From NCBI GenBank assembly GCA_000092065.1, contig CP000587.1: a stretch of 64,000 bases of DNA. One strand, written 5' to 3'. Numbering within the stretch: the first letter of the stretch is position 1; every line of letters begins with the position of its first letter. Of the stretch, positions 1 to 64,000 are shown one piece after another. This DNA comes from Ostreococcus lucimarinus (lineage: Eukaryota). The translations under genes and the position numbers were made by a program. The notes beneath the pieces are model-generated. The model made no database searches. It worked only from the letters and a program-made list of their open reading frames with translations, and was not told the DNA's origin.

Positions 1-39
1 TCGCAAAGCGCGAGGGCGAGCCCGAGGCGCGCGCGCGAC

Positions 40-864
40 ATGGGCGCGTGCGCGTCGCGCGCGCCCGCGTCGTCGCGCGAGACGACGGACGGCGTCGAAT
101 CGCGCGACTCGAGCGCGACGACGACGACGACGACGACGACGGCGGTGGACGGCGGCGACGGGAAGGCGCGCGAGCGAAGCGACGGCGTGCCGACGCCGCG
201 ACACTGGGACGAGGGCGACGGCGCGGCGCGCGCGAGCGACGCGGACGGGTTGCCGCGACGCGTGCGGGCGCTGGAGGCGGATTGGGAGGCGACGGCGAGA
301 CGATCGGCGACGGAACGGCGAGCGCACGCGGTGATGCTCGCGGAGGAGCGCGCGGTGCGGAAAAGATTGATGGAGGGGATGTCGGACGAGCGAAGGATGC
401 GAGGACTGGGCGCGGGAGGGCGGGACGACGCGACGCTGCGGGAGATTCGAGAACGCGGGGCGACGCACACGACGTTCGGCGCGGTGTTGGATCGGCGGTA
501 CGTCACGGGATTGGTGGACAGCACGAGCGATGCGATCGAGTTGAAAGGCGTGCGGAGGGCGAATTCGGTGTCGCCGCCGCTGTGCGATGCGAACGATTCG
601 GTGGACGCGATGAGTCGAGCGTCGTTCGGGTCGGCGTTCGCGGCGAGCGCGACGGCGATGTCGGTGTCGACGAGCGTGTCGGAGAGGCTGAGGGACGAGG
701 ACGGCGGCGCGGGGGACACGACACCGCGCTCTCCGCGGGTGACGAATGACTTCCCCGAAGACGCCGAGGTTCCCACGCGCACGACGCCGTTTAGCGATCG
801 AGTCGAGCGACAACTGCAGGCTTCGGCGCTCAAGGGAAAACGTCCCGAAGAGGCGACGCCGTGA
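40..864 (+). CDS. hypothetical protein with N-terminal MGxxxS (possible N-myristoylation) motif, otherwise low-complexity
   Basis: ORF track 40..864, begins MGACASR. Poly-Thr and acidic low-complexity. No recognisable domain. Confidence 0.3.
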   Translation: MGACASRAPASSRETTDGVESRDSSATTTTTTTTAVDGGDGKARERSDGVPTPRHWDEGDGAARASDADGLPRRVRALEADWEATARRSATERRAHAVMLAEERAVRKRLMEGMSDERRMRGLGAGGRDDATLREIRERGATHTTFGAVLDRRYVTGLVDSTSDAIELKGVRRANSVSPPLCDANDSVDAMSRASFGSAFAASATAMSVSTSVSERLRDEDGGAGDTTPRSPRVTNDFPEDAEVPTRTTPFSDRVERQLQASALKGKRPEEATP

Positions 865-944
865 AGCGCGACGCTTCGCAATCGTAGCACACCAGTAGCA
901 ACAGTAATTCACCAGTATCAGTAGTTGTTGTAGTTCTATCATCG

Positions 945-2060
945 TCAAGCCGCGAGCGCCGTCGGCCGTTGTGGCCGCGTCGCTTTGCAATCGGGGAATT
1001 TCCGCGACACGGCCACGATTGGGTAGTGATCGCTGAGAGCCAACCCCCGAGCGTCTCGACACATCGCATGGTGTACGTAGCCAGAGTCTGCGTGTCTGTG
1101 GTGCAGCGGCACGCCGCGCGTGACCATCGATGAGAGGTCGATGACGTAGTCGAGGACGACTTTCGGCACTAAATCGATGTATCGCGACTCGCCGAGACAC
1201 GGCAACACGACGTGCCGCCAACGCGCGACGGGAAAGGTCAAACGAAAACTTCGGTCGACACCTCTCGTCGATCCTTCTCGTCCAGCGATCGATCCATCGA
1301 TATCAGTCAACGGCGCCATGAGATCGACGGATCCGGGAAATTTGTTCATCAGATCTTCGTACTCGCCCGAGCCAGCGACGATGTTCAAGTCGCCGACGAG
1401 CATAATCCGATCGACCTCGTACCCGTTACCCGCGCATTCCATCTCCGCGCGATGCACCACGTCCTTGATGCACGAGATCTGCTTCGCACGCGTGTCTCGC
1501 CCGGATGACCAGTAGTCGGACTGCAGGTGCGTGTTGAGCACGATGGCGACTCGCGTCGTCGGGTCCTCCGCCGCAGTCAAGCGCAAAAAGCTCGTGCTCA
1601 CGCCTTTGGTGAACGACAATCTCTCGACCCCTTTCGCCGGTAGCGCAGTGAAGTGGTTGCACACCATCGAGAATTTTGACGCGATCATCAACCCGCATCG
1701 GGCGCTCGGGGCGTAAACGAATGGAAACTCCTCGCGCAGCGCCACTTTCAAAGCCTTGGCCGCTTCGACTTCCCACATTTCTTGCAAACACACGACGTCG
1801 ATCGCGTCCGCTCGAGAACAGCACAGAATGTTATTCGCCATCGCGTGCGCGCGCTTCGCGATGTCCGTTCTCGTCCCTCCTTGACCTGCAAACACGCCCG
1901 GCAACATTTGCGCGTTCCACGTGCACACCTTCAACAACGAGTTCATCCCAGCGGGGCGCTCGCGCGCGAGCGCGTCGTCGAGGGCGCGCGTGCGGGCGTC
2001 GAGCGCGTGTGTGTGAGCGATATCTACGGTCGACGGCGGCTGATTCGCGTGCGGTACCAT
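945..2060 (-). CDS. endonuclease/exonuclease/phosphatase (EEP) family protein, neutral sphingomyelinase-like
   Basis: ORF 945..2168. EEP signature blocks LKVCTWNAQ, DVVCLQEM, LVGDLN, SDHYPI. Start placed at internal Met MVPHANQ (2060). The upstream part of the ORF is low-complexity. Confidence 0.6.
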   Translation of the reverse strand: MVPHANQPPSTVDIAHTHALDARTRALDDALARERPAGMNSLLKVCTWNAQMLPGVFAGQGGTRTDIAKRAHAMANNILCCSRADAIDVVCLQEMWEVEAAKALKVALREEFPFVYAPSARCGLMIASKFSMVCNHFTALPAKGVERLSFTKGVSTSFLRLTAAEDPTTRVAIVLNTHLQSDYWSSGRDTRAKQISCIKDVVHRAEMECAGNGYEVDRIMLVGDLNIVAGSGEYEDLMNKFPGSVDLMAPLTDIDGSIAGREGSTRGVDRSFRLTFPVARWRHVVLPCLGESRYIDLVPKVVLDYVIDLSSMVTRGVPLHHRHADSGYVHHAMCRDARGLALSDHYPIVAVSRKFPDCKATRPQRPTALAA

Positions 2061-2333
2061 GGCGTCGCGTTGTGAAGTTCGAGGCGCCGTCGCGTCGTCT
2101 CGGCTCGCGCGACGAATAGCCGAGCGCGCGTGGATTTCACTGGAAGCTAGTCGACACCAATCGTGCACCGTGCCGTGCGCGAGGAGCAGAGTAAATGTAA
2201 ATCGTAAATGGATTTTACAAGCTATCCAACGCCAATCACGACGTCGCGCGCTCCCCTTCTAAAGTAATTGAGAATAGTCACCACGTAAGAGCGTAAATGA
2301 AATTTCTCGTGTCACGACATCCGCTACGTCTGC

Positions 2334-2853
2334 TTAGAAGACGCCGAGAGTGATCGCCTTGTCGATCGGGAGGCAGGCACCGATGCCCATCCAAATCGCG
2401 TAGAAGGTACCGACCAAGAAAACCGTCATCGCCAACGGTCGGCGGAACGGGTTTTGGAACTTGTTGATCGACTCGAGGAACGGCACGGTGATCAAACCAA
2501 CCGGCACGGCAGCCATGGAGAGGACACCGAGGAGCTTGTTCGGGATCACGCGAAGCGCGTTGAAAGTCGGGAAGAAGTACCACTCCGGCAAAATTTCGAG
2601 CGGCGTGGCGAACGGATCCGCCGGCTCGCCGAGCTGGGTCGGTTCCATCACCGCGAGGCCGATGCACAACGCGATGGTACCGAGGATAACGACCGGGAAA
2701 ATGTAGAGTAAATCGTTCGGCCACGCCGGTTCGCCGTAGTAGTTGTGACCCATGCCCTTGGCGAGCTTGGCGCGGAGCACCGGGTCGGACAAGTCGGGCT
2801 TCTTCGTCACCGACGCGACGACTTGGAAGTTACCGCGAGCCTTCGGGGAGACA
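2334..2853 (-). CDS. petD: cytochrome b6-f complex subunit IV (PetD), exon 2 (mature protein plus end of transit peptide), nuclear copy
   Basis: The translation [47 protein letters not shown]...[10 protein letters not shown]...[12 protein letters not shown] is about 80% identical, by eye, to plastid PetD from plants and algae. Codon usage is GC-rich. The in-frame upstream [14 protein letters not shown] reaches a CGCAG acceptor at 2854-2855. Confidence 0.85.
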
Positions 2854-3231
2854 CTGCGATCGCGCGCGAATCGTCGCTTCGTCAGTCTTCATTCATTCGC
2901 CCTCGCGCGCGCGTCCACGCCGCCGTCACCGCCGCGCCGATCCTCATCCGTCGTCTCGCGCGTCCGCGCGCGCGCGTCCGTCGTCCCGCGCCAAACCCTA
3001 TCTTATCATGGGGGGATCGCGATCCCGTCGCGCTTCGTCGCCCGCCCGCGCGTCGCGCGCCGCGCCGACCCCCGATACCCGCCCGCTCCACCGACGCATC
3101 CCTCGCCATTCGCATCGCATCGCGCGTCCCGCGCGTCCCGCGCATCGTTTCGCGCGTCGCCTCGCGCGTCGTCATCCGCCCTCGATCGCGTCCCGTTCGC
3201 GTCGCGCGTCGCCCATTCATCCCCCACGCAC

Positions 3232-3353
3232 CGCAACGGATCGAACCCCCTCACGGCGCCGAACTGCGCGCGCGCCGCGGTGGATTTTTGCGTCGCGCGC
3301 GCGCGCGCGACGACGCGCGGTCGCGCGACGTTGGAGAGCGTTTGCGCGATCAT
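3232..3353 (-). CDS. petD: PetD exon 1: predicted chloroplast transit peptide (MIAQTLSNVARPRVVARARATQKSTAARAQFGAVRGFDPLR)
   Basis: ATG at 3353. A/R/S/T-rich peptide without acidic residues. Ends with 2 nt followed by GTGCGT donor at 3231-3226, phase-compatible with exon 2 (CG+T = Arg). The 378-nt intron has an ACTGAC branch motif about 25 nt before the acceptor. Confidence 0.6.
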
Positions 3354-3732
3354 CGTCTCGTCGCGGTGTGCCGTCGTCGACGCGTCGTCGCGCGTCGTCG
3401 CGCGTCGTCGCGCGTCGTCGCGCGTTTATTTCGCCCCACGGCTCGTAGTCGAGACGCGCGTAAGCCCATCGAGACGTCGCGATCGTCGTCGCCGCCTGCG
3501 CCGCGTCATCGTTCGGTGCGCCATTCGGGACGGGGTTTCATTCATGCGCGCGCGGGTTTATCGTTCGCGCGCTTTCGCGCGTCGCGAGACGTTCGTCTTA
3601 TATTGTACTCGATCTGAAGCCCATGTATTACGCGCGGCGCGCGCGCGGGCGTCGACATCGCATCCGTCGGTAGCGGCGCCGCGAGACGCGCGCGCGCGTC
3701 GCGTCGGGTCGGGCGAGCGTCGGCGAGCCGCG

Positions 3733-4749
3733 ATGGACGACGACGTCGCGCGCGGCGCGCCCGGCGCGGCGCTCGCGGACGCCGCGCGCGCGGTTCGCGA
3801 GCGACGCGCGCGAGGCGACGATGATTACGACGACGACGACGCGACGGCGACGACGACGGCGCGTCGTGGACGCGCGCGGGACGCGGTCGCGCGCGCGCGG
3901 GCGCTGATGGCGCGCGGACGACGCGCGGAGGCGAAGGCGGCGCTGGACGGCGCGGCGGTGGGGCGAGACGACGACGACGACGACGACGCGACGTTCGCGC
4001 TCGCGGCGCTTCGCGCGGAACTGCCGTATCATTTGAACGATGCGCGCGGCTCGTTGGACGCGATGTGCGCGGTGCACGCGATGTGCGCGAGAGAGGCGCG
4101 GGAGGCGCGCGGGGCGGAGGCGCGAGAGGCGTGGCGGCGGAGACGCGACGCGGCGGCGAGGGGGGTGGCGAGACGACACATGTTGGGCGATGATCCGCGC
4201 GCCGCGCTCGTGTGGCTCGATGCGTTGGCGCGTAGCGAACCGGACGAACCGGCGCACTTTTCCGCGGCGGGACGCGCGCACTTGATGATGGGAGACTTAG
4301 AGGGCGCGCGGCTGTGTTTCGAGGCGGCGGAGAAGAAGACGGCGGCGCTCGGCGAGGCGGCGACGGAGGCGCAGCGCGGGCGCGTGTTGCGCGATCGCGG
4401 TGATTACTTTCTCACGGGGTTGAGGTTTCCCGAAGCCAGGACCGCGTTCGCGGCGGCGATGGCGAAGGGCGAGACGGACGTCGCGGCCAAGGTGAACTCG
4501 GCGGTGGCGGCGGTGTACGACGGCGATTTGAATTCTTCGCGCGCGCTTCTAGAGAGCGGTTTGGCGAACGTCGTGAACGCTGATGTGAATTCAAAGGCGC
4601 GCGCGTTCATCTCTCCGAGTGTGGTGAAAAACTTGAATAGCATATACGAGCTCACGGCGCGTTCGCCCGCCGAGGCCAAGCGCGCGATGAACGACTTCAT
4701 CAAGCTCGTCGCGCCCGAGGACTTTGACGTCACGTGCATGGCGACCTAG
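3733..4749 (+). CDS. TPR-like protein, possibly TRAPPC12/TTC15-like
   Basis: ORF 2752..4749. Start taken at MDDDVARG (3733) after an N-terminal low-complexity stretch that overlaps the petD upstream region. C-terminal helical repeat region (GDLEGARLCFEAAE..., VNSAVAAVYDGDLNSSRALLESGL). Family assignment tentative. Confidence 0.45.
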   Translation: MDDDVARGAPGAALADAARAVRERRARGDDDYDDDDATATTTARRGRARDAVARARALMARGRRAEAKAALDGAAVGRDDDDDDDATFALAALRAELPYHLNDARGSLDAMCAVHAMCAREAREARGAEAREAWRRRRDAAARGVARRHMLGDDPRAALVWLDALARSEPDEPAHFSAAGRAHLMMGDLEGARLCFEAAEKKTAALGEAATEAQRGRVLRDRGDYFLTGLRFPEARTAFAAAMAKGETDVAAKVNSAVAAVYDGDLNSSRALLESGLANVVNADVNSKARAFISPSVVKNLNSIYELTARSPAEAKRAMNDFIKLVAPEDFDVTCMAT

Positions 4750-4815
4750 CCCTCGCGTCTTAGCACATAGACAGCGCGCGCGCGGCTGCCGCGAATGACG
4801 TGTACACGTACGGTT

Positions 4816-4820
4816 TGTAA
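4816..4820 (+). promoter_or_regulatory. TGTAA putative polyadenylation signal, 67 nt downstream of the 3733..4749 gene
   Basis: TGTAA pentamer inside an AT-richer island (ggtttgtaattaaaaaatg). TGTAA is the established poly(A) signal in green algae. Confidence 0.3.
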
Positions 4821-4874
4821 TTAAAAAATGCGCTTTGCTAAGAAAAGTTATGTGTGTGTTCTACGGTGCTGACG

Positions 4875-5681
4875 TTAAACGTTTACGTTCAACGCCTTGG
4901 AGATGGCGAATGAAACCAAATACGCGGACGCCGCGGCGAGCGTACCGTTCAAGAGCATATACAGCGCGCTACTCGTGACGTTTTGATTCGTGAACTTCGC
5001 TTTGGCCGCGCCCAAAGCGGCCATCGTCATCGCGGTGAGTCCGCACGCCAACCCGAAGAGCGCGTCCCCGTTCGCCCCTCCGATCGCTCGCCCGAAAACG
5101 TACGGCACGAGCGGAACGAAACCAAACAGCGCGAACGCGCAAAACGTCACCAGCCCATTCTTCGCCGGTGAATCCGTTTCATCCGGCGGCATTAACCCGA
5201 GCTCCTCGACCATCATCAAGTCCAAGAAGAAGTTTTTATACTTTGCCAAGCGCTCGATCACCATCGTCGCGTCCTCTTCGCTCACGCCGCGCGCCATGAA
5301 AAGCTCAATCATTTCTCGTTTCTCTCCCTCTGGATAGTTTTCTAATTCCCATTTCTCCCGCTTCTTTTCCGTCTTCGCGTAGTCGAGCTCCGCCTTGCTC
5401 GAAAGGTAATCTCCGAACCCCATGGATATACCGTCGGCCACGAGGTTGGCGAATCCCATCAAAAGCACGACTTCCGTGCTCAGCCCGCCACCCTTGCTCG
5501 CGGCGACGACGGCAAAGGTCGTGATGGTGCCGTCCAGTCCGCCGAAGACGAGAGATTTGACGTACTTGCCAGCCTCCCCCGCGTGACCGGCTTCTATTTC
5601 GCTGTCGTGCGCGGCGCGGCTTGCCGCCGCGTCGGCGCTCTCGAACGCATTCTTCGCCGCGTCGAGATCTCGAGTGGCCAT
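4875..5681 (-). CDS. vacuolar iron transporter (VIT1/CCC1 family)
   Basis: VIT-family motifs GGLDGTITTFAVVAASKGG and GFANLVADGISMGFGDYLS. Five predicted TM helices. Start at MATRDLD (5681). Confidence 0.8.
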   Translation of the reverse strand: MATRDLDAAKNAFESADAAASRAAHDSEIEAGHAGEAGKYVKSLVFGGLDGTITTFAVVAASKGGGLSTEVVLLMGFANLVADGISMGFGDYLSSKAELDYAKTEKKREKWELENYPEGEKREMIELFMARGVSEEDATMVIERLAKYKNFFLDLMMVEELGLMPPDETDSPAKNGLVTFCAFALFGFVPLVPYVFGRAIGGANGDALFGLACGLTAMTMAALGAAKAKFTNQNVTSSALYMLLNGTLAAASAYLVSFAISKALNVNV

Positions 5682-6711
5682 CGTCGCTGAATTCCGCGCC
5701 GGCGTCGAGGAGTGACGCGCGAAGGGCGTCAAACGTCCTAGGAAAAAGTCGGACGGATGGATAGACGCGACCGCGTCGCCGGAATCGTCACGGCGACGGC
5801 GCCGAACGGTGCGATCGCGCGCTCGAACCGTCGTCATCATCATCCAATAAACGCGCCAGAGCGTCATCGCGATCGAGCGCGCCGAAACGCGCGACATTGG
5901 GAGTCGCGAACGCCGCGCCGCCGACGTCGGCGCCGCCGCCTCGACGAGCCGCGCGACGGGTCGGAGTCTCAATCGCGCCCTCGCTCGCGGTTTCCGACAC
6001 CCGACGTCGCTGATGCACCAAAACCGAGGAACCCTCGCGCGCGATCGCGGACGGCGACGCGCGCCGAACGTTCGTGGACGCCCCGGTCGACGGCGGATCG
6101 ACCGCCGACTTCTCGACCTCGCGCGATCGAACCTCCCGCAACGCCACGGGAATGACGGTGTCTCCAAAATTCTCCCCTATCGCGCTCGACGGCGAACCGA
6201 AACACTTCAGCCATCCTCCGCGTCGTTGTTTTGCGCCCTCGACCGTTCCCGCGTCTCGACGCCGCGGCGCGCCCGTTCTCGCCGCGCCTCGTTCCGACGA
6301 CGCCGGCGTCGCCCGCCCCGAGGACCGCCCGCTCGAGCTCAGGCTCTCCATTACCCCTCGCGTGATCGCGAACGCGGTGTCGAACGACCCTCGCTTTCGT
6401 CGGTCGACGCCGTCGCGTCGCTTCGCGCGCGCGTCGCTCGTTCGCCCGCCGCGCGCTTTGGGTTGAATATCCACGCGCGAGGTCACCACCGCCGCGTCGC
6501 TGTCGAGAATCGTGCGCGTGCCGCCGAGCCAATCCGCGAACGAGGCCTCGTCGACGTCGGGGCCGCACTTAAGTTCCGTCATCTTCGCGCGCGCGGCGAT
6601 GGACGCGGACGCGCGCGAGGGTCTGCGGCGAGGGGAACGACGCGCGCGAGATTTGAATTTGAACGCGAAACGCGCGCGCGCGGGGCGGGCGCGTCATTTC
6701 CGCGCGCGACG

Positions 6712-7548
6712 ATGATGAAAGCGCGCGACGCGGAGAAAACGAAAGAAAACGATGAGCGGTCGCCGAGCGAGGCGCGCACGCTGTTCTATTCGCCGTATTA
6801 CGACGTGCCGAGCGATTTGGGGTTCCCGCCGGCGCCGCGCTCGACCGCGGGCACCGGGCACAGCGCGGCGCCGAGTTCGACGCGTGGGTTCTCGCTAAAG
6901 AAGATGTATCACTCCGCGATCAGCGCATTTAAGCCGTTCAAGCGATCGCGATCGCCCGAGCGCGCGGGGAAGGGTACGGAGACGGGGAAGACGCTCCGAA
7001 GGCCGAAGGCGCGCCGCGCCGTAAACGCGAACGCGAAGAACGCGACTTCGTCGTGGTTTTGGGTATTCGATAGCCCGAAATCCGATCCCCCAGCGAACGA
7101 CGAGAACGAGTCGGGTGCAGTGGTGAATGATATGTCGATCGAGGAGGGAGCGAACGTGCTCGGGGAAATCAATCGAGATTTCAGCGCAAACGCGCGCGAG
7201 ACAACGACGAGATTGACGACGCAGCCGAAGAATGCTTTACACGTGAGGAAGACGATTCGAAAGAAACCACCGGTCGCTCCAGCGGCTTCGAAGTACCATA
7301 GAAGACGCACCGAAACACTGAAGAATGGACAGGTTCGAAAGTGTTCGAGGTGCGCGATCGAGGGCGACAATTCAATCCACTGGCGTCGATCGTACGATTC
7401 GAAGAGTCCATTCTTCGGGTCAGACCTGTGTGATCGGTGCGGCAAAGCGGAATCGCGCGCATTAGCGAAGCTAAACTCTTCTACGGCGAAGGTTGTTGTG
7501 GCGAATCGACGTCGTACTGATACTCGCGCAATGCCGCGCCGTCGATGA
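6712..7548 (+). CDS. GATA-type zinc finger protein (divergent)
   Basis: C-terminal CSRCAIEGDNSIHWRR...CDRCG resembles a GATA finger with an extended loop. Start at MMKARDAE (6712). The upstream ORF part is GC-rich low complexity. Confidence 0.45.
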   Translation: MMKARDAEKTKENDERSPSEARTLFYSPYYDVPSDLGFPPAPRSTAGTGHSAAPSSTRGFSLKKMYHSAISAFKPFKRSRSPERAGKGTETGKTLRRPKARRAVNANAKNATSSWFWVFDSPKSDPPANDENESGAVVNDMSIEEGANVLGEINRDFSANARETTTRLTTQPKNALHVRKTIRKKPPVAPAASKYHRRRTETLKNGQVRKCSRCAIEGDNSIHWRRSYDSKSPFFGSDLCDRCGKAESRALAKLNSSTAKVVVANRRRTDTRAMPRRR

Positions 7549-7655
7549 AGCGCGCGCCTGTGACGAGAACGACTGAAATGAAGGAATCTGATCTAGAATG
7601 TGCTATGAAGAGTTGTAACTGCTGCTATGTGCGTGTATCGTACATGATGAATCAA

Positions 7656-9214
7656 TCAAATCGGTGTCCCGAAGTCCGCGTCGACTGGGTTCTTCCAGTG
7701 GTTAAAGTCGTTGAATTGTTCCTCCGCCACGCTTCCCGTCACCGGGCACGTATCTTCAATGGGCGGGAACATTTCGTGCGCGAGCTCGTTGACCTCGGAC
7801 AACGTGTACTGCTTCACTCGCTTTGTCGTCTCGCACACGACCTCGCCTTTCGGGTTGATCGTGAATACGCGGTGTTGAGGCACGCCCACGGCGAGGTAAG
7901 ACTCCACGTCTGTATCTCGGTTCCCGAACCCTGCATGAAAAGGATTCCACCCGGGTGGGAACAAGTTGCGAATGTCTTGCAAGCATCGAATCTTGAACCG
8001 CTGAGGGTTCCTCGTGACGACTTCGCGAAACAACGCTTTGGACAAAGGATCCGGCGCGCACATCACCGGCCCTTGCGCGAGCGTCTTGTCGCCCTGACGA
8101 AGCGACGACAGGTACTTTCTAGTTCCCGAAGCGTGCGAAATCGCTCGCGAAGTCAAGAACATCATCTTGTATCCGTTGTCGGTGATGTTGCTGTAAAGCG
8201 ACGCGACACCGTCGTGACTCCAGTCTTTACCGACCATCGGTGCGAGATGGCCGAGGACGTCACTCTTCGTGATCGTCCCGTCGACATCACTGATGACGAG
8301 CTTTATGTTCCAATCCCATAAATACACGAACGCCGAAACCTCTTGCAATCCCCACACGCGCGAGTTGAACGCGAACGAGATGGTATTGGTGCCGGGCTTG
8401 AGATCGAGCGACATCACTTCATCTTGCGTTAACTGCACGCGACGTACGCGACGACCTCGTCTCGGCGACGTCAACGCGTCGAAACCAACCGATCCGCCTG
8501 GCGCGTTGACCAAAGGCGACGCAGGCGCGTTGACGCGACCGTTCGAGGTCAACTTCCAGTTCGATGGCAAAGGAGTGCCGAACGCGAGGTGCGCCAAGAC
8601 GTGCGGTGCTGCCGCGCTCCAAGGTAATGCCTTCGCGGGTGGTCCCGCCGGACTGCGTCGCGGTCGCACGACGAGCCCAGAATGTCCGATCAGCCCAGGG
8701 TGCGCCTTGAAGTGCTCGAGCGTCACCAAGTGCTTGTCGAACTCCTCCACTTTCCCCCCGCACAAGCTCAACTCCACGGCGGGCAACACGGTCATTCCGG
8801 CGCTTTGTAACGCATCCACCGCCGTCGCCACTTCCTCTTCGGACATCGTACGTTTCCCGTCTTCTACGTCCCCGCTCGAACCCGACGTACTCGGCCTCGT
8901 CGTCTTCGGCGGCGTCTCTAATCGAAGCGCCGACAGCGCCTCGACCGCCCCGACCTCGTCTTCATCCCCGGTTCCTAACTCTATATCGCTTTCCTCATCT
9001 TCGTCCTCGTCGTCGTCGAAATCGTCCACACCGTCCGCGAAGTACGCCTCGCCGTTGGATCCGAGCCGCATCGTCAGCTCGCTCAGCGTCCCGTTCACCG
9101 TCACCGTCACCACCTTGGCTTCGCGTCCTCGCAGGAACGACTGCGCGTTACCGAATCGCACGTAGAACGGACTCGCCCTGAGTCCTCCGTCGGGTTGTTT
9201 GATCACCAGCGTGT
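7656..9214 (-). CDS. lipin / phosphatidate phosphatase (PAH1), exon 2
   Basis: N-LIP block IKQPDGGLRASPFYVRFG. LNS2/HAD catalytic motif ISDVDGTITKSD, followed by FLTSRAISHA and GFGNRDTDVESY. Acceptor CGCAG at 9215-9216. Confidence 0.8.
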
Positions 9215-9295
9215 CTGCGAGCGACGCGCGAGGCGTTGATTAGTCGACAGTTGGATCTCTCGCGCGGGTCGCGTTCGCGTTCGCGTCGTTCGTAC

Positions 9296-9428
9296 CTATA
9301 GCGCCGCTCGCGCTCGGGACGAGCGTGCTCACGGCGGCGACGGAGCCGCCGACGGTGCCCACGGCGACGGAGCCGGCGACATCGCGGATCTGGCGAAGCC
9401 GCGAGGCGAGGGTCTTGTTGTCCCCCAT
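9296..9428 (-). CDS. lipin exon 1 (MGDNKTLASRLRQIRDVAGSVAVGTVGGSVAAVSTLVPSASGAI)
   Basis: ATG 9428. Ends ...GCT ATA G | GTACGAAC. Splices to exon 2 giving SGAI-DTLVIKQPDGG, which matches the conserved lipin N-terminus (LSGCIDIIVVEQPDGS). The 81-nt intron contains (acgcgaacgcgaacgcg). Confidence 0.6.
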
Positions 9429-9538
9429 GACGCGAGGCGGGCACTGACGCGCGACGAACTGGAAAAAGTTGGAGATTTGATCACACGTATCGAGGAGTGA
9501 AAGTCGAGTCATGGTCTTGATTCGCGCGCGCGATGGCG

Positions 9539-10747
9539 TCACGCCGCGGGCGAGGACTTGGCGGCGCCCGCGCGGTGGTGCCCTCGAAGCTTTTGCGACA
9601 TGTCATCCGGACGCAACGGGAAATCGCTGACTTGCTCGCACGATTCCAAAAGCATCTGCGGTCGATTTTTAGCGTGAAAGATGAAGAGACTTCCCGTGAT
9701 GAAGCAAAAGTTGCGAGCGTTCTGACAGTAGCGCGCGTGGAGTAAAGCCTGAAGTCGTCCGCTTTCCATCGAGTTCGCGTCGTCCATCCAAAGGTTAAAC
9801 GGATATCGTCGCGTGCCGGCGAAAATGCACAATCCCTGCTTCCCGCCTTCGTATCGGATGAGCTGCATGACGCCGTCGTAAAGATTGGATTGCGTCGGCT
9901 GAAGATCGACTAAAATTGTCGCCTTTTCGCGCGCAGCCGCGGCGACTAGAAGTTTTTGGTAATCTCGCGCGTCGCGCGGGTTCAGAATGTCCTTCGTCAG
10001 CCCGAGATGTCCCCAGTGACGCCAGTCTTCGATGAACAATTCTCGCTCTCTCCACCAAGGCAACAATCGTCGGTAGTCCCGGCTGTACTCTAACATGCCA
10101 AACGATGCGAGAGACGCTCCGGCTGGGTCCCAGATTCCTCGAATGTTCTCAATCGCCAGCTTCTCGGCGAGCGCGAATTCACCGTGATAGAGTCTCGATC
10201 TGCCGTGCTTCGTGAAATACGGAGACTGACCAGCCAGCACGGTTTCCACGTTGACGCTGTTGCCGTTGTGATATACGTACGCGAGAACGCGTCCGTACTT
10301 ATCGAGAGAGTACTCGCGCGCGCGAGACACCGAAGTCATGAACTCGCAGGTGTCGAATTCGATGTCCACCTCGACGTCGCCGCATCGACCATCCGCCGCC
10401 GATCCCAGACGCTTCTTGAGCCAATCGAACGCCTCCACGCCCGCCGGCGTGATCGGTTTGTACGCTTGCTCCTCCTTCTTCACATCGAGCGATTCTTCGG
10501 TGTCGACGTAGATCAACCGCACGTCCACTTTCTCCCACGTCGTCGGGTCGACGCTCGACGCGTCGAGCTCGTCGCTCGGTATGCGAGACGTGGGTTCGCT
10601 GCCCACGACGAGCGAGTCTTCCCAACCGTCGCCCGTGGACGAGCGTTGCTGACCGCCGTCGGGGTTGAGAAGCACGCGGATGGTCTTACCGTCGATGACG
10701 TGCGTGACGATGCAGTTGCGAATGAAAGTTCCGTGAAAGCTGTGCAT
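9539..10747 (-). CDS. staphylococcal nuclease (SNase/thermonuclease)-like domain protein with unassigned C-terminal domain
   Basis: SNase-like blocks KTIRVLLNPDGG...VDVRLIYVDTEE...YGRVLAYVY...NVETVLAGQSPY. C-terminal 200 aa without a recognisable domain. Start set at internal Met (MHSFHGTF) to avoid overlap with the upstream gene; the ORF extends to 10825. Confidence 0.5.
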   Translation of the reverse strand: MHSFHGTFIRNCIVTHVIDGKTIRVLLNPDGGQQRSSTGDGWEDSLVVGSEPTSRIPSDELDASSVDPTTWEKVDVRLIYVDTEESLDVKKEEQAYKPITPAGVEAFDWLKKRLGSAADGRCGDVEVDIEFDTCEFMTSVSRAREYSLDKYGRVLAYVYHNGNSVNVETVLAGQSPYFTKHGRSRLYHGEFALAEKLAIENIRGIWDPAGASLASFGMLEYSRDYRRLLPWWRERELFIEDWRHWGHLGLTKDILNPRDARDYQKLLVAAAAREKATILVDLQPTQSNLYDGVMQLIRYEGGKQGLCIFAGTRRYPFNLWMDDANSMESGRLQALLHARYCQNARNFCFITGSLFIFHAKNRPQMLLESCEQVSDFPLRPDDMSQKLRGHHRAGAAKSSPAA

Positions 10748-10803
10748 GTTGGTTTCGCGTCGCGCGCGTCGCGCTGTGACGCCGTCGATATCGCGAATGA
10801 AAT

Positions 10804-10981
10804 CTAATATAACAACGAACCGCACGCGATGGCGGTGATGGCGACGGAAAAGTTATCGTCGACGATGGACGTGATCGGTAACGATTCCACGAGCGCGCAC
10901 GCGAAAGCGATGATGAGCGTGACAAAGTACGTCGTCGGCGTGGCTTCGATGAAGCCAAACGCGTCGAAATACGCCAATAAT
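10804..10981 (-). CDS. phytol kinase (VTE5-like), exon 2
   Basis: Frame-shifted C-terminal exon GLLAYFDAFGFIEATPTTYFVTLIIAFACALVESLPITSIVDDNFSVAITAIACGSLLY* resembles the VTE5 C-terminus (VESLPI..DDN.SVP). Acceptor CGCAG at 10982-10983. Confidence 0.65.
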
Positions 10982-11086
10982 CTGCGTCGGCGACGAAACG
11001 AAACGGCGCGATGTCAGTCTTCGAGATCGAGCGGACGCGCGCGCGTCGAAAGCACACCCCGACGCATCGCGAGCGATATCGCGCGC

Positions 11087-11121
11087 GAATCGCGAATCGC
11101 GAATCGCGAATCGCGAATCGC
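11087..11121. repeat. (gaatcgc)5 microsatellite inside the VTE5-like intron
   Basis: Five tandem heptamers read directly. The six-frame ORFs spanning it translate as repeated DSRFAIR. Confidence 0.8.
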
Positions 11122-11141
11122 GTTTATCAATCGAAACGCAC

Positions 11142-12010
11142 CCGCTCGCGACGCCGAATCCGCCCGCCACGAACCCCGCGCTCCCAGCGAAACTCTTCTC
11201 CTCGTTCCACGGCAGCGCGTTCCCTTTCCCGAACTTCCGCCCGACGAGATCCGCGAATCCATCACCGCCGCACATCATCGCCATCGCGACTATTCCAATC
11301 GGATTCGTCCGCCAATACGCGCTCGTGCACGCGGCGAGCACCGCCGTGTAATACAACGGCCCCTTCAACAGCTCCTCCTTCCCCCCCTCTCGGCTCACGG
11401 CCCGCACCGCGCTCGCGTTCTTAATCATCCCCGACCCTATGCCGAATAATCGCACCCCCTGCGCCAGCGGGATCGCCGCCGCGAAGAATCGCGCCGCGCC
11501 GCTCGCGCTAAACAGCGGCCACGTGCACGCGAAAAACGTCCCGCTCGTCACGTGCACCAACTTCCTCGACGTCGTCGACGCGAACGCCCCGCGATCGGCG
11601 AGCGCGTCGAATGCTTTCACCCACACGAACGCGCCGATCGTCGTGAGCGCGCTCGCGGCGACGTCGCGCGGCGTTTCGTCGACGGAGGCGACAAACTGCG
11701 CGACGGCGTCAAAGACCATCGGCGCGGACGCGCGCGCGTCGATCGCGCGACGTCGCGCGCGAGAGAGACGTCGCGCGCGCGCGCCGCGCGTCTCGCCGCG
11801 CGACGGCGCGGCGCGCGCGCGCGAGGCGCGAGTCGTCGCGCGCATGCGCGCGGGGACCGTGCGGCGCGCTTTGACGCCGCACTCACGCGCGCGCGCGCCG
11901 ACGCGACGATCGAACGCGCGCGAGGGCGTCGAACGCGATGTGCGTCGCGCGTCGAGCGCGCTCGAGCGACGCGCGAGGCGCGAGGCGAGGCGCGCGCGGA
12001 CGGTTTTCAC
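11142..12010 (-). CDS. phytol kinase (VTE5/CTP-dependent polyprenol kinase family), exon 1 with transit-peptide-like N-terminus
   Basis: R/S/A-rich N-terminus, then LLKGPLYYTAVL and MMCGGDGFADLVGRKFG. Exon ends ...GCGAGCGG | GTGCGTTTCG. The 160-nt intron contains (gaatcgc)5 and an ACTGAC branch site. Confidence 0.7.
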
Positions 12011-12102
12011 CGCCGCCGCCGACCGCGACGACCGACCGACTGACGACGAACGACGACGACGGCGACGCGACGCGCAGGTTTAAGCGACGGGACTGGAACT
12101 AC

Positions 12103-12197
12103 ATGCACGCCCGCGATGGGGACTCGTCGAGCGATTCGGATTCGGTCGAGTCCGCGGGACCGGAGGCGCGGTCGAGCGATGAAGAAGCGAGCGCGAG

Positions 12198-12228
<31 letters not shown>

Positions 12229-12840
12229 GAAGAAGCGGCGACGAACGAGGAGGCGACGTCGACGCGCGAGAGGTATGATGACGCGCGAACGATGATTGAA
12301 GACGCGTTAAAAGGAGATTCTGACGCGAAGAGCATCGCGGCGAAGTGTCGGGCGTGTCCGGGGACGCTGTTGTTGAGCGCGGCGAATATGCGCGCGCACG
12401 CGGCGAGCAAGCGACATCGAAAGAATTTGGAAAAACTCGGAAGGGCGAACGACGAGACGTTCGTGTGTTTTTATCCCGCGGTGCGCGAGGATGATGGAAT
12501 CGTGAGCGACGGGGAGGCGGAGACGCACGCTGAACGCCTGGCGCGATTGCGGGCGCAAAAAATTTTACGCTCGGCGGAGGGCGAGCGGGCAAAGGGTGGA
12601 AAGTTTTCGCTCGATCAGTTTGATTCTTCCGGTGACGAAGCCTCTGATGATGAGTCGGACGGCGATGACGACGCGAAAATGACGAAACGCTTGGCGAAGA
12701 AGGAGTTCGCGAGAAAAGTGAGCGATAGCGCGCCCAAGGAGAAGGAGAAACGTTCGAGGCGTCACGCGCAGAGCAAACGCAAATCCGGCAAGAGCAAGCC
12801 TGGGAAGAGGCAGCGCATGGCGATGAAGAGTGCGACGTGA
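12103..12840 (+). CDS. acidic, lysine-rich C2H2 (JAZ/U1-like) zinc-finger protein, nucleolar-type
   Basis: CRACPGTLLLSAANMRAHAASKRHRKNL (C-x2-C-x12-H-x5-H). Poly-D/E tracts and a KR-rich tail. Start at MHARDG (12103). The ORF extends upstream to 11938, antisense to the VTE5 5' end. Confidence 0.5.
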
Positions 12841-12989
12841 TGCAGTGTGGTAGTCTGGGCGTTGTATTAAGACAGTGATCAATTGGAATGGAGTGGCAAG
12901 TGTCGGTATCGTGCTTATCGCGTGCAGGTGTAGTGAAAGGGTCGTTCATCAATCCCGTTGACTTTGCGGCCTTCGCGGCGTAGCGAGAT

Positions 12990-13062
12990 TCACTCGGCGC
13001 CGCGGCCGACTCCATCCAGTTTCGCTTCTTGCTTTGCTATTCTTGCGTCATCGCTATCCGTC

Positions 13063-13093
<31 letters not shown>

Positions 13094-13985
13094 CGGTGAG
13101 ATCACCCGAACCCGAAGTCTTCAACAGCGAGGTGTGCCCGTCTTGTTTTGATTTGTTCTCAGCGGCGTCGCCACTGCTCGAAGGGACGGCTTCGGTGGTT
13201 TTGTCCGAACCGGTTTTGTCCGATCCACCATTCTCGCTTCCGGTCGCGCCAGATCGTCTCCACAGCAACGCCGGTCGCGGGGCATGGTTCTTCGCCGCGT
13301 ACAACCCGCACGCGTTGCACAGAGATCCGATTCCGTCCTTATCCTTCCTCCAAAACGGCGTCTCGGTCGATTTGCAGTTGACGCAAATCTTTTGCTTTTG
13401 CGCCTTGACGTTCGTCGACGCCTTGACCGTCGCCTTGCACGCGCGAATCGATTGCGTCACGCCCCCCTTTCGTCCCGCGCGACCGCCTTTCCCGCCCTTC
13501 TTGGCCCCGCCGCCGCCGCGTCCCGTGCGCGCGCTCGTCGCTTCGCCGCCGTACGCCGCCGCGCCCATCGCCGGCGTCCCGTACGCGCCGCTAAACGGTG
13601 GCGAAGCGCCCATCATCCCCGCGTACGCCTGCACGTTGTACGTCTGCGACTGCACGTACGCCACGTACGCCGCGTACGACGCCATCATGTGCGGTCCCAT
13701 GGCGGCGAGCGCGGCGTTCTGTCGTTCGTAGTACGCCGCCCCCATCGCCTCCGGCGTCATCGTCGTCATCATCTGCTGCGCGTACATCGCCTGCGTCGCC
13801 ATCCCTTCGAGCGCGATCGCGCGTTCGTCCCCTCCCGCGCCCTCGCGCGCGGCGTCCGCCGGCGTCCGGCTCGGCGCCGCATTGCCCGCGTTCGGCCCCA
13901 TCGCGTTTTCCTCGCTCGTCCCGACCCCCCCTCGCGCCTCGCCTCGCCGTCCTATCGACGTCTCGCGACGTTTACCTTCGCGCAC
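12990..13985 (-). CDS. GATA-type zinc finger transcription factor
   Basis: Canonical GATA finger CVNCKSTETPFWRKDKDGIGSLCNACGLY followed by a basic tail. Gln/Ala/Met-rich N-terminus. Start position uncertain. Confidence 0.6.
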
Positions 13986-14345
13986 CGCGCGCCGAGCTCG
14001 TTCGCGCGCCTCCTCGCGTCGTCACCGTCCCCGATCGTCGCCCGTGCGCGCCGCGATGTTATCCGCGCGCGTCCTCGCGATCGATCGCCGCGCGTCCGGC
14101 GCCCGCGCGCGCGGCGTCGATCGCGACGGCGTCGATCGCGCGCGCGCGATCCGATCGAGATCGAGATCGCGCGATCTTTGGATGGTTGGTTTTACGGGTC
14201 GCGCGCGCGCGCATTTAACGAGGTTTGAGCGGTAATAAAAAAAACGCGCGAAATCGACCGACGCGGGAAATTGGCGGGAAAAGACGCCGCAAAGCGCGCG
14301 GGCTGGCTGTTGAAGTCTAGAGTCTAGTTGAAGTCTAGCGGGCGG

Positions 14346-16643
14346 TTAAGGATGCCCGTGGAGCTCGCGCGCCGAGTCCCAGAGGGCGGTGGCGCGGAAC
14401 ACGCGCGCGCGAGCGGTGGCGAGGGCGTCGGCGGCGACGCGCGCGTCGGCGGCGTCGGCGAGACGCGCGACGAGCGCGCGAGAGGCGAGGAGTTGCGCGC
14501 GCGTCGGCGTCAACTCGGCGCGCGCCGTCGGACTCGACGGCCCGCGACGCGTGTCGGCGGAGTCGAAGTCTCGAAGTAAGCTTTCCGCTCGGGTGTGCGC
14601 GGCGAGGGCGTAGACGTCGAGCGTGCGTCGTCTGGACGCGCGCCAAATTCGCGCGAGCTCGCGCAGGTGCGAGTACGACGTGAGCTCGCGGACGTCGGCT
14701 TTGCCCAAAGCGAGCGCGTCGGCGTGTTCGGGTGGTTCGACCAACTGGAGCGTCGAAAGATATTCGGATAGCGCGCGAAGTGCTTTCGTTTCGACGCGCA
14801 AGCGCGCCGAGTGCTTGTCGCGCGAAACGACGTCGCCGTCGTACGAGTCCGTTTTGAGCGACTCTTCGTCGGCGCCGTACATCGCGACGTACTCTTCCTC
14901 GTCCTCAGTATCTGTTCCGTTCGCTGCGAAAACATCCTCTTCTTGATCCCACACATCGTCGTCTCGAGTGGGCGCGGCGTCTTCGCGGTCGGCTAGTAAA
15001 ATTGGCTCAGCCTCGACGAAGTGCGCTCGCGCCACGTCGAGAAGCTCGACGAACGGCTTGTACGTGTAATCGGCCGTAGTCGCCAGCTGTAGCATGATTT
15101 CCTGATGCTTTACAGCTCCCTCGTCGTCCGCGCCGCACACGAATCGTCTGAAATCGTCCTTGTCGACGCGAAACCGATCGTTACTCGAGCCGTCCGGCTC
15201 GACGTTCTCCTTGAAACAAAACCCGTATCGCAAGAGCAAATCTGTGTTCCCTTTGGCTCCGTACGTGATGTGCAAGAACTCGCCGGCTTTAAAATTGCGA
15301 AGCGCCTTCATCGTGACTTGCCCGTTTCCGTTGAAGCCGTCGGAAGAAACGTACGACACCTCGCGCGGTCGTTTGTGATTGGCAAAGTCCATTCCGGGAG
15401 CCATGAAGATGCCGCAAAAGTCCATTCTTCGAAACATGTCTCGCCATGGATCATTCGAAACCGGGTTCGGCGACTGAAACGAACGCGACATGACAACCGC
15501 ATACGCCCACCGAAACTCCCCCGCCGTGATTTCATTGCCCCTGGAGCCCGTTGGCCCTCGACTGGACGAGTTTCCATACGTCACCTGGGACACAATTTGA
15601 CTATACGTAAGCTCAACCGCGCGCTCGATTCGGTGACGCTCGAGAATCAGCCAACGTAAGTCGGCGTTGCACCGAGGCTCGTACCCGTACGCCGCTTTGC
15701 TTTCGCCGTATCCGAATAAATTGACGAAATAAGGCATCGGGAGGTACGCCGGAATGAAGGCTTGATACTCTTCGAGCGTCGGCAACTTGCTCAAATACTC
15801 GTAATGCGACGAACTTTTACCCTTTTTCTTCTCCAACGCGAGAAAGCAACACAACAACGTTTCATCGAGCGTCAAGTGTAACTGTTCGCTCGTCGGATCG
15901 ATGACGTACCCGTCGCCTTCAAAATCTTCCTTTTTCGCCCACGGAGCCAGCGCCCTCGCGCGACGCGTTCTTCGCCATTGTCTCAATTCCTGCCTCGACA
16001 CCAGCGTTCGCACCGCGGCCGACGACTGCACGAGAAGCCAATACCTCGCCAACTCCGCCAACGCCGGCGTTCGCGCGCACGACTGCGCGGTGATCAACTG
16101 TCGCGGTCCGCGCAACTCCAGCACCGTCTCGCCTCTCGCGGCGTCTCGCGTAAACCGCAACCCGTACCCGCGCATCTCCCTCGCCCCCGCGCGCCCCTCA
16201 TCGCGTTCACCGTCCTCGAACGCTTCCCTCGCCACCTCCAACAGCGCCTTCGCCCCTCGACGATCGTCCTCCGAGTACGCGACTCGCGCGCGAGTCGCTT
16301 CAACCGTCTCCTCAACCGTCTCCTCAACCGTCGCGTCCGCCTCCGCGCGCCGATCGCGCTCGATCGCCGCCTCCGACGCGCGCGCGCGCACCTCGATCGC
16401 GCGCGCCGATCGCGCGCGCGAGAGATCGAGCACCCATCGCGCGAACGCGTCGCGCGCGTCCGGCGCGTCGTTCGCGCCGTCATCTCCGGCGCGCGTTCGA
16501 CGCCGTTTCCTCCCGCGCGCGCGCGTCCGCGCGCCTCGCGCGCGCGCGCGCGCGTCCGAGGCGTCCGCGCCGTCGTCGCCGTCGCCGTCGTCGTCCGCGC
16601 GCGCGCGCGCGCGTCCGAAGAGTCGCGCGAGCGCGCGCATCAT
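14346..16643 (-). CDS. SET-domain protein-lysine N-methyltransferase (Rubisco LSMT / SETD3/6-like)
   Basis: SET core NHKRPREVSYVSSDG...KAGEFLHITYGAKGNTDLLLRYGFCF. Acidic C-terminal region. Start at MMRALARLFG (16643). The longer ORF (to 17381) is low-complexity. Confidence 0.75.
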   Translation of the reverse strand: MMRALARLFGRARARADDDGDGDDGADASDARARARGARTRARGRKRRRTRAGDDGANDAPDARDAFARWVLDLSRARSARAIEVRARASEAAIERDRRAEADATVEETVEETVEATRARVAYSEDDRRGAKALLEVAREAFEDGERDEGRAGAREMRGYGLRFTRDAARGETVLELRGPRQLITAQSCARTPALAELARYWLLVQSSAAVRTLVSRQELRQWRRTRRARALAPWAKKEDFEGDGYVIDPTSEQLHLTLDETLLCCFLALEKKKGKSSSHYEYLSKLPTLEEYQAFIPAYLPMPYFVNLFGYGESKAAYGYEPRCNADLRWLILERHRIERAVELTYSQIVSQVTYGNSSSRGPTGSRGNEITAGEFRWAYAVVMSRSFQSPNPVSNDPWRDMFRRMDFCGIFMAPGMDFANHKRPREVSYVSSDGFNGNGQVTMKALRNFKAGEFLHITYGAKGNTDLLLRYGFCFKENVEPDGSSNDRFRVDKDDFRRFVCGADDEGAVKHQEIMLQLATTADYTYKPFVELLDVARAHFVEAEPILLADREDAAPTRDDDVWDQEEDVFAANGTDTEDEEEYVAMYGADEESLKTDSYDGDVVSRDKHSARLRVETKALRALSEYLSTLQLVEPPEHADALALGKADVRELTSYSHLRELARIWRASRRRTLDVYALAAHTRAESLLRDFDSADTRRGPSSPTARAELTPTRAQLLASRALVARLADAADARVAADALATARARVFRATALWDSARELHGHP

Positions 16644-16910
16644 CGAATCGATTCGCTTCGCGCGTCGCACACTGCCGCGCGCCGACCGCGCCGCGCATGC
16701 TCGTGCGCCGCGGCGCGCTCGCGCGCGCCGTCGTGCTCGTCGGCGCGGCGATCCCGTGCTCGACGTTCGCGCTGAAGATGCGCGAGGACGCGGCGAAAGA
16801 TCCCGCGGAGGCGGCGCGACGACGCGACGACGACGACGGCGCGTGAGGCGCGCGCGACGACGCGACGACGACGACGACGGCGCGCGAGGCGCGCGCGAGG
16901 CGCGATCGCG

Positions 16911-18470
16911 ATGACGCGGCGCGCGCGAGGCGTCGCGGCGGCGGTCGCGCTGGCGACGCTCGGCGCGGCGGCGACGGTCGAAGAGGACGAGGGCGACGCG
17001 GCGACGCTCGCGCGAGGGACGGCGCGCGCGGCGCACGCGGCGGCGACGGTGGCGACGATGGTGGTGGACTATAAGCTCGCGAAACGCGAGACGTGGCGAA
17101 GCGAGGGCGGCGCGCACGATAGGAACGCGAAGCGGTTGCACGCGATGTGCGGCGCGAACGGAGGACTGTACGTCAAGGCTGGACAGTTCGCGTCCACCGC
17201 CGGCGGCGTGCCGGAGGCGTACGCGCGACGGTTGAGTAAGCTGCAGGATGAGGTGGCGCCGTCGCCGCGCGACGCGGTGCTGAAAGTGGTGAGGAATGAG
17301 TTCGGCGGTCGCGCGCCCGAGGCGCTGTTCGAGACGTTTGAACCCGAACCCATGGCGGCGGCGTCGTTGGCGCAAGTGCATCGCGCGGTGTTGAAGAGCG
17401 GACGGACGGTGGCGGTTAAGATCCAGCGACCAGGGCTCGAGCGGTCGATCGAGAGCGACATATCGACGATGAGCGCGCTGGTGCGCTTCACCAGGCTCTT
17501 CTTTCCGTCGTTTGATTTCGGTTTCATGGTGGACGAGTTCAAGTCAAGACTGGAAAAGGAGATCGATTTCGAAGCGGAAGGACGGAACTGCGAACGGCTC
17601 GGATTGGCGTTCGCGGACGACGCCCGCATCGACACCCCAGAGGTTTTCTGGGATTTAACCACTCGTCGCGTGTTGACGATGGAGTTCATCGACGGCGAGA
17701 AACTGACGAACATCGAAGGGATGCGCGAGAAAGGTCTCGACCCCGAGCACGCCGCGCTCGCACTGAGCGATTGTTTCGCGCGCATGCTTCTCGTGCACGG
17801 GTACATCCACGGAGATCCTCACCCTGGAAATTTGCTCTGCCGCGCGCATCCCGACGGAAGCGGGCGAACGCAAGTCGTGCTGTTGGATCACGGCTTGTAC
17901 AGCGAGCTCACGGAGGAATCGCGCAAGGCGATGTCAAATTTATGGATCGCTATCGCGGTCGGCGACAGCGTCCGCGCGGTGGCCGCCGCGAAAGCTTTGC
18001 AAGTGCCGGATGAATTCGCGTGGCTCATGCCGCTCGCGTTGGCGAGAAAGACGTCGAGCGGCGAACCGGTGGATCGACGAGTCCTCGAGAAGCAGTGGGC
18101 CGACGACAAGGCCAAAGGCGGCGCCGGGCGTCCAGGTCTCGGCGAGGCCGCGATCATCGGCAACAATTTATCGAAAGAGATGATCATCGTGTTACGAGCG
18201 AACGCGCTGGTGCGAAACGTCATCAAGGCGCTCGGTGACTCGCGCGAGAGCTCCATCGCCGCGCTCGAGATGAAGCGTCAGTGGTGCAACGTGCGCTACG
18301 CCGCGCTCGGTCTCATCGTCCCGCGCGCTCTCGGTGCGTCTTCCATCTCGCGCGGCGTCTCCACGCGGCGTAAACTTCTTTGGCGCGCGCGTTCTTTCGG
18401 CATCTTCGCGCGCGTCTCTCGGCGCGCCTTCGCTCGCGTCTTCGCGCGTCGTCGGAGCGCGCCGCCGTAG
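16911..18470 (+). CDS. ABC1/ADCK (UbiB-family) atypical kinase, likely plastid or mitochondrial ABC1K
   Basis: LAQVHRAVLKSGRTVAVKIQRPGL, and HGYIHGDPHPGNLL and LLDHGLY motifs. Divergent from the SET gene with a 267-bp shared upstream region. The 3' end may contain an unresolved intron. Confidence 0.8.
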   Translation: MTRRARGVAAAVALATLGAAATVEEDEGDAATLARGTARAAHAAATVATMVVDYKLAKRETWRSEGGAHDRNAKRLHAMCGANGGLYVKAGQFASTAGGVPEAYARRLSKLQDEVAPSPRDAVLKVVRNEFGGRAPEALFETFEPEPMAAASLAQVHRAVLKSGRTVAVKIQRPGLERSIESDISTMSALVRFTRLFFPSFDFGFMVDEFKSRLEKEIDFEAEGRNCERLGLAFADDARIDTPEVFWDLTTRRVLTMEFIDGEKLTNIEGMREKGLDPEHAALALSDCFARMLLVHGYIHGDPHPGNLLCRAHPDGSGRTQVVLLDHGLYSELTEESRKAMSNLWIAIAVGDSVRAVAAAKALQVPDEFAWLMPLALARKTSSGEPVDRRVLEKQWADDKAKGGAGRPGLGEAAIIGNNLSKEMIIVLRANALVRNVIKALGDSRESSIAALEMKRQWCNVRYAALGLIVPRALGASSISRGVSTRRKLLWRARSFGIFARVSRRAFARVFARRRSAPP

Positions 18471-18531
18471 CCCGCGTTGCAATTTTATTCTTTACGTGAC
18501 TCCCGCGCGCGCGTCTCGCCTCGGCGACGTC

Positions 18532-19401
<870 letters not shown>

Positions 19402-19577
19402 CGTCGCGCGACGCGATGCCAACGACGAAGAACTTAGAAACGCGCGCATCATGTCAATTGTATGATTTCTCTGTACACTAACCGCCTCCGCCGCGCCATC
19501 GCCGAGCGACGCCGCGACGCCCGCGCGGATAACCGCCGCGACGCCGCGTCTCGCCGCAAATCGCCGCGCGCGGTGCC

Positions 19578-20696
19578 ATGGCGAACCGCTACGGCGACGC
19601 GGGCGATGAATCTCCCATAACGTCCGCGCGCGCGAGCGATCTCGCGCGCGCGCGCGTCGACGGCGCGCGCGGCGAGAGCGCGAACGCGTTTTCACAATCT
19701 GGGGGGACAAAAGAAGATGGCCCACGCTCGCGGAAAAAACGCGCGGTGTCGCCCATCGACGCCATCTGGCAGCCCGAAGACCTCGTCGTGGGACGAAAAT
19801 CGGTCGTCCCGAAGGAGTTGTCGACGTCGATGCGCGCGCTGTCGGACATCGGGAACGCGGGCGCGGCGCCCGCGCGTGAGGCTGACGCGCCGAACGAAAT
19901 AGACGTGGAGTCGTACTTGCTCGGACAAAAGCACGCGCTGGAATCGGCGTTCGATAAATCGTTACCGCAGAGACAGTTATTGGGGGCGTTGCAGCTCGCG
20001 CTGCACGACGTGCGCGAGAAGACGAGCAAGTTGGAGGCGTCGAGTTCGGAAATCGAAGGCGCCGTTCGGCGTTCCGAGGGCGTCCAAAATCAAGTGACGG
20101 GCGACGTTCGCGCGCTGACGACGTCGACGATTCCGGCGATTGAACGTGCGATCGGCGAGCTGCGATCGCGCATGGATGCGGAGGAACGACGGAAGACGAT
20201 GTCATTGACGGCGTTGGTGAAGGAGACGGCGATGCGAACGCTCTTCGGCGTCGCTTCGCTCGAGACGGCGGTGGGGAACTTCACGCGATCCGTGCTGTTC
20301 CCTCCAATCAATGAGGGCGATGCGTCGGCGGTGGACGCGGTGGACAAGGTCGATGCGACTCCAGAGTACGCGCAAACGCTCGGCGCGATTTTTCTCGTAA
20401 CGGCGCTCGAACTCGCCTCGAGAACGAACGAGTATATTCGCTCGAGAGCACCGCCGAGCGTGCAACGGACGACGACGACGTTTACGTGGGGTTTAAATGC
20501 ATGTCGCACACTGGTGTGGGCAGCGGCTGCGATTGAATGTCTACAATTCACGAAAGTGCGCTGTCACGCGCTCGCGTCGATCGCGTACGCAGCCGCGACG
20601 GAGACGACGGACGAAGTCAAAGAAGTGAACACCAGCGACGACGACACCCCCGGCGTGCCGACAGGCGTCATCGCGCTCGCGGACGACACGAGATGA
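19578..20696 (+). CDS. hypothetical protein (coiled-coil region, no recognisable domain)
   Basis: ORF track 372 aa with ordinary amino-acid composition. No motif recognised. Confidence 0.35.
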   Translation: MANRYGDAGDESPITSARASDLARARVDGARGESANAFSQSGGTKEDGPRSRKKRAVSPIDAIWQPEDLVVGRKSVVPKELSTSMRALSDIGNAGAAPAREADAPNEIDVESYLLGQKHALESAFDKSLPQRQLLGALQLALHDVREKTSKLEASSSEIEGAVRRSEGVQNQVTGDVRALTTSTIPAIERAIGELRSRMDAEERRKTMSLTALVKETAMRTLFGVASLETAVGNFTRSVLFPPINEGDASAVDAVDKVDATPEYAQTLGAIFLVTALELASRTNEYIRSRAPPSVQRTTTTFTWGLNACRTLVWAAAAIECLQFTKVRCHALASIAYAAATETTDEVKEVNTSDDDTPGVPTGVIALADDTR

Positions 20697-20868
20697 ACAT
20701 CGCGCGATTCGCGCGCTCGACTAGCGCGCAAAAAAGAAGCATCTGTAACATAATTCTTCCCTTGGCAGCTTTACGGCGCGATAGGGGAAAGAACCCTCTC
20801 TCGCGCGCGCCGCGCGCGCTCGCACTCCACGACGCGCATTCGAGCCGCGCGCGCGCGCGGAACGTAGG

Positions 20869-21579
20869 ATGAATAGAACCAATCAAATCGCACCAGTCAG
20901 CAGAACGCCGTCGCGCGCGACCGAGCGCGCGCGCGCTGAGACCTCGGTGATACGCGGTTCTGTTCTGAGCAGTTCTTCGTTTGACGCCGTGGACAACGCC
21001 GCGCTGGAGACGCCCTCGGACGAGCATTCGTTCGATACCGATGAACACGTTAACGTGGATGACGGCGACGACGTCGATGACGCGCGATCGACGCCAGAGA
21101 CGGTGGAGGAGACGCAGCGTTCGAACGGTGCTTCGTTGCACGCCTCGGACGCGACTTCGGCGACGACGAAAGGCGACGAGTCGCGCGATGAGGTTTCGCT
21201 GGAAGAAAATACGGACCCGCGAGCGAACGAAACGAACCCGACGAAGAAGCCGACGGGCGAGACGGTGACGTGCGGGCTCTCCAAGAACGTCGATTTCTTA
21301 CTCGTGAAGACTGGCCACGTGAAGTCGATATCAAAGCGTAAGGCGAAAACAACCACGGTGTCGCAGAAGAAACCGTCGAACGAGGTGGCGCTGGTGGAAA
21401 TGCCGCGCGCATCGCGCACGCTGACGACTGCAAACGACAAGCGCTCGACCGCACACACGTGGAAGTCGTGTCCGTTTGCTATTGCGCAAGGATCCGAGCC
21501 GGCGCCCGCCGGATCGCAACAGTGCGGTAACTGCAGAGCGTTGGATTTGTTTTATCTTGATTCGTCGTGGAATCAATGA
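20869..21579 (+). CDS. hypothetical acidic protein
   Basis: ORF track 236 aa, D/E/S/T-rich. No recognisable domain. Followed by an AT-richer 3' island at 21580-21826. Confidence 0.3.
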   Translation: MNRTNQIAPVSRTPSRATERARAETSVIRGSVLSSSSFDAVDNAALETPSDEHSFDTDEHVNVDDGDDVDDARSTPETVEETQRSNGASLHASDATSATTKGDESRDEVSLEENTDPRANETNPTKKPTGETVTCGLSKNVDFLLVKTGHVKSISKRKAKTTTVSQKKPSNEVALVEMPRASRTLTTANDKRSTAHTWKSCPFAIAQGSEPAPAGSQQCGNCRALDLFYLDSSWNQ

Positions 21580-21826
21580 CCGACGCCAGAGACGCATTTT
21601 AGCCTAACGACGTATATGTATGCACACGCTTATTGATTTTATCGCGCGATCGATTGAAATATTGAATATTGAAATAGTAATCGTCGCCGCGGCGCGGCGA
21701 CGTCGCGCGATCGGTTTCTCTCGCTTCTACTACGCGAGGCGTCAATTTAACGTACAATCATATCGCTGTGCTGAGAATTAAAAGCTGCGTCTAAGACGCA
21801 CAAGTGAACGAGACAGAAGTATGAAA

Positions 21827-22402
21827 CTAGCAGCAAGAGCTCTTCGCGTTGACGCTGCGACCTTCGCCCGGTCGCACGGTGTTTCCTCGCGGACCCGCGT
21901 TCATTTGCGGTTGGCTCGCCATGCGGTTCTTAATTTCGTTCGCCATGGTCATGAAAGCTTGCTCAACGTTCGTCGCATTCTTCGCCGACGTCTCTATGAA
22001 CGGGATCCCAATCTCATCCGCGAACGCCTTCGCCGTCGCGTAATCCACCACCTTTTGACTCGTCAAGTCGCTCTTATTCCCCACCAGCAACTTGTTCACA
22101 TTTTCGTTCGCGTAGCGATCGATCTCGTTCAACCATCCCTTCACCGCCTCAAAACTCTCCATGTCGGTCACATCGTACACGACGATGATGCCGTGCGCGC
22201 CGCGGTAGTACGACGACGTGATCGTCCGAAATCGTTCCTGCCCCGCGGTGTCCCAAATTTGAAGCTTGATCGTCTTACCCTCCAGCTCCACCGTGCGAAT
22301 CTTAAAATCAACCCCGATCGTCGAGATATACGTCCCCGTGTACGTATCGTCCGCGAAGCGAAGCAACAGACACGACTTACCGACGCCCGAGTCGCCGATG
22401 AG
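21827..22402 (-). CDS. RAB1: Rab1/Ypt1 GTPase exon 2 ([33 protein letters not shown]...WDTAGQERF...NKSD...SAK...SSCC*)
   Basis: All Rab G-boxes present. C-terminal CC prenylation motif. Acceptor CGCAG at 22403-22404. Confidence 0.85.
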
Positions 22403-22705
22403 CTGCGCGCGCGCGTCGATAGATCCGCCCTCGTCAGTCCTCGCGTCTCCCTCGCCTCCGTTCGCGCCTCCCGCGCCCGCGCGTCGATCCCGTCCTCGTC
22501 CGCGTCGCCTTCGCTCGCGTCCGCGCGCGCCCGTCCCTCGATCCCTCGCGTCACCGCGCGTCGCGGTCGAGCGTTCGCGTCGCGACGATCGCCCGTCTCA
22601 ACGGCACGCGGCGCGTTCGCGCGCGCGTCGCGTTCGCGCGCGCGCGCGCGCGTCGCGCGCGCGCGCGCCGAGGCGTCGGTCGTCGCGGCGACTCGTTCGA
22701 CGCAC

Positions 22706-22741
22706 CAGGAGCTTGAACAGGTAATCGTACTCGGGATTCAT
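22706..22741 (-). CDS. RAB1: Rab1 exon 1 (MNPEYDYLFKLL)
   Basis: ATG 22741. Exon ends CTG | GTGCGTCGAACG. Splicing gives the canonical [18 protein letters not shown]. The 303-nt intron ends ...gactgacgagggcggatctatcgacgcgcgcgcag. Confidence 0.7.
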
Positions 22742-23052
22742 CGTCGCGCGCGCGAGATTCTGGCGCGCGCGGGCGTCGCGCGCGCGCGATGGCGCGCGAT
22801 TTAGCGCCCCGAACCCTAGTGCGTGGCGTCGCATAGAAGGACGGTGCGAGCGCATCACGAAGTCAACTGTTTCGGCGGCGGCGCGACGCGCGCGCGCGCG
22901 CGCGCGGCCGCACACGACGACGCGCCTCGCGCCGTCGACGCGCGCAAACGTCGCTCGCACGCCGCGCGCGCGTCGCGCCGCCGCGCCCGCGACGCGCGTC
23001 GCGCGGGAGCGCGCGAAAACGACGCGCGAACGCCTCGCGAGGCGGCGCCGAC

Positions 23053-24252
23053 ATGACGAACGCGCCGATGGACGCCGACGGCGCGGGCGCGAGGGACGAC
23101 GGGGACGGGCGCACGGCGAATCTGGTGGTGACGAAACCGAAGGACATCGGCGACGCGGATTTCGCGAATTATTTTTGCACGTACGGGTACCTGTATCACC
23201 AGAAGGACATGCTGGAGGATCAGAATCGAATGACGGCGTACAGCGACGCGGTGCGATTGAATCCGGATTCGTTCAGGGGGAAGGTGGTGCTGGACGTGGG
23301 GACGGGATCTGGTGTGCTCGCGATGTGGGCGGCGCAAGCGGGGGCGAAGAAGGTGTACGCGGTGGAGGCGACGCACATGGCTGTGCAAGCGAGGAAAATC
23401 GTCGCGGCGAACGGGCTGAGCGACGTCGTGGAGGTGATACAAGGATCGATGGAGGAGGTGGAACTGCCGGAGAAGGTGGACGTGATCATCAGTGAATGGA
23501 TGGGGTACTTTTTATTGCGCGAGTCGATGTTTGATTCGGTGCTGTGCGCGAGGGATAAGTGGATGAAGCCGGGAGGGGCGATGTTTCCGTCGCACGCGAA
23601 GATGTATCTGAGCGCGATTAAGTCGAACAAGAGTGGGCAAAAATATCAAGAGCTTCAAGAGAGCTTGAACGTGTGGGAGGATTTCGTGCGGAACACGCAC
23701 GAAAATTATGGCATAGACTTGTCGTGCATGAACGGCGAATACGAAGATGAGCAAAAAGAGCACTATTTGAACACCGCGGCGTGGGTGGACATTCACCCGT
23801 CGCAAGTCATGGCTAAGCCGTTTACGTTGGCGAGCTTTGACTTGAACACGTGCTCGATGGACGACATCAAAGTTCTTCGCGACGTCGACTTCAAGCTGCG
23901 CCTGTTCGATGGACTCGCAGGGCCTTCGGGGGAGACGCGCGTCGGCGCGTTCGCGGGCTGGTTCGACGTCACGTTCGCGGGATCCAAGGAGAACCCGTGC
24001 GAGAACCCGGTCGAGCTCACGACAGCACCGGACGCGAACGGCGCCACGCACTGGGGTCAACAAGCGTTCTACATGTTTCCTGAGGTATACGCCAGCGATG
24101 GTCACTTCATTTCTGGTAAGTTTGACATGGTTCGTCGCAAGGAAAACCAACGCCTGTACAGCGTTCGGATGAACTGGACGCAGTCCGACACGGACGCTGG
24201 GCCGCCGAACGAGTCCATCGGCACGCGTGGGATCGTTTGGCAGATTGAGTGA
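23053..24252 (+). CDS. protein arginine N-methyltransferase (PRMT)
   Basis: SAM-binding VLDVGTGSGVLAMWAAQAGAKKVYAVEAT, then the ISEWMGYFLL double-E loop and a THWGQQ-type THW loop. Single exon. Confidence 0.85.
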   Translation: MTNAPMDADGAGARDDGDGRTANLVVTKPKDIGDADFANYFCTYGYLYHQKDMLEDQNRMTAYSDAVRLNPDSFRGKVVLDVGTGSGVLAMWAAQAGAKKVYAVEATHMAVQARKIVAANGLSDVVEVIQGSMEEVELPEKVDVIISEWMGYFLLRESMFDSVLCARDKWMKPGGAMFPSHAKMYLSAIKSNKSGQKYQELQESLNVWEDFVRNTHENYGIDLSCMNGEYEDEQKEHYLNTAAWVDIHPSQVMAKPFTLASFDLNTCSMDDIKVLRDVDFKLRLFDGLAGPSGETRVGAFAGWFDVTFAGSKENPCENPVELTTAPDANGATHWGQQAFYMFPEVYASDGHFISGKFDMVRRKENQRLYSVRMNWTQSDTDAGPPNESIGTRGIVWQIE

Positions 24253-24400
24253 GCGCTCAACCCTATCACTAATACTAGTACGGTTTAACCAAAGCTCACG
24301 CACATTTTTCCGCACGTCTCGTCCGTCTCTAGTCCGCGTTGACTGTTTGACTCCCCAACGCGCGACGACCTCACTCGCACGCGCGCGGCGATCGCGCTCC

Positions 24401-25420
24401 ATGTCCGCCGCGAGCGCCCTTGCGAGCGCGCGCGACGCGTTCGACGACGAGGACTACGACGAATCGCTGCAAATATGCGACGACGCTCTGGGAACCGGCG
24501 ACGAAGGTGAAAAAGTGGCGCTGCTGTGTCACCGCTCCAAGACATTTCTAGCGGTCGGGCTCGCGCAAGAGGCGTTCGCGGACGCCGTAGACGCGGTGGC
24601 GCTCGAGGGCGACAACTCCGAGGCGCTGCTCAGGCTCGGGATCGCGGCGTACGAGATCGGGGCGTATGCAAAGGCACGGGAAGCGCTCGAGCGCGGCGTC
24701 GGCGCCGAGCCGAGCGGGACGAGCCGACGCGCGACAACGATGAAGTGGCTCGAAAAGGCGAAAACGGCGGAAATGAAGGCGAGAGATGGCGGCGAAGATG
24801 CATCGCCACACGCGAACGACGAGCGTTTCAAGCGGGCGTGGTATCAGTCGCAGACGCACGCGACAGTGGAAATTTTCGCGCGAGGCGTCACGGCGGACGC
24901 GTTGACGTTGGATTTCAACGACGCTTGCGATGTGTTGCGGGTGACGATAGATGCTTTGAGTGGGGGCGATGCGCACGCGAAAATGTATGATCCATACATT
25001 TTAGAGCTGAAACTTTTCGGGGCGGTCGATCGCGAAAGTGGTGTGGTCAACGTGTCGCCGGCCAAGGTGGAGATTCGCATGAAGAAGAAGACACCCGGAC
25101 ACTGGAACGATCTCGAGCGACGGCCGGGAGGCGGATTATCGACATCGTCAGTGAACGCGTACAGTGAAGTAAAACCGCAAGCTGACAAGCGCACGGCGAA
25201 AGATTGGGACGCTCTGGAGGCAGAGCTTGACGCCGAGCTCTCGGAAGAAAAGCCCGAAGGCGAAGCGGCGTTGAACGAGCTTTTTCAAAAGATTTACATG
25301 AACGCAGATGATGACACTCGGCGCGCGATGAATAAATCATTTCAGGAGAGCGCCGGGACGGTCCTGAGCACGGATTGGAAAGACGTGGGCTCAAAAACTG
25401 TCACTCCTGAGGCGCCGTGA
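24401..25420 (+). CDS. SGT1: SGT1 (suppressor of G2 allele of SKP1) homolog: TPR + CS + SGS domains
   Basis: C-terminal SGS block KDWDALEAE...ALNELFQKIYMNADDDTRRAMNKSFQESAGTVLSTDWKDVG. Central CS-like domain. N-terminal TPR-like helices. Start at MSAASALAS (24401). Confidence 0.7.
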   Translation: MSAASALASARDAFDDEDYDESLQICDDALGTGDEGEKVALLCHRSKTFLAVGLAQEAFADAVDAVALEGDNSEALLRLGIAAYEIGAYAKAREALERGVGAEPSGTSRRATTMKWLEKAKTAEMKARDGGEDASPHANDERFKRAWYQSQTHATVEIFARGVTADALTLDFNDACDVLRVTIDALSGGDAHAKMYDPYILELKLFGAVDRESGVVNVSPAKVEIRMKKKTPGHWNDLERRPGGGLSTSSVNAYSEVKPQADKRTAKDWDALEAELDAELSEEKPEGEAALNELFQKIYMNADDDTRRAMNKSFQESAGTVLSTDWKDVGSKTVTPEAP

Positions 25421-25523
25421 TGGAAACGCGCAATTTAGAGATCGGTACGAACACACGGGTTTAGATTTGATGAATTCACACCGCACTAGTAAAGCTATGA
25501 TTTGCGACGTCGTCTTTTCGCGC

Positions 25524-26320
25524 TTAAAAACAAATCGTGTCCAGCATCACCCCGAGCGTCTGCACGATGTTATCCGCCATGAGCTTTTGCACGTTCTCGC
25601 TGAGATGTTTCTTCGGATCCTGCCGGCCGACGTTTTTCACCACGAGCTCTTGCGCCGTCAGCTTGTCCTCCTCCACGACGGCCTTTTCGTACTTGGTCGC
25701 CAACTCCTTGAGCTCGAGCACGACGTTTTCGTTTTGCTTCTCTTGCTCGTCGAACTTGTTCACCTTCAAACCCGCGCTCCACTTCGACTTGTTCAAATTC
25801 AACAACATCTTTTCTTCCAGCACCGATTTGGCGTACGAAATGCCGATGCTGTAGTAGTGCCTATTCAACCCGTGGATCAACGCGCTGATCGAAGGTTTGT
25901 TCAAGTGCCCCAGATTCGACGTCGTTTGTCTCGGCTCCTGACCGAGCATGATCGTCTGCGGATTAATCAATCGAAACGCATCGATCACCACCTTCCCTCG
26001 CACGCTCTGCACCGGGTCGATGACCACGGCGACGAGCCTCGGGTTCAACTGCTCGAACGACTGCTGCGTGTTGATGTCCACCCCCGACAGCCAGCACCCG
26101 AACCCAGGGTGCGAGTGGTACCAACCCACCACCATCTCCTCTCGCCCGGTCTGCTTCAACATGTCTAACATTTTCGTTTGAAACACCGGATCGACCGCCT
26201 CCACGCTGACCCCCGTGCCGCTCTGCGGCATCGCGAAGACGTCCACCACCGTCACCGTGTACTCATCGACGAACTGTCCGAGCATCAGGCCCATGACTTC
26301 CATCGGCACTCCCGCGCGAC
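25524..26320 (-). CDS. RPN11: 26S proteasome lid subunit RPN11/PSMD14 (JAMM deubiquitinase), exon 2
   Basis: [22 protein letters not shown]...JAMM motif [14 protein letters not shown]. Acceptor AAATAG at 26321-26322. Confidence 0.85.
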
Positions 26321-26456
26321 CTATTTCGAGCGACGGCGGCGTCCATCGGTCAGTCCACGCCCGCGCGTCGCGCACACGACCGCGATCGTCTCGAGATTTC
26401 GCGTCAGATCCAACAGTCAACTCGACGATGATTCGTCGCTCGCGTCGCGCGCTCAC

Positions 26457-26583
26457 CGTGTTTGAGCATTTTGAGCAGCGCTAAGCTAGATATGTACACT
26501 TGTTCCGCGGTGTCGACCTGCGCGGCGTCACCAGCGCCGGGCATGGCGCCGGGCATACCGCCAGATTGCATCAAGCGTTGCAT
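26457..26583 (-). CDS. RPN11: RPN11 exon 1 ([43 protein letters not shown])
   Basis: ATG 26583. Donor G | GTGAGC. The spliced junction [15 protein letters not shown] matches the conserved RPN11 N-terminus. Coordinates anchored to the ORF track. Confidence 0.65.
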
Positions 26584-26626
26584 GGCGAGAGGCTCGGTGT
26601 GCGGTGCGTCGTCGTTGCAACGAGGA

Positions 26627-28072
26627 CTACGCGATCGGGCGAATCATGGTCGCTGGATTGTTCTCGAACGTATCGGGGTGAACTTCGTAAGAATCGAACC
26701 TCCAACCGAGCTTGCGCGCGGATGGTAGCGCCAGCCGCGTGAGCACGTCGGTCGGCGTCACGACGCGCAGAGGCGAGCCTTCTAAATCGACGACGAAGAC
26801 GTGATGGATGGAGTTCTTCGCGAGCGCACCCAGGACGTCGATGAAATCAGCGTCCTCGGTGAGGGTAACGAGTGGAATGCGCGTGAGCGCTCGTGACTTG
26901 AGGTATCGTTCGACTGTGTCGCACAGCGCGTCGACATCGAACACGGCTTCGCGAATGTCGGATACGGAAAGGACGTCGATCAATTTACCGCGCGGTTCGT
27001 CGACCACGCCCAGACACGAGTGACCGGTGACGTGCATCATCACGAATGCATCGAGTAAGCGCGTCTCCGGGAACACGCACATGACGTCAGAGTCGGGGAA
27101 AACGCGGTGCGATTTCCGCGCGCCCAAGCCCAGCGACGTCAAGTTTCGACGCTTGAGGGCGTCGTCGAACGAATCGCTGTTGTCGTACAGAAACTGCACA
27201 ATATCAGCTTGACTGACGAGCGCCTCGACAACCATCTTCTCTTTCATCTCATCCTTGTCGTCGGGTTTGAGCGAGTACGTGCACACGCGATGACACACGT
27301 GCGCCTGGCGAGGCGCGATGAAGTCCCCTGCGGTGACGATGTGGCGCAGGAAGCCGGATCGAACGAGCTCGAGAAGATCCGCATCCGCCGCCGCTACGCG
27401 ACTCACCATTCTCCCGTCTTCCTCACTGTGTGTCTTTCGTCGCGCTTCTTTGAGCGTCATGTTCAGCACTTCATCGATCGCGTTTTTCACGTCCTCCGGC
27501 GAGATCGAGGAGAGCCATTCGCGGCGATGATTATCGAGTTCGACCTCTCGGCGCTCGACAGATTCACCGCTCAGCCGTTCCGCGGAAGTCACGGTTCGAA
27601 ACGCGTGTCGAAGCACGCCCCACGCCGAGTGCACGTGAGGCTGCCCCGTCAACGCAGCCGTCTCCCGAACGATCTCTCGACCCGGCGGCTTCGCGCGTTG
27701 AATCGCCGCCGCGACGTCTCGGAGAATGTCGAAAACGCTGCACCACCCTATGAAAGTTTTCGCATCACCGGTGAGCACGGGCGCGCTCGACACGTTAAAC
27801 GCGCGCATGAACTCGATACACTCCGACATACTGAGCGTGTCCGCGAGCATCAGAGGCGGCGTCCGATCGCTCTCGCCGTAGTATTCATCCAAGTAATCCT
27901 CCACGCGGTGGCTCCCGAGAAGTTTTCGCCCGCTCTCGAAGGATGCAAAGACGTCGCGGCGAAACGTTTCTTCCGCGGCGGCGAGCGAGTCGTCCTGCAA
28001 CGCGTGAAGCGGTCGGCCGAGCTCGTCCTCGAGAAGTTTCGTTGGTTTTTGCTTTCGTTCTTCGATCGACAT
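26627..28072 (-). CDS. CBS-domain pair protein (AMPK-gamma/CBSX-like)
   Basis: Several CBS-like segments ([43 protein letters not shown]). Start at MSIEERKQK (28072). Confidence 0.55.
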
Positions 28073-28173
28073 CGCGCGCGACGAGGCGATATGTGGCGTT
28101 TGACATGTGACGTTCGCGTCGGAGTCTCTCCGTGTATATGAAACAAAACTACTGTGACAGCCGGACGATCGGG

Positions 28174-28527
28174 TCAAAATCCACCGCCAATTTGAGCCTG
28201 CGCGCACAGCCCACTCGCTAACTTTGACTCCTCGATCGCCTTATCCCGCTCGGTCTTCATCAGCTCGTAGAGCTTCGTCTTCAACTCGAGCTCTTGTTGC
28301 AACACCTGCACCGTCTGATCGCGATTTAGCAACTCATTCTCCTTACTCTCGAGTTCGAGCTCGCGCTCCGCGAGCTCCTCGCGCAAATCTGCAAGTTGTT
28401 TCATTCGTCCCCGTCGATCGGGCTTTTCGCTCTTCGGCTTACTCTCCGCCGTTTCGGCGTTCGTCGTCGCGCTCTTCGATTCCGACTTCGTCGCCTCGGC
28501 GTTCGGCGCCGTCTCGCCGTTCGCCAT
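28174..28527 (-). CDS. small coiled-coil protein (hypothetical)
   Basis: C-terminal heptad-rich MKQLADLREELAERELELESKENELL...KTKLYELMKTERDKAIEE. The ORF continues upstream to 29268 as GC-rich low complexity, probably not coding. Confidence 0.25.
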   Translation of the reverse strand: MANGETAPNAEATKSESKSATTNAETAESKPKSEKPDRRGRMKQLADLREELAERELELESKENELLNRDQTVQVLQQELELKTKLYELMKTERDKAIEESKLASGLCAQAQIGGGF

Positions 28528-29065
28528 CACCACCCCCGGCGCGCTCACCTCGGCCGCCGTCGACGCCTCACCGACGATTTCACCGCTCTGCGCGCGCTCG
28601 ATCGTCGCATCGCCGCGCGCGACGCTCTCGACGTCGTCCGCCGCGCTCGCGCCGCCGCCGCTCGCCACGACGAGCGCCGCGCACGCCGCCGCCGCCGCCC
28701 GACCGAGCGTCCCAGCCGCGCGTCGCGCCGCGCCCTCGCGCGCGGCGTCGCCGTCGTCGAGCGCGACGCCCGTCGCGCGTCGACCGTCCGTCGCGCGCGT
28801 CCCTCGCGCGCCGCGCGCGTCGCGCGGCGTCGACCGCGCGCGACGTCGATTCGTCGCGTCACCGATTCGCGCGCGTCGTCGCGTCGACGCGACGCAGACG
28901 GCCGCGACGCGCGCGGCGTCGCGCGATCCGACGTGCGCGCGCGCCATGGCTCGCGCGCGCGCGCGCGTCGACGACGTTCGACGTCGTCGCGTTGTGCGGT
29001 CGGGCGCGCGCGCGAGGCGCGCGGACGGCACATCGACGCACGCGGCGCCGATCGACGACGCCGCG

Positions 29066-29797
29066 ATGCGGCGACGCGCGATGCACGACACGTTCGGGTA
29101 CGGCGCGCAGCCCGGGCCGGCGCCGGGGGTGTACGCGCCGGGAGAGGGCGCGAACTCCGGGCCGGGGCTGATGCCGTTCGACGGGTCGTCGCAAAAGAAA
29201 CGGAGAAACGCGGCCGCGGAGCGCATCAAGAAGACGTTCAACCCGTGGCACCTGGTCCTGGTGTTCATGACGCTGTTTCTGTACCTGAGTTATTACAGTC
29301 GCAAGGAGGTGGTGAGCAAAAGACGCGTGAGAAAGCACAAGGATGGGCTGGAGGGGGATTTGCGAGAGGTGCGAGCGCGAATGACGACGCTCGAACACGA
29401 CCTGTTTGTGCGCAGCAAAGAGCACGAAACGCTGACGCGAGAGTTGGATTCGATGCGACGCGAGCACGAGACGACGAAACACGAGCTAGAGGCGAAGAAG
29501 ATTGAGGTGAAGGAACACGTCGAGCGGGCGGCGAGCAAGCCGGTTCGAGCGGGCGACGTCTCGACGTGCCAAAAGGAGGTGAAGACGCTGAAGACGGAGA
29601 TGGAGTTGATGAGACACAAGTGCAGAGTGACGGAGCTAGAGTTAGAGCGCGCGAAACACGAAGCGGAGTTCATGAAGGAGCACATCAGAGAGGAAGTCAT
29701 CAAGGAGGATATCGAGCAACTCGAGAAGCAAATCGAAATCGATGAAAAGGCTGAGGCTGAGGCTGCGGCTCGCGAAGAAGTATCGCACTTTTCGTGA
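29066..29797 (+). CDS. single-pass membrane coiled-coil protein (hypothetical)
   Basis: TM helix WHLVLVFMTLFLYLSYY followed by a long K/E-rich coiled coil. Start at MRRRAMHD (29066). Confidence 0.35.
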   Translation: MRRRAMHDTFGYGAQPGPAPGVYAPGEGANSGPGLMPFDGSSQKKRRNAAAERIKKTFNPWHLVLVFMTLFLYLSYYSRKEVVSKRRVRKHKDGLEGDLREVRARMTTLEHDLFVRSKEHETLTRELDSMRREHETTKHELEAKKIEVKEHVERAASKPVRAGDVSTCQKEVKTLKTEMELMRHKCRVTELELERAKHEAEFMKEHIREEVIKEDIEQLEKQIEIDEKAEAEAAAREEVSHFS

Positions 29798-29874
29798 TCG
29801 AACGGTAAATAGTATTCTTTTCATTCGAACAGTACAACTATACCTTTCTGATCTACCTTTCTATCGGCATCGCG

Positions 29875-31053
29875 CTACGTCAAGTCTACGGTCTCGATGT
29901 CGTTCCCCCCGCGCTCGTCGAGCTTTCGAGATTTTCCACGCAGCGTGAGAAGCAACCCGAAATGATCACTCGGCACAACGGGTAGCTCTAGTATTTGCGC
30001 CTTGCCGCGGTTGCTAACCGTTTTATGATACGTCACGCCTGGAATCGGATCGGTGCCCACCATCTCAACGCGTTTGACGTCAAAGTGCTTGAGTTTCACG
30101 AACGCCCGATCGAGACGCTTTTGCAGATAGCCACGAAGCATGGCGTTCTTGCGAGCGTCGTACGTGAAACCCGGATCGCCAGGCCGCGCCTCTAGCCACG
30201 CATCGCGCCAACCGTCGGGTAAAGGCACGGCGCCATCTTTGTCGTCCCAATTCGTATCGCCCATGAAAATCGCGTTCTCGTGCTGGTTCAGCCACGAAAA
30301 ACACTCAGACATTTGCACGGCGCGTTCGCGCGCGCTCGTTCGACTGGCGCTGATGTACGATTCCAGGTGCGACGTACCGAGCGCGAACGTCGCCCGGCTG
30401 CTCGGGCATCGCATATGACTGACGACGTCTAAATATCGTCCCATTTGCGAATTTCTAAACGCGTACTGATCTCGCTTCAAAACCTCACTGCGAACCACGC
30501 GCTTGAACAGCATCATGCTAAAATACTCTTGCAACGGGGGCTTGGGCCCGACCACGTAGGCATCCCACCACGGCTGCGCCCGCAACACGAACAACGCTTG
30601 CGGCGTCACCTCTTGCAAGCACACCACATGCGCGTCGCACGTCTCGATCACCTTCCCGAGCGCCTCCAACCGCTCCGCCTGCGCCACGTCTCCGAACCAC
30701 ACGTTATACGTCAACAATCTCAAATCTCCTTTTTCGATCGCGACGCCTTCGCGCGAGTCCTCCGCGTTCGCTTTCGGTTTCGCCGGCGCCGCCGTCGCGC
30801 GAAGCGTCTCCGACGTCTTCTCGCCCGCGCTCGGCGCGTTCACCATCGTCATCGCCAGCGCCCGCGCGCGCTCGTTCGCGCGCTCGCGAGTCACGTCTTT
30901 CGCGGACGGCCCCGGCGCGATCCCGCGTCGTTCGAGGCGTTCGGCGTGGAGCGCGGCGAGCCATCCGTTGTCGGAAGCCGTTCCAGCTGTCGTCTTTGGA
31001 TTTGAATCGACGTCGGCGCTCGTTTTCGCGCGTTTCGAGCGCGGCGACGACAT
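29875..31053 (-). CDS. tyrosyl-DNA phosphodiesterase 2 (TDP2)-like EEP-family phosphodiesterase
   Basis: EEP blocks LRLLTYNVWF, HVVCLQEV, GDTNWDD, VPSDHFGLLL. Basic nuclear-localisation-like N-terminus. Confidence 0.65.
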   Translation of the reverse strand: MSSPRSKRAKTSADVDSNPKTTAGTASDNGWLAALHAERLERRGIAPGPSAKDVTRERANERARALAMTMVNAPSAGEKTSETLRATAAPAKPKANAEDSREGVAIEKGDLRLLTYNVWFGDVAQAERLEALGKVIETCDAHVVCLQEVTPQALFVLRAQPWWDAYVVGPKPPLQEYFSMMLFKRVVRSEVLKRDQYAFRNSQMGRYLDVVSHMRCPSSRATFALGTSHLESYISASRTSARERAVQMSECFSWLNQHENAIFMGDTNWDDKDGAVPLPDGWRDAWLEARPGDPGFTYDARKNAMLRGYLQKRLDRAFVKLKHFDVKRVEMVGTDPIPGVTYHKTVSNRGKAQILELPVVPSDHFGLLLTLRGKSRKLDERGGNDIETVDLT

Positions 31054-31203
31054 CGCCGGCGTTCGTCGCGCGACGAACGCGACGCGGCGCGCGCGGGCGG
31101 CGATGCGGGCGCGCGTGGTGCCGTTGCCCGCGCGCTCGCGAGTGCGGCGCGCGCGCCGGCGTCGCGGGAAACAATTCGTGTTTTACAAGAGCGAGCGCGT
31201 CGG

Positions 31204-32205
31204 TCACGCGTCGTCGTCGTCGTCGTCGGACGACGCGTTGCCTAATAAAGGCGCGGTGGTTTGCGCGACGTCCTCGCGCGTCGCGGTTTCGGCGGCGGCG
31301 CGACCTTCGTACGCGGCGAGGCACTCCTCGTCGCTCGCGCGCCAATACGCGGGCGCGCACCAACACCACAGCAATTCGCAAAACGCACCGTCGCGCTCCC
31401 AGCACGGTTCGGCGATGCCCTCGACCCAGCCGCGTTCGAGCGCCCAGACGTACGCGCCGCCGAGCGCGGCGTACGCGACGACGGCGCTCAACGCGACGAC
31501 GAGCGCCGCGCGAAGCGCCGCCCGACCGGCGCCGCCCTTCGCGAACGTCGACGGCGGCGGCGGCGGCGGCGGTGGTTTCGGCGGCATCGGCGGCGCGTCG
31601 GGCGGCGTCGGCGGGCTCGGCGCGCCCGGCGCGACCGACCCGACGACGCCGAGGAAATCAATCTCCGCCACCGCTCGCGCGCCGCACGGCAAAATCTTAT
31701 TCCGACACTTCATCGTCACCGTAAACTCCGTCCAAGACCCATCCTTCGGCGCCCCCTCCAGCGCGCACCGCTCGCTCGTCTCCCTCACCTCGCAAAACTT
31801 CCCGTCGTACCTCTCCGTCAGCGCCGCGTTTTGCGTCGTCAGTCGCGTCGCGTACGCGTCGCATCCCACCGCGCTGCACGCCGCGTCCCCTCCGTACGTC
31901 GTCGGTCCCAGCGCCGATCTCTCCCGCGTCGACGCGTTGAACGTCACCGTCTCTCCCGTCGGCAGCGTCGCCTCGCCCGCGCGTATCGTGAACGTCTCGA
32001 CGCACGACGCGCTCGGCGAGCAGACGATTCGGCACCGAAACGACGCGTGGCACTTCGACGCGTCGTCCACCGTCGCGCGCGCGCTCGCGCACGAGAATCG
32101 AGGCGGCGCGCACGACGACGCGAGCGCCGCGCCGGCGGTCGTCGCGACGCGCGCGACGAGCGCGACGGCGACGAGCGCGGCGGTGGATCGCGCGCGAGGC
32201 ATCAC
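31204..32205 (-). CDS. type I membrane protein: signal peptide, Cys-rich ectodomain, Pro-rich stalk, TM helix, acidic tail (hypothetical)
   Basis: MMPRARSTAALVAVALVARVATTAGAAL signal. About 16 Cys in the ectodomain. PPPPPPPP stalk. TM ALVVALSAVVAYAALGGAYVW. Confidence 0.45.
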   Translation of the reverse strand: MMPRARSTAALVAVALVARVATTAGAALASSCAPPRFSCASARATVDDASKCHASFRCRIVCSPSASCVETFTIRAGEATLPTGETVTFNASTRERSALGPTTYGGDAACSAVGCDAYATRLTTQNAALTERYDGKFCEVRETSERCALEGAPKDGSWTEFTVTMKCRNKILPCGARAVAEIDFLGVVGSVAPGAPSPPTPPDAPPMPPKPPPPPPPPSTFAKGGAGRAALRAALVVALSAVVAYAALGGAYVWALERGWVEGIAEPCWERDGAFCELLWCWCAPAYWRASDEECLAAYEGRAAAETATREDVAQTTAPLLGNASSDDDDDDA

Positions 32206-32221
32206 ACGCGCGCGCGGCGCA

Positions 32222-32752
32222 ATGACGACGGCGACGCGCGTCGCGCGCGTCGCGCGCGCGGGACGCGCGGGCGCGGACGCGCGTCGAACGACGCGACGCG
32301 CGGGCGCGAACGCGCGTCGAACGACGCGACGCGCGACGCGCGGCGACGACGACGGCGACGGCGCCGACGACGCGCGCGGTGGTCGGTTTTACGCGTACGA
32401 CGCTCGAACGTGGCGCGCGTTCGAGGACGCGTTCGGCCGGTGGCCCGCCGAGGCGTGGTTCGCGCCGTTGCAGGCGTCGATCGCGATCGCGCTCGCGGGC
32501 GTCGTCGACGCGGGGTACAGCGGCGATTGGTCGCGCGTCGGCGCGCTGACGACGGAGCAAGAAGCGTGGACGAGACGATTCGTCGCGTTCGTCGCCGTGG
32601 CGCACGGCGTCGTGGGCGCGATCGCGAGGGATGTCGCGCTGAAGCGCGGCGCGGACGCGACGAGCGCGAACGCGGCGTTCGCGAAGACGTTCGTCGTCGG
32701 GTTCGTGGGACTCGTCGAGGCGGCGTTCGGCGGCGACGACGAAGACGCGTGA
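32222..32752 (+). CDS. small membrane protein with R-rich presequence (hypothetical)
   Basis: In-frame ATG at 32222. C-terminal hydrophobic segments (LQASIAIALAGVVDAG, FVAFVAVAHGVVGAI, FVVGFVGLVEAAFGG). Lies inside a long low-complexity ORF, so the call is tentative. Confidence 0.3.
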   Translation: MTTATRVARVARAGRAGADARRTTRRAGANARRTTRRATRGDDDGDGADDARGGRFYAYDARTWRAFEDAFGRWPAEAWFAPLQASIAIALAGVVDAGYSGDWSRVGALTTEQEAWTRRFVAFVAVAHGVVGAIARDVALKRGADATSANAAFAKTFVVGFVGLVEAAFGGDDEDA

Positions 32753-32940
32753 CGGAGGATCGACGTTCGCGGCGCGTTCGACGCGAATGACTGTAGCGTA
32801 ATGTTGTTTTAAATCTTTCATCGTGTACACTATCGCAGCGCGGCGGTGCGGTCGAGCGAAATTCGAATCAGGGCGACGCGTCGGCGTCGAGCGCTCGGAG
32901 CGAGCGAACCGCGCGTCACAGTTCGTCGCGCGCGCCGCTC

Positions 32941-33186
32941 GTGATGTCTGGCGAACAAGCCGGTCCTTCATTTGTGACGCCCGGCGACGCCGCCGCGCCG
33001 TCCGTGGTGACGACGGAGCTGATACAAAAGTATTTGGATGAGAATCAGCAACTGATTCTCGCGATCCTTGAGAATCAAAACGTCGGCAAGCTCGCGGAGT
33101 GCGCCAAGTATCAGACCAAACTGCAGGAAAACTTGATGTACCTAGCCGCCATAGCGGATGCGAAGCCGGCGGAGCCGTCGGAATAG
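32941..33186 (+). CDS. SS18/GIF (GRF-interacting factor) SNH-domain protein, possibly first exon only
   Basis: IQKYLDENQQLILAILENQNVGKLAECAKYQTKLQENLMYLAAIADAKP closely matches the SNH domain of plant GIF1/AN3 and animal SS18. Confidence 0.6.
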   Translation: MMSGEQAGPSFVTPGDAAAPSVVTTELIQKYLDENQQLILAILENQNVGKLAECAKYQTKLQENLMYLAAIADAKPAEPSE

Positions 33187-33268
33187 CGCGCACCGCGCTC
33201 GCAGCGGTCGTTTTGTAATGATTAGGAAGGAGTTTAGTACCAGTCGCGAGCGGCGTGATATTAAAAGT

Positions 33269-34588
33269 TTACGTTTGGACAATGGTTTGGATCGATGGAT
33301 CGATCCCGACGGAAAGACCTCGCGCCTCGATCATTTTCGTCAGTGCGTTGTACAGTGCGACGATGTGCGCGTCGCTCGCGAGCTCTATTTTCGTCAAGAG
33401 CGCGCCCAGCGTCAAGGAGCCGCCGACGTGCGTGATAAAGTTGGAGAGGTAGAGCGAGGAGAAGCACGAATTGATGACTTGGCAGTCCATGCGATCGGTG
33501 ATACCGCCGTGTCCGGGAATGGTTGCCGCGAAGTCTTTAATCTTGAACGCGCGCTTGAACCCAGAGGCGAAAAAGCCGCCAAACGGCGCGACGGCGCTCG
33601 CAAAGGTGCCGAGCGCGAGCGAGTGCACCATGAACATCGAGCAACGTACGGTGGCGATGCCGGTCAACTTGGTCGCCAGAGGACCGACGACGGTGCCGAG
33701 AAACATGGTGATCGGTTTATCGGACACGATGAACGGCTCGTTGGGAGCACAAATTTTGGCGCTCCGAGAAAAGATACCTCGAAAGTACATGTCGCCGCTC
33801 GGCGGACACGTAAAGTAACTAAACTTCTGCAAGTAAGACGCCATAGCCAGCGCAGCGACGAGAGTCGAAACAAACGCGCCCAAAAATCCTTCCCACGTCT
33901 TGTTGGGTGAAATCTTAATCAAAGGCGTCTTGCCGAAGATTTTCCCGAACACGTACGCCATGATGTCGTTGACGATGACGAGAAAGAGTGGAAACACGAA
34001 CCATATCATACCCTCTAAAAGATTGGAAACGTTGAAGTATCCCGTCATCGTCGTCGCCGCGACGATCATGTGCGTCCAAGCGAACTGTGCGAACTGATAC
34101 GCGTATCGCCCTTTCCTCAGCGTGAGCACGAAATACACCAATCCCACGAGATAGGCGCAATAGCTCAAAAACGTGTGGTGCATCGCCAACCAAGCTCCGG
34201 GGCTCACTTCGGCCCCGTTTTGTAACAACTCGTTCCACTCCTTCGCGCTCATGAACCCAAGATATAAGTACTTTGCGAATCTTCCGTACACCGCGAACGA
34301 CAGCGTCCAAAACCAGTACCACCGCAGCGTCGTCGTCGTCCTTCGCAACGCCGCCGTATCTTCCCCCGGCGCGTTCTCCTCCGCGTGCGCGTTCGACACG
34401 AACGCAAACAACTCCTTCGCCATCGCGAACTGCACCGCAAAGCACAGCATCATCGCGTACGCGTGTCCTCCGACGATGATGCTCGACGCGGCCGCGAGCA
34501 TGAGCAGCGTCGACTGCGTGCGCTGCCGCAGGCTTCGCCATCGCGCCCGCCCCTGCTCGATCACGCGCTTGGCGTGATCGATCGACAC
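33269..34588 (-). CDS. CDS1: phosphatidate cytidylyltransferase (CDP-diacylglycerol synthase, CDS1)
   Basis: CTP_transf_1 signature KTWEGFLGAF, GFKRAFKIKDFAATIPGHGGITDRMDCQ. Multiple TM helices. Confidence 0.85.
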   Translation of the reverse strand: MSIDHAKRVIEQGRARWRSLRQRTQSTLLMLAAASSIIVGGHAYAMMLCFAVQFAMAKELFAFVSNAHAEENAPGEDTAALRRTTTTLRWYWFWTLSFAVYGRFAKYLYLGFMSAKEWNELLQNGAEVSPGAWLAMHHTFLSYCAYLVGLVYFVLTLRKGRYAYQFAQFAWTHMIVAATTMTGYFNVSNLLEGMIWFVFPLFLVIVNDIMAYVFGKIFGKTPLIKISPNKTWEGFLGAFVSTLVAALAMASYLQKFSYFTCPPSGDMYFRGIFSRSAKICAPNEPFIVSDKPITMFLGTVVGPLATKLTGIATVRCSMFMVHSLALGTFASAVAPFGGFFASGFKRAFKIKDFAATIPGHGGITDRMDCQVINSCFSSLYLSNFITHVGGSLTLGALLTKIELASDAHIVALYNALTKMIEARGLSVGIDPSIQTIVQT

Positions 34589-34922
34589 CCGCCGCTTCGG
34601 CGCGCGCGGCGAGGACGGCGACGGCGGTTGATCATCCTGCGCGCGCGCGTCCGTCCGTCAGTCCTCTCGTCGCGTCCGCGCGCGGTCGCGCATCGCGGCA
34701 GCGCGTCCCAACGGCATTCTCCATCGACGCCGCGCCGCGTCGCGCGCGCGCGCCTCGTCGTCGCGCGCGTCGGCGCGCGCACCTCGTGTGCCCTGCTCCG
34801 CGACGCCGTCGTCGCGAGCGGCGTCTTCGCGCGCTTGCGCAGCTCGACCATGACGCGCGCGCGACTGCCGCGAGCGCCAGTGCGCGACGGGGCGCCGTCG
34901 CGGCCCGCCGTCGCGCGAACGC

Positions 34923-35049
34923 ATGCGCGCGCGACGCGACGACGACGACGACGATGACGACGACGCGCTCGAGCGCGTGCGTCGCGCGCGCGACGTCGTG
35001 GACGAGACGCTCGATTGTTTAGGCGTGAAGCGACGACCGAACGATGACG

Positions 35050-35082
<33 letters not shown>

Positions 35083-36593
35083 CGATGGACGTCGACGCGA
35101 ACGGGATCGGCGACGACGCGCTCGCGCGGCGAGGGAAACGGTCGCGGAAGGCGAGCGAGGTGATGGACGCGATGTCGAAGTTGAGTCTGGCGTTCGCGGC
35201 GGGACGCCGAGGCGAAGGCGAAGGCGCGGCGCCGACGACGCGCTCGAGCGCGGTGCGAAGGGCGACGATAGATTTGGGGTTAGACGATTTTAAGGCGTTG
35301 GATGGGGCGAACGCGATGGCCGAGGCGGCGATGGAGGACGCGGCGCGAGGGCGGGATTTGGAGTTGGAGGTGCGACGACCGCGCGACGAGACGGCGTGGT
35401 TGCTCGAACGCGCGTTGCGAGGGACGTTTGGAGGCGCGTCGAGCAGCGTCGATCGATTGACGTCGCTCACGCTTCGTGGAGGGAAAGGGCTGAGCGCGGA
35501 AGGGTTCGGGCGATTGATCAGCGCGCTGACGGACGCGCGGTCGTTGAAGAAGTTGGATTTATCTGCGTGCGGCTTGAGCGCGAGCGCCGGTGAACGCATC
35601 GCCGCCGTGCTGGACGAAAACGGTTGTCCGCTGGAGAGATTAGATCTCAGAGGAAATGCTATCGGAGCCGAGGGGACGTTGGCGCTCGCGAGCGCGCTGC
35701 GTAAGACGAAGACGCTCAAATCGTTGAATTTGGCGCAAAATTTAATCGGTGGCGACGGCCTTCGCGCTTTGGCGTCTGCACTCGCGGGCGAGACGAGCAT
35801 GGAAGAACTCGATATTCAACACAACGGATGCGGCGACGAAGGGTGCATGGCGCTCGCAACGCACGGTTTCGGTAGCAGGTTGGAGACTTTATTACTCGGT
35901 TTCAACGGCATTGGCGCTCAAGGCGCCCGGGCGATCGCCGAAGCCTTGCGCAAGCGACGCCGATCGGATGACGATGACGACATGGACACTCACGAACTAG
36001 ACGACGAAACCATCAATCGCGCGTCGAAAATCATGCGAAGACTCGATTTGAAGTGTAACGTGGTGGGTTCGGAGGGCGCGCACGCGATGGCCGACGCGTT
36101 GAACGACGTCGAAGACTTGGACTTGTCAAACAACTCGGTGCGCGACGGCGCAAAATGGCTCGCGAAGTCGCTCAAGTCCGGCGCGTCGAACTTGAAGCAA
36201 CTCAATCTTCAAGCGAACGAAATGACGGACGACGACGCGTGGTACATCGCCGACGCACTGGGGGAAAACAAGACTCTGAAGACGCTCAATCTGGGATCGA
36301 ACGCGTTTGGCGATTCCGCCGCGTCCGACATAGCCAGCGATCTTCGCGAAAACATCGCGCTCGAGACGTTAGATTTGACGCGCAACGGCATCGGACGCGA
36401 GGGCGCGTGCGAACTCATGGACGCCATGGATGAAAACACCACGCTCAGGAGACTCGGGCTGGAGAGTAATCTCATACCCGCCGAGACGACGATGGAGATG
36501 AAACGCCGCGTGGGCATTCGAGCGCAGTGCGATTGGCAGCGCGCCGGTTTCAGCGACGCGTCCGCCGCGCGAGCACCGATGAAATTCAATTGA
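34923..36593 (+). CDS. ribonuclease-inhibitor-like leucine-rich repeat (RNI/NLRC-type LRR) protein
   Basis: 28-29-residue repeats L..L.L..N.IG..G...LA.AL. Acidic tracts. N-terminal start uncertain. Confidence 0.6.
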
Positions 36594-37183
36594 TCCGCAC
36601 ATCGCGCCGACTCGACGCATCCATTCTCTCGGCCATCGCGCGCGACGCGCTCGCGCTCGCGCGCTCGTCTCGATTCGCCTCGTCGCCGACGTCGTCACGC
36701 GCCCGACAGCGCCCACACGCACGCCCTCGACGTCGCCGCCAGCGCCGCCCGCCGCGCCCACGAGTGTCTCGCCACCACGCGCGCGACCTCGACCGCGACC
36801 TCCAGCGCCGCGCGCGCGCGTTTCGCGATCCTTCTCGCGCGCGTCCTCGTCCCGCGTCGTCTCGCCGCGTCTCGACACATCGCGCGCGCGCGCCGTTCGC
36901 TCATCGTCGACGCGCCGCGTCCGACCATGAGCTCCGCGACGAACCATCGCGCGGCGTCGTCCGCGTCCTCGGCGCGCACCGCGATCCATCCCTCGTCGTC
37001 GTCGTCGTCGTCGTCGTCGTCCATCCGTCGCGAAGTGTCGATCCGTCTCGCGGTCTCGTATACGACGCACAACACGGACGGCGCGGCGCGACCGACGCGC
37101 GCGCGCGCGGCGCGACCTCCGTCTTTTCCGAGCGCGCGCGTAACGACGCAGCCTTTGCCGAACGCGCCGACGGAACGCACGCG

Positions 37184-37205
37184 ATGCAAATTTTCGTCAA
37201 GACAC
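37184..37205 (+). CDS. RPS27A: ubiquitin-40S ribosomal protein S27a fusion, exon 1 (MQIFVKT + 1 nt)
   Basis: ATGCAAATTTTCGTCAAGACAC | GTGCGTGA donor. Confidence 0.9.
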
Positions 37206-37217
37206 GTGCGTGATCGA

Positions 37218-37242
37218 GCGACGCGACGCGACGCGACGCGAC
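37218..37242. repeat. (gcgac)5 microsatellite in the ubiquitin-RPS27a intron
   Basis: Read directly. Confidence 0.8.
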
Positions 37243-37473
37243 CGCGCGCGGACGAGGGATGGCGACGGTCGATAGATTAGGGTTTTCGACGATGCGACGT
37301 CGACGGCGCGCGCGCGGACGCGCGCGCGCGCGCGAGGCACGCGCGGTGCGCTCGAAGATTTTCGCTCGCGCGCGACGTTCGGGGAGGGACGACGGGCGCG
37401 AGTCGACGGGGGTGGTGCGACGCGATCGATGATGGATCGGACGAGGGACGGGGGACGCGGGACGCGGGACTGA

Positions 37474-37935
<462 letters not shown>

Positions 37936-37971
37936 ACGGAGCGTGTGAGTCGTTCTAGAGTGATTAACGCT

Positions 37972-37976
37972 TGTAA
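37972..37976 (+). promoter_or_regulatory. TGTAA putative poly(A) signal 37 nt downstream of the RPS27A stop (another TGTAA overlaps the stop codon at 37931-37935)
   Basis: AT-richer island 37936-38010 between convergent genes. Confidence 0.3.
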
Positions 37977-38010
37977 AGAATGATGGAAATGCTACAAATC
38001 TCGTGCTAGA

Positions 38011-39069
38011 CTACCGCAAGGCGCTCTCGTCCTTGACGCCATAAATTTCGTCGTAACGCTTGTGACTGCGCGCTAAATCGACCACACCGCTCGCCCCAAA
38101 AAGACGCTCCACCGTTGCCGACGCGCACTGCTGCGTGGCGGTCGCGTCGTCGACACCGTGATACTCTCTGACGACTTTCGCCAACGCGTCGCACGGCACA
38201 AAGAGCACGCGCGGCCCTTCGTCCCCCAGAAACTTTTCGCCTCCGGGCTGGGAAAGCCGACAACACGCCATCGCGTGCGGCTCATCCATCGTGCTCACCT
38301 CTCGTCCGGTGTCGCTATTCAACACGTTGATCGGTCGCAATCGCTTGCACTCGACGACGCGAGTCGATCCGAGCACGTCGGCTTCGACGGCTTTCGCCGC
38401 CGCCTCGTCCGTCGTCTTTAGCAATCTGATCGCCTCCTTCCCACTCGTCGTCGCCTGCGTGGACGACCACAGACGAAACAAAAAGTAGTACAACGGAAAG
38501 TTACTGACCGGCGTCAAGAACATGGGCATGCTCAACGGCGCACCGAGCGCGTACATCGTCGTCGCCGCGCGCGCGTTCTTCGTCCCGTCGACGACGGTTC
38601 GCTCCACCAGCCTCCGCACCGCCCCCACGTCCACCCCGCTCGGGTACACGATCTCCACGCTCGACAGTATCTTCGGCATCTCCTTCAGCGCGCGCTCTCG
38701 AGGATCGATCCTGTCCATCGCGAACATCCCGAGCTCGTGTATCCGCCGCCTCGCCGACCCCGGCGCGCTCGCCGCCATCGCCCGCCACGTCTTCTCCCCG
38801 TAATCCACCGCCCTCGCGCCCCACCGTCGCACCCACGGCATCGCGCGATCGATCGTCCGCATCGCGCGCGTCGCCATCGTCCCGTTCGCGTCGTCGGCGC
38901 GTCCCATCGCTTCGCGCGCGCGCGCTTCCGCGGGCTCGACGACCGCCGCGCCGTGCGCCATCCATCGGTGCCCCTCGCGCGTCGTCGTCGACGTCGACGA
39001 CGTCGCCGCGCCTCCGAACGGCACCACCACCATCCGCGCCCGCGACGCGAGCGCGCGCCGCGTCGCCAT
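38011..39069 (-). CDS. conserved hypothetical protein (family not confidently assigned)
   Basis: Ordinary composition in the C-terminal 230 aa (TMYALGAPLSMPMFLTPVSNFPLYYFLFRLW...). Family not placed by eye. N-terminal part is low-complexity. Confidence 0.35.
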   Translation of the reverse strand: MATRRALASRARMVVVPFGGAATSSTSTTTREGHRWMAHGAAVVEPAEARAREAMGRADDANGTMATRAMRTIDRAMPWVRRWGARAVDYGEKTWRAMAASAPGSARRRIHELGMFAMDRIDPRERALKEMPKILSSVEIVYPSGVDVGAVRRLVERTVVDGTKNARAATTMYALGAPLSMPMFLTPVSNFPLYYFLFRLWSSTQATTSGKEAIRLLKTTDEAAAKAVEADVLGSTRVVECKRLRPINVLNSDTGREVSTMDEPHAMACCRLSQPGGEKFLGDEGPRVLFVPCDALAKVVREYHGVDDATATQQCASATVERLFGASGVVDLARSHKRYDEIYGVKDESALR

Positions 39070-39434
39070 CGCGCGCGCGCCGCGGTCTCGCGCGGCGGCC
39101 GTCGCGGCGTCGCGCGCGCGCGCCCGTAACCACCCGCGCGACGCCCGCGTCGTCGGTGATGCATCGTCGCGCGCATTCGCGTCGCGCGATGGGTCTCGAA
39201 CGCCTCGACTACGACGCCAGCGTGGCCGACTTTTTTATTTTTTATCAGATATTTTCGCGCGCCCCGAGATCTCGTAGTGTGCGCTTTCCGAACGGTATGT
39301 GCGTGCGCGACCATCGACGTCGCGTCGTCGACGTAACGCGCGATGGCGTCGTCACGCCGACGCGCCGTCGCGCGCGCCGCACACGACCGCGCGCGCGCCG
39401 GAATCTCGCGCGCGTCGCGACGGACGCGCGAACG

Positions 39435-40799
39435 ATGGCCGATTGCACCGTCGCCGTCGCGGAACGCGTCGACGAGGGCGCGCGCGACGCGAAAACGGGC
39501 GCGGATTCCACGACGCGCGCGACGCATGACGTCGATGGCGCGCGCGACGCGATCGACGACGACGGCGACGAGGGCGCGCGCGAGGGCGCGATGGCGACGC
39601 GAGACGCGACGGACGACGCGACGTTGGACGACGAACCAGCGCGGGACGCGAAGGGGAGCGATTCGCGGGAACGCACGGTGTTCATCGGCGGGACGAGCCA
39701 CGAGTGCGACGAGGCGCGCGTGCGCAGATTCTTCGAGGAGGAACACGACGCGAAGGTGGAGAACGTGAAGCTGATATACGATCGACAGACGCTGGTGAGG
39801 AAGGGATACGGGTTCGTGAAGTTTTACAGCGTCGAGGACGCGGCGCGGGTGAAGGCGATGGGGAAGGTGACGATCGACGGGAAGGCGGTGGACGCGAAGG
39901 AGGCGACGCGGGACGAACCGGCGAGCGCGGGAGAGGGACGAACGCGGGAGGGAAGACACGAGCGCACGCGATCGCACGGGAGCGGGAAAATGTCTCGGGG
40001 GAGTTCGCACAACTCGCTGAGCGAACACATGGGGCGGATGTCGGTCGGGAACGGGGCGAGAGTCTCGGGAGGGGCGCCGCAGCGACACCCCGCGGGGGGG
40101 GCGCCGCATCTTCGCGGCGCCAAGGCGTCCAAGGCGCAGTTGTCTCGATCGCCGAATTACGTCGGTGGGCTGGACGACGGGGCGAGCGGGAGCGAGAGCG
40201 GTGAACGATCGAACAGTGGCGCGCCGGGGACGGAGAACACCGTCTTTTGCGGGGGGCTTCCGCTGGAAGCCACGCCCGAGGCGCTCGGGTGGTTCTTCGC
40301 GCACTACGGCACCGTGCTCAGCGTAAAGCTGATTTACGACAAGCTCACCGGTGCGTGCAAGGGGTACGGCTTCGTCGTCTTCGCCGACGTCGCGATCGCC
40401 GAAATGGTCAAGGCACAGCGCCAAATTCCGTTCCTCGGGAAGATGATCGACGTGAGCGAGGCGATGCGTCACGTGGGGCGCCACGACGACGGACGAGGCT
40501 TCGCGCCGGGCGCGCAGTACGGCACCAAGCGCGCGATGGGTTACGGATCTCAAGGGCCATTTTACCCGCCGCAGATGTCCATGTACCCACCGCACATGGT
40601 CATGCCGCCGCACATGGCCATGGGGGGGCAAAATCCTCACATGGCTATGATGGCGATGCACCACATGCAGTTCGCGGGCTACCCGATGTACGCCAACGGA
40701 GCGACGGTGTACGGCATGCCTGGCGAGCATGTCGAAGACGACGAAGAAGACAGCGATGAAGTCGCGGCCGAGGGCGAAACTGTTGCCGCTTCCGAATAG
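39435..40799 (+). CDS. RNA-binding protein with two RRM domains and Met/Pro/His-rich C-terminal tail
   Basis: RRM1 TVFIGGTSHECDE...KGYGFVKF (RNP1). RRM2 TVFCGGLPLEAT...KGYGFVVF. Start at MADCTV (39435). Confidence 0.65.
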   Translation: MADCTVAVAERVDEGARDAKTGADSTTRATHDVDGARDAIDDDGDEGAREGAMATRDATDDATLDDEPARDAKGSDSRERTVFIGGTSHECDEARVRRFFEEEHDAKVENVKLIYDRQTLVRKGYGFVKFYSVEDAARVKAMGKVTIDGKAVDAKEATRDEPASAGEGRTREGRHERTRSHGSGKMSRGSSHNSLSEHMGRMSVGNGARVSGGAPQRHPAGGAPHLRGAKASKAQLSRSPNYVGGLDDGASGSESGERSNSGAPGTENTVFCGGLPLEATPEALGWFFAHYGTVLSVKLIYDKLTGACKGYGFVVFADVAIAEMVKAQRQIPFLGKMIDVSEAMRHVGRHDDGRGFAPGAQYGTKRAMGYGSQGPFYPPQMSMYPPHMVMPPHMAMGGQNPHMAMMAMHHMQFAGYPMYANGATVYGMPGEHVEDDEEDSDEVAAEGETVAASE

Positions 40800-40914
40800 A
40801 CGAGCGACTCTTTTTACTCGCTACGCTACGCTACGCACTACAACACACTACAAAAAAACGCCGCAGAAAAATAGAACGATAGATCCGCCATGTCATCACA
40901 CTCTCGCCTCTTGT

Positions 40915-41796
40915 TCAACGAAGTCGCTCATCGAGGCGCGAATCGTCTAAAAGCACTCTGGAATCGAGCTGCTTGTTATGCTTGCCCTGTCGTCGACTTT
41001 CGTACGATTCAAATCCATCCGTTCGCTTCAAAGTGCCGACGTCCACGAGAGTTCGTCTCAGGCTCAGCGTCGTCAACCGATCGCACGCGAGCAAAATTTC
41101 TCCCGGCACGCCGTCGCACTTCGTGTCGTCCACATCTATTTCCTTCAGCTTGACCGCGTGCGCCCACGCCACCGGCAACGCGCCACGCATTTCACGATTA
41201 CGCGCGAAACGAATGACCTCTAAATCAGCGCAATTCCCGAGTCCGGCGATCGCGTCGTCGAACGTCGTCAGCGCGTTCGCGCTCGCGTCCAACCGTCGAA
41301 GCCTTTTGCATTTCCCGAGCGTCCGCGGCAGCGCTCGCAGCGCGTTCTCGCGCACGTCCAAATCTTCGAGCGCGAGCAACGAATCGATGTCTTCCGGCAG
41401 CGCCGTCAATTTATTCCCTCGCAAGTCCAGCGTCTTCAAGTTGACGAGCGTCGAAAAGGCGCGCGGCAGCGCTCTCACCGCGTTGAAGCTCAGGTTCACC
41501 TTTTGCGCGTTTCGCAAGCTTCCGATCGCGTCGTCGACGTCGACGATGGCGTTCGACGCCAAGTCGAGCACGCGCACGCGCGCGCCGACGTCGCGTTCGA
41601 AGACGTACGGCGGCACGCGCGCGTGCCGCGCGTCGCGTTCGGTGACGATTCCGGTCGCCAGAGCCGTCTTCTTTCGCGATTCTTCGGCGTTCGCGCGGTT
41701 ACGCGATCGCCAGGCCGCGTCCCAGGCCGCGTCGACGCTCGACGTGACCTCGTTCCAGGCGTTCGCGACGCGGGCGAAGACTTCGTCGACGGACAT
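40915..41796 (-). CDS. leucine-rich repeat protein (typical 22-24-residue LRRs)
   Basis: Repeats LDLASNAI, VNLSFNAVRALP, LDLRGNKLTALP, LDVRENALRALP, LDASANALT. Start at MSVDEVF. Confidence 0.55.
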   Translation of the reverse strand: MSVDEVFARVANAWNEVTSSVDAAWDAAWRSRNRANAEESRKKTALATGIVTERDARHARVPPYVFERDVGARVRVLDLASNAIVDVDDAIGSLRNAQKVNLSFNAVRALPRAFSTLVNLKTLDLRGNKLTALPEDIDSLLALEDLDVRENALRALPRTLGKCKRLRRLDASANALTTFDDAIAGLGNCADLEVIRFARNREMRGALPVAWAHAVKLKEIDVDDTKCDGVPGEILLACDRLTTLSLRRTLVDVGTLKRTDGFESYESRRQGKHNKQLDSRVLLDDSRLDERLR

Positions 41797-41914
41797 GGAC
41801 GAGACGCCGCCGCGCGGCGTCCGGCGAGTGAGGCGCACGACCGGACGCGCGGCGGGAAGAATGTGCGTAGAATTACAACGATGCCGGAGCGATTAAAGAA
41901 TGGTGCGCGATCGA

Positions 41915-42817
41915 TCATCGCGCGCTGGCGACGCGCGAGGCGATGTCGGCGTGACATCCCGTTTGCTCTGGCGACAGCACGCGAACGCGTTCGCATCGCT
42001 CGGCGCACGAGTTGTCGTATCGACTGTCGCGCACGCCGACGCACGGGCAGTCCTCCGCCTCGCCCACGCCACCGTCTGGAGTGCGTTTGAAGCATTGGAC
42101 GACCTGGAGAAGCACGCACGATTTCGTGCACCCGAGCGCGACTTTGGACGCGCCGCCGAACGCCTGTTGCGCGTCCGCCAACGAGAGCTCCGATCCCGTC
42201 GCCTCCAGCAAAACTTCCGGCGTCCCGAGCGCCTCGGCGAGCGCAAACGTGACGTTATAGAACTCGCGTTGCGTCATCCCGCGCGTCGTTCCCTCGACGT
42301 CGATCCACGATGCGCACGTTCCGTGTTTCGCCCACTCGTGCGCGCCCAAACCGTCCCGAGTCCACGCCGGCGCGATCCTCTCCGCCGCCGCCCCGCTCGG
42401 TATCTCGCGCGCCGCGTACGTCCACTTCTCACTCGACGGGTACCACGACGGTTTGACGCAATTTTGCGGCCAGTAACACCCATCGCGCCCGTCGCTCTTC
42501 GTCGCCGTCGAGTAGCTCGGCCAGAGTCCGTGCAGCGTCAGCGCCGGTTCCGCCGCCGAGCGCGCGCACTCACCCTTCTCGCACGCTCGCGGCGCGCTCG
42601 CGCAAAACCCAGGCGTCCACGCGCGCGCGAGCTCCCACATATCGAACGCCCGTCGCGTCGCGCGCACGCCGTCGTCGCAGCCGAAGTGCGTTTTCGTCCC
42701 GACAGCGGGACAGCTCGAAGCCGACTCGACCGGCGAGGACGACGCGACGGGACGCGCGAGGACGAGCGCGATCACCAGACGAGCGAGGCGCGACTTCTGA
42801 GCGCGCGCGCGCGTCAT
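41915..42817 (-). CDS. ribonuclease T2 family (secreted/vacuolar S-like RNase)
   Basis: CAS I TLHGLWP and CAS II HEWAKHGTC with conserved Cys pattern. Signal peptide MTRARAQKSRLARLVIALVLARPVASS. Confidence 0.8.
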   Translation of the reverse strand: MTRARAQKSRLARLVIALVLARPVASSSPVESASSCPAVGTKTHFGCDDGVRATRRAFDMWELARAWTPGFCASAPRACEKGECARSAAEPALTLHGLWPSYSTATKSDGRDGCYWPQNCVKPSWYPSSEKWTYAAREIPSGAAAERIAPAWTRDGLGAHEWAKHGTCASWIDVEGTTRGMTQREFYNVTFALAEALGTPEVLLEATGSELSLADAQQAFGGASKVALGCTKSCVLLQVVQCFKRTPDGGVGEAEDCPCVGVRDSRYDNSCAERCERVRVLSPEQTGCHADIASRVASAR

Positions 42818-42957
42818 GGCGGCGCGCGCGACGGCGCGCGCGACGGGTGAAAGGCGAGGTGTGCGGCGCGACGCGCGACGGTTGGATTTCAAACGCGAGC
42901 GTCGCGACTACGAGCGAGCGACTAAATGAATGAACACTACTCGCCGGGCGTCGGCGT

Positions 42958-44169
42958 TCACACCATTGATTTCGACGATTTCCCCATCAGCCGGTGCACC
43001 GCGCTGCGACGTTGGCTCTCGCACAGCGCACCGCACACGGTCGTCGCGAAGACGCACAGACAAACCAAGCGCGGCGCGCCGGCGGACGTCGCGTCCGAGC
43101 TCTCTAATCTCGCGAGCATAAAAGCGCCCGTGATGCAGTTATACGTCGCGATGACGGTGGTAACGATGCCGATCGCGCGGTGCCACTTGCGAAAGTCCGC
43201 TCGCGGTAAAGACTTTCGAACGTACCCGGCGTACGCTTGCGCGATCGCCAACCCGACGACCATGGCGCCGTATCTCCCGTGCGCCCCCCAGGGCTTCGAC
43301 CACCCGCGCGCGGCGATGATGACGTACGCCGCGACGACGCTCAACGCTACCGCCGCGCACTGCGCCGCGCGATGGAAGCGAAACCACCAAGGATCGAATT
43401 TCCGTCCGTATCGCGCGGCGAACGACGCGCCGGGCGAAAGAATCAACCACGCGAATCCCATCAACGACCCGTGCGCTAACCGCGCGACGCCCAATCTTCG
43501 CGCGCGCGCCGTTTCCGCGCGCGCGTCCACCCCATCGTCCGTTCTCGGCGCGCGCCAGCCCCCCGCCAGCGCCGCGTCGACGCTCGGCGCGCGCGCGCCG
43601 TCGCTCGCGTTCGCCTCGCGCGCCTCGTCCAGTCGCGCGTTCGCGTCCGCGTCGACGTCTCCTCCCTGTCCGCACGCCACGTCGCGCTCGACGGCGTACC
43701 ACGTGTTATAATCCTCGACGACCGTCGCTTCGAAGCGTACCGCGTCGAACGCGTCGTCCGGCGCCATCCACGGGACCACGACGCTCGTCGTCGCGTCCGT
43801 CGAGCCGTCGTGCGTCGCGAACGCGTTCGACCCGCAGTCCGATTTCACCCGCGTCCCGCGCGGCATCGCGCGCGCGTCGAACGCCCCGAGCGCCTCCCCG
43901 CTCGCCGCGCGCGTCGCGCGCAACAGAAACCCACGAAACGGCGCGCGCGCGCGAATCTCAACCGCCACCGTCGTCCCGCGCGCGACGCGTCCGACGCGCA
44001 CGACGACGTCCTCGCGCGCGCGCGGCGTCGCGCGCGTCCCGTGCCCGACGCTCGCGTGCGCGCACGCGCCCGCGCCGCCGGAGAAGGCGCGCGCGCATCG
44101 CGCGAGGAGCGCGAGCGCGACGACGCGCGCGACGGACGCGCGCCGCATTCTGGCGCGCGGCGCGCGCAT
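42958..44169 (-). CDS. reeler-domain plus cytochrome b561/ferric-reductase-like transmembrane protein (FRRS1/SDR2-like)
   Basis: Signal peptide. Reeler-like block (FRGFLLRA...DCGSNAFATHDGS...VVVPWMAP...FEATVVEDYNTWY). Then 4-5 TM helices with paired His (FRFHRAAQ, GAHGRYG, KWHRAIG). Confidence 0.55.
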   Translation of the reverse strand: MRAPRARMRRASVARVVALALLARCARAFSGGAGACAHASVGHGTRATPRAREDVVVRVGRVARGTTVAVEIRARAPFRGFLLRATRAASGEALGAFDARAMPRGTRVKSDCGSNAFATHDGSTDATTSVVVPWMAPDDAFDAVRFEATVVEDYNTWYAVERDVACGQGGDVDADANARLDEAREANASDGARAPSVDAALAGGWRAPRTDDGVDARAETARARRLGVARLAHGSLMGFAWLILSPGASFAARYGRKFDPWWFRFHRAAQCAAVALSVVAAYVIIAARGWSKPWGAHGRYGAMVVGLAIAQAYAGYVRKSLPRADFRKWHRAIGIVTTVIATYNCITGAFMLARLESSDATSAGAPRLVCLCVFATTVCGALCESQRRSAVHRLMGKSSKSMV

Positions 44170-44241
44170 GGGCGCGCGCGCGTCGCGCGAGGGCGCGCCG
44201 CGCGACAACGGCGCGCTCGACGACGACGGCTTCGTCACGGT

Positions 44242-44282
<41 letters not shown>

Positions 44283-44618
44283 ATTTCGCACTCGCATTCG
44301 TTCGCGTTCGACGCGTTTCGCGCGCGCGTTTCGCGCGTTTCGCGCGCGCGACTGACGCCGCGAGCGCGTCGCGTCGCAGGTGGCATCGCGCGACGCCGCC
44401 GCGCGCGAGCGCGACGCCCTCGACGCCGCGCATCGCGCCGCGGACGCCGCCATCGACGCGCTCGCGGACGCGCAGCCGTACTGCGACGACCCCGAGGTCG
44501 CCGCGACGCTCGCGCGCGCCGCCGCGCTCGACGCCGCGGACGCCGCGCGCGACGCGAGCGACGCGAGCGATGCGGCGCGCGACGCGAGCGACCCGCGATA
44601 GCGCCGTGTGAACGAACG

Positions 44619-44680
44619 AACGAACGAACGAACGAACGAACGAACGAACGAAAAAACGAAAAAACGAACGAACGACACGG
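44619..44680. repeat. (gaacgaac)n / (cgaa)n microsatellite with an A-rich tail
   Basis: cgaacgaacgaacgaacgaacgaacgaacgaacgaaaaaacgaaaaaacgaacgaacga, in the intergenic region between divergent genes. Confidence 0.8.
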
Positions 44681-44693
44681 CGCGGTCCGCACA

Positions 44694-45101
44694 ATGACGC
44701 GCGCGCCCGTTCCGTGCGACGCCTGCGCGCACGGCGTCGCGCGCCTGTACTGCGCCGCGGACGACGCGAAATTGTGCCTGCGATGCGATCGAACGGTGCG
44801 CGACGCGCGAACGCGAACGCGATTTTCGACACGCCGCCGGAAAGCGGGCGAGGGCACTTTACGCGGGAACGACGCGCGGCGCGCGCGCGCGCGCGACGAG
44901 GACGCGCGCGGGGGCGGGATTTCGGTGACGCGTATTTTGTGCCACCGTCGCGACGCGTCGAGGAGGTCGACGACGCGCGTCCGCGGGATCGCGCGACGAC
45001 GTTCGTCGCGGAGGCGTTCGTTACGAATGCGTGAATTGTCGACGACTGACGACGACGACGACGACGCGATGGACGCGCGAGCAGGTGCACAACGCGAATA
45101 A
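44694..45101 (+). CDS. CONSTANS-like B-box zinc finger, 5' exon(s) (boundaries unresolved)
   Basis: B-box CDACAHGVARLYCAADDAKLCLRCD at the N-terminus. The remainder of the ORF is low-complexity and probably intronic after an unresolved donor. Confidence 0.45.
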   Translation: MTRAPVPCDACAHGVARLYCAADDAKLCLRCDRTVRDARTRTRFSTRRRKAGEGTLRGNDARRARARDEDARGGGISVTRILCHRRDASRRSTTRVRGIARRRSSRRRSLRMRELSTTDDDDDDAMDARAGAQRE

Positions 45102-45386
45102 ATTCGCGGAAAAACACTCGAGGCGTTGGTTGTGCGAGATGTGCGCGCACGCGTGCGCAGAGGTGCGAGAGAGGCGAGGCGAGGCGAATTCGAACGGCGG
45201 TTGAGTAGTTAGGGCTCGGACGAGGACGCGGCGAGACGCGAGAAGGCGAGGGCGAAGGCGCGCGCGCGAACGGGGACGCGATGGGGCGTTTCGAACTCGC
45301 GAGAGACGATGTGCGAGGATGTGGTGTCGACGAGAGACTGACGAAACGTTCACGTCGCGCGACGACGATCGGCGGAAACGTAGGTT

Positions 45387-46406
45387 ATGCGCGAAAACGA
45401 AGACGGCGTCACGGGGACGACGACGTGCGAGGCGTGCGATCGAGCGCACGGTTCGGGACGCGCGGTGGCGCTCAGAGCGTTTCACGAATGTGCGATGTCG
45501 GATGAGGCGTATCGCGCGGTCGGGAAAGGGATGAAGCAGACGCGGCGGGGGAGGCCGTCGAATAAGAGCAAGTCGGAGGTTCAAGCGCTCGACGCCGAGG
45601 TGTCTGATGAAACGTTTTGGAGCCTGGTGAAAAAGTCGCAAATTCGTCCGAGCGAAGAGCCCTCGTTCGATCGAGTGGACCTTTTTAGCGGCGACGACGG
45701 TCGGGGTCAAATGACGAGCGATGATAAGGACGATGAAGCGTTCATCGACGGTTTGATTCGCATGCCGTCGTTTACGATGCTCGACGCGGAGATGAACGTG
45801 CGAGTGGACGGTTCGGCGGCGAATTTCGGGACGCCGTCGCCCGCAGAAAGCTCGGGCGCACCGGTGCGACAGGCGTATAACAGTATTTTCGAATCGAGTC
45901 AGGCTACGGGGCAAATGTCGCGCGCCCGTGCGACGTCTCAATCGGACAGCGCCGCCGACGGCATCGATTCCATGTTCATGCCGGGGGGCGTGAGATCGAG
46001 CAACGAGCACGTAGAAGAGCTTTTGGCGCCGCGAGTGGATGGCGAAAGAAACATGTTCTACGACATCGACGCCGCGGGACAGTGGCGAATGAAGAAACCT
46101 AAGAAGAGTGGGCGTCCCAAGAAGATGTCCGCCGCCCGCAACGCGCGCAAACCCGCGGCGACGAATTCGTCGGCGGCGTACGCCGCGAACGCGCCAGATC
46201 ATTCTGCCAAACTCCCGGGCGGTGCATCTCGTCAACAAGTGCTCGATCGGTACCACGAGAAGCGTAAGGCTCGCACATACGGTAAAACAATCCACTACGA
46301 GGCGAGAAAAGTCCGCGCCGAAACGCGCGTTCGAGTCGGTGGTCGATTCGCCAAAGCGGAAGACAGATCTTGCGACGTCTCAATCAAGGGTGCCGTACCC
46401 GCGTGA
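45387..46406 (+). CDS. CONSTANS-like protein, 3' exon with CCT domain
   Basis: CCT motif RQQVLDRYHEKRKARTYGKTIHYEARKVRAETRVRVGGRFAK near the C-terminus. A Cys/His cluster (CEACDRAH...FHEC) lies at the ORF start. Most likely the same gene as the 44694 B-box. Confidence 0.55.
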   Translation: MRENEDGVTGTTTCEACDRAHGSGRAVALRAFHECAMSDEAYRAVGKGMKQTRRGRPSNKSKSEVQALDAEVSDETFWSLVKKSQIRPSEEPSFDRVDLFSGDDGRGQMTSDDKDDEAFIDGLIRMPSFTMLDAEMNVRVDGSAANFGTPSPAESSGAPVRQAYNSIFESSQATGQMSRARATSQSDSAADGIDSMFMPGGVRSSNEHVEELLAPRVDGERNMFYDIDAAGQWRMKKPKKSGRPKKMSAARNARKPAATNSSAAYAANAPDHSAKLPGGASRQQVLDRYHEKRKARTYGKTIHYEARKVRAETRVRVGGRFAKAEDRSCDVSIKGAVPA

Positions 46407-46727
46407 AGACAACAAAACACTCACCCGCACTGACACATTCACAGCACTTATCCGTGCACCGATTCTTTTTTCAACCCATCTTGGATAACTCCAAACTCGG
46501 GCCTTTTCCAATATTTTTAGAGCGACGTCGACCGCGGCTCCGCCGCGTCTCGGCGCCACGCTCCCGTGTACATTTTCTCTATTCGATTCTATTCGCTCGC
46601 GTCTCCTGTACTTCAGATGATTTTTTAACATAACAAACATTTTTTCATACCCTCAATCGCGCCTTCCGCGCCCTCCTCCGTCGTCGCGCGTCCGCGTCCC
46701 GCCTCGCGCTCGACGTCGCGCGCGCGC

Positions 46728-47060
46728 TCACGCGACCCCTCCCCCCCCCCCGCACCCCTTCTCGCCCTCGCCGTCCCTCGAGATCGTCACGTCCCGATGC
46801 GCCGCGTCCACGGTCATCCGAAACGCCCCCTCATCGCCCTCTCGCACCGCTTGCACGACGTGCGTCCGCACGAACGTCGCCGCCTCCACCGCCGCCGCGA
46901 TCTTCATCTTCGCGTCGTTCGCGTCGACGTCGCGCGCGCGCTCGAACTGCGTTCGTATCTCGCGGTGCGCCGCGTCGAGCGCGCGCGCGTCGCCCGCGAA
47001 CGCCTTGGCGCGCGCGCGCATCAGCGCGCGGTACGCACCGACCGCGCTCGGCGTCGCCAT
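46728..47060 (-). CDS. LYR-motif (Complex1_LYR-like) small mitochondrial protein
   Basis: MATPSAVGAYRALMRARAKAFAGD with L-Y-R spacing, then a helical ~100-aa body. Start at MATPSAV (47060). Confidence 0.4.
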   Translation of the reverse strand: MATPSAVGAYRALMRARAKAFAGDARALDAAHREIRTQFERARDVDANDAKMKIAAAVEAATFVRTHVVQAVREGDEGAFRMTVDAAHRDVTISRDGEGEKGCGGGGGVA

Positions 47061-47455
47061 CGTGTGCGGCGCTCTTTGCGTCGCGACGAAGCGCGGCGAC
47101 GCGAAGCGACGTTTCTCGGACGCGCCGCGATCGATCCACACCGCGACAAAGAGACGCGATCGATCGCATTCGACGACGACGACGCGGACAATTTTGTGTC
47201 CGAGGATTCAGCGGTGCGCCCGTCGCGCGCGCGCGCGGCGACGCGACGCGCGCGCGGCGACGCGACGCGCGCGGCGAGGGCGACGAAGACGAAGACGCGA
47301 ACGAGGGCGCGAACGACGCGCGCGGCGAGCGACGCGCGCGCGAATACGGCGAACGCGCGCCGCGCGGTCGAGCGCGGCGAGCGCTATTGCGCGCGCGGTC
47401 GGAAGACGTCGGACTGACGCGCGAACGCGGCGCGCGCGCGCAGAGGAAGAGGGAG

Positions 47456-48661
47456 ATGGAAGGCATGGGCGACGAGGCGGAACGAGGCGCGAACGCGGCG
47501 ACGATCGAGCCGGCGCGCGAGGCGCGGGCGAAGAAACGGATCTTGTTGCTGCTGAGCGGCGCCCAAATGCAAGACGTCAAGATGGTGGAATTCGCGCGAG
47601 CGTTCGCGCTTGAACCGAACGATGACGTGTGGTGCGTGCATTACTCGAGAGGCGCGACGCGCTACGCGAGCGCGATGTACGGACCGGGACGCGTCGCGGG
47701 GTCGTACAAAGCGGACGAGGATTCGGTGACGGAGCGGTTGGGGGTGCGCGTCGTGCCGCTGCGACGAGACGACGCCGAGGGCGCGGAATCGGAACGCGAG
47801 TCTTCGTGGTTGCCAGAGTACGTTCGAGCGGAACTGCTCGATCGGCGGTTGAGCGGGAAATCGTTCGTGCAGGCTGTGGAGATTTCGGGATCGAGCGGCA
47901 AGTTTTCGGTCGAAGAGGCCGTGCAGGCCATCGTCGACGGCGAGTTCGCGAGCGCCGAGAACGATAATTGGGTGTGCATTCCGAAGCCCGATCTCATCGT
48001 CATGGGATGCCGCGGACACGGTCTCGTCCGGCGTGCGCTGCTCGGAAGCGTGACACAAAATGTTTTGAACCGCATCCCGGTGTCCACGCTCTTTTTTCGA
48101 TCGTCTCTACCGAAGATTGTCGGAGCGAGCGATTTAGTCAAGCAAAAACTCGGAGGCGTCGATCAACGCGTGGTGTGCATTTGCATGAGCGGCTCCAATT
48201 CCAGTCGGCGACTGTGCGAATACTTCGTAAAGGAGCACATACGGTCCACCGACGTCGTTCTCTTGTTACACTGTCTCGCAGAGTCGCAACGCAAGCAAAA
48301 GGATCTGAGCGAGGCGGATGTCGAAGAGAATCTCTCTCGATCGTACGACCTCGTCCAAAATTTTCAAAAGGAGCACCCTGGCCACGGACGCGTCATTCGC
48401 ATGGTTTTACAGAAGGAGACGGGAAGTGCGTCGGACATACGCGATCGCACGATCGACTTTTTGAACATGACTGATGTGAACCTTGCCGTCGTCGGTCGAG
48501 CGATTTCGTCCGGGCACTTGCGATCGCGCTTTATGTCGCCGTACCCTCAGTATTGCGTCACGCACGCGCCGTGCCCAGTTTTGGTGTGGAATCCACCTCC
48601 CTCGTACATTCGCTCGCAGTCGCAAACATCCGCCGCGGAAAAATCCACCGTCGCGGCGTGA
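47456..48661 (+). CDS. tandem universal stress protein (UspA) domain protein
   Basis: Two USP-like cores ending IVMGCRGHGLVRRALLGSVTQNVLNRIPVSTLFF and LAVVGRAISSGHL...YCVTHAPCPVLVW. Confidence 0.7.
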   Translation: MEGMGDEAERGANAATIEPAREARAKKRILLLLSGAQMQDVKMVEFARAFALEPNDDVWCVHYSRGATRYASAMYGPGRVAGSYKADEDSVTERLGVRVVPLRRDDAEGAESERESSWLPEYVRAELLDRRLSGKSFVQAVEISGSSGKFSVEEAVQAIVDGEFASAENDNWVCIPKPDLIVMGCRGHGLVRRALLGSVTQNVLNRIPVSTLFFRSSLPKIVGASDLVKQKLGGVDQRVVCICMSGSNSSRRLCEYFVKEHIRSTDVVLLLHCLAESQRKQKDLSEADVEENLSRSYDLVQNFQKEHPGHGRVIRMVLQKETGSASDIRDRTIDFLNMTDVNLAVVGRAISSGHLRSRFMSPYPQYCVTHAPCPVLVWNPPPSYIRSQSQTSAAEKSTVAA

Positions 48662-48832
48662 TCGCCGGCGCAAAAAACACCGATGCACGATGTTTCAATG
48701 TCATTCAACTTTAGGCGTGATCGCCGGCGCAAAAAACACCGATGCACGACTTTTCAATGCCATTCAACTTTAGGCGTGATCGCCGGCGCAAAAAACACCG
48801 ATGCACGACTTTTCAATTCCATTCAACTTTAC
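48656..48832. repeat. 59-bp tandem repeat x3 (minisatellite) starting inside or at the USP gene stop codon
   Basis: Unit gcgtgatcgccggcgcaaaaaacaccgatgcacga(t/c)(g/t)tttcaat(g/t)(t/c)cattcaactttagg. Three copies at period 59 with 2-4 mismatches. Three staggered ORFs all begin MHD(V/F)SM.FNF. Confidence 0.85.
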
Positions 48833-48845
48833 TACAACCGCTACG

Positions 48846-49940
48846 CTACATCTTCACGCGCTTCGACGCCGGCTCGTCGTCATCCCTCAGCTTGATGCGC
48901 ACGCCCGCTTCGTTCGTGATGAAGAACAAATGAACGCGTTCTTCGCCCTCTTCGCCCTTGGCGCTTTCGCGCAACTCGTCAAAGGGAAATTCCGCGCCGA
49001 CGAGCTCGTATTCCCCTCCGGACGGACCGAACGCGACATCCTTCATCGGCGTCGTCGCAAACTCGCTCGAAGCGATCGTGCGCGTCGTCATCTCCGTCGC
49101 CGCCTCGTTCGCGACGCAACTCTCGTCGTCTCCGAGCGTCGCCGCCAGCGACTCGTCCAGGCGCTCGACGCCGACGGGCACGTGATCGAACCAAATATTC
49201 GCCAGCAGCGTCACTCGCGCCGCCGACGCGTCGACGTCCCCGCTCGCGAATTCATCGAACACGCCGTGCAAAAACCGTCCGTCGAACTTGAAGTGCGCGC
49301 CCGCCTTCGGTATCATCACCGCCGCGCGTTCGCACCGCGCGCCCGCCTCGTCCCTCGCCTCCGCGTCCGGCCTTCCTCGCGCCGTCAGCCCCTCGAACAC
49401 CACCGTCGGCGCCACGCGCGCGCTCTCCTCGACCTCCACGTACGTCACCGTCGACACGTGCGGCGTCACGCACACGCCCGCGATCTCCCGCGCGCGTTCG
49501 TCCTTGTCCCAGTGCGCCGCCGTCGCTCGCGTCCGCGCCCAAAACTCCACCCCCGACCGCGCGTCGTCTCGCGTCACCCCTCGCGCGTGCGCGTCGTACA
49601 CCGATTTCACGAATCGCTCCAGCGCGCACCGCGGCGCGTCGCGCGCGCCGAGCCACAGCGTTCCGAGCGCGTCGATCTTCCGACACGAATCGGCGAGTCG
49701 CGCGCGATGCGCCGCCGTGCGCGCGAACGCGTCGCGCGCGCGCGTCGCGAAGTACGCGCCCTCGTCGCCGTCGATCGCGGCGCCGTGCACGCGCCCGCGC
49801 GCGTCGAGGACGACGCAGAAGGCGTCGTCGTCGTCGTCGTCGCGCGGCATCGTGACGCGGCGGCGGCGGCACTGCGCGACGACGCCTCGGACGCCTCGCA
49901 CGCGACTCGCACGCGCGCGCGCCTCGGACGCGCGTCGCAC
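48846..49940 (-). CDS. hypothetical protein, possibly 2OG-Fe(II) oxygenase/cupin-like
   Basis: Possible H-x-D...H triad (AAHWDKD ... DGRFLHGV). Acidic C-terminus. Assignment speculative. Confidence 0.3.
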   Translation of the reverse strand: MRRASEARARASRVRGVRGVVAQCRRRRVTMPRDDDDDDAFCVVLDARGRVHGAAIDGDEGAYFATRARDAFARTAAHRARLADSCRKIDALGTLWLGARDAPRCALERFVKSVYDAHARGVTRDDARSGVEFWARTRATAAHWDKDERAREIAGVCVTPHVSTVTYVEVEESARVAPTVVFEGLTARGRPDAEARDEAGARCERAAVMIPKAGAHFKFDGRFLHGVFDEFASGDVDASAARVTLLANIWFDHVPVGVERLDESLAATLGDDESCVANEAATEMTTRTIASSEFATTPMKDVAFGPSGGEYELVGAEFPFDELRESAKGEEGEERVHLFFITNEAGVRIKLRDDDEPASKRVKM

Positions 49941-50011
49941 GTTCGCGCGCGTCGCGCGCGTCGCGCCGGCGCCTCGCGCGCGTCGCGCGCGCGACGCGCG
50001 CCTCGGTCGAC

Positions 50012-51772
50012 ATGGCGGCGGCGGCGCGCGCGATCGGTCTCGCGTCGCGCGCGACGCGATGCGAGCGACGCGGCGACGGCGCGGGCGCGACGGCGTCGAC
50101 GCGAACGGCGCGGACGCGCGCGCGCGACGCGCGGGCGCGCGCGAGGGCGACGCGCGCGACGAGCGGGAGCGGAGGAGGGAAGGGACGAGGCGGGGACATT
50201 CAACGCATGCTGGCGAACGCGGACTCCGCGGAGGCGGCGCTGAGAGTCGTGGAGAGCGACTTGGACGCGTTCGATGCGGTGCACGCGGCGACGGCGCTGC
50301 ACCGAGTGGCGAAGTTCTCGGCGCCGGAGTCGAGACTGGAGCGGGACTTTTCGCGCGCGGAGGGATTGACGAACGACGGAAGGTTTAGAGCGTTGGCGGC
50401 GAGCGTGGCGACGCGCGTGGATGAGTTTGACGCGTTTGGATTGGCGAACGTGGCTTGGAGCTTCGCGAAGATTGGATACACGCCGAGTCAAGAGACGCTG
50501 GGGGCGCTCGCGGCGCGGTTGGAACGCGAAGTGTCCAAGCAAGGGGCGAGGCTGAAACCGCAGTCGTTGAGCAACGCGACGTACGCGTTCGGGCGAATGC
50601 GGTTCAAACCGCCGAGATCGACGCTCGAAGCGCTGTGTGCGGCGACGACGAGAGAGATGGGCGAGTTCAGGGCGGACGAACTTTCGGGAATGCTGCTCGG
50701 ATTGGCGCATTTGGATCACGTTCCCGACGCGGCGTTCTTGAAAGCGTCGACGGATTTCATCGCGAAGAATTTGCGTAGATTCGATGATGCGGCATCGTGT
50801 AACGTGCTTTGGGCGTTCGCACGAATGGACAAAGCGCTACCGCGCGATGTCATCGACGCTTTGCTCATACAGCTCGCGTCGCAGAACTTGGGAGGCGCGA
50901 ACAGCCACGTCAACGTGCCCATGTGCATGTACGCGTGCGCTCGACTGAGTCACCAGCCTTCGCCCGCTTTCGTCAAGGCTATCGACGCAGAGATTCCGCG
51001 ATGCGCTCGAAGAATGAATATTGGGTCGCTCGATTCGATGTTTTGGGCGCTAGGTACCTTGGGTGGTGCCGGCGAAGGTCAGCTCGAGCTCAGCGCCGAA
51101 TCGTACGAAGCTTTGTGCGCCGCCGTCACCGTCAAACGCGACATCGACGCCGAGCTCGTGTCCAAAGTATTCTGGGCGCTCGCAAAAGTGAATTTTCGCC
51201 CCTCCGACTCCACTCTCGTCGCTCTTGGCCGAATGGCGAAGTCGCGTGGGAAGGAGCTTGAGGATGAAAACGTCCTTCTCATCATGCACGCGTGGGGCGT
51301 GTTGCGCTGGAATCCTGGCGACGACGTCGTCGAAGAGTACGTCGGGCGCTTCGTAGATGATGAAACACAACGATTGAACGCTGGACAAGCGGCGAAGTTA
51401 TTGTGCGCGTACGGTCGAGTGCGATGGCTACCGCCCGCCGCACACGCAGACGCGCTCCTGGCGCTACTTATGCAAGAGGCGGCGGGCGGAAACTTGCATC
51501 CGGCCACGGCAGTTCTCGGTTTGTGGGGCGCATCCTTACTCGGATTAAAGCTCGAAACATCACAGCTCGATGTTTTGGCGCAAAACACAATCACACAGAA
51601 GCTTTCGCCGCGATCGCTCGCCAAGTGCGTGTGGTCGCTCGCCGCCTTGGGATACGATCCCACGCCGGTGGATTTGGCCGACCTCAAGCGCGCGACGGAC
51701 GAGGCCTGGGGCAAGCTTCCAATAAAAGATCAAACCGCGTTAAAACAAGCGATGACTCGACTGGGAGCCTAA
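50012..51772 (+). CDS. octotricopeptide-repeat (OPR)/FAST-kinase-like helical-repeat protein, predicted organelle-targeted RNA-binding factor
   Basis: At least 8 degenerate ~38-aa repeats with conserved aromatic-Ala-hydrophobic-Ala core (NVAWSFAKIGYTP, NATYAFGRMRFKPP, NVLWAFARMDKALP, KVFWALAKVNFRPS, KCVWSLAALGYDPT). R/A/T/S-rich presequence. Confidence 0.6.
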   Translation: MAAAARAIGLASRATRCERRGDGAGATASTRTARTRARDARARARATRATSGSGGGKGRGGDIQRMLANADSAEAALRVVESDLDAFDAVHAATALHRVAKFSAPESRLERDFSRAEGLTNDGRFRALAASVATRVDEFDAFGLANVAWSFAKIGYTPSQETLGALAARLEREVSKQGARLKPQSLSNATYAFGRMRFKPPRSTLEALCAATTREMGEFRADELSGMLLGLAHLDHVPDAAFLKASTDFIAKNLRRFDDAASCNVLWAFARMDKALPRDVIDALLIQLASQNLGGANSHVNVPMCMYACARLSHQPSPAFVKAIDAEIPRCARRMNIGSLDSMFWALGTLGGAGEGQLELSAESYEALCAAVTVKRDIDAELVSKVFWALAKVNFRPSDSTLVALGRMAKSRGKELEDENVLLIMHAWGVLRWNPGDDVVEEYVGRFVDDETQRLNAGQAAKLLCAYGRVRWLPPAAHADALLALLMQEAAGGNLHPATAVLGLWGASLLGLKLETSQLDVLAQNTITQKLSPRSLAKCVWSLAALGYDPTPVDLADLKRATDEAWGKLPIKDQTALKQAMTRLGA

Positions 51773-51793
51773 ACAATTGTTGTATTTTTTACA

Positions 51794-52366
51794 CTAAACT
51801 TTCGCGTCCCGCAGCTCGCGCGTCGCCACTCGCCTCCACGACGCGCACGAGTCGTCCTCCACGTCCGTCTCCCACAGACTGATCGCGCTCACAACTATCC
51901 CTCTCGACAGCCCCTCTTCCCTAAAGTACGCGTCCGCCTCCTCTCTGATCCACTCTCTCGCCATCGCATCGTCCACTCCGTACGCCAGGCTCAGGTGCGG
52001 CTCGTACGCCTCCGCCGTCGGGACGCGCGTCCCGTGCGCCCGCTTCGCCCCCTCGAGCGTCGCCATCACGCGCGCGTCCTTTCGGAACCTTCTGTACGCG
52101 CATCGATGTCGCGTCGCGCCCAGAGTCGTGGCCTCGTCGCCGACGTCGTCGAGCGCGAACGCGTCGCGCGGCGTCGCGGCGTCGTCGACGAAGCGCTCGA
52201 ACGCGTCGCGCGCGTCGCCTTCGCGCGCGTCGAACGCGCCGATCACGGTGACGTGCGGCGCGAACGCGGGCGCACCGTCGACGCGCGCGCGGACGCGCTC
52301 GATGAAGCGCGCGATGGCGCGCGCGTGCGCGGCGCGAGGCTCGAGCCACACGCTGTACGACGGCAT
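51794..52366 (-). CDS. 2H phosphoesterase (cyclic phosphodiesterase/LigT-like)
   Basis: Two H-x-T/S-x motifs (APHVTVIG and EPHLSLAYG) with 2H-family spacing. Begins SVWLEP. Confidence 0.55.
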   Translation of the reverse strand: MPSYSVWLEPRAAHARAIARFIERVRARVDGAPAFAPHVTVIGAFDAREGDARDAFERFVDDAATPRDAFALDDVGDEATTLGATRHRCAYRRFRKDARVMATLEGAKRAHGTRVPTAEAYEPHLSLAYGVDDAMAREWIREEADAYFREEGLSRGIVVSAISLWETDVEDDSCASWRRVATRELRDAKV

Positions 52367-52468
52367 GGGCGCGGTGTGCGGACGCGCGCCGAGCGCTCGG
52401 CGAAGAATGGTGGATAAAAACGTCGACTGCGATGATTCTAAGCGCTAAAAAGTCGATTCGGTGCTATG

Positions 52469-54019
52469 CTAATACGGTCTGCGTTCGTGTTGGTACACGG
52501 GCGGCGTGGTCCCGCTGCTCTTCGCGGCGGAAAAGTTCTTCTTGAAGTACACGCCGTCGTCGAGGCGTTGATAGTATTCGTCGGGGACGTAGTCTCGGGG
52601 AGAGTAGTGCTGAGCGGCGCGCGCGCTCGGACACGCCTGTAAGGCTTCCCAAATTTTCTCGATGGAGTCCTGCTTCTCAAACGTGCGCGCGCTCGACATG
52701 TTCGATGAAGACGGTTGACGCATGTCGTCCTCGAGCCAAGACTCGTGATCGGGTTCGTCCGGCGGGTACTCCTCGCGATACGCGCGGTCGATGGAGTTGG
52801 ACGCTTGCAACTCGCGCTTGCCAAGGTCGCTATCAGGATCGTCCGATCCCCAAGAGAACTGACGACAATATTTCGGTCTGGGTGGTGGTGGCCGCCGGTC
52901 ACGCGCGTGGACTTGCGCGGGCGTCGCTACAGATGCGGCACGTCCAAAACGCCGTTCTTGCTCGACTTCGCGACGCGCCTCACTCGAGTGATACGGTCGA
53001 AGATCACCGCGCCCTGTGTACCTTCGATCATCTGCGACGACACCTTGGTCGTCTCTCAGCCTTCTTGTGCTCGAGTGCGAACGTTTCGCCTTGCGCTCGG
53101 GGCTCGTTGGTTTTCGTACCACAGGAGCGCTCCCCCCGCCTCTAAGTTCGCGGTCGGCGGACCTTCGCCTCGACTTGGAACCCGAAACCGTATTCATGCG
53201 AGCCTCTTCTTCGTCCATAAAAGTACCTTTTCTTCTCAACAAGTTGCTCAAAGAGCGCATGTATACATTACGCTCTTGCAGTTTCAACGCCGGCGCGTGA
53301 AACTTTACGCCCGGCCAGCCTTGCTCCAGCATCGAGTTATAAAAAAAGCCTTGGTATCCAGCGCGCGCGATCACCTTGCACAGTTCCGCCGCAGGCACCG
53401 CATAGCGTCGCAGACTCGTCCAAATGTAGTTGACCGGTGTGAAAAGCTTGGGATACCGCACACATATGTTGGCAAAGTCTTCGTACATGATGCTTTGACC
53501 GCGTGCGCTATCCAACTGAGCAAATAAATCCTTGTACGCAGCGTATATATCCCGCGGCGCCTTGTCGCGCCAGTCATTCACATTCGCACGCGCGCGTCCC
53601 TCTTTAGTTCGATGTCTAAACATGTTCACGCTCGCTTGAATGCACGCCTTGAACTCATCTTTACTAATCGCTCCGCTATCGTCCAAATCGAGCAACCGAA
53701 ACGCGAACCGCACCCGCCCAGTCGCATTCGCCAACTGAAACGCCCCGAGCACGATTACGAACTCGCGAAAATCTATGTATCCACTCTCATCCGTGTCGAT
53801 CAACGAAAACAACCGATCGAAGAACACGTCCTGCTCCAGTTTGAACGCCCTCGCGAATTCAGACTTTTGAATTCTCCCGTCTCCGTTCGAGTCCGTCTTC
53901 TTAAACAACCGATACGACCGGATCAGGTCTCGCTCGCTCGCCGGGTCGAGCTTCAGGTTCTCTTGCAGCATGCGCGACACGCGTTGGGCGTCGAGCGAGC
54001 GACTGGAGCACAGACCCAT
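52469..54019 (-). CDS. N-myristoylated EF-hand calcium-binding protein (calcineurin-B/NCS-like) with long disordered C-terminal extension
   Basis: MGLCSS myristoylation motif. EF loops DSNGDGRIQKSEF, DTDESGYIDFREF, DLDDSGAISKDEF. About 300-aa basic/Pro-rich tail. Confidence 0.7.
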   Translation of the reverse strand: MGLCSSRSLDAQRVSRMLQENLKLDPASERDLIRSYRLFKKTDSNGDGRIQKSEFARAFKLEQDVFFDRLFSLIDTDESGYIDFREFVIVLGAFQLANATGRVRFAFRLLDLDDSGAISKDEFKACIQASVNMFRHRTKEGRARANVNDWRDKAPRDIYAAYKDLFAQLDSARGQSIMYEDFANICVRYPKLFTPVNYIWTSLRRYAVPAAELCKVIARAGYQGFFYNSMLEQGWPGVKFHAPALKLQERNVYMRSLSNLLRRKGTFMDEEEARMNTVSGSKSRRRSADRELRGGGSAPVVRKPTSPERKAKRSHSSTRRLRDDQGVVADDRRYTGRGDLRPYHSSEARREVEQERRFGRAASVATPAQVHARDRRPPPPRPKYCRQFSWGSDDPDSDLGKRELQASNSIDRAYREEYPPDEPDHESWLEDDMRQPSSSNMSSARTFEKQDSIEKIWEALQACPSARAAQHYSPRDYVPDEYYQRLDDGVYFKKNFSAAKSSGTTPPVYQHERRPY

Positions 54020-54335
54020 GGTGAATCACGCCGGCGGGTCGCGGTTGGGATTGGCGTGCCCGCGGGGCGTTCCCGCGCGAGGTCGCGTCGCGCGCGCGGC
54101 GAACGAGACGAGACGGGACGACGCACGACGACGAAGCGTGCGGTCTCACCCGTGCGCGCGCGCGACGCGAGAAGGCGCGCCGGTGAGTGACGTCGGATGA
54201 GCGCGACGGTGCCAACTGTTTGTCGTCCGCTCTTCGCGCGAGGGCGCGGAGCGCGAGTCGGGTGGCTTCGCGCGACGCCGATGGATGGAACTACGCTTAA
54301 AGATGAGTGTTAAACGGACGTGAAATCGATGTCAG

Positions 54336-55907
54336 CTAAGGCATTAGAGACGGTTCGTGTAACGGTTCGAGCGGCGCGTCGCCGTCGTGCGCCGTGCTGT
54401 TATCTACTTGGCACATTTCCCATATTTTTACGCCACAACCGCGCCACAGAGAGTCTTCGATGCGGTCCATCTGATCTTCCGCCGGCCAAAGACCGTCAGG
54501 AGTCGCCAAAACAGCACCGATATAAGACTGACCGGCAGACTTTGCCGCACCAGCGTAGTAGTACAGCGACCAACTCAAATCATCCGCGGCGTCGACGACG
54601 CGCCAGTACTCCTCGCTCGTCACGCCGTTGTCCATGAAGGAAAAAATAAATGTTCCCGGTGTCTCTGCGCGCCTACATCGGTAATCGCTTCGACGGTACA
54701 CGCTCCGACCGTCGAGAGTGTTCACTTTGAAAACAGGATTATACCAGAAAGCAGTTTTGTTTTTCTTATCCTTGTACCATATCTGGAACTGATTCGGAAA
54801 GTAATCGTACGCAGGATTTTGCCCAGCGACGGCGAGCCAACTGTATTGCTTTTCGCCGAGCCATCCTTGCATTATACGCTCCGCGGCGGCGTGCGTCAAC
54901 ATCTCGCCACGCCACGTCGTCATGGGAAGCACAGCCGGTAACTGCGGTCGCTTGGCGTCGTTCCCGAGACAATTGTGCTTGTGAAGCATGCACCTAGCGA
55001 GCTTCTCAAACTGTTCGTTCTGATAGCTCCTTATGCACGTGTACGTGCACACTTGATCGTTGAGTCCGCACGCATCCACGCAATCGAGGCTCTTTTTGCA
55101 TTGCGGATTCTGGTAACACGCGAGTAACTGTTTGTTGCAGTTGCTCGCGATGCACCAAACGTTACCGAGCGTGATGTCCTGGTTTATGTCGACTGCCGGC
55201 ACGCGAGCGCCCGACGCGTCGACGAGCAACAAGATTGAGAGCAACGTATCGAGATGATTTCCACGCGCGTACAACTCCTTCACTTGATCCATCAGTCGTA
55301 CATCCTTCGCCGCCTGACTCCAAGGCGTTAATTTTGCGCCTACCGCGCGCAACTGTCGCGTCGGCTGATAACAAATCCGCTCGTCCGCCTCCAACGCCGG
55401 TGAATTCAGCGCGCAACCAGTCGCCGCCGATGCCGTAGCGCGTCGCACTCTCCCCGCCGTCTCCTCATCATCGACATCTATCGCGATGAAGACATCCGCA
55501 TCGCTCGCACCGCTCGCCCGCATCTCTTCATCGCTCGCGTCGACATCGACCACGATCATCCGTAGCGTTCCCTCGTCCGCGTCGCTCCACGCGACTCTTC
55601 TCGCCAGGTGTTCGAACACTTCACCAAAGCTCGGCCCCTCGACGTCGAACCGTCCGCGCGCCGCGAGTGATTTCGGATACCGCATGAACGACAACGCATC
55701 CTTTCGCGCGAAGCACGCCACGGTGCACGCGGCGCTGGACGCCGCGCGCGACGCGTCGACGACGTCGGGACTGGGCTGGATGGGCGACGTCACGGCGGTG
55801 GCGACGACGCGCGCGGCGCGCGCGGGACCGCGGCGACGCGCGGACGACGCGGTGTGCTGCGCCACCGGTCGCGCGCGCGATGCGGACGCGAACGCGTCGG
55901 CGCGCAT
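54336..55907 (-). CDS. violaxanthin de-epoxidase (VDE)-like lipocalin protein, chloroplast-targeted
   Basis: Transit-peptide-like N-terminus. Cys-rich block (CIASNCNKQLLACYQNPQCKKSLDCVDACGLNDQVCTYTCIRSY). Lipocalin-like core (WYKDKKNKTAFWYNP...DDLSWSLYYYAGA). By-eye assignment to VDE/VDE-related family. Confidence 0.55.
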   Translation of the reverse strand: MRADAFASASRARPVAQHTASSARRRGPARAARVVATAVTSPIQPSPDVVDASRAASSAACTVACFARKDALSFMRYPKSLAARGRFDVEGPSFGEVFEHLARRVAWSDADEGTLRMIVVDVDASDEEMRASGASDADVFIAIDVDDEETAGRVRRATASAATGCALNSPALEADERICYQPTRQLRAVGAKLTPWSQAAKDVRLMDQVKELYARGNHLDTLLSILLLVDASGARVPAVDINQDITLGNVWCIASNCNKQLLACYQNPQCKKSLDCVDACGLNDQVCTYTCIRSYQNEQFEKLARCMLHKHNCLGNDAKRPQLPAVLPMTTWRGEMLTHAAAERIMQGWLGEKQYSWLAVAGQNPAYDYFPNQFQIWYKDKKNKTAFWYNPVFKVNTLDGRSVYRRSDYRCRRAETPGTFIFSFMDNGVTSEEYWRVVDAADDLSWSLYYYAGAAKSAGQSYIGAVLATPDGLWPAEDQMDRIEDSLWRGCGVKIWEMCQVDNSTAHDGDAPLEPLHEPSLMP

Positions 55908-56092
55908 GAAGCCGGAAGCGCGGGTGTGTCGAGGCGTGAACTGTGGAACTAAGACTGACTATGGATATGACAAAACGGTGCGGTATGGTATATAAATGTG
56001 GTCAAAATTGGCGACCGCTCGGCTTCGTCGACGGCGACGTGGAGCGAAAATTGGTGTGCGTCGCAAATAAGAACCGCGAGCAGACAGTGACA

Positions 56093-58240
56093 TCACCGCT
56101 GTTCAGCGCTGACGAGCGGGCGGTACATGTCGTGCAAGGCTTGGAGCTGATGGAGAAGTCCAAGGTATTGCGTCGACGTATAATCAAAGCACGCCGGGAA
56201 AACGGAACGGCGGTCCGATTCTTTGGCGACTTTGCTTGCCAAGACGATCTCTGAGAGTTCGAGCAGCCTGGCTGTGTGAAGCGTCCCCATGCAAGCGTCC
56301 GCTTCGGCTAGCGCTTGCTTATTTCTCAAAGCAGCTTCGCAGAACTGATAGTCCATCGTGAGCACGGCGAGAAGCGCGGCAGTCTGCATGCACGCCTCTT
56401 CTTGTGAGAGATTCAACAGCCTCGCTTCGAGATTGCGCATGGACGTCGGCGCTCGCTTGAGAAATTCCAAGATGTTCAAAGTGACGTGAAGGTCGGAGAA
56501 GTCTGCGGCGCGGAACATCAACACGCGGTGATTCGCGTGTAGGCTACCGAGTCTAGACAGCAATGAGCTCGTCTCAGCGGTGAACTTTTGCGCGTTCTCC
56601 ACCATGATGACGGATTCCCATCGAACCTGCCGCAAGAGCACGATGTCCAGCACCACCGTTGAGTGCGTCGTGATGAGAACATTGAAGCGAGGAGTTGACA
56701 CGCCGTTGGTCGCACGGGGAAAGGCGCCGACGAAGGACCATTCGTGCTGTTGTACGGTCGCACGGCACGTTGCCGAGCCGCCGTACTCGACGACGTTCAC
56801 GTCTGGCGCAATACGACTGAATTCGCGGGACCAGTGCTCCAGCTCGCTCTCGGCGACGATGATGAGAGACGGCCCGTGTTCGTCGTACTGGCGCTTTCGA
56901 TCGGCAATAAAGTTAGCCGCGACCTCGGCGTGTTTACAGAGCGGCGAGTTATCCACGAAACACACGCCCTCCTTTTCAAACCACGTCGCTAAGAGCCAAC
57001 GTGCGACGCATTGTACGCCTTTGCTCGGTTTGTTACTCTCGTCGACGTTTGCCAAGCTCGGTGGCACGCTGTACGGGCGTTTGAGACTTTCGTGGTCGAA
57101 CTGGGTGTAGCGTTCGAGCAACATGTCGAAATCGTCGTGCCCATCTATCGTCTCCCATGTGCAGTCGGCGTACGGTAATCCCCACCACTTGACGAGCAAG
57201 CGCGTGTTTGGCGGCATGCCCGTCACGTTCACGACGCGTTGCGGGCGCAACCAGGTGCGTTTAACCGCGTATACGGGGTCACCCAACACCGCACGAGGGT
57301 ATTGCGCCTCGAAAGCCCTGAGAATATCCGGACACGCGCGCTCCAAATCCCTCTCGCGCACCCACGAGTTTCGCGCGTGCGACCGTCCTTCCCAGCGCAC
57401 GTAGCACTCCGCCACATCGCGAACGCGTCGCCCAAACACCCCAACCACGCGCTCACCCTCACCAAGAACTTTTTCCAAATCTACGACTTCGAAATCATCC
57501 GCGCCCACGTCCGCGCCCGCATCCGCGTCCTTCGCGTCCTTCGCGTCCTTCGCGTCCTTCGCGTCCTTCGCGCGCTCGTCGTCTCTTCGCGCCCCGTTCC
57601 CATCCTTATCGTCCGCATCGCTTCCAGTATTCGGCGATCGCGCCTCCGGCGGCGTCGCTCGCTTCACGCTCTCCACCGTCCGTCGCGTTCTTCGGCGCGT
57701 CTCTCGTCGTCCCAACGCGCCCGCGCGTTCGTCGCCCGCGCGTTCGCTCAAGTCGCTCCCGCTGCTCCCGCTCGACCCCTTGCTCGCGCGTCTTTTCCCG
57801 TCCTCGCGCCTCGTCGTCCGCGTCGCCCGCGTCGCCTTGCCCACTAAATCGCTCGCCGACGAGTCGTTCGAGCGTTCATCGCGATCGCTCGACGACGTTC
57901 GCGTCGCGCGGCGGTTCGCGAGCGTCGCGCGGCGTCGCGTCGCGGGCATTTCCGCGATATCTTTTCCCGGGACGCGATGACGGCGCGCGCGCGCGCTCGA
58001 CGCGTCGAGATCGTCGCGCGGCGCGCGCGACGGGCGCGAAAAAATTCGCGCGTACCGCGCGCGCTCGCGGTGTGCGCCGATGGAGTTGGACGCGTCGCCG
58101 CGGGCGCGGGGCGCGCGCGCGGGACTGCGACGCGCGAGGGCGCTTTTTCGCGCGAAAAAGGCGGCTTTTTCGGCACGAGATCGAGATCTCTTGAGTCGTG
58201 AACGGTCGATGGAGGGGGTCGAACGGATGCTTTTATCCAA
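56093..58240 (-). CDS. double-chromodomain protein with SNF2-N-like domain (CHD-like), ATPase motifs apparently degenerate
   Basis: Chromodomains CYVRWEGRSHARNSWVRERDL and VKWWGLPYADCTWE. Region collinear with SNF2 N-domain blocks, but GxGKT is replaced by DNSPLCKH and DEAH by VENA. In-frame (KDA)n repeat in the N-terminal region. Confidence 0.55.
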   Translation of the reverse strand: MDKSIRSTPSIDRSRLKRSRSRAEKAAFFARKSALARRSPARAPRARGDASNSIGAHRERARYARIFSRPSRAPRDDLDASSARARRHRVPGKDIAEMPATRRRATLANRRATRTSSSDRDERSNDSSASDLVGKATRATRTTRREDGKRRASKGSSGSSGSDLSERAGDERAGALGRRETRRRTRRTVESVKRATPPEARSPNTGSDADDKDGNGARRDDERAKDAKDAKDAKDAKDADAGADVGADDFEVVDLEKVLGEGERVVGVFGRRVRDVAECYVRWEGRSHARNSWVRERDLERACPDILRAFEAQYPRAVLGDPVYAVKRTWLRPQRVVNVTGMPPNTRLLVKWWGLPYADCTWETIDGHDDFDMLLERYTQFDHESLKRPYSVPPSLANVDESNKPSKGVQCVARWLLATWFEKEGVCFVDNSPLCKHAEVAANFIADRKRQYDEHGPSLIIVAESELEHWSREFSRIAPDVNVVEYGGSATCRATVQQHEWSFVGAFPRATNGVSTPRFNVLITTHSTVVLDIVLLRQVRWESVIMVENAQKFTAETSSLLSRLGSLHANHRVLMFRAADFSDLHVTLNILEFLKRAPTSMRNLEARLLNLSQEEACMQTAALLAVLTMDYQFCEAALRNKQALAEADACMGTLHTARLLELSEIVLASKVAKESDRRSVFPACFDYTSTQYLGLLHQLQALHDMYRPLVSAEQR
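57527..57571. repeat. (gtccttcgc)5 in-frame coding nonamer repeat (encodes KDAKDAKDA...)
   Basis: Read directly. Lies inside the 56093..58240 ORF. Confidence 0.8.
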
Positions 58241-58265
58241 AAAGTGCCTTGCGCGCGAATCGCGC

Positions 58266-59888
58266 TCACGCGCGCGGCTTTGGTCGGCGCGCGCGAGGCG
58301 GGTCTCTCTCGCGCGCGGCGCGCGGTCGTTTGGCCGAGGCGGCGCGGTCGCGGAGATCGGCGACGAAGATGACGTCGTCGGTGGTGGTGGTGGTGGCGTC
58401 GGCGGCGTCGGAGTCGGCGTCCGCGTCGGCGGCGGCGTCGGCGGCGAGCGCGCGGCGAAGCGCCGAGACGTTGTCGCGCGGGAAGGTGTCGAGGGAAATG
58501 CGTCTGAGCTCGCGTGGGAGCGAGCGACAAGACGCTAAATCGATCGTGCGGAGGTTCGGAAAGCGGCCGTGGCGACCGGAGACGAGGTGTTTGATCGTGG
58601 AGGTGGTGACGCCGGATCCGGGGACGCGCAAGACTCGAAGCGGAAAGTCTGGGCCTTCGTGGGCGAAGAGTTGCTCGAACGCGGCGTCGGTGACGAACCT
58701 CGCGTTCGCACCTACGTCTGCAAGCTCGAGGACTTCGAGCGCGGGACAGAGATGAGCGAGGATGTGCGCCACCGCGCCGTCGTCGGAGGAAATCGGGGTA
58801 CGCGCGCATCGAAGCGTCTTGAGCCGCGTCGGCAGGCGATCCCACACGAGGTTGCGCCAGTCCCCTATGTGCGTGCACCCCGTGAGATCGAGAATTTCGA
58901 TGCTCTCTATCGATCCGTACAACATGGATATCATCGTCTCGTCGTTCACGTTCGAGTTGCCGTATCGATGCCCGACGCTCGTCGTCTCCATGGACACCGC
59001 AATTTCGAGCACGCGCAAGTCTTTCCAGCACGTGTGTTCGAAATCTTCGCCAATATCGCCCACGATGCGCCATCCTGATTCTCCGCCAAAATGATTTAGC
59101 TTGAGCTCTTGTAAATGCGGAAGCGCGCGCTGCATGCTGAAGAGCGGAAACCGCACGTCTTCGCCGCAATTCGTGAGGTCGAGCGAGCGAAGCTCGCCGC
59201 AGCGCCTTATCGTCTCGAATAATCTGACCGCTCGCGTCGAGAACGCCCGGCGCTCGTGAGGAGAGTACGGCGCTTCTCGTCCGCAACTGACACTTCGCAA
59301 CGTGTCGCAATTACGAGCGATAAAGTACTCAAAGACTTCGAGTACGTCCGCGGGCGTCATCTTTGGCGAGCTCAAATCTATCTTAATCGCCGCCAGACCC
59401 GGTCGCTGCTCCGCAAAGGCGATCATGGCCGATTTCGTAAATGATCCACCACTAAAAACTACGCTCTCCAGCGACTCGCAACTCTCTCCAAGCAGGCGCA
59501 ACGTCGCGTCCGTCAACTTCCCGCACCCCGACAAATTCAACCGCCGAACGCCGCCAAACACATTCTTTTTCGCGTACGCCCGCATCCTCGCGTCCGTCGC
59601 CGCGCAGAACCCATACGAAATATCGAATTCCTCGTAAAACATCGCCGGTTCCCGCTCGATCGCGTCGCGGAACGTCCTCGACACGCATCGCAGCGCCGCC
59701 GCCGTCGTCGTCCCGCGCGCGCCGTCGTCCCGCACCCGTCTCGCCAAAATCTCCTGCACGATCTCCATCGGCAGCGAATCCAGCGTCGTCCTCGCGTACC
59801 GCGCGTCCTCGCGCGCCGTCGTCGTCGCCCGCAGCGCCTGCATCGCGCGTTCGTCGTCGTCCGGCGTCATCGACTCGGCCACCACCAC
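58266..59888 (-). CDS. F-box/LRR-repeat protein (cysteine-containing LRR subtype, FBXL-like)
   Basis: F-box LPMEIVQEILARRV. CC-type LRRs LNLSGCGKLTD, LDLTNCGE, LDLTGCTHIGD. Confidence 0.65.
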   Translation of the reverse strand: MVVAESMTPDDDERAMQALRATTTAREDARYARTTLDSLPMEIVQEILARRVRDDGARGTTTAAALRCVSRTFRDAIEREPAMFYEEFDISYGFCAATDARMRAYAKKNVFGGVRRLNLSGCGKLTDATLRLLGESCESLESVVFSGGSFTKSAMIAFAEQRPGLAAIKIDLSSPKMTPADVLEVFEYFIARNCDTLRSVSCGREAPYSPHERRAFSTRAVRLFETIRRCGELRSLDLTNCGEDVRFPLFSMQRALPHLQELKLNHFGGESGWRIVGDIGEDFEHTCWKDLRVLEIAVSMETTSVGHRYGNSNVNDETMISMLYGSIESIEILDLTGCTHIGDWRNLVWDRLPTRLKTLRCARTPISSDDGAVAHILAHLCPALEVLELADVGANARFVTDAAFEQLFAHEGPDFPLRVLRVPGSGVTTSTIKHLVSGRHGRFPNLRTIDLASCRSLPRELRRISLDTFPRDNVSALRRALAADAAADADADSDAADATTTTTDDVIFVADLRDRAASAKRPRAARERDPPRARRPKPRA

Positions 59889-60835
59889 GTCGCCCTTCGC
59901 GTCGTCTCGTCGCTCGCGCGCGCCGCGTTCGGGTACCCTCGCAGCCCGTTGGCGAAGATCGCGATCGACGCCACCGCGGCGAGGACGGTGAGGTCGTTCC
60001 GGCGCCCCGGCGTCATCGTCTGCCGCGCGCGCGGATCAGCAATCGCGCGCGCGGGCGCGCGCGCCACGCCATGCGGTAAACAGTGTCGTACACTTTCCGG
60101 ATGATGCGCTATATAAAACTCCACAATACACCCGTATACCCGTATATCCAATTAGACGCGCGTGCGGATTTCAAAGCCCATCGGAGCTGTCGCGCGGGCA
60201 CCGCGCGCCGCATTGCACGACGCGGTCGCGTCCGACGCCACGCGCGCGCGCGAAACGCACGCGACGCGCGCCCGCGTAAAGCGCGCACCGTAAATCTCTC
60301 GCGCGCGATCGCCGATCGTCGATCGCGCGATCGCGCGGGAAACGCACGACCGCGCGACGCATCGTTCGCAGCGCATCGCGACGCAACGCATCGATTCCGC
60401 GCGACGTCGCCATGCCCGGCGCGCGCGCGCCTCGAGCGGTGCACGCGCGACAGGACGCGATGACGCCGTTCGGGGATTTTATCTGCGTCCCCGTGCGCAC
60501 GATCGAGGACGTGGGCGGGGAGGAGCGCGACGCGAGAGCGCGCGGAGAGGCGCTCGACCACGAAGTGCGGTGCGTGATTTGAATGCGCGCGCGATGCGAC
60601 GAACGCGCGGCGCGGACGGCGATGCGAGGAGGCGCGACGCGCGACGACGCGCGGATGCGAAGACTGACTTAACGTCGTACCGGTCGATGGCGCGCGCGAT
60701 CGCAGGGCGTACAAGCTCGGGAAGAAGAAGCGGAGTTACAACCAAGTCGAACTCGCGTTTGAACGCCAACGGGAGGGACGGGCGAGCGCGGGCGAGCGCG
60801 CGCGAGAGGGACGCGGCGCGAGGATATTTGAAGCC

Positions 60836-63205
60836 GTGGAGGCGCCGTTCGGGGATGATGTGCCGGAAGAGTTTCGAAATTCGGCGTTGGAGTACGAGCT
60901 GCGGATGTATAACGGAGAGACGGCGCGGGCGGTGGTGTACCTGGTGTACGCTGAGCCGACGCGCGGGACGAGCGAGGCGCGAGGCGCGGGCGCGCGGGAC
61001 GGGAAGACGAAGGGCGTGAGTGATGGACGAGGGTTTTCATGGTTGCCGGTGATGCGGGAAAAGTGCGTGAAAGGTTGCGATGGGCCGATTTTGAGCGCGA
61101 TTCAGAGGTTTGGGAAGCAAGGGCGGACGCAAAAGAGTGCGGCTTCGCAAAAGGATGCGAAACCCGACGCCAAACCGACGGCGGAGAATGAGTGGAAGGA
61201 TTCACGAAACTTGTTCATCTCCATCGACGAGGCGAGTAATCACGTGTGTGCGTACGGACCGAATCAGTGCAAGGCATTCCGTTTGCTCTTTGGTTTGTAC
61301 GCCAAAGAAACGAACGAGTTTGTGGGGAGCGGCGTCTCAGGACCGATTCGCGTGTTGGCGAATAACGACGTGCCCAAGGGCGCGGCGGCTATGCGCGTGA
61401 AATGTGGATTGAGCGATTCGTGGAACGGTTGGAAGGAAACGGCAGAGAAGAGCGAGGATGATTTGCGAGAAATTTTCCGAGCAGCAAACTGCCCGCAACC
61501 GGCCGGGAAGGCGAACCAGAATCGTCGCCTCGACGACGCGACGCAGCAAAACGCGCGAAAGCCGTTGCAAACCCAGACCAACAACGGTGACAAGGTGGGA
61601 GGCAAGCGCGCGGCGGCCAAGGGAGGTGTAGCGCCGGCTCCGTCGAAGCGCCCGAAGCAAACCGTATCGCAAAAGGCGCAGCTTGCACGCGAATCGAAGT
61701 CGGTGAAGAGGACAAAGTCGGCTCGAAGCGGTGGCTACTTTGATTTCGACACCACCGTGAACACGGCGCTCCAAGATCTCGCGCTCGGTATGCCTGTACT
61801 CGGTGTTTCTGCGCAAGATTCGCAAGACTTACAGTTTCAGTTGAATGCAATCATGCCATCTCCCCTGGGGACGCCGCCGGATGAGAAAGCTGCCGGTGCT
61901 GGCGCGAACCCGTTTGCGGGTATGTTCGGTACGCCCGAATATCTTGCCGCGCAGGAGATCTTGGGCGACGCGCTGAACACGGCTGATCTACCTTCCTTAT
62001 GCACGCCCGGCGATAAAAAGGCCGAGACTAATTTGTACGACGGTATGCCGCCACCCACGACGGGAATGGGCACGTTCAAGTTTACTCCAGGAGCGTTTCC
62101 GAACATCGCGTCCACCGGCAGCATGATGTCCCTCTCTGGGTTGGACTCTCTCGGTGGGCTCATCGGAAGCGCATTTGGAAAGACGCCCGCAGAATTCAAG
62201 ACGAACAAAACAGAGTCGAAGATTTTCACGCGGTCTGCGAAGAAGGTGGCCGCAACCGGCGAACCGACGCCAGTGACGCAATTTGTGAACTCTCTTTTGA
62301 TGAGCAGGCAAAAGGCGTCGGCTGAGAGAACCGCTTCAATGCCGCGCACGTCTCGCAGAAGCACTCGCGCTGCGCTCAAGGAAGTGGCTCCGAGTGATGC
62401 AGCTCCGAGCACGACCGCGGCGAGCAAGTTGATAACTGCGCCCAAGTCTGCGACTGGACAAGCCGAAACTGGTATTGCGACCGGCGTCGCTTCGGCGCCC
62501 GGAGTGGAGGCTGCCGGAGCGACGTTCGACGTCGCCCCGATTCGCGGTGCTCGTAGTCGTCATGCTTCGCCGACTGGTGTTGCGCCCGTTCGCTTATTTT
62601 TCGCGTCTCCTTCAGGTCGCGGTGGAGAGACCTTGGACGGGAGCGATGACGAAGACGACGCTCTGGGATTTGCTTCTCCAAACTTGCGAAAGGATGTGGC
62701 TGGCGCCAACGGTCAACTGTTCAGTGCGCGGGGTAGACGTACGCGTAACGCACCGCAGATTCGGTTACCGCGCATGGCATCCGTTCCAGAGATTGCGAAC
62801 GAAATGACGGCTGGAGAAAAGGCGAGTGATCGTGCGGCTACTAAGGCTGCGAGATTGTCGGGTCACTTTCGTCCTGTGAAGATGCCGCCGCCGCCAAAAC
62901 ACGTCGCGGCGGGTCCGGATTCCATCAAACGGAAGACTAGACACAGTACGGTTCACTTTAGAAATGACGTCAACTTTGAAAACGAGGCTCCGAGCACGTC
63001 CAAGCGCAACGCTTCTGGTGAGGAGAACGAGGCTCCTTCACCGACGGATGTCGCCGCCGCCCTGCTTTCTCCCGGTTGGCCGTCGACGAAAAGGCGCAAG
63101 GCGCTCAATAAACACGCCGACGCGAGCGGTGAAATCAAAGGCAATTCTCCAGGATTCATCGCAACGATCAAGGAGCGCGTCACGAACGCCGTTGGGTGGG
63201 CGTGA
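60836..63205 (+). CDS. hypothetical protein: about 200-aa N-terminal globular domain of unknown family plus about 590-aa disordered S/T/P/A/K-rich tail
   Basis: Long clean ORF with noticeably lower GC than flanking DNA and few antisense ORFs. N-terminal domain contains several Cys. No motif recognised. Confidence 0.5.
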   Translation: MEAPFGDDVPEEFRNSALEYELRMYNGETARAVVYLVYAEPTRGTSEARGAGARDGKTKGVSDGRGFSWLPVMREKCVKGCDGPILSAIQRFGKQGRTQKSAASQKDAKPDAKPTAENEWKDSRNLFISIDEASNHVCAYGPNQCKAFRLLFGLYAKETNEFVGSGVSGPIRVLANNDVPKGAAAMRVKCGLSDSWNGWKETAEKSEDDLREIFRAANCPQPAGKANQNRRLDDATQQNARKPLQTQTNNGDKVGGKRAAAKGGVAPAPSKRPKQTVSQKAQLARESKSVKRTKSARSGGYFDFDTTVNTALQDLALGMPVLGVSAQDSQDLQFQLNAIMPSPLGTPPDEKAAGAGANPFAGMFGTPEYLAAQEILGDALNTADLPSLCTPGDKKAETNLYDGMPPPTTGMGTFKFTPGAFPNIASTGSMMSLSGLDSLGGLIGSAFGKTPAEFKTNKTESKIFTRSAKKVAATGEPTPVTQFVNSLLMSRQKASAERTASMPRTSRRSTRAALKEVAPSDAAPSTTAASKLITAPKSATGQAETGIATGVASAPGVEAAGATFDVAPIRGARSRHASPTGVAPVRLFFASPSGRGGETLDGSDDEDDALGFASPNLRKDVAGANGQLFSARGRRTRNAPQIRLPRMASVPEIANEMTAGEKASDRAATKAARLSGHFRPVKMPPPPKHVAAGPDSIKRKTRHSTVHFRNDVNFENEAPSTSKRNASGEENEAPSPTDVAAALLSPGWPSTKRRKALNKHADASGEIKGNSPGFIATIKERVTNAVGWA

Positions 63206-63597
63206 ATCGACGCACATCCTCTTCGTCGCCGCCTCGAGTGAGCCGAGCCGAGTCGCCCGCAAGCGGCGTCTCGCTCGCCCGTTCGTCGCGCGTCTGTGTA
63301 AACCTGAACTCTCAGCAAGTAGCGATCCAGTCTCGCCTTCGCGGGCTTTGTAATCATCACCATCATCACACATCGCACGACGTTCGCTCACGCGTCCGCG
63401 GTCCACCGCGCGCCGCTTCTCCTCGCGCTGTAAATATCTGCACATGGCGGTAAACCTAAGCACGAATAATCGCCACTCCGCGACTGTCGCCGATGCAACG
63501 CGCGCGAACCGTCATTGACGCCTACACGAAGGCGCTCAAGACCAAACAAATACTCCCAGTCTCTCTCGTCCGCACGACGACCGCCGCCCCGACGATG

Positions 63598-64000
63598 CAA
63601 AGCGCCAGCGCGACGATGTACACCGCCGCCGCCGTGCGCGCGCGATTCCCGACGATCACCTCCACGCGCGCGCGCGTGCCCGCGATGACGCGCGTGAACG
63701 GACGAAACGGTGAAATGAAAATTTCACGAGGATTTTCCGTCGTCGCCGAGGCGTCCGAGGGCGAGGAAGGCGCGCAAGCGGAGCATAAGCTTTACATTGG
63801 CAACTTGAGCTGGAACTCGACCGACGAGGACTTGCAAGAGATCTTTGGTGAATTTAACGTCGTCGAAGCGAGCGTGGTGATGGACAGGAACACTGGACGA
63901 AGCCGTGGATTCGCGTTCGTGACGTTAGCGAGCGCGGAAGACATGGAACGCGCGATGGCGGCGACGAACGGCGTCGACGTCGACGGACGAGAGTTGCGCG
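63598..64000 (+). CDS. chloroplast-type RRM RNA-binding protein (cpRNP-like), 5' partial (runs off window)
   Basis: ATG 63598. Transit-peptide-like MQSASATMYTAAAVRARFPTITSTRARVPAMTRVNGRNG. RRM RNP2 KLYIGNLSW and RNP1 RGFAFVTL. Not in the ORF track because no stop lies within the window. Confidence 0.6.

What the first reader, a model, noticed from the sequence alone, without database searches (positions are those of the whole stretch)
2334..3353. Nuclear, intron-containing, transit-peptide-bearing gene for cytochrome b6f subunit IV (PetD)
PetD is plastid-encoded in essentially all plants and algae I know of. This window instead holds a full-length PetD that appears to be an expressed nuclear gene.

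Seen directly:
- The mature part [47 protein letters not shown]...FQNPFRRP...[12 protein letters not shown] is about 80% identical, by eye, to plastid PetD.
- It is written in the GC-rich nuclear codon usage of the neighbouring genes.
- The mature N-terminus is preceded in frame by [14 protein letters not shown], a V-x-A type stromal-processing site.
- That reading frame has no ATG and runs into a stop, but reaches a CGCAG acceptor at 2854-2855.
- Upstream, a 41-codon exon (3353..3232) encodes MIAQTLSNVARPRVVARARATQKSTAARAQFGAVRGFDPLR. It is hydroxylated/basic, non-acidic and transit-peptide-like.
- That exon ends with the GTGCGT donor used by the window's other introns, in compatible phase.
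- The 378-nt intron has the ACTGAC branch motif.

Interpretation: a functional plastid-to-nucleus transfer, or a nuclear duplicate, of petD. A transfer of a core three-helix thylakoid membrane subunit would be a rare event.
Basis: partly seen in the sequence, partly recalled or inferred. Interest (0 to 1): 0.9.

Follow-up and report, generated by a model that had tools for sequence, protein, structure and literature searches.

The report
Nuclear petD gene of Ostreococcus
This is a real, working nuclear copy of petD, a photosynthesis gene normally kept in the chloroplast, in the tiny marine alga Ostreococcus lucimarinus; it moved to the nucleus long ago in a whole group of green algae and is already in public gene catalogues, so it is a genuine but not a new exception.

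Summary
Window 3353..2334 (minus strand) holds a two-exon gene with one 378-nt intron. It encodes a 213-aa precursor: a 54-aa basic presequence followed by a complete cytochrome b6f subunit IV.

Evidence that the gene is functional:
- GC3 is 0.84, against 0.16-0.25 for plastid genes.
- dN/dS is 0.05-0.13.
- Assembled transcripts cross the splice site.

Evidence that it is old:
- Bathycoccus and Micromonas share the intron position and phase, and the downstream neighbour gene.
- Pyramimonas has a homologous presequence.

Ostreococcus-type plastome contigs have no petD in about 80% of the plastome, and both ancestral petD positions are empty. Published plastome tables also list petD as not universal in prasinophytes.

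So this is a gene transfer, not a duplicate, and it predates the Mamiellophyceae/Pyramimonadales split. Nuclear petD has been known in Euglena since 2003. Verdict: real, correctly interpreted, already known, of moderate interest.

The parts
3232..3353 (-). Exon 1 of nuclear PETD: ATG at 3353..3351, 122 nt, codons 1-40 plus 2 nt of codon 41. It encodes the N-terminal part of the presequence (MIAQTLSNVARPRVVARARATQKSTAARAQFGAVRGFDPL + CG).
   Evidence: The spliced product is identical to XP_001418831.1. The exon ends at the conserved F-x-P-L + 2 nt position, as in Bathycoccus and Micromonas.
2854..3231 (-). Spliceosomal intron, 378 nt, phase 2. Donor GTGCGT at 3231..3226, CTGAC-type branch motif at 2886..2881, acceptor CGCAG ending at 2854.
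   Evidence: for the arithmetic. An intron at the same position and phase occurs in Bathycoccus (L031 6117..6581, 465 nt) and the Micromonas-like genome (L032 5989..6533, 545 nt, GTGCGT...CGCAG). The transcript-type P0002 lacks it.
2814..2853 (-). Start of exon 2: the last nucleotide of codon 41 plus codons 42-54 ([13 protein letters not shown]). This is the C-terminal part of the presequence, with the inferred processing site VVA|SV.
   Evidence: The RG-x-x-QV...[AN]|[SG]V motif is conserved in Mamiellales and Pyramimonas precursors. The cleavage position is inferred, not shown.
2337..2813 (-). Coding sequence for mature cytochrome b6f subunit IV (159 aa, Ser55-Phe213). It has three transmembrane helices (E, F, G) and the PEWY motif at residues 130-133.
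   Evidence: TIGR01156 304.5 bits. PF00032. Gapless alignment to 6RQF_J and 1Q90_D. tblastn coordinates 2813..2337. dN/dS 0.05-0.13.
2334..2336 (-). Stop codon TAA.
2215..2219 (-). TGTAA, 114 nt after the stop: a candidate polyadenylation signal. TGTAA is the green-algal signal known from Chlamydomonas; this is an inference.
   Evidence: Not tested against transcripts.
3372..3425 (.). Tandem repeat (CGTCGTCGCG) x5.3, 19-72 nt upstream of the ATG, in the 5' flank/5' UTR between petD and the divergently oriented upstream gene.
   Evidence: Function unknown.
945..2060 (-). Downstream neighbour on the same strand: an endonuclease/exonuclease/phosphatase-family gene. It is not part of petD but marks conserved microsynteny.
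   Evidence: PF03372, E 3.5e-8. Homologues lie immediately downstream of petD in Bathycoccus (E 5e-29) and the Micromonas-like genome (E 1e-25).

Best explanation
This is PETD, the nuclear gene for subunit IV of the chloroplast cytochrome b6f complex, in Ostreococcus lucimarinus CCE9901.

Shown:
- It lies on a nuclear chromosome among ordinary nuclear genes and has one spliceosomal intron.
- It uses nuclear codon bias and is under strong purifying selection.
- Assembled transcripts exist for close relatives.
- It encodes the complete subunit IV, with the initiator Met replaced by a 54-aa basic presequence.
- Ostreococcus-type plastomes lack petD at both places where other green plastomes carry it.
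- Bathycoccus and Micromonas share the intron position and phase and the neighbouring gene. Pyramimonas has a homologous presequence.

Inferred:
- petD moved from the plastid to the nucleus once, before the Mamiellophyceae and Pyramimonadales separated. It gained a presequence exon, and the plastid copy was then lost.
- The precursor is made on cytosolic ribosomes and imported through the envelope translocons by its presequence. The stromal peptidase cuts it at about VVA|SV, which would leave the same N-terminus as the plastid-made protein.
- It is then inserted into the thylakoid with its N-terminus in the stroma, probably by the SRP/Alb3-type route used by the three-helix LHC proteins.
- There it assembles with plastid-encoded cytochrome b6, cytochrome f and PetG.
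For: Identity and location:
- Full-length PetD.
- The spliced protein equals XP_001418831.1 / A4RZP4, on a 783-kb O. lucimarinus contig.
- Neighbouring genes are eukaryotic. The downstream Exo_endo_phos gene is syntenic in three genera.

Function:
- GC3 0.84, against 0.16-0.21 for plastid petD and 0.25 for Ostreococcus-type plastid petB.
- dN/dS 0.05-0.13 across Ostreococcus, Bathycoccus and Micromonas.
- All 83 invariant PetD columns are kept, including PEWY.
- P0002 reads across the exon junction and into the window's 5' UTR.
- There are complete-ORF MMETSP transcripts in Micromonas polaris and Pyramimonas.

Age:
- Identical intron position and phase in three genera.
- Presequence homology between Micromonas-type and Pyramimonas: z 8.7-9.3, 0 of 2000 shuffles.
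- N-extended PetDs form one clade in an NJ tree.

Loss from the plastome:
- The contigs include ones carrying the exact O. tauri chloroplast Rps7.
- They read ...psbJ-petB-psaC-atpB... and ...rpoA-rps9-atpI..., with zero tblastn hits at E<=1 for four PetD queries. Five control plastome loci hit at 1e-76 to 1e-109.
- The rRNA operon confirms the inverted repeat on the map.
- petD is absent from the lists of genes shared by all prasinophyte plastomes.
Against: - About 10-12 kb of the second single-copy region, beyond atpA, could not be read. That is roughly a fifth of the unique plastome sequence.
- The plastome contigs are Ostreococcus-type environmental assemblies, not the CCE9901 plastome itself.
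- No targeting predictor was available, and no import, processing or proteomic data were seen.
- The cleavage site and the insertion route are inferences. V-x-A is not conserved in Bathycoccus or Pyramimonas, which have ISN|S and VCN|S.
- The transcript evidence comes from close relatives and environmental populations, not from this strain.
- The NJ tree has no support values, and most plastid-type sequences in it are unnamed.
Confidence: 0.9

Rival explanations
1. Nuclear duplicate: the plastome still carries a working petD, and the nuclear gene is an extra, possibly specialised, copy.
For: About 10-12 kb of the Mamiellales-type plastome was not read. I could not open the two papers that describe these plastomes.
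Against: - Both ancestral petD positions are empty in Ostreococcus-type and related plastome contigs, with no PetD-like sequence in about 80% of the plastome.
- Gene-content legends of two plastome papers exclude petD from the universally shared set.
- The unread stretch must still hold psaA, psaB, rbcL, petA and many small genes.
- Purifying selection (dN/dS 0.05-0.13) has been maintained across three genera. That is what is expected of a sole copy.
Confidence: 0.04
2. Non-functional plastid-DNA insertion in the nucleus (NUPT or pseudogene), or a plastid/nuclear misassembly.
For: Metagenome assemblies of petD are often chimeric (P0001, P0040/41, P0064/66, P0067 and P0063/L033), so chimeras are a real hazard for this gene.
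Against: - GC3 is 0.84, against 0.16-0.25 in plastid genes.
- The ORF is intact and all invariant residues are kept.
- There is a spliceosomal intron at a position shared by three genera, with conserved synteny in three independent chromosome-scale assemblies.
- dN/dS is well below 1.
- There are spliced transcripts.
- No other plastid-like sequence occurs in the window: tblastn with PetB finds nothing.
Confidence: 0.01
3. Several independent transfers: Ostreococcus, Bathycoccus, Micromonas and Pyramimonas each moved petD to the nucleus separately.
For: The Ostreococcus and Bathycoccus presequences are not significantly similar to each other (z 0.9). The P0031 and P0047 lineages have short, apparently intron-less or divergent presequences.
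Against: - Same intron position and phase, and the same downstream neighbour, in the three Mamiellales genera.
- The Micromonas and Bathycoccus presequences each align significantly and collinearly with Pyramimonas (z 6.8-9.3).
- All N-extended sequences form a single clade.
Confidence: 0.05

Closest known systems
Nucleus-encoded subunit IV (PetD) and cytochrome f (PetA) of Euglena gracilis (Santillan Torres et al. 2003, Biochim Biophys Acta 1604:180; cited in PMC11314055)
   Same: A core b6f membrane subunit that is normally plastid-encoded is encoded in the nucleus and imported. Euglenid plastomes lack petD (PMC5572947). By the title of Turmel et al. 2009 and from memory, the euglenid plastid derives from a Pyramimonas-like alga, which is the same lineage that carries the gene described here.
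   Different: Euglena also moved petA, whereas prasinophyte plastomes all keep petA. From general knowledge, Euglena precursors need a signal-peptide-containing presequence for a three-membrane plastid; the Ostreococcus presequence has no hydrophobic segment. I could not obtain the Euglena sequence, so orthology is untested.
Plastid-encoded PetD (spinach 6RQF chain J; Chlamydomonas 1Q90 chain D)
   Same: Same protein: gapless alignment over 159 residues, about 80-85% identity, PEWY and the [10 protein letters not shown] stromal loop conserved.
   Different: - Encoded in the nucleus, with the initiator Met replaced by a 54-aa presequence, and interrupted by a spliceosomal intron.
- GC3 0.84 instead of about 0.2.
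- Helix G is less hydrophobic (1.68 vs 2.02). There are three clade-specific substitutions: Ser for Asn at mature position 112, Tyr at 135, and Met for Leu at 139.
Annotated orthologues: Bathycoccus prasinos 'cytochrome b6/f complex subunit IV', Micromonas polaris MMETSP1327 transcript, Pyramimonas obovata transcript
   Same: Same precursor architecture, same intron position and phase (Bathycoccus, Micromonas), same downstream neighbour, and a homologous presequence.
   Different: Presequences diverge quickly: Ostreococcus vs Bathycoccus is not significant. The residue before the inferred cleavage site is Ala in Ostreococcus and Micromonas but Asn in Bathycoccus and Pyramimonas.
Nuclear-encoded three-helix thylakoid proteins (LHC family) and organelle-to-nucleus transfers of hydrophobic subunits (e.g. 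chlorophycean/legume cox2), recalled from general knowledge
   Same: They show that a three-helix membrane protein can be made in the cytosol and imported. In the mitochondrial cases the transferred genes show reduced hydrophobicity.
   Different: Here overall hydrophobicity is unchanged (GRAVY 0.536 vs 0.534) and helices E and F are unchanged. Only helix G is softer, and that comparison is not phylogenetically corrected. No sequence relationship to the LHC family.

Membership tests
Cytochrome b6f complex subunit IV (PetD; TIGR01156 / Pfam PF00032) | Full-length match to the family profile above the curated cut-off | tested here: met
   TIGR01156 equivalog, 304.5 bits against a cut-off of 127, residues 55-213 on model positions 2-160. 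PF00032, 64.2 bits against a cut-off of 20.7.
Cytochrome b6f complex subunit IV (PetD; TIGR01156 / Pfam PF00032) | Three transmembrane helices E, F, G collinear with solved subunit IV structures | tested here: met
   Gapless phmmer alignment to 6RQF_J (2-160) and 1Q90_D (2-159), E 6e-88 and 3e-81. Helix hydropathy 2.4/2.1/1.7. No structure was predicted.
Cytochrome b6f complex subunit IV (PetD; TIGR01156 / Pfam PF00032) | Qo-site PEWY motif and the conserved stromal [10 protein letters not shown] loop | tested here: met
   P130-E131-W132-Y133 and N171-P180 are invariant columns in alignment A1.
Cytochrome b6f complex subunit IV (PetD; TIGR01156 / Pfam PF00032) | A separate cytochrome b6 (petB) partner gene in the same organism type | tested here: met
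   A 215-aa petB is present on Ostreococcus-type plastome contigs L006-L019.
Functional endosymbiotic gene transfer (nuclear gene for a plastid protein) | Nuclear location: spliceosomal intron, nuclear codon usage, eukaryotic neighbours | tested here: met
   GT..AG intron of 378 nt. GC3 0.84, like the neighbours. Exact match to a protein on a 783-kb O. lucimarinus contig. Synteny in two other genera.
Functional endosymbiotic gene transfer (nuclear gene for a plastid protein) | N-terminal chloroplast transit peptide | tested here: inconclusive
   A 54-aa extension, net +9, one acidic residue, Ala/Arg/Val-rich, with no hydrophobic stretch, ending where the plastid protein begins. The composition fits a green-algal transit peptide, but no predictor or import assay was available.
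Functional endosymbiotic gene transfer (nuclear gene for a plastid protein) | Expression as a spliced mRNA | tested here: met
   P0002 spans the junction and the 5' UTR. The Micromonas polaris and Pyramimonas MMETSP transcripts have complete ORFs. These are from relatives and populations, not from strain CCE9901.
Functional endosymbiotic gene transfer (nuclear gene for a plastid protein) | Loss of the organellar copy | tested here: met
   No PetD-like sequence in about 80% of the Mamiellales-type plastome, and both ancestral positions are empty. The controls are positive. Consistent with published legends. The remaining 10-12 kb was not read.
Functional endosymbiotic gene transfer (nuclear gene for a plastid protein) | Purifying selection on the nuclear copy | tested here: met
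   dN/dS 0.049-0.131 for the mature region in three genera.
NUPT / plastid-derived nuclear pseudogene | Plastid-like base composition, disrupted or unconstrained ORF, no expression | tested here: not met
   GC3 0.84 against 0.16-0.25. Intact ORF. dN/dS well below 1. Transcripts exist.
Orthologue of the Euglena gracilis nuclear petD | Euglenid PetD nests within the Pyramimonadales/Mamiellophyceae nuclear PetD clade | not testable with these tools

The most novel reading that the evidence does not exclude
The transfer happened once, in the common ancestor of the Mamiellophyceae and Pyramimonadales. The nuclear petD of euglenids is this same gene, inherited from the nucleus of their Pyramimonas-like endosymbiont rather than moved from the euglenid plastid. 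That would make petD a nucleus-to-nucleus hand-me-down. It would also explain why euglenid plastomes lack petD. The softened helix G and the three clade-specific substitutions could then be import-related adaptations. I could not establish whether this link has been stated in the closed-access literature.
Probability: 0.45. Interest if true: 0.45.

Novelty: already known. Interest (0 to 1): 0.33.

Why it matters
petD is one of the genes most often cited as 'always' organelle-encoded. Both main explanations for why organelles keep genomes predict that it should stay in the plastid: redox control of core electron-transport subunits (the CoRR hypothesis) and the difficulty of importing hydrophobic proteins.

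A whole ecologically dominant group of marine green algae has run b6f with an imported subunit IV for hundreds of millions of years, with no overall loss of hydrophobicity. That is a useful natural counter-example.

It is also a practical opening. Subunit IV could be engineered by nuclear transformation in Ostreococcus. The presequence is a candidate tool for relocating other plastid membrane-protein genes.

It does not change what is known, because the gene and the plastome loss are already in public records.

Tried and rejected
- Literature. Eight full-text searches and about a dozen papers were checked. Robbens 2007 and Turmel 2009 are not held. None of the 26 open-access papers that mention petD and Ostreococcus has a title or abstract pointing to the nuclear gene, and the eight I searched for the term do not discuss it. 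[quoted passage not shown] Three plastome contigs inspected in turn were other green algae with a normal petB-petD pair. A viral-contig scan with Rpl23 found nothing. The last 10-12 kb therefore stayed unread.\n- P0063, a 160-aa plastid-looking PetD inside the nuclear clade, was rejected as evidence for a plastid copy. Its 1.5-kb scaffold carries a bacterial type-IV-pilin-like gene, and GC jumps inside the petD CDS, so it is a chimeric assembly.\n- GTGCGT donor enrichment was rejected as evidence: 66 found against 73 expected.\n- The idea that nuclear relocation required a general drop in hydrophobicity was not supported. Only helix G differs.\n- Structure prediction and fold search were not run, because the sequence match to solved subunit IV structures is gapless and decisive.
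Full report
**What is at the locus.** On the minus strand of window 3353..2334 there is a two-exon gene.
- Exon 1 is 3353..3232, 122 nt.
- The intron is 3231..2854, 378 nt, GTGCGT...CGCAG, with an ACTGAC motif at 2886..2881.
- Exon 2 is 2853..2334, 520 nt.
- Exon 1 is 40 codons plus two nucleotides, so the intron is in phase 2.
- Upstream of exon 2 the frame has no ATG and meets a stop 14 codons before VSPKARG.

**Identity of the protein.**
- Residues 55-213 are a complete cytochrome b6f subunit IV. They match TIGR01156 (equivalog) at 304.5 bits against a cut-off of 127, covering model positions 2-160, and Pfam PF00032.
- They align without gaps to spinach 6RQF chain J (E 6e-88) and Chlamydomonas 1Q90 chain D (E 3e-81).
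- Ser55 aligns with Ser2 of the plastid-made protein. The precursor is therefore subunit IV with its initiator Met replaced by 54 extra residues.
- The PEWY motif and the [10 protein letters not shown] loop are intact.

**Whose genome this is.**
- An exact-sequence look-up finds the 213-aa spliced product in NCBI as ABO97124.1 / XP_001418831.1, 'predicted protein [Ostreococcus lucimarinus CCE9901]' (UniRef100_A4RZP4), on a 783,246-bp contig.
- The same 90% cluster holds a complete-ORF MMETSP transcript of Micromonas polaris.
- Bathycoccus prasinos has a 212-aa orthologue that sources name 'cytochrome b6/f complex subunit IV'.
- Pyramimonas obovata and two unnamed MMETSP transcriptomes have 216-aa versions.

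**Is the gene functional?**
- GC3 is 0.84, like the neighbouring genes (0.73 and 0.84). It is unlike plastid petD on control contigs (0.16-0.21) or Ostreococcus-type plastid petB (0.25).
- Between Ostreococcus, Bathycoccus and a Micromonas-like genome, dN/dS of the mature region is 0.049-0.131, with dS 0.6-1.8.
- All 83 invariant PetD columns are kept.
- P0002, from a source of assembled sequencing runs, reads ...GFDPLR|VSPKARGNF... straight across the junction. It starts with HRDET, which is the translated 5' UTR of the window, and aligns continuously to the predicted mRNA (92% over 211 aa).
- GTGCGT on its own is not enriched in the window (66 against 73 expected). The splice rests on these comparisons and not on the motif count.

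**Transfer or duplicate: the plastome test.** I rebuilt most of a Mamiellales-type plastome from public contigs.
- A PetB cluster that is very abundant in marine samples (P0289, listed in 210 blocks of the collection) led to loci L006-L009.
- Their Rps7 falls in the 90% cluster of YP_717227.1, ribosomal protein S7 (chloroplast) of Ostreococcus tauri.
- Contigs carrying that exact O. tauri protein have the same gene order.
- Further loci came from the ycf1-like ORF, Rps7, RpoC2 and Rpl23.
- The first single-copy region of the map reads: psbC-psbD-psbB-orf543-rpl32-clpP-atpE-atpB-psaC-petB-psbJ..psbE-ftsH-psbH-psbN-rps4-ycf3-rps18-rps12-rps7-tufA-rpoB-rpoC1-rpoC2-rps2.
- Next comes the inverted repeat: 16S, two tRNAs, 23S, 5S (confirmed with Rfam), and psbA.
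- The second single-copy region begins: psbZ-rpl23-rpl2-rps19-rps3-rpl16-rpl14-rpl5-rps8-infA-rps11-rpoA-rps9-atpI-atpH-atpF-atpA.
- In control plastomes of other green picoalgae, petD follows petB directly. In L002 it also adjoins rpl12-rps9-rpoA.
- In the Mamiellales-type contigs both of those positions are empty.
- tblastn with four PetD queries at E<=1 finds nothing in L006-L030, while every control locus scores 1e-76 to 1e-109.
- This covers one whole single-copy region, the repeat, and the first 10 kb of the other region, about 80% of the unique sequence. The 10-12 kb beyond atpA could not be reached.
- Independently, the legends of two plastome papers list the genes shared by all compared prasinophyte or green plastomes as 'petA, B, G', without petD (PMC4194372; PMC4860620). 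The Chloropicophyceae share 'petA, B, D, G, L' (PMC6486808).
- Together this favours transfer with loss of the plastid copy.

**Age of the transfer.**
- In Bathycoccus (L031, GCA_964199575.1) the gene has a 465-nt intron. In the Micromonas-like genome (L032) it has a 545-nt intron with GTGCGT...CGCAG.
- All three introns sit after the codons for F-x-P-L plus two nucleotides, which is the same position and phase.
- In all three genomes the next gene downstream on the same strand is an Exo_endo_phos protein: PF03372; tblastn E 5e-29 and 1e-25.
- The presequences of Micromonas-type and Pyramimonas proteins align collinearly along their whole length (MAAIAS...VR...SVR...F-x-P-L-x-V...RG-x-LQV). 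The score lies 8.7-9.3 SD above shuffles (0 of 2000). Bathycoccus against Pyramimonas gives z 6.8-8.1.
- In an NJ tree nearly all N-extended sequences form one clade, apart from plastid-type PetDs.
- The simplest reading is one transfer, with acquisition of a presequence, before the Mamiellophyceae and Pyramimonadales diverged.

**How it most likely works.**
- The presequence is 54 aa, net +9, with one acidic residue. It is Ala/Arg/Val-rich and has only 6 Ser+Thr. That is closer to a green-algal transit peptide than to the Ser/Thr-rich plant type.
- It has no hydrophobic segment, which fits a protein whose N-terminus stays on the stromal side.
- These steps are inferred, not shown: import by the envelope translocons, cleavage near VVA|SV, SRP/Alb3-type or spontaneous insertion, and assembly with plastid-made cytochrome b6, cytochrome f and PetG.
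- Relocation did not need a general loss of hydrophobicity. GRAVY is 0.536 in 60 nuclear-type sequences against 0.534 in 43 plastid-type sequences, and helices E and F are unchanged.
- Only helix G is softer (1.68 vs 2.02, p 4e-10). Three substitutions mark the nuclear clade. This comparison is not corrected for shared ancestry.

**Comparison with what is known.**
- Nucleus-encoded subunit IV and cytochrome f were reported for Euglena gracilis in 2003 (reference 225 of PMC11314055). Euglenid plastomes lack petA and petD (PMC5572947).
- The euglenid plastid is held to come from a Pyramimonas-like alga (title of Turmel et al. 2009). The euglenid gene may therefore descend from the nuclear gene described here. 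I could not test this because no euglenid PetD sequence was within reach.
- The searchable open literature does not discuss nuclear petD in Ostreococcus. The two most relevant papers are not held.

**Verdict.** The finding is not new: the gene model has been public since the O. lucimarinus genome release, orthologues are annotated as subunit IV, the plastome loss appears in published gene tables, and the kind of event has a 2003 precedent. It remains a good textbook exception to the rule that core b6f membrane subunits stay in the plastid. I rate interest at about 0.33.

Noticed in passing
Proteins P0079, P0086, P0090, P0103 (JGI contigs of about 1 kb): PetD proteins of 238-274 aa with 80-118-aa N-terminal extensions. 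The extension holds a hydrophobic stretch (VAWGSFLWFVAVMLLAGCVTLGI) and then a Ser/Thr/Ala-rich region. The mature part is of a type that, from memory, looks like red-lineage PetD (DPKLRAKL..., ending AISLGFW). This looks like a bipartite presequence, that is, a separate case of nuclear petD in some complex-plastid alga.
   Followed up: no
L033 (ENA scaffold, 1,479 bp) and proteins P0001, P0040, P0041, P0064, P0066, P0067: Chimeric assemblies of petD are common in the public collections. L033 joins a bacterial pilin-like gene and an AT-rich petD head to a GC-richer nuclear-type petD body. Others carry internal duplications, or a Bathycoccus presequence on a foreign C-terminus. Single short contigs of this very conserved gene should not be trusted.
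   Followed up: partly
L008 11422..19071, compared with L006 11422..12867: In one Ostreococcus-type plastome the atpB gene is split by two insertions. Each carries a reverse-transcriptase/maturase/HNH ORF (a group II intron type). Contigs that are 96% identical have an uninterrupted atpB, so intron presence is polymorphic in natural populations.
   Followed up: no
L023 19236..19979 (minus strand), between the 5S rRNA gene and psbA: A 247-aa ORF with a LAGLIDADG-like domain (PF14528, E 6.6e-9) lies in the inverted-repeat region of a Mamiellales-type plastome. It is probably a homing endonuclease.
   Followed up: partly
Proteins P0031, P0032, P0038 (196 aa; P0031 on a 41,956-bp ENA contig): An uninterrupted ORF with a short 38-aa presequence (MLTLKPVIARPNVRVCAPFRRKSVRPQRSRGNLQVAAS). 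It keeps the RG-x-LQV end but not the F-x-P-L intron site. This looks like an intron-less nuclear petD in another, unidentified prasinophyte-like lineage.
   Followed up: no
window 3372..3425: A 10-nt tandem repeat (CGTCGTCGCG x5.3, 97% matches) lies just upstream of the petD start codon, in the roughly 300-bp gap between petD and the oppositely oriented upstream gene.
   Followed up: no
window 2752..4749 (+), overlapping the petD intron and exon 1 on the other strand: A 665-aa mechanical ORF. Its first part is probably an artefact of the CG-rich sequence. The C-terminal 338 aa (from about 3730) has no Pfam match but does have a homologue near petD in the Micromonas-like genome (tblastn E 6e-11, L032 2778..3326), so it is likely a real, unannotated-function neighbour gene.
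   Followed up: partly
Alignment of 60 nuclear-type and 43 plastid-type PetD sequences; mature positions 112, 135, 139: Three substitutions mark the nuclear clade: Ser for Asn in ESINKF, Tyr in TFYAIW, and Met for Leu in WMGIG. The third helix is less hydrophobic than in plastid-encoded PetD. This could be lineage history or adaptation to import.
   Followed up: partly

Follow-up and report, generated by a model that had tools for sequence, protein, structure and literature searches.

The question raised by the Rab1 locus of Ostreococcus lucimarinus is whether the intron which interrupts this gene, together with the introns of neighbouring genes carrying the same splice and branch signals and, in some cases, short tandem repeats, is related to mobile introner-like elements or belongs to the ordinary introns of this alga. 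We addressed this question within the 64,000 nucleotides surrounding the gene, hereafter referred to as the window. The interval from 21827 to 22741 corresponds exactly to the Rab1 gene, which is encoded by the minus strand with its ATG at 22741 (Table 1). The spliced protein is identical to a RefSeq entry, and the spliced junction is found as an exact match in a public contig. In Ostreococcus tauri, the orthologous intron comprises 260 nt, occupies the identical position and can be aligned at its ends. An initial sequence-only reading had described the P-loops of both Rab proteins as being split by introns. This applies to Rab2, where the first junction lies inside the motif, but not to Rab1, the junction of which is located four residues ahead of it.

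Altogether, 15 introns were assigned to the approximately 49 genes of the window (about 0.3 per gene), six by means of spliced contigs, four via exact RefSeq matches and five as predictions; outside 6-33 kb this inventory is based on motif and reading-frame reasoning, which favours conforming introns and may miss non-conforming introns or those in untranslated regions. The intron-poor green picoalga postulated from the bare sequence is thus indeed at hand. A junction was regarded as spliced if the exact 40 nt spanning it were matched in intron-less public contigs originating from independent sequencing runs. Such matches were obtained for Rab1, both introns of Rab2, lipin, RPN11 and phytol kinase. 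Contigs from runs SRR847307 and SRR847308 are 100% identical to the window, some of them being spliced, and the approximately 13 kb of the window lying under spliced contigs contain the predicted introns only. Nine gene models, either spliced or single-exon, are identical to proteins of strain O. lucimarinus CCE9901 in RefSeq; because no gene positions are on record for the chromosome concerned (783,246 bp), RefSeq support refers to exact protein identity only. For the petD-like and the phosphatidate cytidylyltransferase introns no spliced contig was found among the public contigs. All eight introns named in the initial reading (petD, lipin, VTE5-like, both of Rab2, Rab1, RPN11 and ubiquitin-RPS27a) could be rebuilt with the boundaries it had described, the spliced products of six of these genes (Rab1, Rab2, petD, RPN11, ubiquitin-S27a and phytol kinase) being identical to RefSeq proteins, and the window contains no fewer than seven introns or candidates beyond these. 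The assignment of the CTP_transf_1 gene at 33.3-34.9 kb as VTE5-like had to be abandoned. This gene codes for phosphatidate cytidylyltransferase and possesses a 5' intron of its own; the VTE5-like gene is that of phytol kinase at 10.8-11.7 kb.

Table 1. Rab1 exons and the 15 introns or candidate introns of the window (signals are given as donor..branch..acceptor; slashes mark splice junctions; contigs are those containing the spliced junction).
Feature	Position	Strand	Length (nt)	Sequence or signals	Location and repeats	RefSeq identity of spliced protein; contigs
petD-like (nuclear) intron	2854..3231	-	378	GTGCGTG..GACTGACG..TCGCAG	122 nt past ATG	XP_001418831.1 (213 aa)
Lipin intron	9215..9295	-	81	GTACGAA..GACTAATC..TCGCAG	133 nt past ATG; (cgaacg)-type repeat at start	three contigs
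Phytol kinase (VTE5-like) intron	10982..11141	-	160	GTGCGTT..GACTGACA..ACGCAG	76% into coding sequence; (CGCGAAT)5.6 at 11084-11122	XP_001418836.1; two contigs
Candidate intron, unnamed gene	11940..12077	+	138	GTGCGTC..GACTGACG..GCGCAG	splits start codon, AT/G	
Rab2 intron 1	18578..18680	+	103	GTGCGTC..CGCTGACC..GCGCAG	P-loop split GDT/GVGKS	XP_001418612.1; two contigs
Rab2 intron 2	18821..18948	+	128	GTGCGAA..AACTGACG..GCGCAG	(GCGAAC)7.2 at 18823-18865	as Rab2 intron 1; same two contigs
Rab1 exon 2	21827..22402	-			ends SSCC, stop	
Rab1 intron	22403..22705	-	303	GTGCGTC..GACTGACG (22432-22439)..GCGCAG	phase 0, after codon 12	XP_001418839.1 (203 aa); one contig
Rab1 exon 1	22706..22741	-	36	MNPEYDYLFKLL		
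RPN11 intron	26321..26456	-	136	GTGAGCG..GACTGACC..AAATAG	127 nt past ATG	XP_001418840.1; six contigs
Phosphatidate cytidylyltransferase intron	34637..34782	-	146	GTGCGCG..GACTGACG..GCGCAG	69 nt past ATG	XP_001418845.1 (478 aa)
Ubiquitin-S27a intron	37206..37504	+	299	GTGCGTG..GACTGACG..GCGCAG	22 nt past ATG (MQIFVKT/LTGK); (GCGAC)5 at 37218-37242 and (GGACGCG)4.6	XP_001418619.1
Candidate intron, 97-aa gene (44168-44601)	44240..44379	+	140	GTGCGCG..GACTGACG..TCGCAG	(CGCGA)8	prediction only
Candidate intron 1, CONSTANS-like B-box/CCT gene	44796..45084	+	289	GTGCGCG..GACTGACG..GAGCAG		
Candidate intron 2, CONSTANS-like gene	45163..45383	+	221	GTGCGAG..GACTGACG..ACGTAG		prediction only
Candidate 5'-UTR intron, Usp-domain gene (ATG at 47456)	47214..47443	+	230	GTGCGCC..GACTGACG..GCGCAG		motifs only
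Intron, 885-aa protein of unknown function	60570..60705	+	136	GTGCGTG..GACTGACT..TCGCAG	158 nt past ATG	XP_001418623.1

In O. lucimarinus, introns are recognised by a 5' splice site of unusual strictness, GTGCGT or, in its extended form, GTGCGTG, and by a likewise strict branch site, ACTGAC or extended GACTGACG, which is located 21-42 nt ahead of (C)GCAG, TAG or CAG. The introns of the window clearly display these features. Their donors start with GTGCG in 13 of 15 cases (GTGCGT in seven), the exceptions being GTACGA in lipin and GTGAGC in RPN11. The branch motif (G/A)ACTGAC is likewise present in 13 introns, in eight of them as the full GACTGACG, and is replaced by GCTGAC in Rab2 intron 1 and by ACTAAT in lipin. 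Hence, the uniformity of signals claimed on first inspection is real, but the CTGAC core assigned to every intron reads CTAAT in lipin. The distance from the branch point A to the 3' end of the 15 introns amounts to 21-42 nt. The acceptor side is devoid of a polypyrimidine tract as the stretch leading from the branch point to the acceptor contains 46% pyrimidines and 10.7% T. Intron lengths range from 81 to 378 nt and GC fractions from 0.61 to 0.80, the GC fraction of the window being 0.57-0.70 throughout with no low-GC block. None of the 15 introns bears any resemblance to U12-type signals ((A/G)TATCCTT donor, TCCTTAAC branch). Removal of a GT...AG segment is established by exact spliced junctions for six introns, supported by RefSeq protein identity for four and predicted for five.

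Such regularity could in principle result from hand selection or from chance matches of short motifs in GC-rich DNA. Indeed, neither GTGCGT alone (32 and 34 copies on the two strands compared to 35 and 38 expected) nor CTGAC alone (40 and 24 compared to 50 and 50) is enriched in the window, and the additional candidates of our inventory emerged from motif searches. GACTGAC, however, occurs 18 times instead of the approximately 8 times expected, an about twofold enrichment, with 12 of the 18 copies preceding, by 20-45 nt, an AG which could serve as acceptor beside a coding exon. The copies at 10224, 27211, 30417, 54526 and 55953 show no intron context, and the GACTGACG at 31844 (minus strand) was rejected as part of an intron as it sits within a continuous reading frame (ATRLTTQ). 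Above all, the six introns which were set purely by comparing contigs with the genome obey the same pattern, which is therefore not due to hand selection. Published genome-wide data derived from ESTs are in agreement, so that this objection, raised already by the initial reading against itself, is exceedingly improbable and can be regarded as refuted. For 319 EST-confirmed introns of O. lucimarinus outside chromosome 2, Irimia & Roy (2008) found ACTGAC in 87% and GACTGACG in 66.5%, as well as GTGCGTG at 4.8 bits as the 5' splice site (PMC2483917), and Verhelst et al. (2013) described such canonical introns across the Mamiellophyceae (PMC3879977). The intron "grammar" of the window is the consensus already published for O. 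lucimarinus (PMC2483917).

Compared with these canonical introns, those studied here share the GTGCGTG donor, the GACTGACG branch, GT-AG ends, low number per gene, GC-richness and size range (81-378 nt versus a published median of 111 nt and mean of 168 nt; PMC2483917, PMC3879977) and differ in nothing essential; what the window adds are intron positions, repeats, orthology with O. tauri, an intron within a start codon and one loss. The introns of BOC1, the low-GC outlier region on chromosome 2 in Ostreococcus, occur in the same organism and are mostly GT-AG as well. In contrast to the introns of the window with their strict branch motif, their lengths of 81-378 nt and 61-80% GC, they measure 40-65 nt, are AT-rich, numerous per gene and without a recognisable branch motif. 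Taken together, we regard the introns of the window, with considerable confidence, as canonical U2-type spliceosomal introns of the ordinary kind, inherited vertically and such as occur on the normal GC-rich chromosomes of O. lucimarinus. The uniformity of their signals would then reflect the splicing machinery of the species working on few introns rather than kinship among the introns.

Kinship is what an origin from introner-like elements would imply, according to which mobile elements carrying their own splice signals spread through the genome and are, or gave rise to, the repeat-bearing introns; the uniform signals and the internal repeats would both be explained in this way. Introner elements were reportedly described in Micromonas by Worden in 2009, Simmons in 2015 and van Baren in 2016, and are also treated by Verhelst et al. 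(2013). These elements (IE-A to IE-D, also D-IE and ABC-IE) resemble the introns of the window in that they are spliceosomal, reside in a related picoalga and lie in sense orientation within genes. Splice and branch signals are uniform here, the IE-C class of Micromonas RCC299 uses the GACTGACG branch motif (PMC3879977), and O. lucimarinus possesses the phytol kinase intron which O. tauri lacks, all of which would be in line with mobile elements. Yet, Micromonas introners form families of tens to thousands of members which are similar along their length and whose positions are not common to relatives, while the likeness of the O. lucimarinus introns is limited to signals and composition and most of their positions are those of O. 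tauri. Within the 64 kb, the best pair of intron interiors reaches a score of 86 compared to 70-116 for the best pair in dinucleotide-shuffled sets, just as the initial reading had perceived no similarity beyond the splice signals. BLAST searches of each intron against the window yielded short low-complexity matches only, spread over both strands and every class of sequence. The introns of Rab1 and phosphatidate cytidylyltransferase can be aligned over 162 nt with 69% identity, but the core score of 65 falls inside the shuffle null, and we therefore treat this alignment as the consequence of common composition and common 3' signals.

Orthology leads to the same conclusion. The introns of Rab1, Rab2 (both), RPN11 and lipin and the one splitting a start codon are found at identical positions in O. 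tauri, with alignment scores roughly 3-8 SD above those of shuffled controls. The O. tauri counterparts comprise 91 nt in lipin and 115 nt in RPN11, the latter with the donor GTGCGTC, and within the syntenic 21 kb every gene annotated as intron-containing in O. tauri is orthologous to an intron-bearing gene of the window (RPN11, Rab1, Rab2, the AT/G gene and lipin). Thus, six of the seven testable introns are orthologous, and the seventh, that of phytol kinase, is common to three Ostreococcus lineages which share its site and phase with diverged interiors. In addition, orthologous introns lack the repeats, and published genomes of Mamiellophyceae other than Micromonas appeared to be free of introner elements (PMC3879977). 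An introner origin, as considered in the initial reading, appears largely refuted by these comparisons for the introns of the window and, with regard to the repeat-bearing ones, is very improbable.

The distribution of the introns within their genes deserves separate consideration. Introns of intron-poor genomes are usually clustered just behind the start codon. In the window, 13 of 14 coding introns are located 2-186 nt past the ATG and within the first 30% of the coding sequence (probability about 2e-6 under a uniform model), with first exons as short as had been reported (22, 36, 46, 122, 127 and 133 nt) and with ubiquitin interrupted at MQIFVKT/LTGK. The asserted 5' bias holds for these introns but not for that of phytol kinase, which, at 76% of the coding sequence, cannot be called 5'. 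This sole 3'-located intron is precisely and scarlessly absent in O. tauri. A close relative of O. tauri and a third Ostreococcus lineage (two contigs) both keep it without the repeat array, and inspection of its junctions by eye revealed no target-site duplication. Judging from this distribution among lineages, its absence in O. tauri would fit a loss. All six testable 5' introns, on the other hand, are retained in O. tauri.

Two processes, singly or together, may account for the 5' bias: introns near the 3' end may have been lost preferentially, and those near the 5' end may have been kept preferentially. In intron-poor eukaryotes such as yeasts, the 5'-biased intron distribution is attributed to cDNA-mediated intron loss. 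O. lucimarinus resembles these organisms in its few introns, their clustering near the start codon and its strong splice signals, and the one precise, scarless 3' intron loss in the sister species resembles the yeast-like process as well, with the difference that here a single event is seen by sequence comparison. The disappearance of the phytol kinase intron would accordingly be consistent with the reverse-transcription-mediated 3' loss proposed initially. Selective retention of promoter-proximal introns on account of expression or translation control would explain the bias equally well. In favour of retention instead of such loss, Lanier et al. [quoted passage not shown] Moreover, intron bearers of the window include the housekeeping genes of ubiquitin-S27a, Rab1, Rab2, RPN11 and petD, a start-codon-splitting intron is conserved in O. 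lucimarinus and O. tauri, and the six 5' introns are kept in both species. Against retention, the scarless absence of the sole 3' intron is the expected outcome of cDNA recombination. We consider it less likely than not that retention in place of 3' loss accounts for the bias, and the two are not mutually exclusive. Intron-hosted small RNAs as a cause of long-intron retention were discarded since Rfam and tRNA searches came up empty in the introns: Rfam gave nothing at gathering scores and a single chance-level match outside the introns at E<=1, and no tRNA was found.

The repeats noticed at the outset, (gaatcgc)5, (cgaacg)n, (gcgac)5 and acgcgaacgcg, are all present, the last one in imperfect form within the Rab1 intron. 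Introns harbour a disproportionate five of the nine strict microsatellites while making up 4.5% of the window; among non-coding ones the share is five of seven (p about 0.01, with thresholds chosen post hoc). Tandem repeats cover 45% of intronic compared to 22% of intergenic bases of the window, again with thresholds chosen post hoc, so that the enrichment which the initial reading had suggested to look for is observed. In the orthologous phytol kinase introns of two other lineages, however, the heptamer occurs as a single copy or is absent, and the (GCGAAC)7 of Rab2 intron 2 is missing from its O. tauri counterpart. As the intronic microsatellites are species-specific, they probably represent products of replication slippage, which would build up in those parts of a very compact genome that are under the least constraint. 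In environmental variants, read-through translations differ near the phytol kinase heptamer array, suggesting that the array may be polymorphic in the environment.

Neutral slippage does not fully cover the strand-specific vocabulary of the introns. GACGCG is present in all 15 of them, 30 times per kb in sense compared to 2.7 times per kb in antisense orientation (about 11-fold), and its 67 intronic copies exceed the 42.5 +/- 4.7 of dinucleotide shuffles by about 5 SD. Together with the missing polypyrimidine tract and the accumulation of strict microsatellites in introns, this could indicate that the repeats and the sense GACGCG/GCGAAC-rich interiors are functional, either by binding a splicing factor which replaces the polypyrimidine tract or as spacers ensuring a minimum length. 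We deem this unlikely. The enrichment of GACGCG is mostly compositional given the number of copies that shuffles produce, the repeat arrays are missing from orthologous introns and vary in the environmental translations just mentioned, and four-fold degenerate coding sites are equally G-rich and T-poor on the sense strand (G 0.51, T 0.095), which makes this bias largely genome-wide rather than intron-specific. T-depletion was for the same reason dismissed as an intron-specific trait. The notion that GACGCG/GCGAAC-rich sense interiors, in which A prevails over T, constitute a binding platform for intron identity in place of the polypyrimidine tract, the microsatellites being its expansions, appears quite unlikely to us. 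Slippage remains our preferred explanation for the repeats themselves.

Among the candidate introns, the one splitting the start codon of an unnamed gene, for which no spliced O. lucimarinus contig was found, has a counterpart of 118 nt at the same AT/G position in the O. tauri annotation. Since this arrangement is conserved in two species, translation of the gene in O. tauri depends on splicing. A metagenome scan, performed with no positive control, gave 0 matches each for the predicted junctions of this intron and of CONSTANS-like intron 1. Removal of the latter joins CDRT/VHNANKFAEKHSRRWLC, whereupon the Pfam domain zf-B_box crosses the junction with E=4.7e-4, which is below the curated cut-off. 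Of the four GTGCG donors in the vicinity of intron 2 of the same gene, only the one assigned to it maintains the frame into the CCT exon. The second exon predicted for the 97-aa gene shows coding potential, and the exact protein of this gene is absent from the protein collection searched. The contigs fetched for the Usp-domain gene are unspliced. Probable gaps in the public annotation of O. lucimarinus thus include the 97-aa gene, which is apparently unannotated, and the CONSTANS-like gene, which would lack its B-box exons; the lipin model, which disagrees with the spliced transcripts, and the intron-split start codon are further probable points.

In summary, the observation made at the Rab1 locus and its surroundings is confirmed, while its initial interpretation is partly supported. 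To intron biology as such the window adds little as its splice and branch signals, its paucity of introns and the lack of introners in genera other than Micromonas had all been published previously. For O. lucimarinus, the GTGCG...GACTGAC...AG pattern constitutes a reliable intron finder for the genome, and the six retained 5' introns set against the one lost 3' intron in O. tauri could serve as a seed case for testing across the genus whether intron loss is 3'-biased.

The interval 21827-22741 (-) holds a single gene, which codes for a Rab1/Ypt1 GTPase exactly matching XP_001418839.1. Its intron bears the branch motif GACTGACG at 22432-22439, with 31 nt from the branch A to the 3' end. The 5' 432 nt (1-432) of L010, the spliced Rab1 contig, find no match in the window; by our reading this part encodes an RRM protein resembling the small cap-binding protein, and the contig has probably been misassembled into a chimera.

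Mapping of all 64 kb by coding potential and Pfam scans gave about 49 genes and 15 introns or candidates, or about 0.3 introns per gene; roughly one gene in four is interrupted. The published share of intron-bearing genes is 16-20% (PMC2367439). The GC content is 57-70% all along the window and is typical for normal chromosomes. In the top support class (six introns) the exact 40-nt junction is present without the intron in public assembled contigs, while in the second class the spliced protein equals a RefSeq protein. Exact matches to O. lucimarinus CCE9901 RefSeq proteins were obtained for Rab2 (XP_001418612.1), petD-like (XP_001418831.1), phosphatidate cytidylyltransferase (XP_001418845.1), RPN11 (XP_001418840.1), ubiquitin-S27a (XP_001418619.1), phytol kinase (XP_001418836.1), the 885-aa unknown protein (XP_001418623.1) and the Usp-domain protein (XP_001418621.1). 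The window thereby maps to a 783,246-bp chromosome of this strain, and the guess of an intron-poor green picoalga made from the sequence alone was right. As neither an Rfam family nor a tRNA is found anywhere in the window, known small RNA hosting does not explain the retention of the longer introns.

Introns and candidate introns of the window, parts of the Rab1 gene, and phytol kinase introns on two contigs of other Ostreococcus lineages (contig coordinates)
Feature	Position	Strand	Description	Support
Rab1 exon 1	ATG at 22741	-	36 nt, MNPEYDYLFKLL	
Rab1 intron	22403-22705	-	303 nt; GTGCGTC start, GCGCAG end	spliced-contig junction
Rab1 exon 2	stop at 21827	-		
Lipin intron	9215-9295	-		spliced-contig junction
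Phytol kinase intron	10982-11141	-		spliced-contig junction
Rab2 introns (two)	18578-18680, 18821-18948	+		spliced-contig junctions
RPN11 intron	26321-26456	-		spliced-contig junction
petD-like intron	2854-3231	-		spliced protein = RefSeq
Phosphatidate cytidylyltransferase intron	34637-34782	-		spliced protein = RefSeq
Ubiquitin-S27a intron	37206-37504	+		spliced protein = RefSeq
885-aa unknown protein gene, intron	60570-60705	+		spliced protein = RefSeq
AT/G gene candidate intron	11940-12077	+		prediction only
97-aa gene candidate intron	44240-44379	+		prediction only
CONSTANS-like gene candidate introns	44796-45084, 45163-45383	+		prediction only
Usp gene candidate 5'-UTR intron	47214-47443	+		prediction only
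L026 phytol kinase intron	872-980		109 nt, GTGCGTC...CTCTGACC...GATAG	
L027 phytol kinase intron	about 1945-2047		103 nt, GTGCGTC...GACTGACA...CACAG	

The uniform splice signals described from the sequence alone proved accurate. A GTGCG donor opens 13 of the 15 introns (exceptions: GTACGA in lipin, GTGAGC in RPN11), and (G/A)ACTGAC forms the branch in 13, including eight with the full GACTGACG, the remaining two having GCTGAC and ACTAAT. Over all 15 introns, 21-42 nt separate the branch A from the 3' end; the acceptors are chiefly (C)GCAG, in addition to ATAG, GTAG and AGCAG. By themselves the short motifs show no enrichment across the window; GACTGAC is present in 18 copies compared to about eight expected, 12 of them in intron context. 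Two observations argue against selection bias. All six introns defined by spliced contigs alone fit the pattern, with no further splices in the approximately 13 kb of the window under these contigs. In addition, the annotation of the syntenic 21-kb O. tauri locus (L024), reached through a Rab1 protein identical to that of the window, places introns in RPN11, Rab1, Rab2, the AT/G gene (see below) and lipin, all orthologous to intron-bearing genes of the window, the range of each remaining fully contained gene equalling three times the product length plus the stop codon.

The claimed 5' bias likewise holds. The 14 coding introns are preceded by 2, 22, 36, 46, 69, 72, 102, 122, 127, 133, 158, 180, 186 and 578 exonic nt, and 13 of them lie before the 30% mark of the coding sequence (by our own arithmetic, a probability of about 2e-6 if positions were uniform). 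The introns of Rab1, Rab2 (both), RPN11, lipin and the AT/G gene occupy the same position in O. tauri, where the signals match those of the window or differ slightly (donors GTGCGTC, GTGCGCG, GTACGCC and GTCCGTC; branches ACTGAC, GCTGAC or ACTGAT), with ACTGAG instead in Rab2 intron 2; alignment scores of orthologous introns of both species exceed those of shuffled nulls.

The positional exception is the phytol kinase intron, 76% into the coding sequence. This gene presents a clean case of intron presence and absence inside the genus Ostreococcus. In O. tauri, GCGAGCGG/ATTGCTC (slash, junction) is uninterrupted precisely at the O. lucimarinus junction (L024 17863-18759). Among homologues taken from environmental assemblies, L026, from a close relative of O. 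tauri (87% identity), has the intron at the same site and in the same phase, and L027, from a third Ostreococcus lineage, has it there as well, while it is missing in O. tauri, several other lineages and more distant relatives. The simplest reading of these sequences is that the intron is old within Ostreococcus, with a precise loss in O. tauri and probable losses in further lineages. On this one clean example, irrespective of mechanism, the proposed 3'-biased loss of introns is a compatible but unproven idea.

The sense strand of the introns contains A 0.175, C 0.305, G 0.413 and T 0.107, and the stretch from branch point to acceptor has no polypyrimidine tract (46% pyrimidine). GACGCG occurs in all 15 introns (30 per kb sense versus 2.7 per kb antisense) with 67 copies observed versus 42.5 +/- 4.7 in dinucleotide shuffles. 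Four-fold degenerate sites of all coding sequences in the window show a strong asymmetry of strands with respect to the direction of transcription (sense strand: G 0.514, C 0.29, A 0.10, T 0.095; GC skew +0.27), which shapes intron composition too. Since these sites are similarly G-rich and T-poor, intron composition mostly reflects a genome-wide sense-strand bias; specific to introns are just a surplus of A and a modest excess at the level of words, the latter partly due to tandem arrays.

These arrays are indeed denser in introns than in intergenic DNA. TRF arrays scoring at least 30 cover 45% of intronic, 22% of intergenic/UTR and 9.7% of coding bases, and strict arrays (period 4-12, at least 3.5 copies, at least 90% match) cover 6.2%, 0.8% and 0.1%, respectively. 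Introns, 4.5% of the window, contain five of the nine strict arrays and, within non-coding DNA, five of seven versus 24% of bases (p ~0.01, own arithmetic; thresholds post hoc, sample small). The heptamer (CGCGAAT)5.6 of the phytol kinase intron has one gcgattcgcg as its counterpart in L026 and is absent in L027; the O. tauri counterpart of Rab2 intron 2 lacks (GCGAAC)7. In near-identical environmental variants, read-through translations diverge around the heptamer array, one with a frame change, which suggests that its length is polymorphic. Because the arrays are not conserved in orthologous introns and variants differ around the heptamer, we attribute them to slippage in the DNA under least constraint, the intergenic spacers of this genome being short and largely functional. 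Their intronic enrichment is a minor and probably neutral feature. The largest simple repeat outside introns is (GAAC)16.5 at 44610-44675, where 93 nt separate the 97-aa gene from the CONSTANS-like gene. A relatively AT-rich 59-nt unit, unlike the CG-rich repeats elsewhere, is repeated three times with 96% identity at 48655-48831, within the short spacer that separates the Usp gene from the convergently oriented gene at 48846-49850.

In the AT/G gene (11938-12840, +) the candidate intron, 138 nt and open in frame, appears to divide the start codon, exon 1 supplying two coding bases only. The conserved N-terminus M(F/L)KRRDWNY begins immediately past the acceptor, and the O. tauri annotation has a matching structure (260 aa, 901-nt range, 118-nt intron, AT/GTCCGT...GCGCAG/G); in databases the gene is represented solely by an unspliced 300-aa reading. 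At 44168-44601 (+) there is probably an unannotated gene with two exons, whose ATG is separated by 19 nt from that of a divergent Reeler/cytochrome b561 gene (44148). It would encode a 97-aa protein whose MGARAS start is a possible N-myristoylation site; the exact protein has no match in a 15-billion-sequence collection. The CCT-motif gene at 44694-46406 (+) seems to have a B-box zinc finger (CDAC...CDRT/VHNANKFAEKHSRRWLC) encoded in two exons farther upstream, which would make it CONSTANS-like. The 400-aa spliced model has no match in the protein collection, and gene calls on the unspliced contig L014 give the 339-aa last-exon ORF only. The candidate 5'-UTR intron 12 nt upstream of the Usp ATG has perfect signals (GTGCGCC...GACTGACG...GCGCAG) and overlaps the 5' end region of a divergent LYR-family gene. 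The 563-aa lipin model (7656-9428, -), supported by three spliced contigs, and the 399-aa PRMT (23053-24252) match only Logan assemblies and have no exact match among NCBI proteins; the RefSeq models therefore probably differ. The gene for petD (cytochrome b6f subunit IV), normally chloroplast-encoded, is here nuclear and intron-containing (2334-3353, -). The N-terminal extension of its product looks like a transit peptide, and similar proteins are present in Micromonas transcriptomes. By tblastn, a SET-domain gene (14346-16643, -) and two unnamed genes (19578-20696, + and 20869-21579, +) have no detectable counterpart in the syntenic region of O. tauri, whose ABC1-GATA spacer measures about 870 nt only; the three genes are either fast-evolving or lineage-specific.

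A relation of the repeat-bearing introns to introners, mobile elements known from Micromonas, had been considered. With donor and branch-to-acceptor region stripped, local alignment of all 105 intron pairs on both strands yielded a mean score of 37.7 and a maximum of 86, compared to a mean of 33.9 and a top pair of 70-116 per set in dinucleotide-preserving shuffles. BLAST of the introns against the window returned just short CG-rich matches scattered over coding and intergenic DNA on both strands. The window thus harbours no repeat family, and the introner link is not supported; this all-against-all comparison covered the window's 15 introns. According to Verhelst et al., who describe canonical introns of this kind across Mamiellophyceae, introner elements seemed absent from published Mamiellophyceae genomes other than Micromonas, for which they report AG/GTGCGT and NCTGAC. 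From 560 introns of O. lucimarinus confirmed by ESTs, Irimia & Roy 2008 (PMC2483917) reported an "atypical consensus GTGCGTG" 5' site (4.8 bits) as well as ACTGAC in 87% and GACTGACG in 66.5% of introns outside chromosome 2. The intron pattern of the window is the already known canonical intron type of O. lucimarinus.

What the first reader, a model, noticed from the sequence alone, without database searches (positions are those of the whole stretch)
56093..58240. Double-chromodomain CHD-like protein whose SNF2 ATPase motifs look degenerate (candidate pseudo-remodeler)
Two clear chromodomains are followed by a segment collinear with the SNF2 N-terminal domain. The SNF2 spacing of blocks is preserved: ...WLLATWFEKEG.. 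/ ..PSLIIVAESELEHW.. / ..FNVLITTHSTVV.. / ..VRWESVIMVENAQKF...

The catalytic signatures are replaced:
- Walker A LADEMGLGKT becomes VCFVDNSPLCKH.
- DEAH becomes VENA.
- TGTPLQN becomes FRAADFS.
- No helicase-C domain follows before the stop.

If this is real, it is a chromatin reader built on an inactivated remodeler scaffold. If not, further exons or a frameshift hide the true motifs.
Basis: partly seen in the sequence, partly recalled or inferred. Interest (0 to 1): 0.55.

Follow-up and report, generated by a model that had tools for sequence, protein, structure and literature searches.

The report
Dead, half-length CHD remodeler in picoalgae
This is a real, conserved gene of Ostreococcus-type marine picoalgae that keeps the two chromodomains and first motor half of a plant CHR4/Mi-2-type chromatin remodeler, has lost every ATP-handling motif and the whole second motor half, and so most likely acts as a non-enzymatic chromatin protein.

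Summary

- **Gene model.** The real CDS is 57949..56093 (minus strand, 618 aa, ATG start). The 715-aa ORF includes a mechanical TTG-start extension.
- **Domains.** Pfam finds two chromodomains plus only the first half of SNF2-rel_dom, and no Helicase_C.
- **Collinearity.** The protein aligns collinearly with plant CHR4/PKR1 (CHD subfamily II). The alignment runs from chromodomain 1 to the helix just before motif IV, where the protein stops.
- **Lost motifs.** The Q-motif segment is deleted. DEMGLGKT becomes DNSPLCKH. TGTPLQN becomes FRAADFS.
- **No hidden exons.** The next gene, a VDE-domain gene, starts 185 bp downstream. tblastn finds no PHD finger or lobe 2 anywhere in the 64 kb.
- **Conservation.** Twenty orthologues, down to 53% identity and including O. 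tauri XP_003081108.2, share the same losses, the same stop position and, in the five loci inspected, the same gene order. The dead lobe is the most constrained part (dN/dS about 0.1). This is not a pseudogene or an artefact.
- **Wider family.** Intron-bearing relatives that look like Micromonas have the same architecture.
- **Precedents.** Arabidopsis MOM1 (lobe-2 remnant) and yeast Hda2/Hda3.
- **Function.** A static chromatin adaptor role is inferred, not shown.

The parts
56093..57949 (-). True coding sequence: 618 codons plus stop, ATG at 57949 (MPATRRR...), TGA at 56093-56095, with no intron.
   Evidence: This is the first ATG of the ORF. Orthologues begin at the same MPATRR/MPxTR N-terminus. 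CHR4 aligns in one frame without a break.
57950..58240 (-). Mechanical 5' extension of the listed ORF (TTG start, 97 codons). It is most likely 5' leader or intergenic sequence and not part of the protein.
   Evidence: It contains no ATG. It begins 26 bp after the stop (58266) of the upstream F-box/LRR gene. The MPxTRR-type N-termini of several orthologues align with the ATG at 57949.
57500..57949 (-). N-terminal low-complexity Arg/Ser/Asp-rich region (residues 1-150 of the 618-aa protein), evolving almost neutrally.
   Evidence: dN/dS is 0.70 against the 93%-identical orthologue and about 0.7-1.4 against distant ones. Pfam finds no domain and no PHD finger here.
57524..57572 (.). Perfect 9-bp tandem repeat (5.4 copies) encoding (KDA)n inside the N-terminal region. 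Copy number appears to differ from a 99%-identical relative.
   Evidence: TRF: period 9, 100% matches, score 98. P0002 shows a 6-residue gap at this array in the alignment.
57299..57454 (-). Chromodomain 1 (residues 166-217), with an incomplete aromatic cage.
   Evidence: Pfam Chromo. In the alignment to HP1/CBX3, W45 is kept while Y24 and Y48 are both Arg. It also aligns to chromodomain 1 of CHD4 and CHD1.
57098..57256 (-). Chromodomain 2 (residues 232-284), CHD3/4/5-like (KWWGLPYxDCTWE).
   Evidence: This is the best Pfam Chromo stretch, 346-378 in ORF numbering. The best PDB matches are the CHD4/CHD5 tandem chromodomains at 3e-8 to 7e-7.
56492..57016 (-). SNF2 ATPase lobe 1 (RecA-like domain 1) with all ATP-handling motifs replaced. 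It is the most strongly constrained part of the gene.
   Evidence: Pfam SNF2-rel_dom covers profile 6-159/290. It is collinear with CHR4. dN/dS is 0.10 against L001 and 0.05-0.15 against the distant loci where dS could be computed. The AF2 model has pLDDT mostly 80-95 here, and the best structural matches are CHD4 and Chd1.
56930..56965 (-). Motif I equivalent: VCFVDNSPLCKH in place of ILADEMGLGKT. The P-loop glycines and Thr are lost.
   Evidence: Across orthologues, EGVCxVDN is nearly invariant and the rest is variable.
56831..56872 (-). Motif Ia equivalent: PSLIIVAESELEHW. The beta-strand core and the Trp are kept, while the canonical P-L-S-T positions vary among orthologues.
56582..56611 (-). 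Motif II equivalent: VIMVENAQKF, with DE(A/G)H aligning to ENAQ. The catalytic Glu is lost.
   Evidence: Orthologues carry E/D followed by N/H/S/G.
56492..56530 (-). Motif III equivalent: HRVLMFRAADFSD in place of HRVLLTGTPLQNN.
56351..56491 (-). SNF2-specific helical region after motif III (LHVTLNILEFLKR...MRNLEARLLNLS...QTAALLA). It is extremely conserved.
   Evidence: All 47 codons are identical in the 93% orthologue. dN/dS is 0.05-0.12 against distant loci. It is collinear with CHR4 'MYNLLNFLQP...LKKLVAPHMLRR'.
56096..56350 (-). C-terminal tail: two predicted helices that align with the CHR4 linker up to the 'KLxxLHSML' helix just before motif IV. The protein ends there.
   Evidence: alignment. 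(helices 404-422 and 443-459 of the model, at low pLDDT 40-55). Invariant residues MGxLHxARLxxLxxIVL and FPxxFDxxSxxY...L..L..MY.

Best explanation
The gene encodes a 618-aa nuclear protein derived from a CHD subfamily II remodeler of the plant CHR4/PKR1 type.

What was lost: the PHD finger, the Q motif, motifs I, II and III, the entire second RecA lobe (motifs IV-VI) and all C-terminal domains.

What was kept, under purifying selection: the tandem chromodomains, the fold of ATPase lobe 1 and the SNF2-specific helices that follow it.

Shown here: the gene is real, intact and conserved in Ostreococcus lineages and in intron-bearing relatives that look like Micromonas. It lacks every element needed to bind and hydrolyse ATP.

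Inferred: it works as a non-enzymatic chromatin protein. The chromodomain-lobe 1 module may dock statically on nucleosomes or DNA, as the same module does in CHD4 and Chd1. Alternatively it may dock on a partner. The invariant post-motif-III helices and C-terminal helices would then recruit or hold partner proteins. That makes it an adaptor, scaffold or competitor rather than a motor.
For: Homology and architecture:
- Pfam: Chromo x2 plus half of SNF2-rel_dom, no Helicase_C.
- PDB: CHD4 at 3e-15 and Chd1 at 4.7e-14.
- Alignment with CHR4 is collinear from chromodomain 1 to just before motif IV.
- Best BLASTP scores go to CHR4/PKR1-type proteins (163 bits), against 97-113 for PICKLE and 89-94 for animal CHD3/4/5.
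- The top canonical profile hits carry PHD + 2 Chromo + SNF2 + Helicase_C + DUF1087 and are named CHROMATIN REMODELING 4.

Loss of catalysis:
- Motifs Q, I, II and III are replaced in all 20 aligned orthologues.
- Among the first 60 non-family hits printed, all canonical hits keep DEMGLGKT.

Not truncated by annotation:
- A VDE-domain gene starts 185 bp downstream.
- No PHD or lobe 2 similarity exists anywhere in the window or in nine related loci.
- The order LRR/F-box, CHD-like, VDE, EF-hand, CPDase is the same in five orthologous loci.

Functional constraint:
- dN/dS is about 0.10 for the dead lobe, about 0.05-0.12 for the post-III helices, about 0.3 for the chromodomains and about 0.7-1.4 for the N-terminal region.

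Structure:
- AF2 gives pLDDT 79.5 and pTM 0.80. Foldseek's best matches are CHD4 (5.9e-20, TMq 0.57) and Chd1.

Wider distribution:
- The L008/L009 multi-exon gene, P0116 and P0118 have chromodomains, a lobe 1 without a P-loop, and no Helicase_C.

Precedents for inert SNF2 pieces acting non-enzymatically:
- Hda2/Hda3 (PMC7793584).
- MOM1 (PMC2507757; PMC9113485).
Against: - No experimental or expression data were available, so nuclear localisation, nucleosome or DNA binding and partners are all inferred.
- The DNA-contacting Ser/Thr positions of motif Ia are not conserved among orthologues. Static DNA binding through the canonical lobe 1 surface is therefore uncertain.
- Chromodomain 1 lacks two of three cage aromatics, so histone-mark reading is doubtful.
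- The C-terminal 75 residues are modelled at low confidence.
- The second AF2 model used canonical CHDs in its alignment, so its resemblance to CHD4 is partly built in.
- dS is saturated for the distant pairs. Only the comparison with L001 is quantitatively reliable, and that pair has few substitutions.
Confidence: 0.72

Rival explanations
1. It is a decaying pseudogene, meaning a recently inactivated CHD gene on its way out, and the motif changes are neutral decay.
For: All catalytic motifs are gone and half the enzyme is missing. The N-terminal region evolves nearly neutrally. Two database relatives (P0025, P0121) look frameshifted.
Against: - The ORF is intact with the same end in 20 orthologues spanning 53-99% identity, including O. 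tauri.
- dN/dS is about 0.1 in the dead lobe and about 0.05-0.12 in the following helices.
- Many invariant residues lie inside the replaced motifs (EGVCxVDN, HRVLMF).
- The same architecture is present in intron-bearing Micromonas-like algae.
Confidence: 0.03
2. It is an artefact of gene modelling. A frameshift, a missed intron or further exons would hide the true motifs and a Helicase_C domain.
Against: - There is one uninterrupted in-frame HSP to CHR4 across motifs I-III.
- No lobe 2 or PHD similarity appears in any frame of the 64 kb or of nine related loci.
- The downstream neighbour starts after 185 bp.
- Independent assemblies from many metagenomes give the same protein. The 90%-identity cluster has 150 members.
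- The O. tauri RefSeq model is 615 aa.
Confidence: 0.02
3. It is half of a split motor. It would pair with a separately encoded lobe 2 protein to rebuild an active ATPase, as was once proposed in mirror image for MOM1.
For: MOM1 retains only lobe 2 motifs, and a heterodimer with a lobe 1 donor was originally proposed (PMC2507757). Here the protein ends exactly at the lobe 1/lobe 2 boundary.
Against: - The ATP-binding elements that lobe 1 must supply (Q, Walker A, the catalytic Glu of motif II, motif III) are the ones lost, so a partner lobe 2 could not restore hydrolysis.
- In MOM1 the SNF2 remnant proved dispensable.
- No candidate partner was found in the window.
Confidence: 0.05
4. It is a histone methyl-lysine reader. 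The chromodomains would bind H3K4me, H3K9me or H3K27me and the dead lobe would be only a spacer.
For: There are two bona fide chromodomains. Chromodomain 1 aligns with HP1 and CBX chromodomains at about 1e-4.
Against: - Two of the three HP1 cage positions are Arg in chromodomain 1, and the position matching the second cage Trp of CHD1 (aligned to query R) is R/K/C across orthologues.
- The domains resemble CHD3/4/5 chromodomains most closely. From my own knowledge, those bind DNA or nucleosomes rather than methyl-lysine.
- The lobe, not the chromodomains, is the most constrained part.
Confidence: 0.15

Closest known systems
Plant CHROMATIN REMODELING 4 (CHR4 / PKR1), CHD subfamily II (Mi-2/CHD3 type)
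   Same: - Tandem chromodomains and lobe 1 are collinear at about 29-31% identity.
- Signature stretches are shared, for example AP(D/E)xNVVEYxG......(I/V)xQHEW.
- CHR4 proteins are the top canonical hits in the exhaustive profile search.
   Different: - CHR4 has a PHD finger, an intact Q motif, DEMGLGKT, DEGH and TGTPLQN, plus Helicase_C and DUF1087, and is about 2,000-2,400 aa.
- The algal protein has none of these and is 618 aa.
Arabidopsis MOM1 (Morpheus' molecule 1), a CHD3-derived silencing factor
   Same: - It derives from a CHD subfamily II remodeler by loss of accessory domains and most of the ATPase.
- It acts without remodeling activity (PMC2507757; PMC9113485).
   Different: - MOM1 keeps only lobe 2 motifs IV-VI, has lost its chromodomains, and works through the acquired CMM2 coiled coil.
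- The MOM clade is recorded only in land plants, with none in Chlorophyta (Table 2 of PMC9113485).
- Here lobe 1 and the chromodomains are kept and constrained.
- No MOM1 chain appears among the PDB hits at E<=1.
- This looks like an independent, mirror-image case.
Yeast Hda2/Hda3 subunits of the class II HDAC complex
   Same: A single, ATP-motif-less SNF2-type RecA lobe with the SNF2-specific helical subdomain is used as a DNA-binding and scaffolding module (PMC7793584).
   Different: - Hda2/3 resemble lobe 2 and have coiled-coil tails and no chromodomains.
- Pfam HDA2-3 (PF11496) hits canonical CHR4 but not this protein.
Human CHD4 / yeast Chd1 chromodomain-ATPase module (solved structures 6RYR, 3MWY, 7TN2)
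   Same: These are the best sequence and fold matches for the chromodomain-lobe 1 part.
   Different: They are active two-lobe motors with intact motifs I-VI.

Membership tests
SNF2-family ATPase / CHD remodeler (enzyme) | Lobe 1 fold (Pfam SNF2-rel_dom) | tested here: met
   E 4.5e-11, 42.8 bits (cut-off 24.9), but only profile positions 6-159/290. The alignment with CHR4 extends to the end of lobe 1. The AF2 and Foldseek results agree with this.
SNF2-family ATPase / CHD remodeler (enzyme) | Motif I / Walker A (DEMGLGKT) | tested here: not met
   The window has DNSPLCKH. The glycines and Thr are lost in all orthologues. Among the first 60 non-family hits printed, all canonical hits keep DEMGLGKT.
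SNF2-family ATPase / CHD remodeler (enzyme) | Motif II / Walker B DExH with catalytic Glu | tested here: not met
   The window has ENAQ. The Glu position is N/H/S/G in Ostreococcus orthologues.
SNF2-family ATPase / CHD remodeler (enzyme) | Q motif and motif III (TGTPLQN) | tested here: not met
   The Q-motif segment is deleted. Motif III is FRAADFS here and FRSADF in the consensus.
SNF2-family ATPase / CHD remodeler (enzyme) | Lobe 2 / Helicase_C with motifs IV-VI | tested here: not met
   Pfam gives no hit at E<=10. The protein stops before motif IV. tblastn with CHR4 lobe 2 finds nothing in the window or related loci.
CHD subfamily II (Mi-2/CHD3/PKL/PKR1) | Tandem chromodomains N-terminal of the ATPase | tested here: met
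   Pfam Chromo with 2 stretches. The best PDB matches are the CHD4/CHD5 tandem chromodomains.
CHD subfamily II (Mi-2/CHD3/PKL/PKR1) | N-terminal PHD finger(s) and C-terminal DUF1087 / DUF1086 / SLIDE | tested here: not met
   None appear in Pfam. No CHR4 PHD similarity is found in the window. Canonical CHR4 has PHD and DUF1087.
CHD subfamily II (Mi-2/CHD3/PKL/PKR1) | Closest sequence relatives lie in this subfamily (descent) | tested here: met
   The profile search ranks CHR4/PKR1-type proteins first among canonical hits. BLASTP gives 163 bits to CHR4, against 97-113 for PICKLE and 89-94 for animal CHD3/4/5. No tree was built.
MOM1 family | CMM2 coiled-coil motif; SNF2 remnant of lobe 2 only; land-plant distribution | tested here: not met
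   The remnant here is lobe 1. No MOM1/CMM2 chain appears among PDB hits at E<=1; this is a weak test, assuming a CMM2 structure is deposited. The MOM clade has no Chlorophyta members in PMC9113485 Table 2.
Hda2/Hda3 (Pfam HDA2-3, PF11496) | Match to the HDA2-3 profile (lobe 2-like domain) | tested here: not met
   It is not reported for the window protein at E<=10. It is reported for canonical CHR4 proteins.
HP1/Polycomb-type methyl-lysine-binding chromodomain | Three-residue aromatic cage (HP1 Y24, W45, Y48) | tested here: not met
   Alignment to HP1 and CBX3 gives Y24 to R, W45 kept and Y48 to R in chromodomain 1. Chromodomain 2 has Leu at the Y48 position, as in CHD4.

The most novel reading that the evidence does not exclude
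In Mamiellales picoalgae the PKR1/CHR4-type Mi-2 gene itself, rather than a spare copy, has been converted into a motor-less chromatin architectural protein. Its conserved, re-purposed lobe 1 surface (EGVCxVDN and the post-motif-III helices) would form a new protein- or nucleosome-binding module. This would be an independent, mirror-image parallel to MOM1. It would show that half of a Snf2 motor can be retained for hundreds of millions of years for a non-catalytic job in some of the most streamlined eukaryotic genomes.
Probability: 0.3. Interest if true: 0.65.

Novelty: new variant of a known kind. Interest (0 to 1): 0.5.

Why it matters
Snf2 motors are usually treated as indivisible two-lobe machines. 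Well-studied cases of inert Snf2 pieces retained for other jobs, such as MOM1 and Hda2/Hda3, keep lobe 2.

This is a lobe 1-only derivative that still carries its chromodomains. It is under strong purifying selection in abundant marine picoalgae with very compact genomes. O. tauri is, to my knowledge, genetically tractable, so the family offers a natural experiment on two questions:
- what the chromodomain-lobe 1 module does apart from ATP hydrolysis;
- how remodelers turn into pseudoenzymes.

It also matters for annotation. The O. tauri orthologue is labelled 'SNF2-related' or 'chromodomain helicase DNA binding protein-like'. Those names imply an enzyme that this protein cannot be.

Tried and rejected
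- **Does the same alga keep a canonical subfamily II CHD?** I searched with the Cymbomonas CHD (P0132). The 120 listed hits were animals, land plants and unnamed metagenome proteins. No Mamiellales name appeared, so the search was uninformative and is not evidence of absence. Cluster look-ups of ten GC-rich second-tier hits gave Chlorokybus, Spirogloea, Riccia, Myrmecia, Cymbomonas, a Porphyra-like sequence and others, but no Mamiellales.
- **Published CHD survey.** I looked for the family in the supplementary tables of PMC9113485, but no supplements are held. Its main text does not mention Ostreococcus.
- **Literature searches.** Searches for Ostreococcus with chromodomain/SNF2, and for pseudo-ATPase Snf2, found no description of this protein.
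- **First AF2 model.** The model from 20 orthologues only was mediocre (pLDDT 63). A second model with canonical CHDs added to the alignment was better (79.5), but its likeness to CHD4 is partly built in.
- **'HGKTG' in the L008 relative.** I considered this stretch as a surviving Walker A. I rejected it because it lies in a variable insertion and is absent from P0118 and P0116.
- **Cysteines around the former P-loop.** I considered C-x7-C-x-H as a metal site. The second Cys and the His are not conserved.
Full report
**What is in the sequence**

The ORF 56093..58240 on the minus strand exists as listed. Its first 97 codons are a mechanical extension from a TTG that lies 26 bp after the stop of the upstream gene. 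The first ATG is at 57949 (MPATRRR...), which matches the MPATRR-type N-termini of several orthologues. The real product is therefore 618 aa, encoded by 57949..56093 without introns.

The window has 57-70% G+C and is densely packed with mostly uninterrupted ORFs. The gene's closest named relative is the Ostreococcus tauri protein XP_003081108.2 / CEF98981.1, annotated 'SNF2-related', together with OUS47534.1, annotated 'chromodomain helicase DNA binding protein-like protein'. The window is therefore from an Ostreococcus-type Mamiellales picoalga. I did not determine the species.

**Checking the observation**

- Pfam reports Chromo with two stretches (E 4.8e-12).
- Pfam reports SNF2-rel_dom at E 4.5e-11, above the curated cut-off, but covering only profile positions 6-159 of 290. 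No Helicase_C appears even at E<=10.
- phmmer against PDB ranks human CHD4 (3e-15) and yeast Chd1 (4.7e-14) first.
- Those alignments place VDNSPLCKH opposite ADEMGLGKT, ENAQ opposite DEAH and FRAADFS opposite TGTPLQN.

The Walker B Asp position stays acidic (E or D in orthologues), while the catalytic Glu becomes N/H/S/G. The Walker A Lys happens to survive in this sequence but is not conserved. Both P-loop glycines and the Thr are gone in all orthologues.

**Is it truncated, or just mis-modelled?**

- The stop codon at 56093-56095 is followed 185 bp later by the ATG of a gene with a VDE lipocalin domain.
- tblastn of a full-length Malus CHR4 (2,342 aa) against the window gives a single in-frame HSP, CHR4 633-995 to 57415..56366, at E 5e-40. 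Nothing matches its PHD finger, lobe 2 or C-terminal domains anywhere in the 64 kb. The same holds in nine related loci.
- Five orthologous loci from independent metagenome assemblies keep the same gene order: F-box/LRR, CHD-like, VDE, EF-hand, cyclic phosphodiesterase-like. One of them encodes P0008, whose 90%-identity cluster contains the O. tauri proteins.
- The MAFFT alignment with three CHR4-type proteins is collinear from chromodomain 1 through lobe 1, the SNF2-specific helices and the linker. It reaches the 'KLxxLHSML' helix that immediately precedes motif IV (HRVLIFSQ). The algal proteins end exactly there.

This is a clean, conserved truncation at the lobe 1/lobe 2 boundary. It is not an annotation artefact.

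**Is it a living gene?**

A word-indexed search found 25 relatives. About 20 of them are full-length orthologues at 53-99% identity and 560-710 aa, and all have the same replaced motifs and the same C-terminus. The cluster at 99% identity has 150 member sequences from marine metagenomes, including Tara.

Nei-Gojobori estimates against the 93%-identical orthologue, where dS is unsaturated:

| Region | dN/dS vs L001 |
|---|---|
| Dead lobe 1 | 0.10 |
| Chromodomains | 0.36 |
| N-terminal low-complexity region | 0.70 |
| 47 codons after motif III | no change at all |

Against distant orthologues, where dS is saturated and the values are only indicative, lobe 1 gives 0.05-0.15 and the post-III helices give 0.05-0.12. 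The N-terminal region gives about 0.7-1.4.

Residues inside the former motifs are themselves nearly invariant (EGVCxVDN, HRVLMF). This argues for a new constraint rather than decay. The pseudogene reading is rejected.

**Where it comes from**

An exhaustive profile search of 1.84 billion representative proteins shows a large gap. Three family representatives score about 950-965 bits. The score then drops to about 200 bits for some 30 proteins of roughly 2,000-2,500 aa. These carry PHD + two Chromo + SNF2 + Helicase_C + DUF1087 and are named 'CHROMATIN REMODELING 4' in Malus, Pyrus and Beta. This tier also includes Chlorokybus, Riccia and Spirogloea.

BLASTP with the window protein points the same way:

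| Subject | Bits |
|---|---|
| CHR4 | 158-163 |
| Chlorokybus | 151 |
| PICKLE | 97-113 |
| Animal CHD3/4/5 and Mi-2 | 89-94 |

The published CHD survey calls this clade PKR1. It is one of four Viridiplantae clades of CHD subfamily II (PKL, PKR1, PKR4, MOM) and was found in only 4 chlorophyte species (PMC9113485). The algal protein is therefore a PKR1/CHR4-type derivative. I could not establish whether it is the converted orthologue or a paralogue alongside an intact enzyme.

**Wider distribution**

Among the first 60 non-family hits of the profile search, only P0116, P0118 and P0121 lack DEMGLGKT. P0121 looks like a frameshifted fragment of the family itself. P0116, P0118 and P0228 are G+C-rich, low-complexity-rich proteins that have:
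- the family's pre-motif I signature ((A/V)RWLLSAW(M/A)HREGV);
- no P-loop;
- non-canonical motif III (LMLNT / LMLDG / LVLSG);
- the conserved 'L..L.F.K.SPEGM.ALERHLLG' helices.

A Tara scaffold (L008) and a second contig (L009) carry the whole gene as several exons. The exons are separated by about 75-nt repeated GT...AG introns, which look to me like Micromonas pusilla-type introner elements. The gene encodes chromodomain 1, chromodomain 2, a P-loop-less lobe 1 and a long low-complexity tail. It has no Helicase_C and is followed by a convergent U-box gene.

These relatives keep two acidic residues at the motif II position (ED/EE/DD). Their exon structure is not fully resolved, so I do not interpret this further. 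The architecture appears to predate the Ostreococcus/Micromonas-like split.

**Structure**

With orthologues only, AF2 gave pLDDT 63. Adding 28 canonical subfamily II CHDs to the alignment gave pLDDT 79.5 and pTM 0.80. The chromodomains and lobe 1 mostly score 80-95, and the last 75 residues score 40-55.

Foldseek against PDB ranks the CHD4-nucleosome structure first (6RYR, E 5.9e-20, TMq 0.57). The second result is partly conditioned by the alignment used.

**Chromodomains**

They resemble the CHD4/CHD5 tandem chromodomains most closely (3e-8 to 7e-7). Aligned to HP1 and CBX3, chromodomain 1 keeps the central Trp (HP1 W45) but has Arg at both other cage positions (Y24, Y48). The position matching the second cage Trp of human CHD1 is R/K/C across orthologues. 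A methyl-lysine 'reader' role is therefore not supported. From my own knowledge, Mi-2-type chromodomains contact DNA.

**How it most likely works**

Shown here:
- the protein cannot be an SF2 ATPase, because it lacks Q, Walker A, the catalytic Glu, motif III and the whole lobe that supplies motifs IV-VI;
- its inert lobe and the following helices are nevertheless the most constrained parts.

Inferred: it is a non-enzymatic chromatin protein.
- The chromodomain-lobe 1 module sits on nucleosomal DNA in CHD4 and Chd1. Here it would dock statically on nucleosomes, DNA or a partner.
- The invariant helical surfaces after motif III and at the C-terminus would hold partner proteins.

It could act as an adaptor or scaffold, or as a competitor for remodeler binding sites.

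One caveat weakens the specific 'static DNA clamp' version. The canonical DNA-contacting P-L-S-T positions of motif Ia vary among orthologues.

**Comparison with what is known**

Two precedents show the principle.
- Yeast Hda2/Hda3 contain an ATP-motif-less second SF2 lobe with the SNF2-specific subdomain. They use it for DNA binding and scaffolding in an HDAC complex (PMC7793584).
- Arabidopsis MOM1 evolved from CHD3-type proteins. It retains only lobe 2 motifs IV-VI, which are dispensable, and silences through the acquired CMM2 motif (PMC2507757; PMC9113485).

The present family differs from both:
- it keeps lobe 1 and the chromodomains, and these are constrained rather than dispensable-looking;
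- it does not hit the HDA2-3 profile or any MOM1 chain in PDB;
- it occurs in chlorophyte picoalgae, where no MOM clade is recorded.

I found no paper describing it. I file it as a new variant of a known kind: a CHD-derived pseudo-remodeler.

**Verdict**

The gene model, the motif II register and the 'reader' label needed correction. Interest is moderate (0.5). The concept has precedents. A conserved lobe 1-only, chromodomain-bearing Snf2 relic in abundant picoalgae (O. tauri is, to my knowledge, tractable) is unusual and directly testable.

Noticed in passing
window 57524-57572: A perfect 9-bp x 5.4 tandem repeat sits inside the CDS and encodes (KDA)n. The 99%-identical metagenome protein P0002 shows a 6-residue gap at this array in the alignment, suggesting a copy-number polymorphism between strains.
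   Followed up: partly
window 54336-55907 (-): The downstream neighbour is a 523-aa protein with a VDE lipocalin domain (violaxanthin de-epoxidase family, E 2.4e-21). It is syntenic with the CHD-like gene in all five orthologous loci examined.
   Followed up: partly
window 58266-59888 (-), 52469-54019 (-), 51794-52366 (-): Other neighbours are an F-box/LRR protein, an EF-hand protein of 516 aa with a long disordered tail, and a 2',5' RNA ligase / cyclic phosphodiesterase-like protein. Their order is conserved across the Ostreococcus-type loci.
   Followed up: partly
window 60836-63205 (+): A 789-aa ORF has no Pfam match. A gene of similar length (about 720-825 aa, no Pfam hit) occupies the equivalent position in the related loci. 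This is a conserved orphan protein of these algae.
   Followed up: no
L008 3523-3600, 4725-4802, 5231-5308, about 5933-5980: Four copies of a roughly 75-nt repeated element with GTAAGT...CAG ends interrupt the Micromonas-like homologue. They look like introner-element-type introns. When read through by prokaryotic gene callers, they produce spurious peptides such as 'KYFPFNTFHKLIAHTWLTFLF'.
   Followed up: partly
P0025 and P0121 (database relatives, no window coordinates): Two family members look frameshifted, with family sequence alternating with unrelated residues. They are either assembly errors or genuinely disrupted copies in some populations.
   Followed up: no
L008 about 5500-5600: The translated ORFs show a run of X, implying N bases. 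This scaffold gap lies inside the Micromonas-like gene, so part of its lobe 1 is unknown in that locus. L009 covers it.
   Followed up: no
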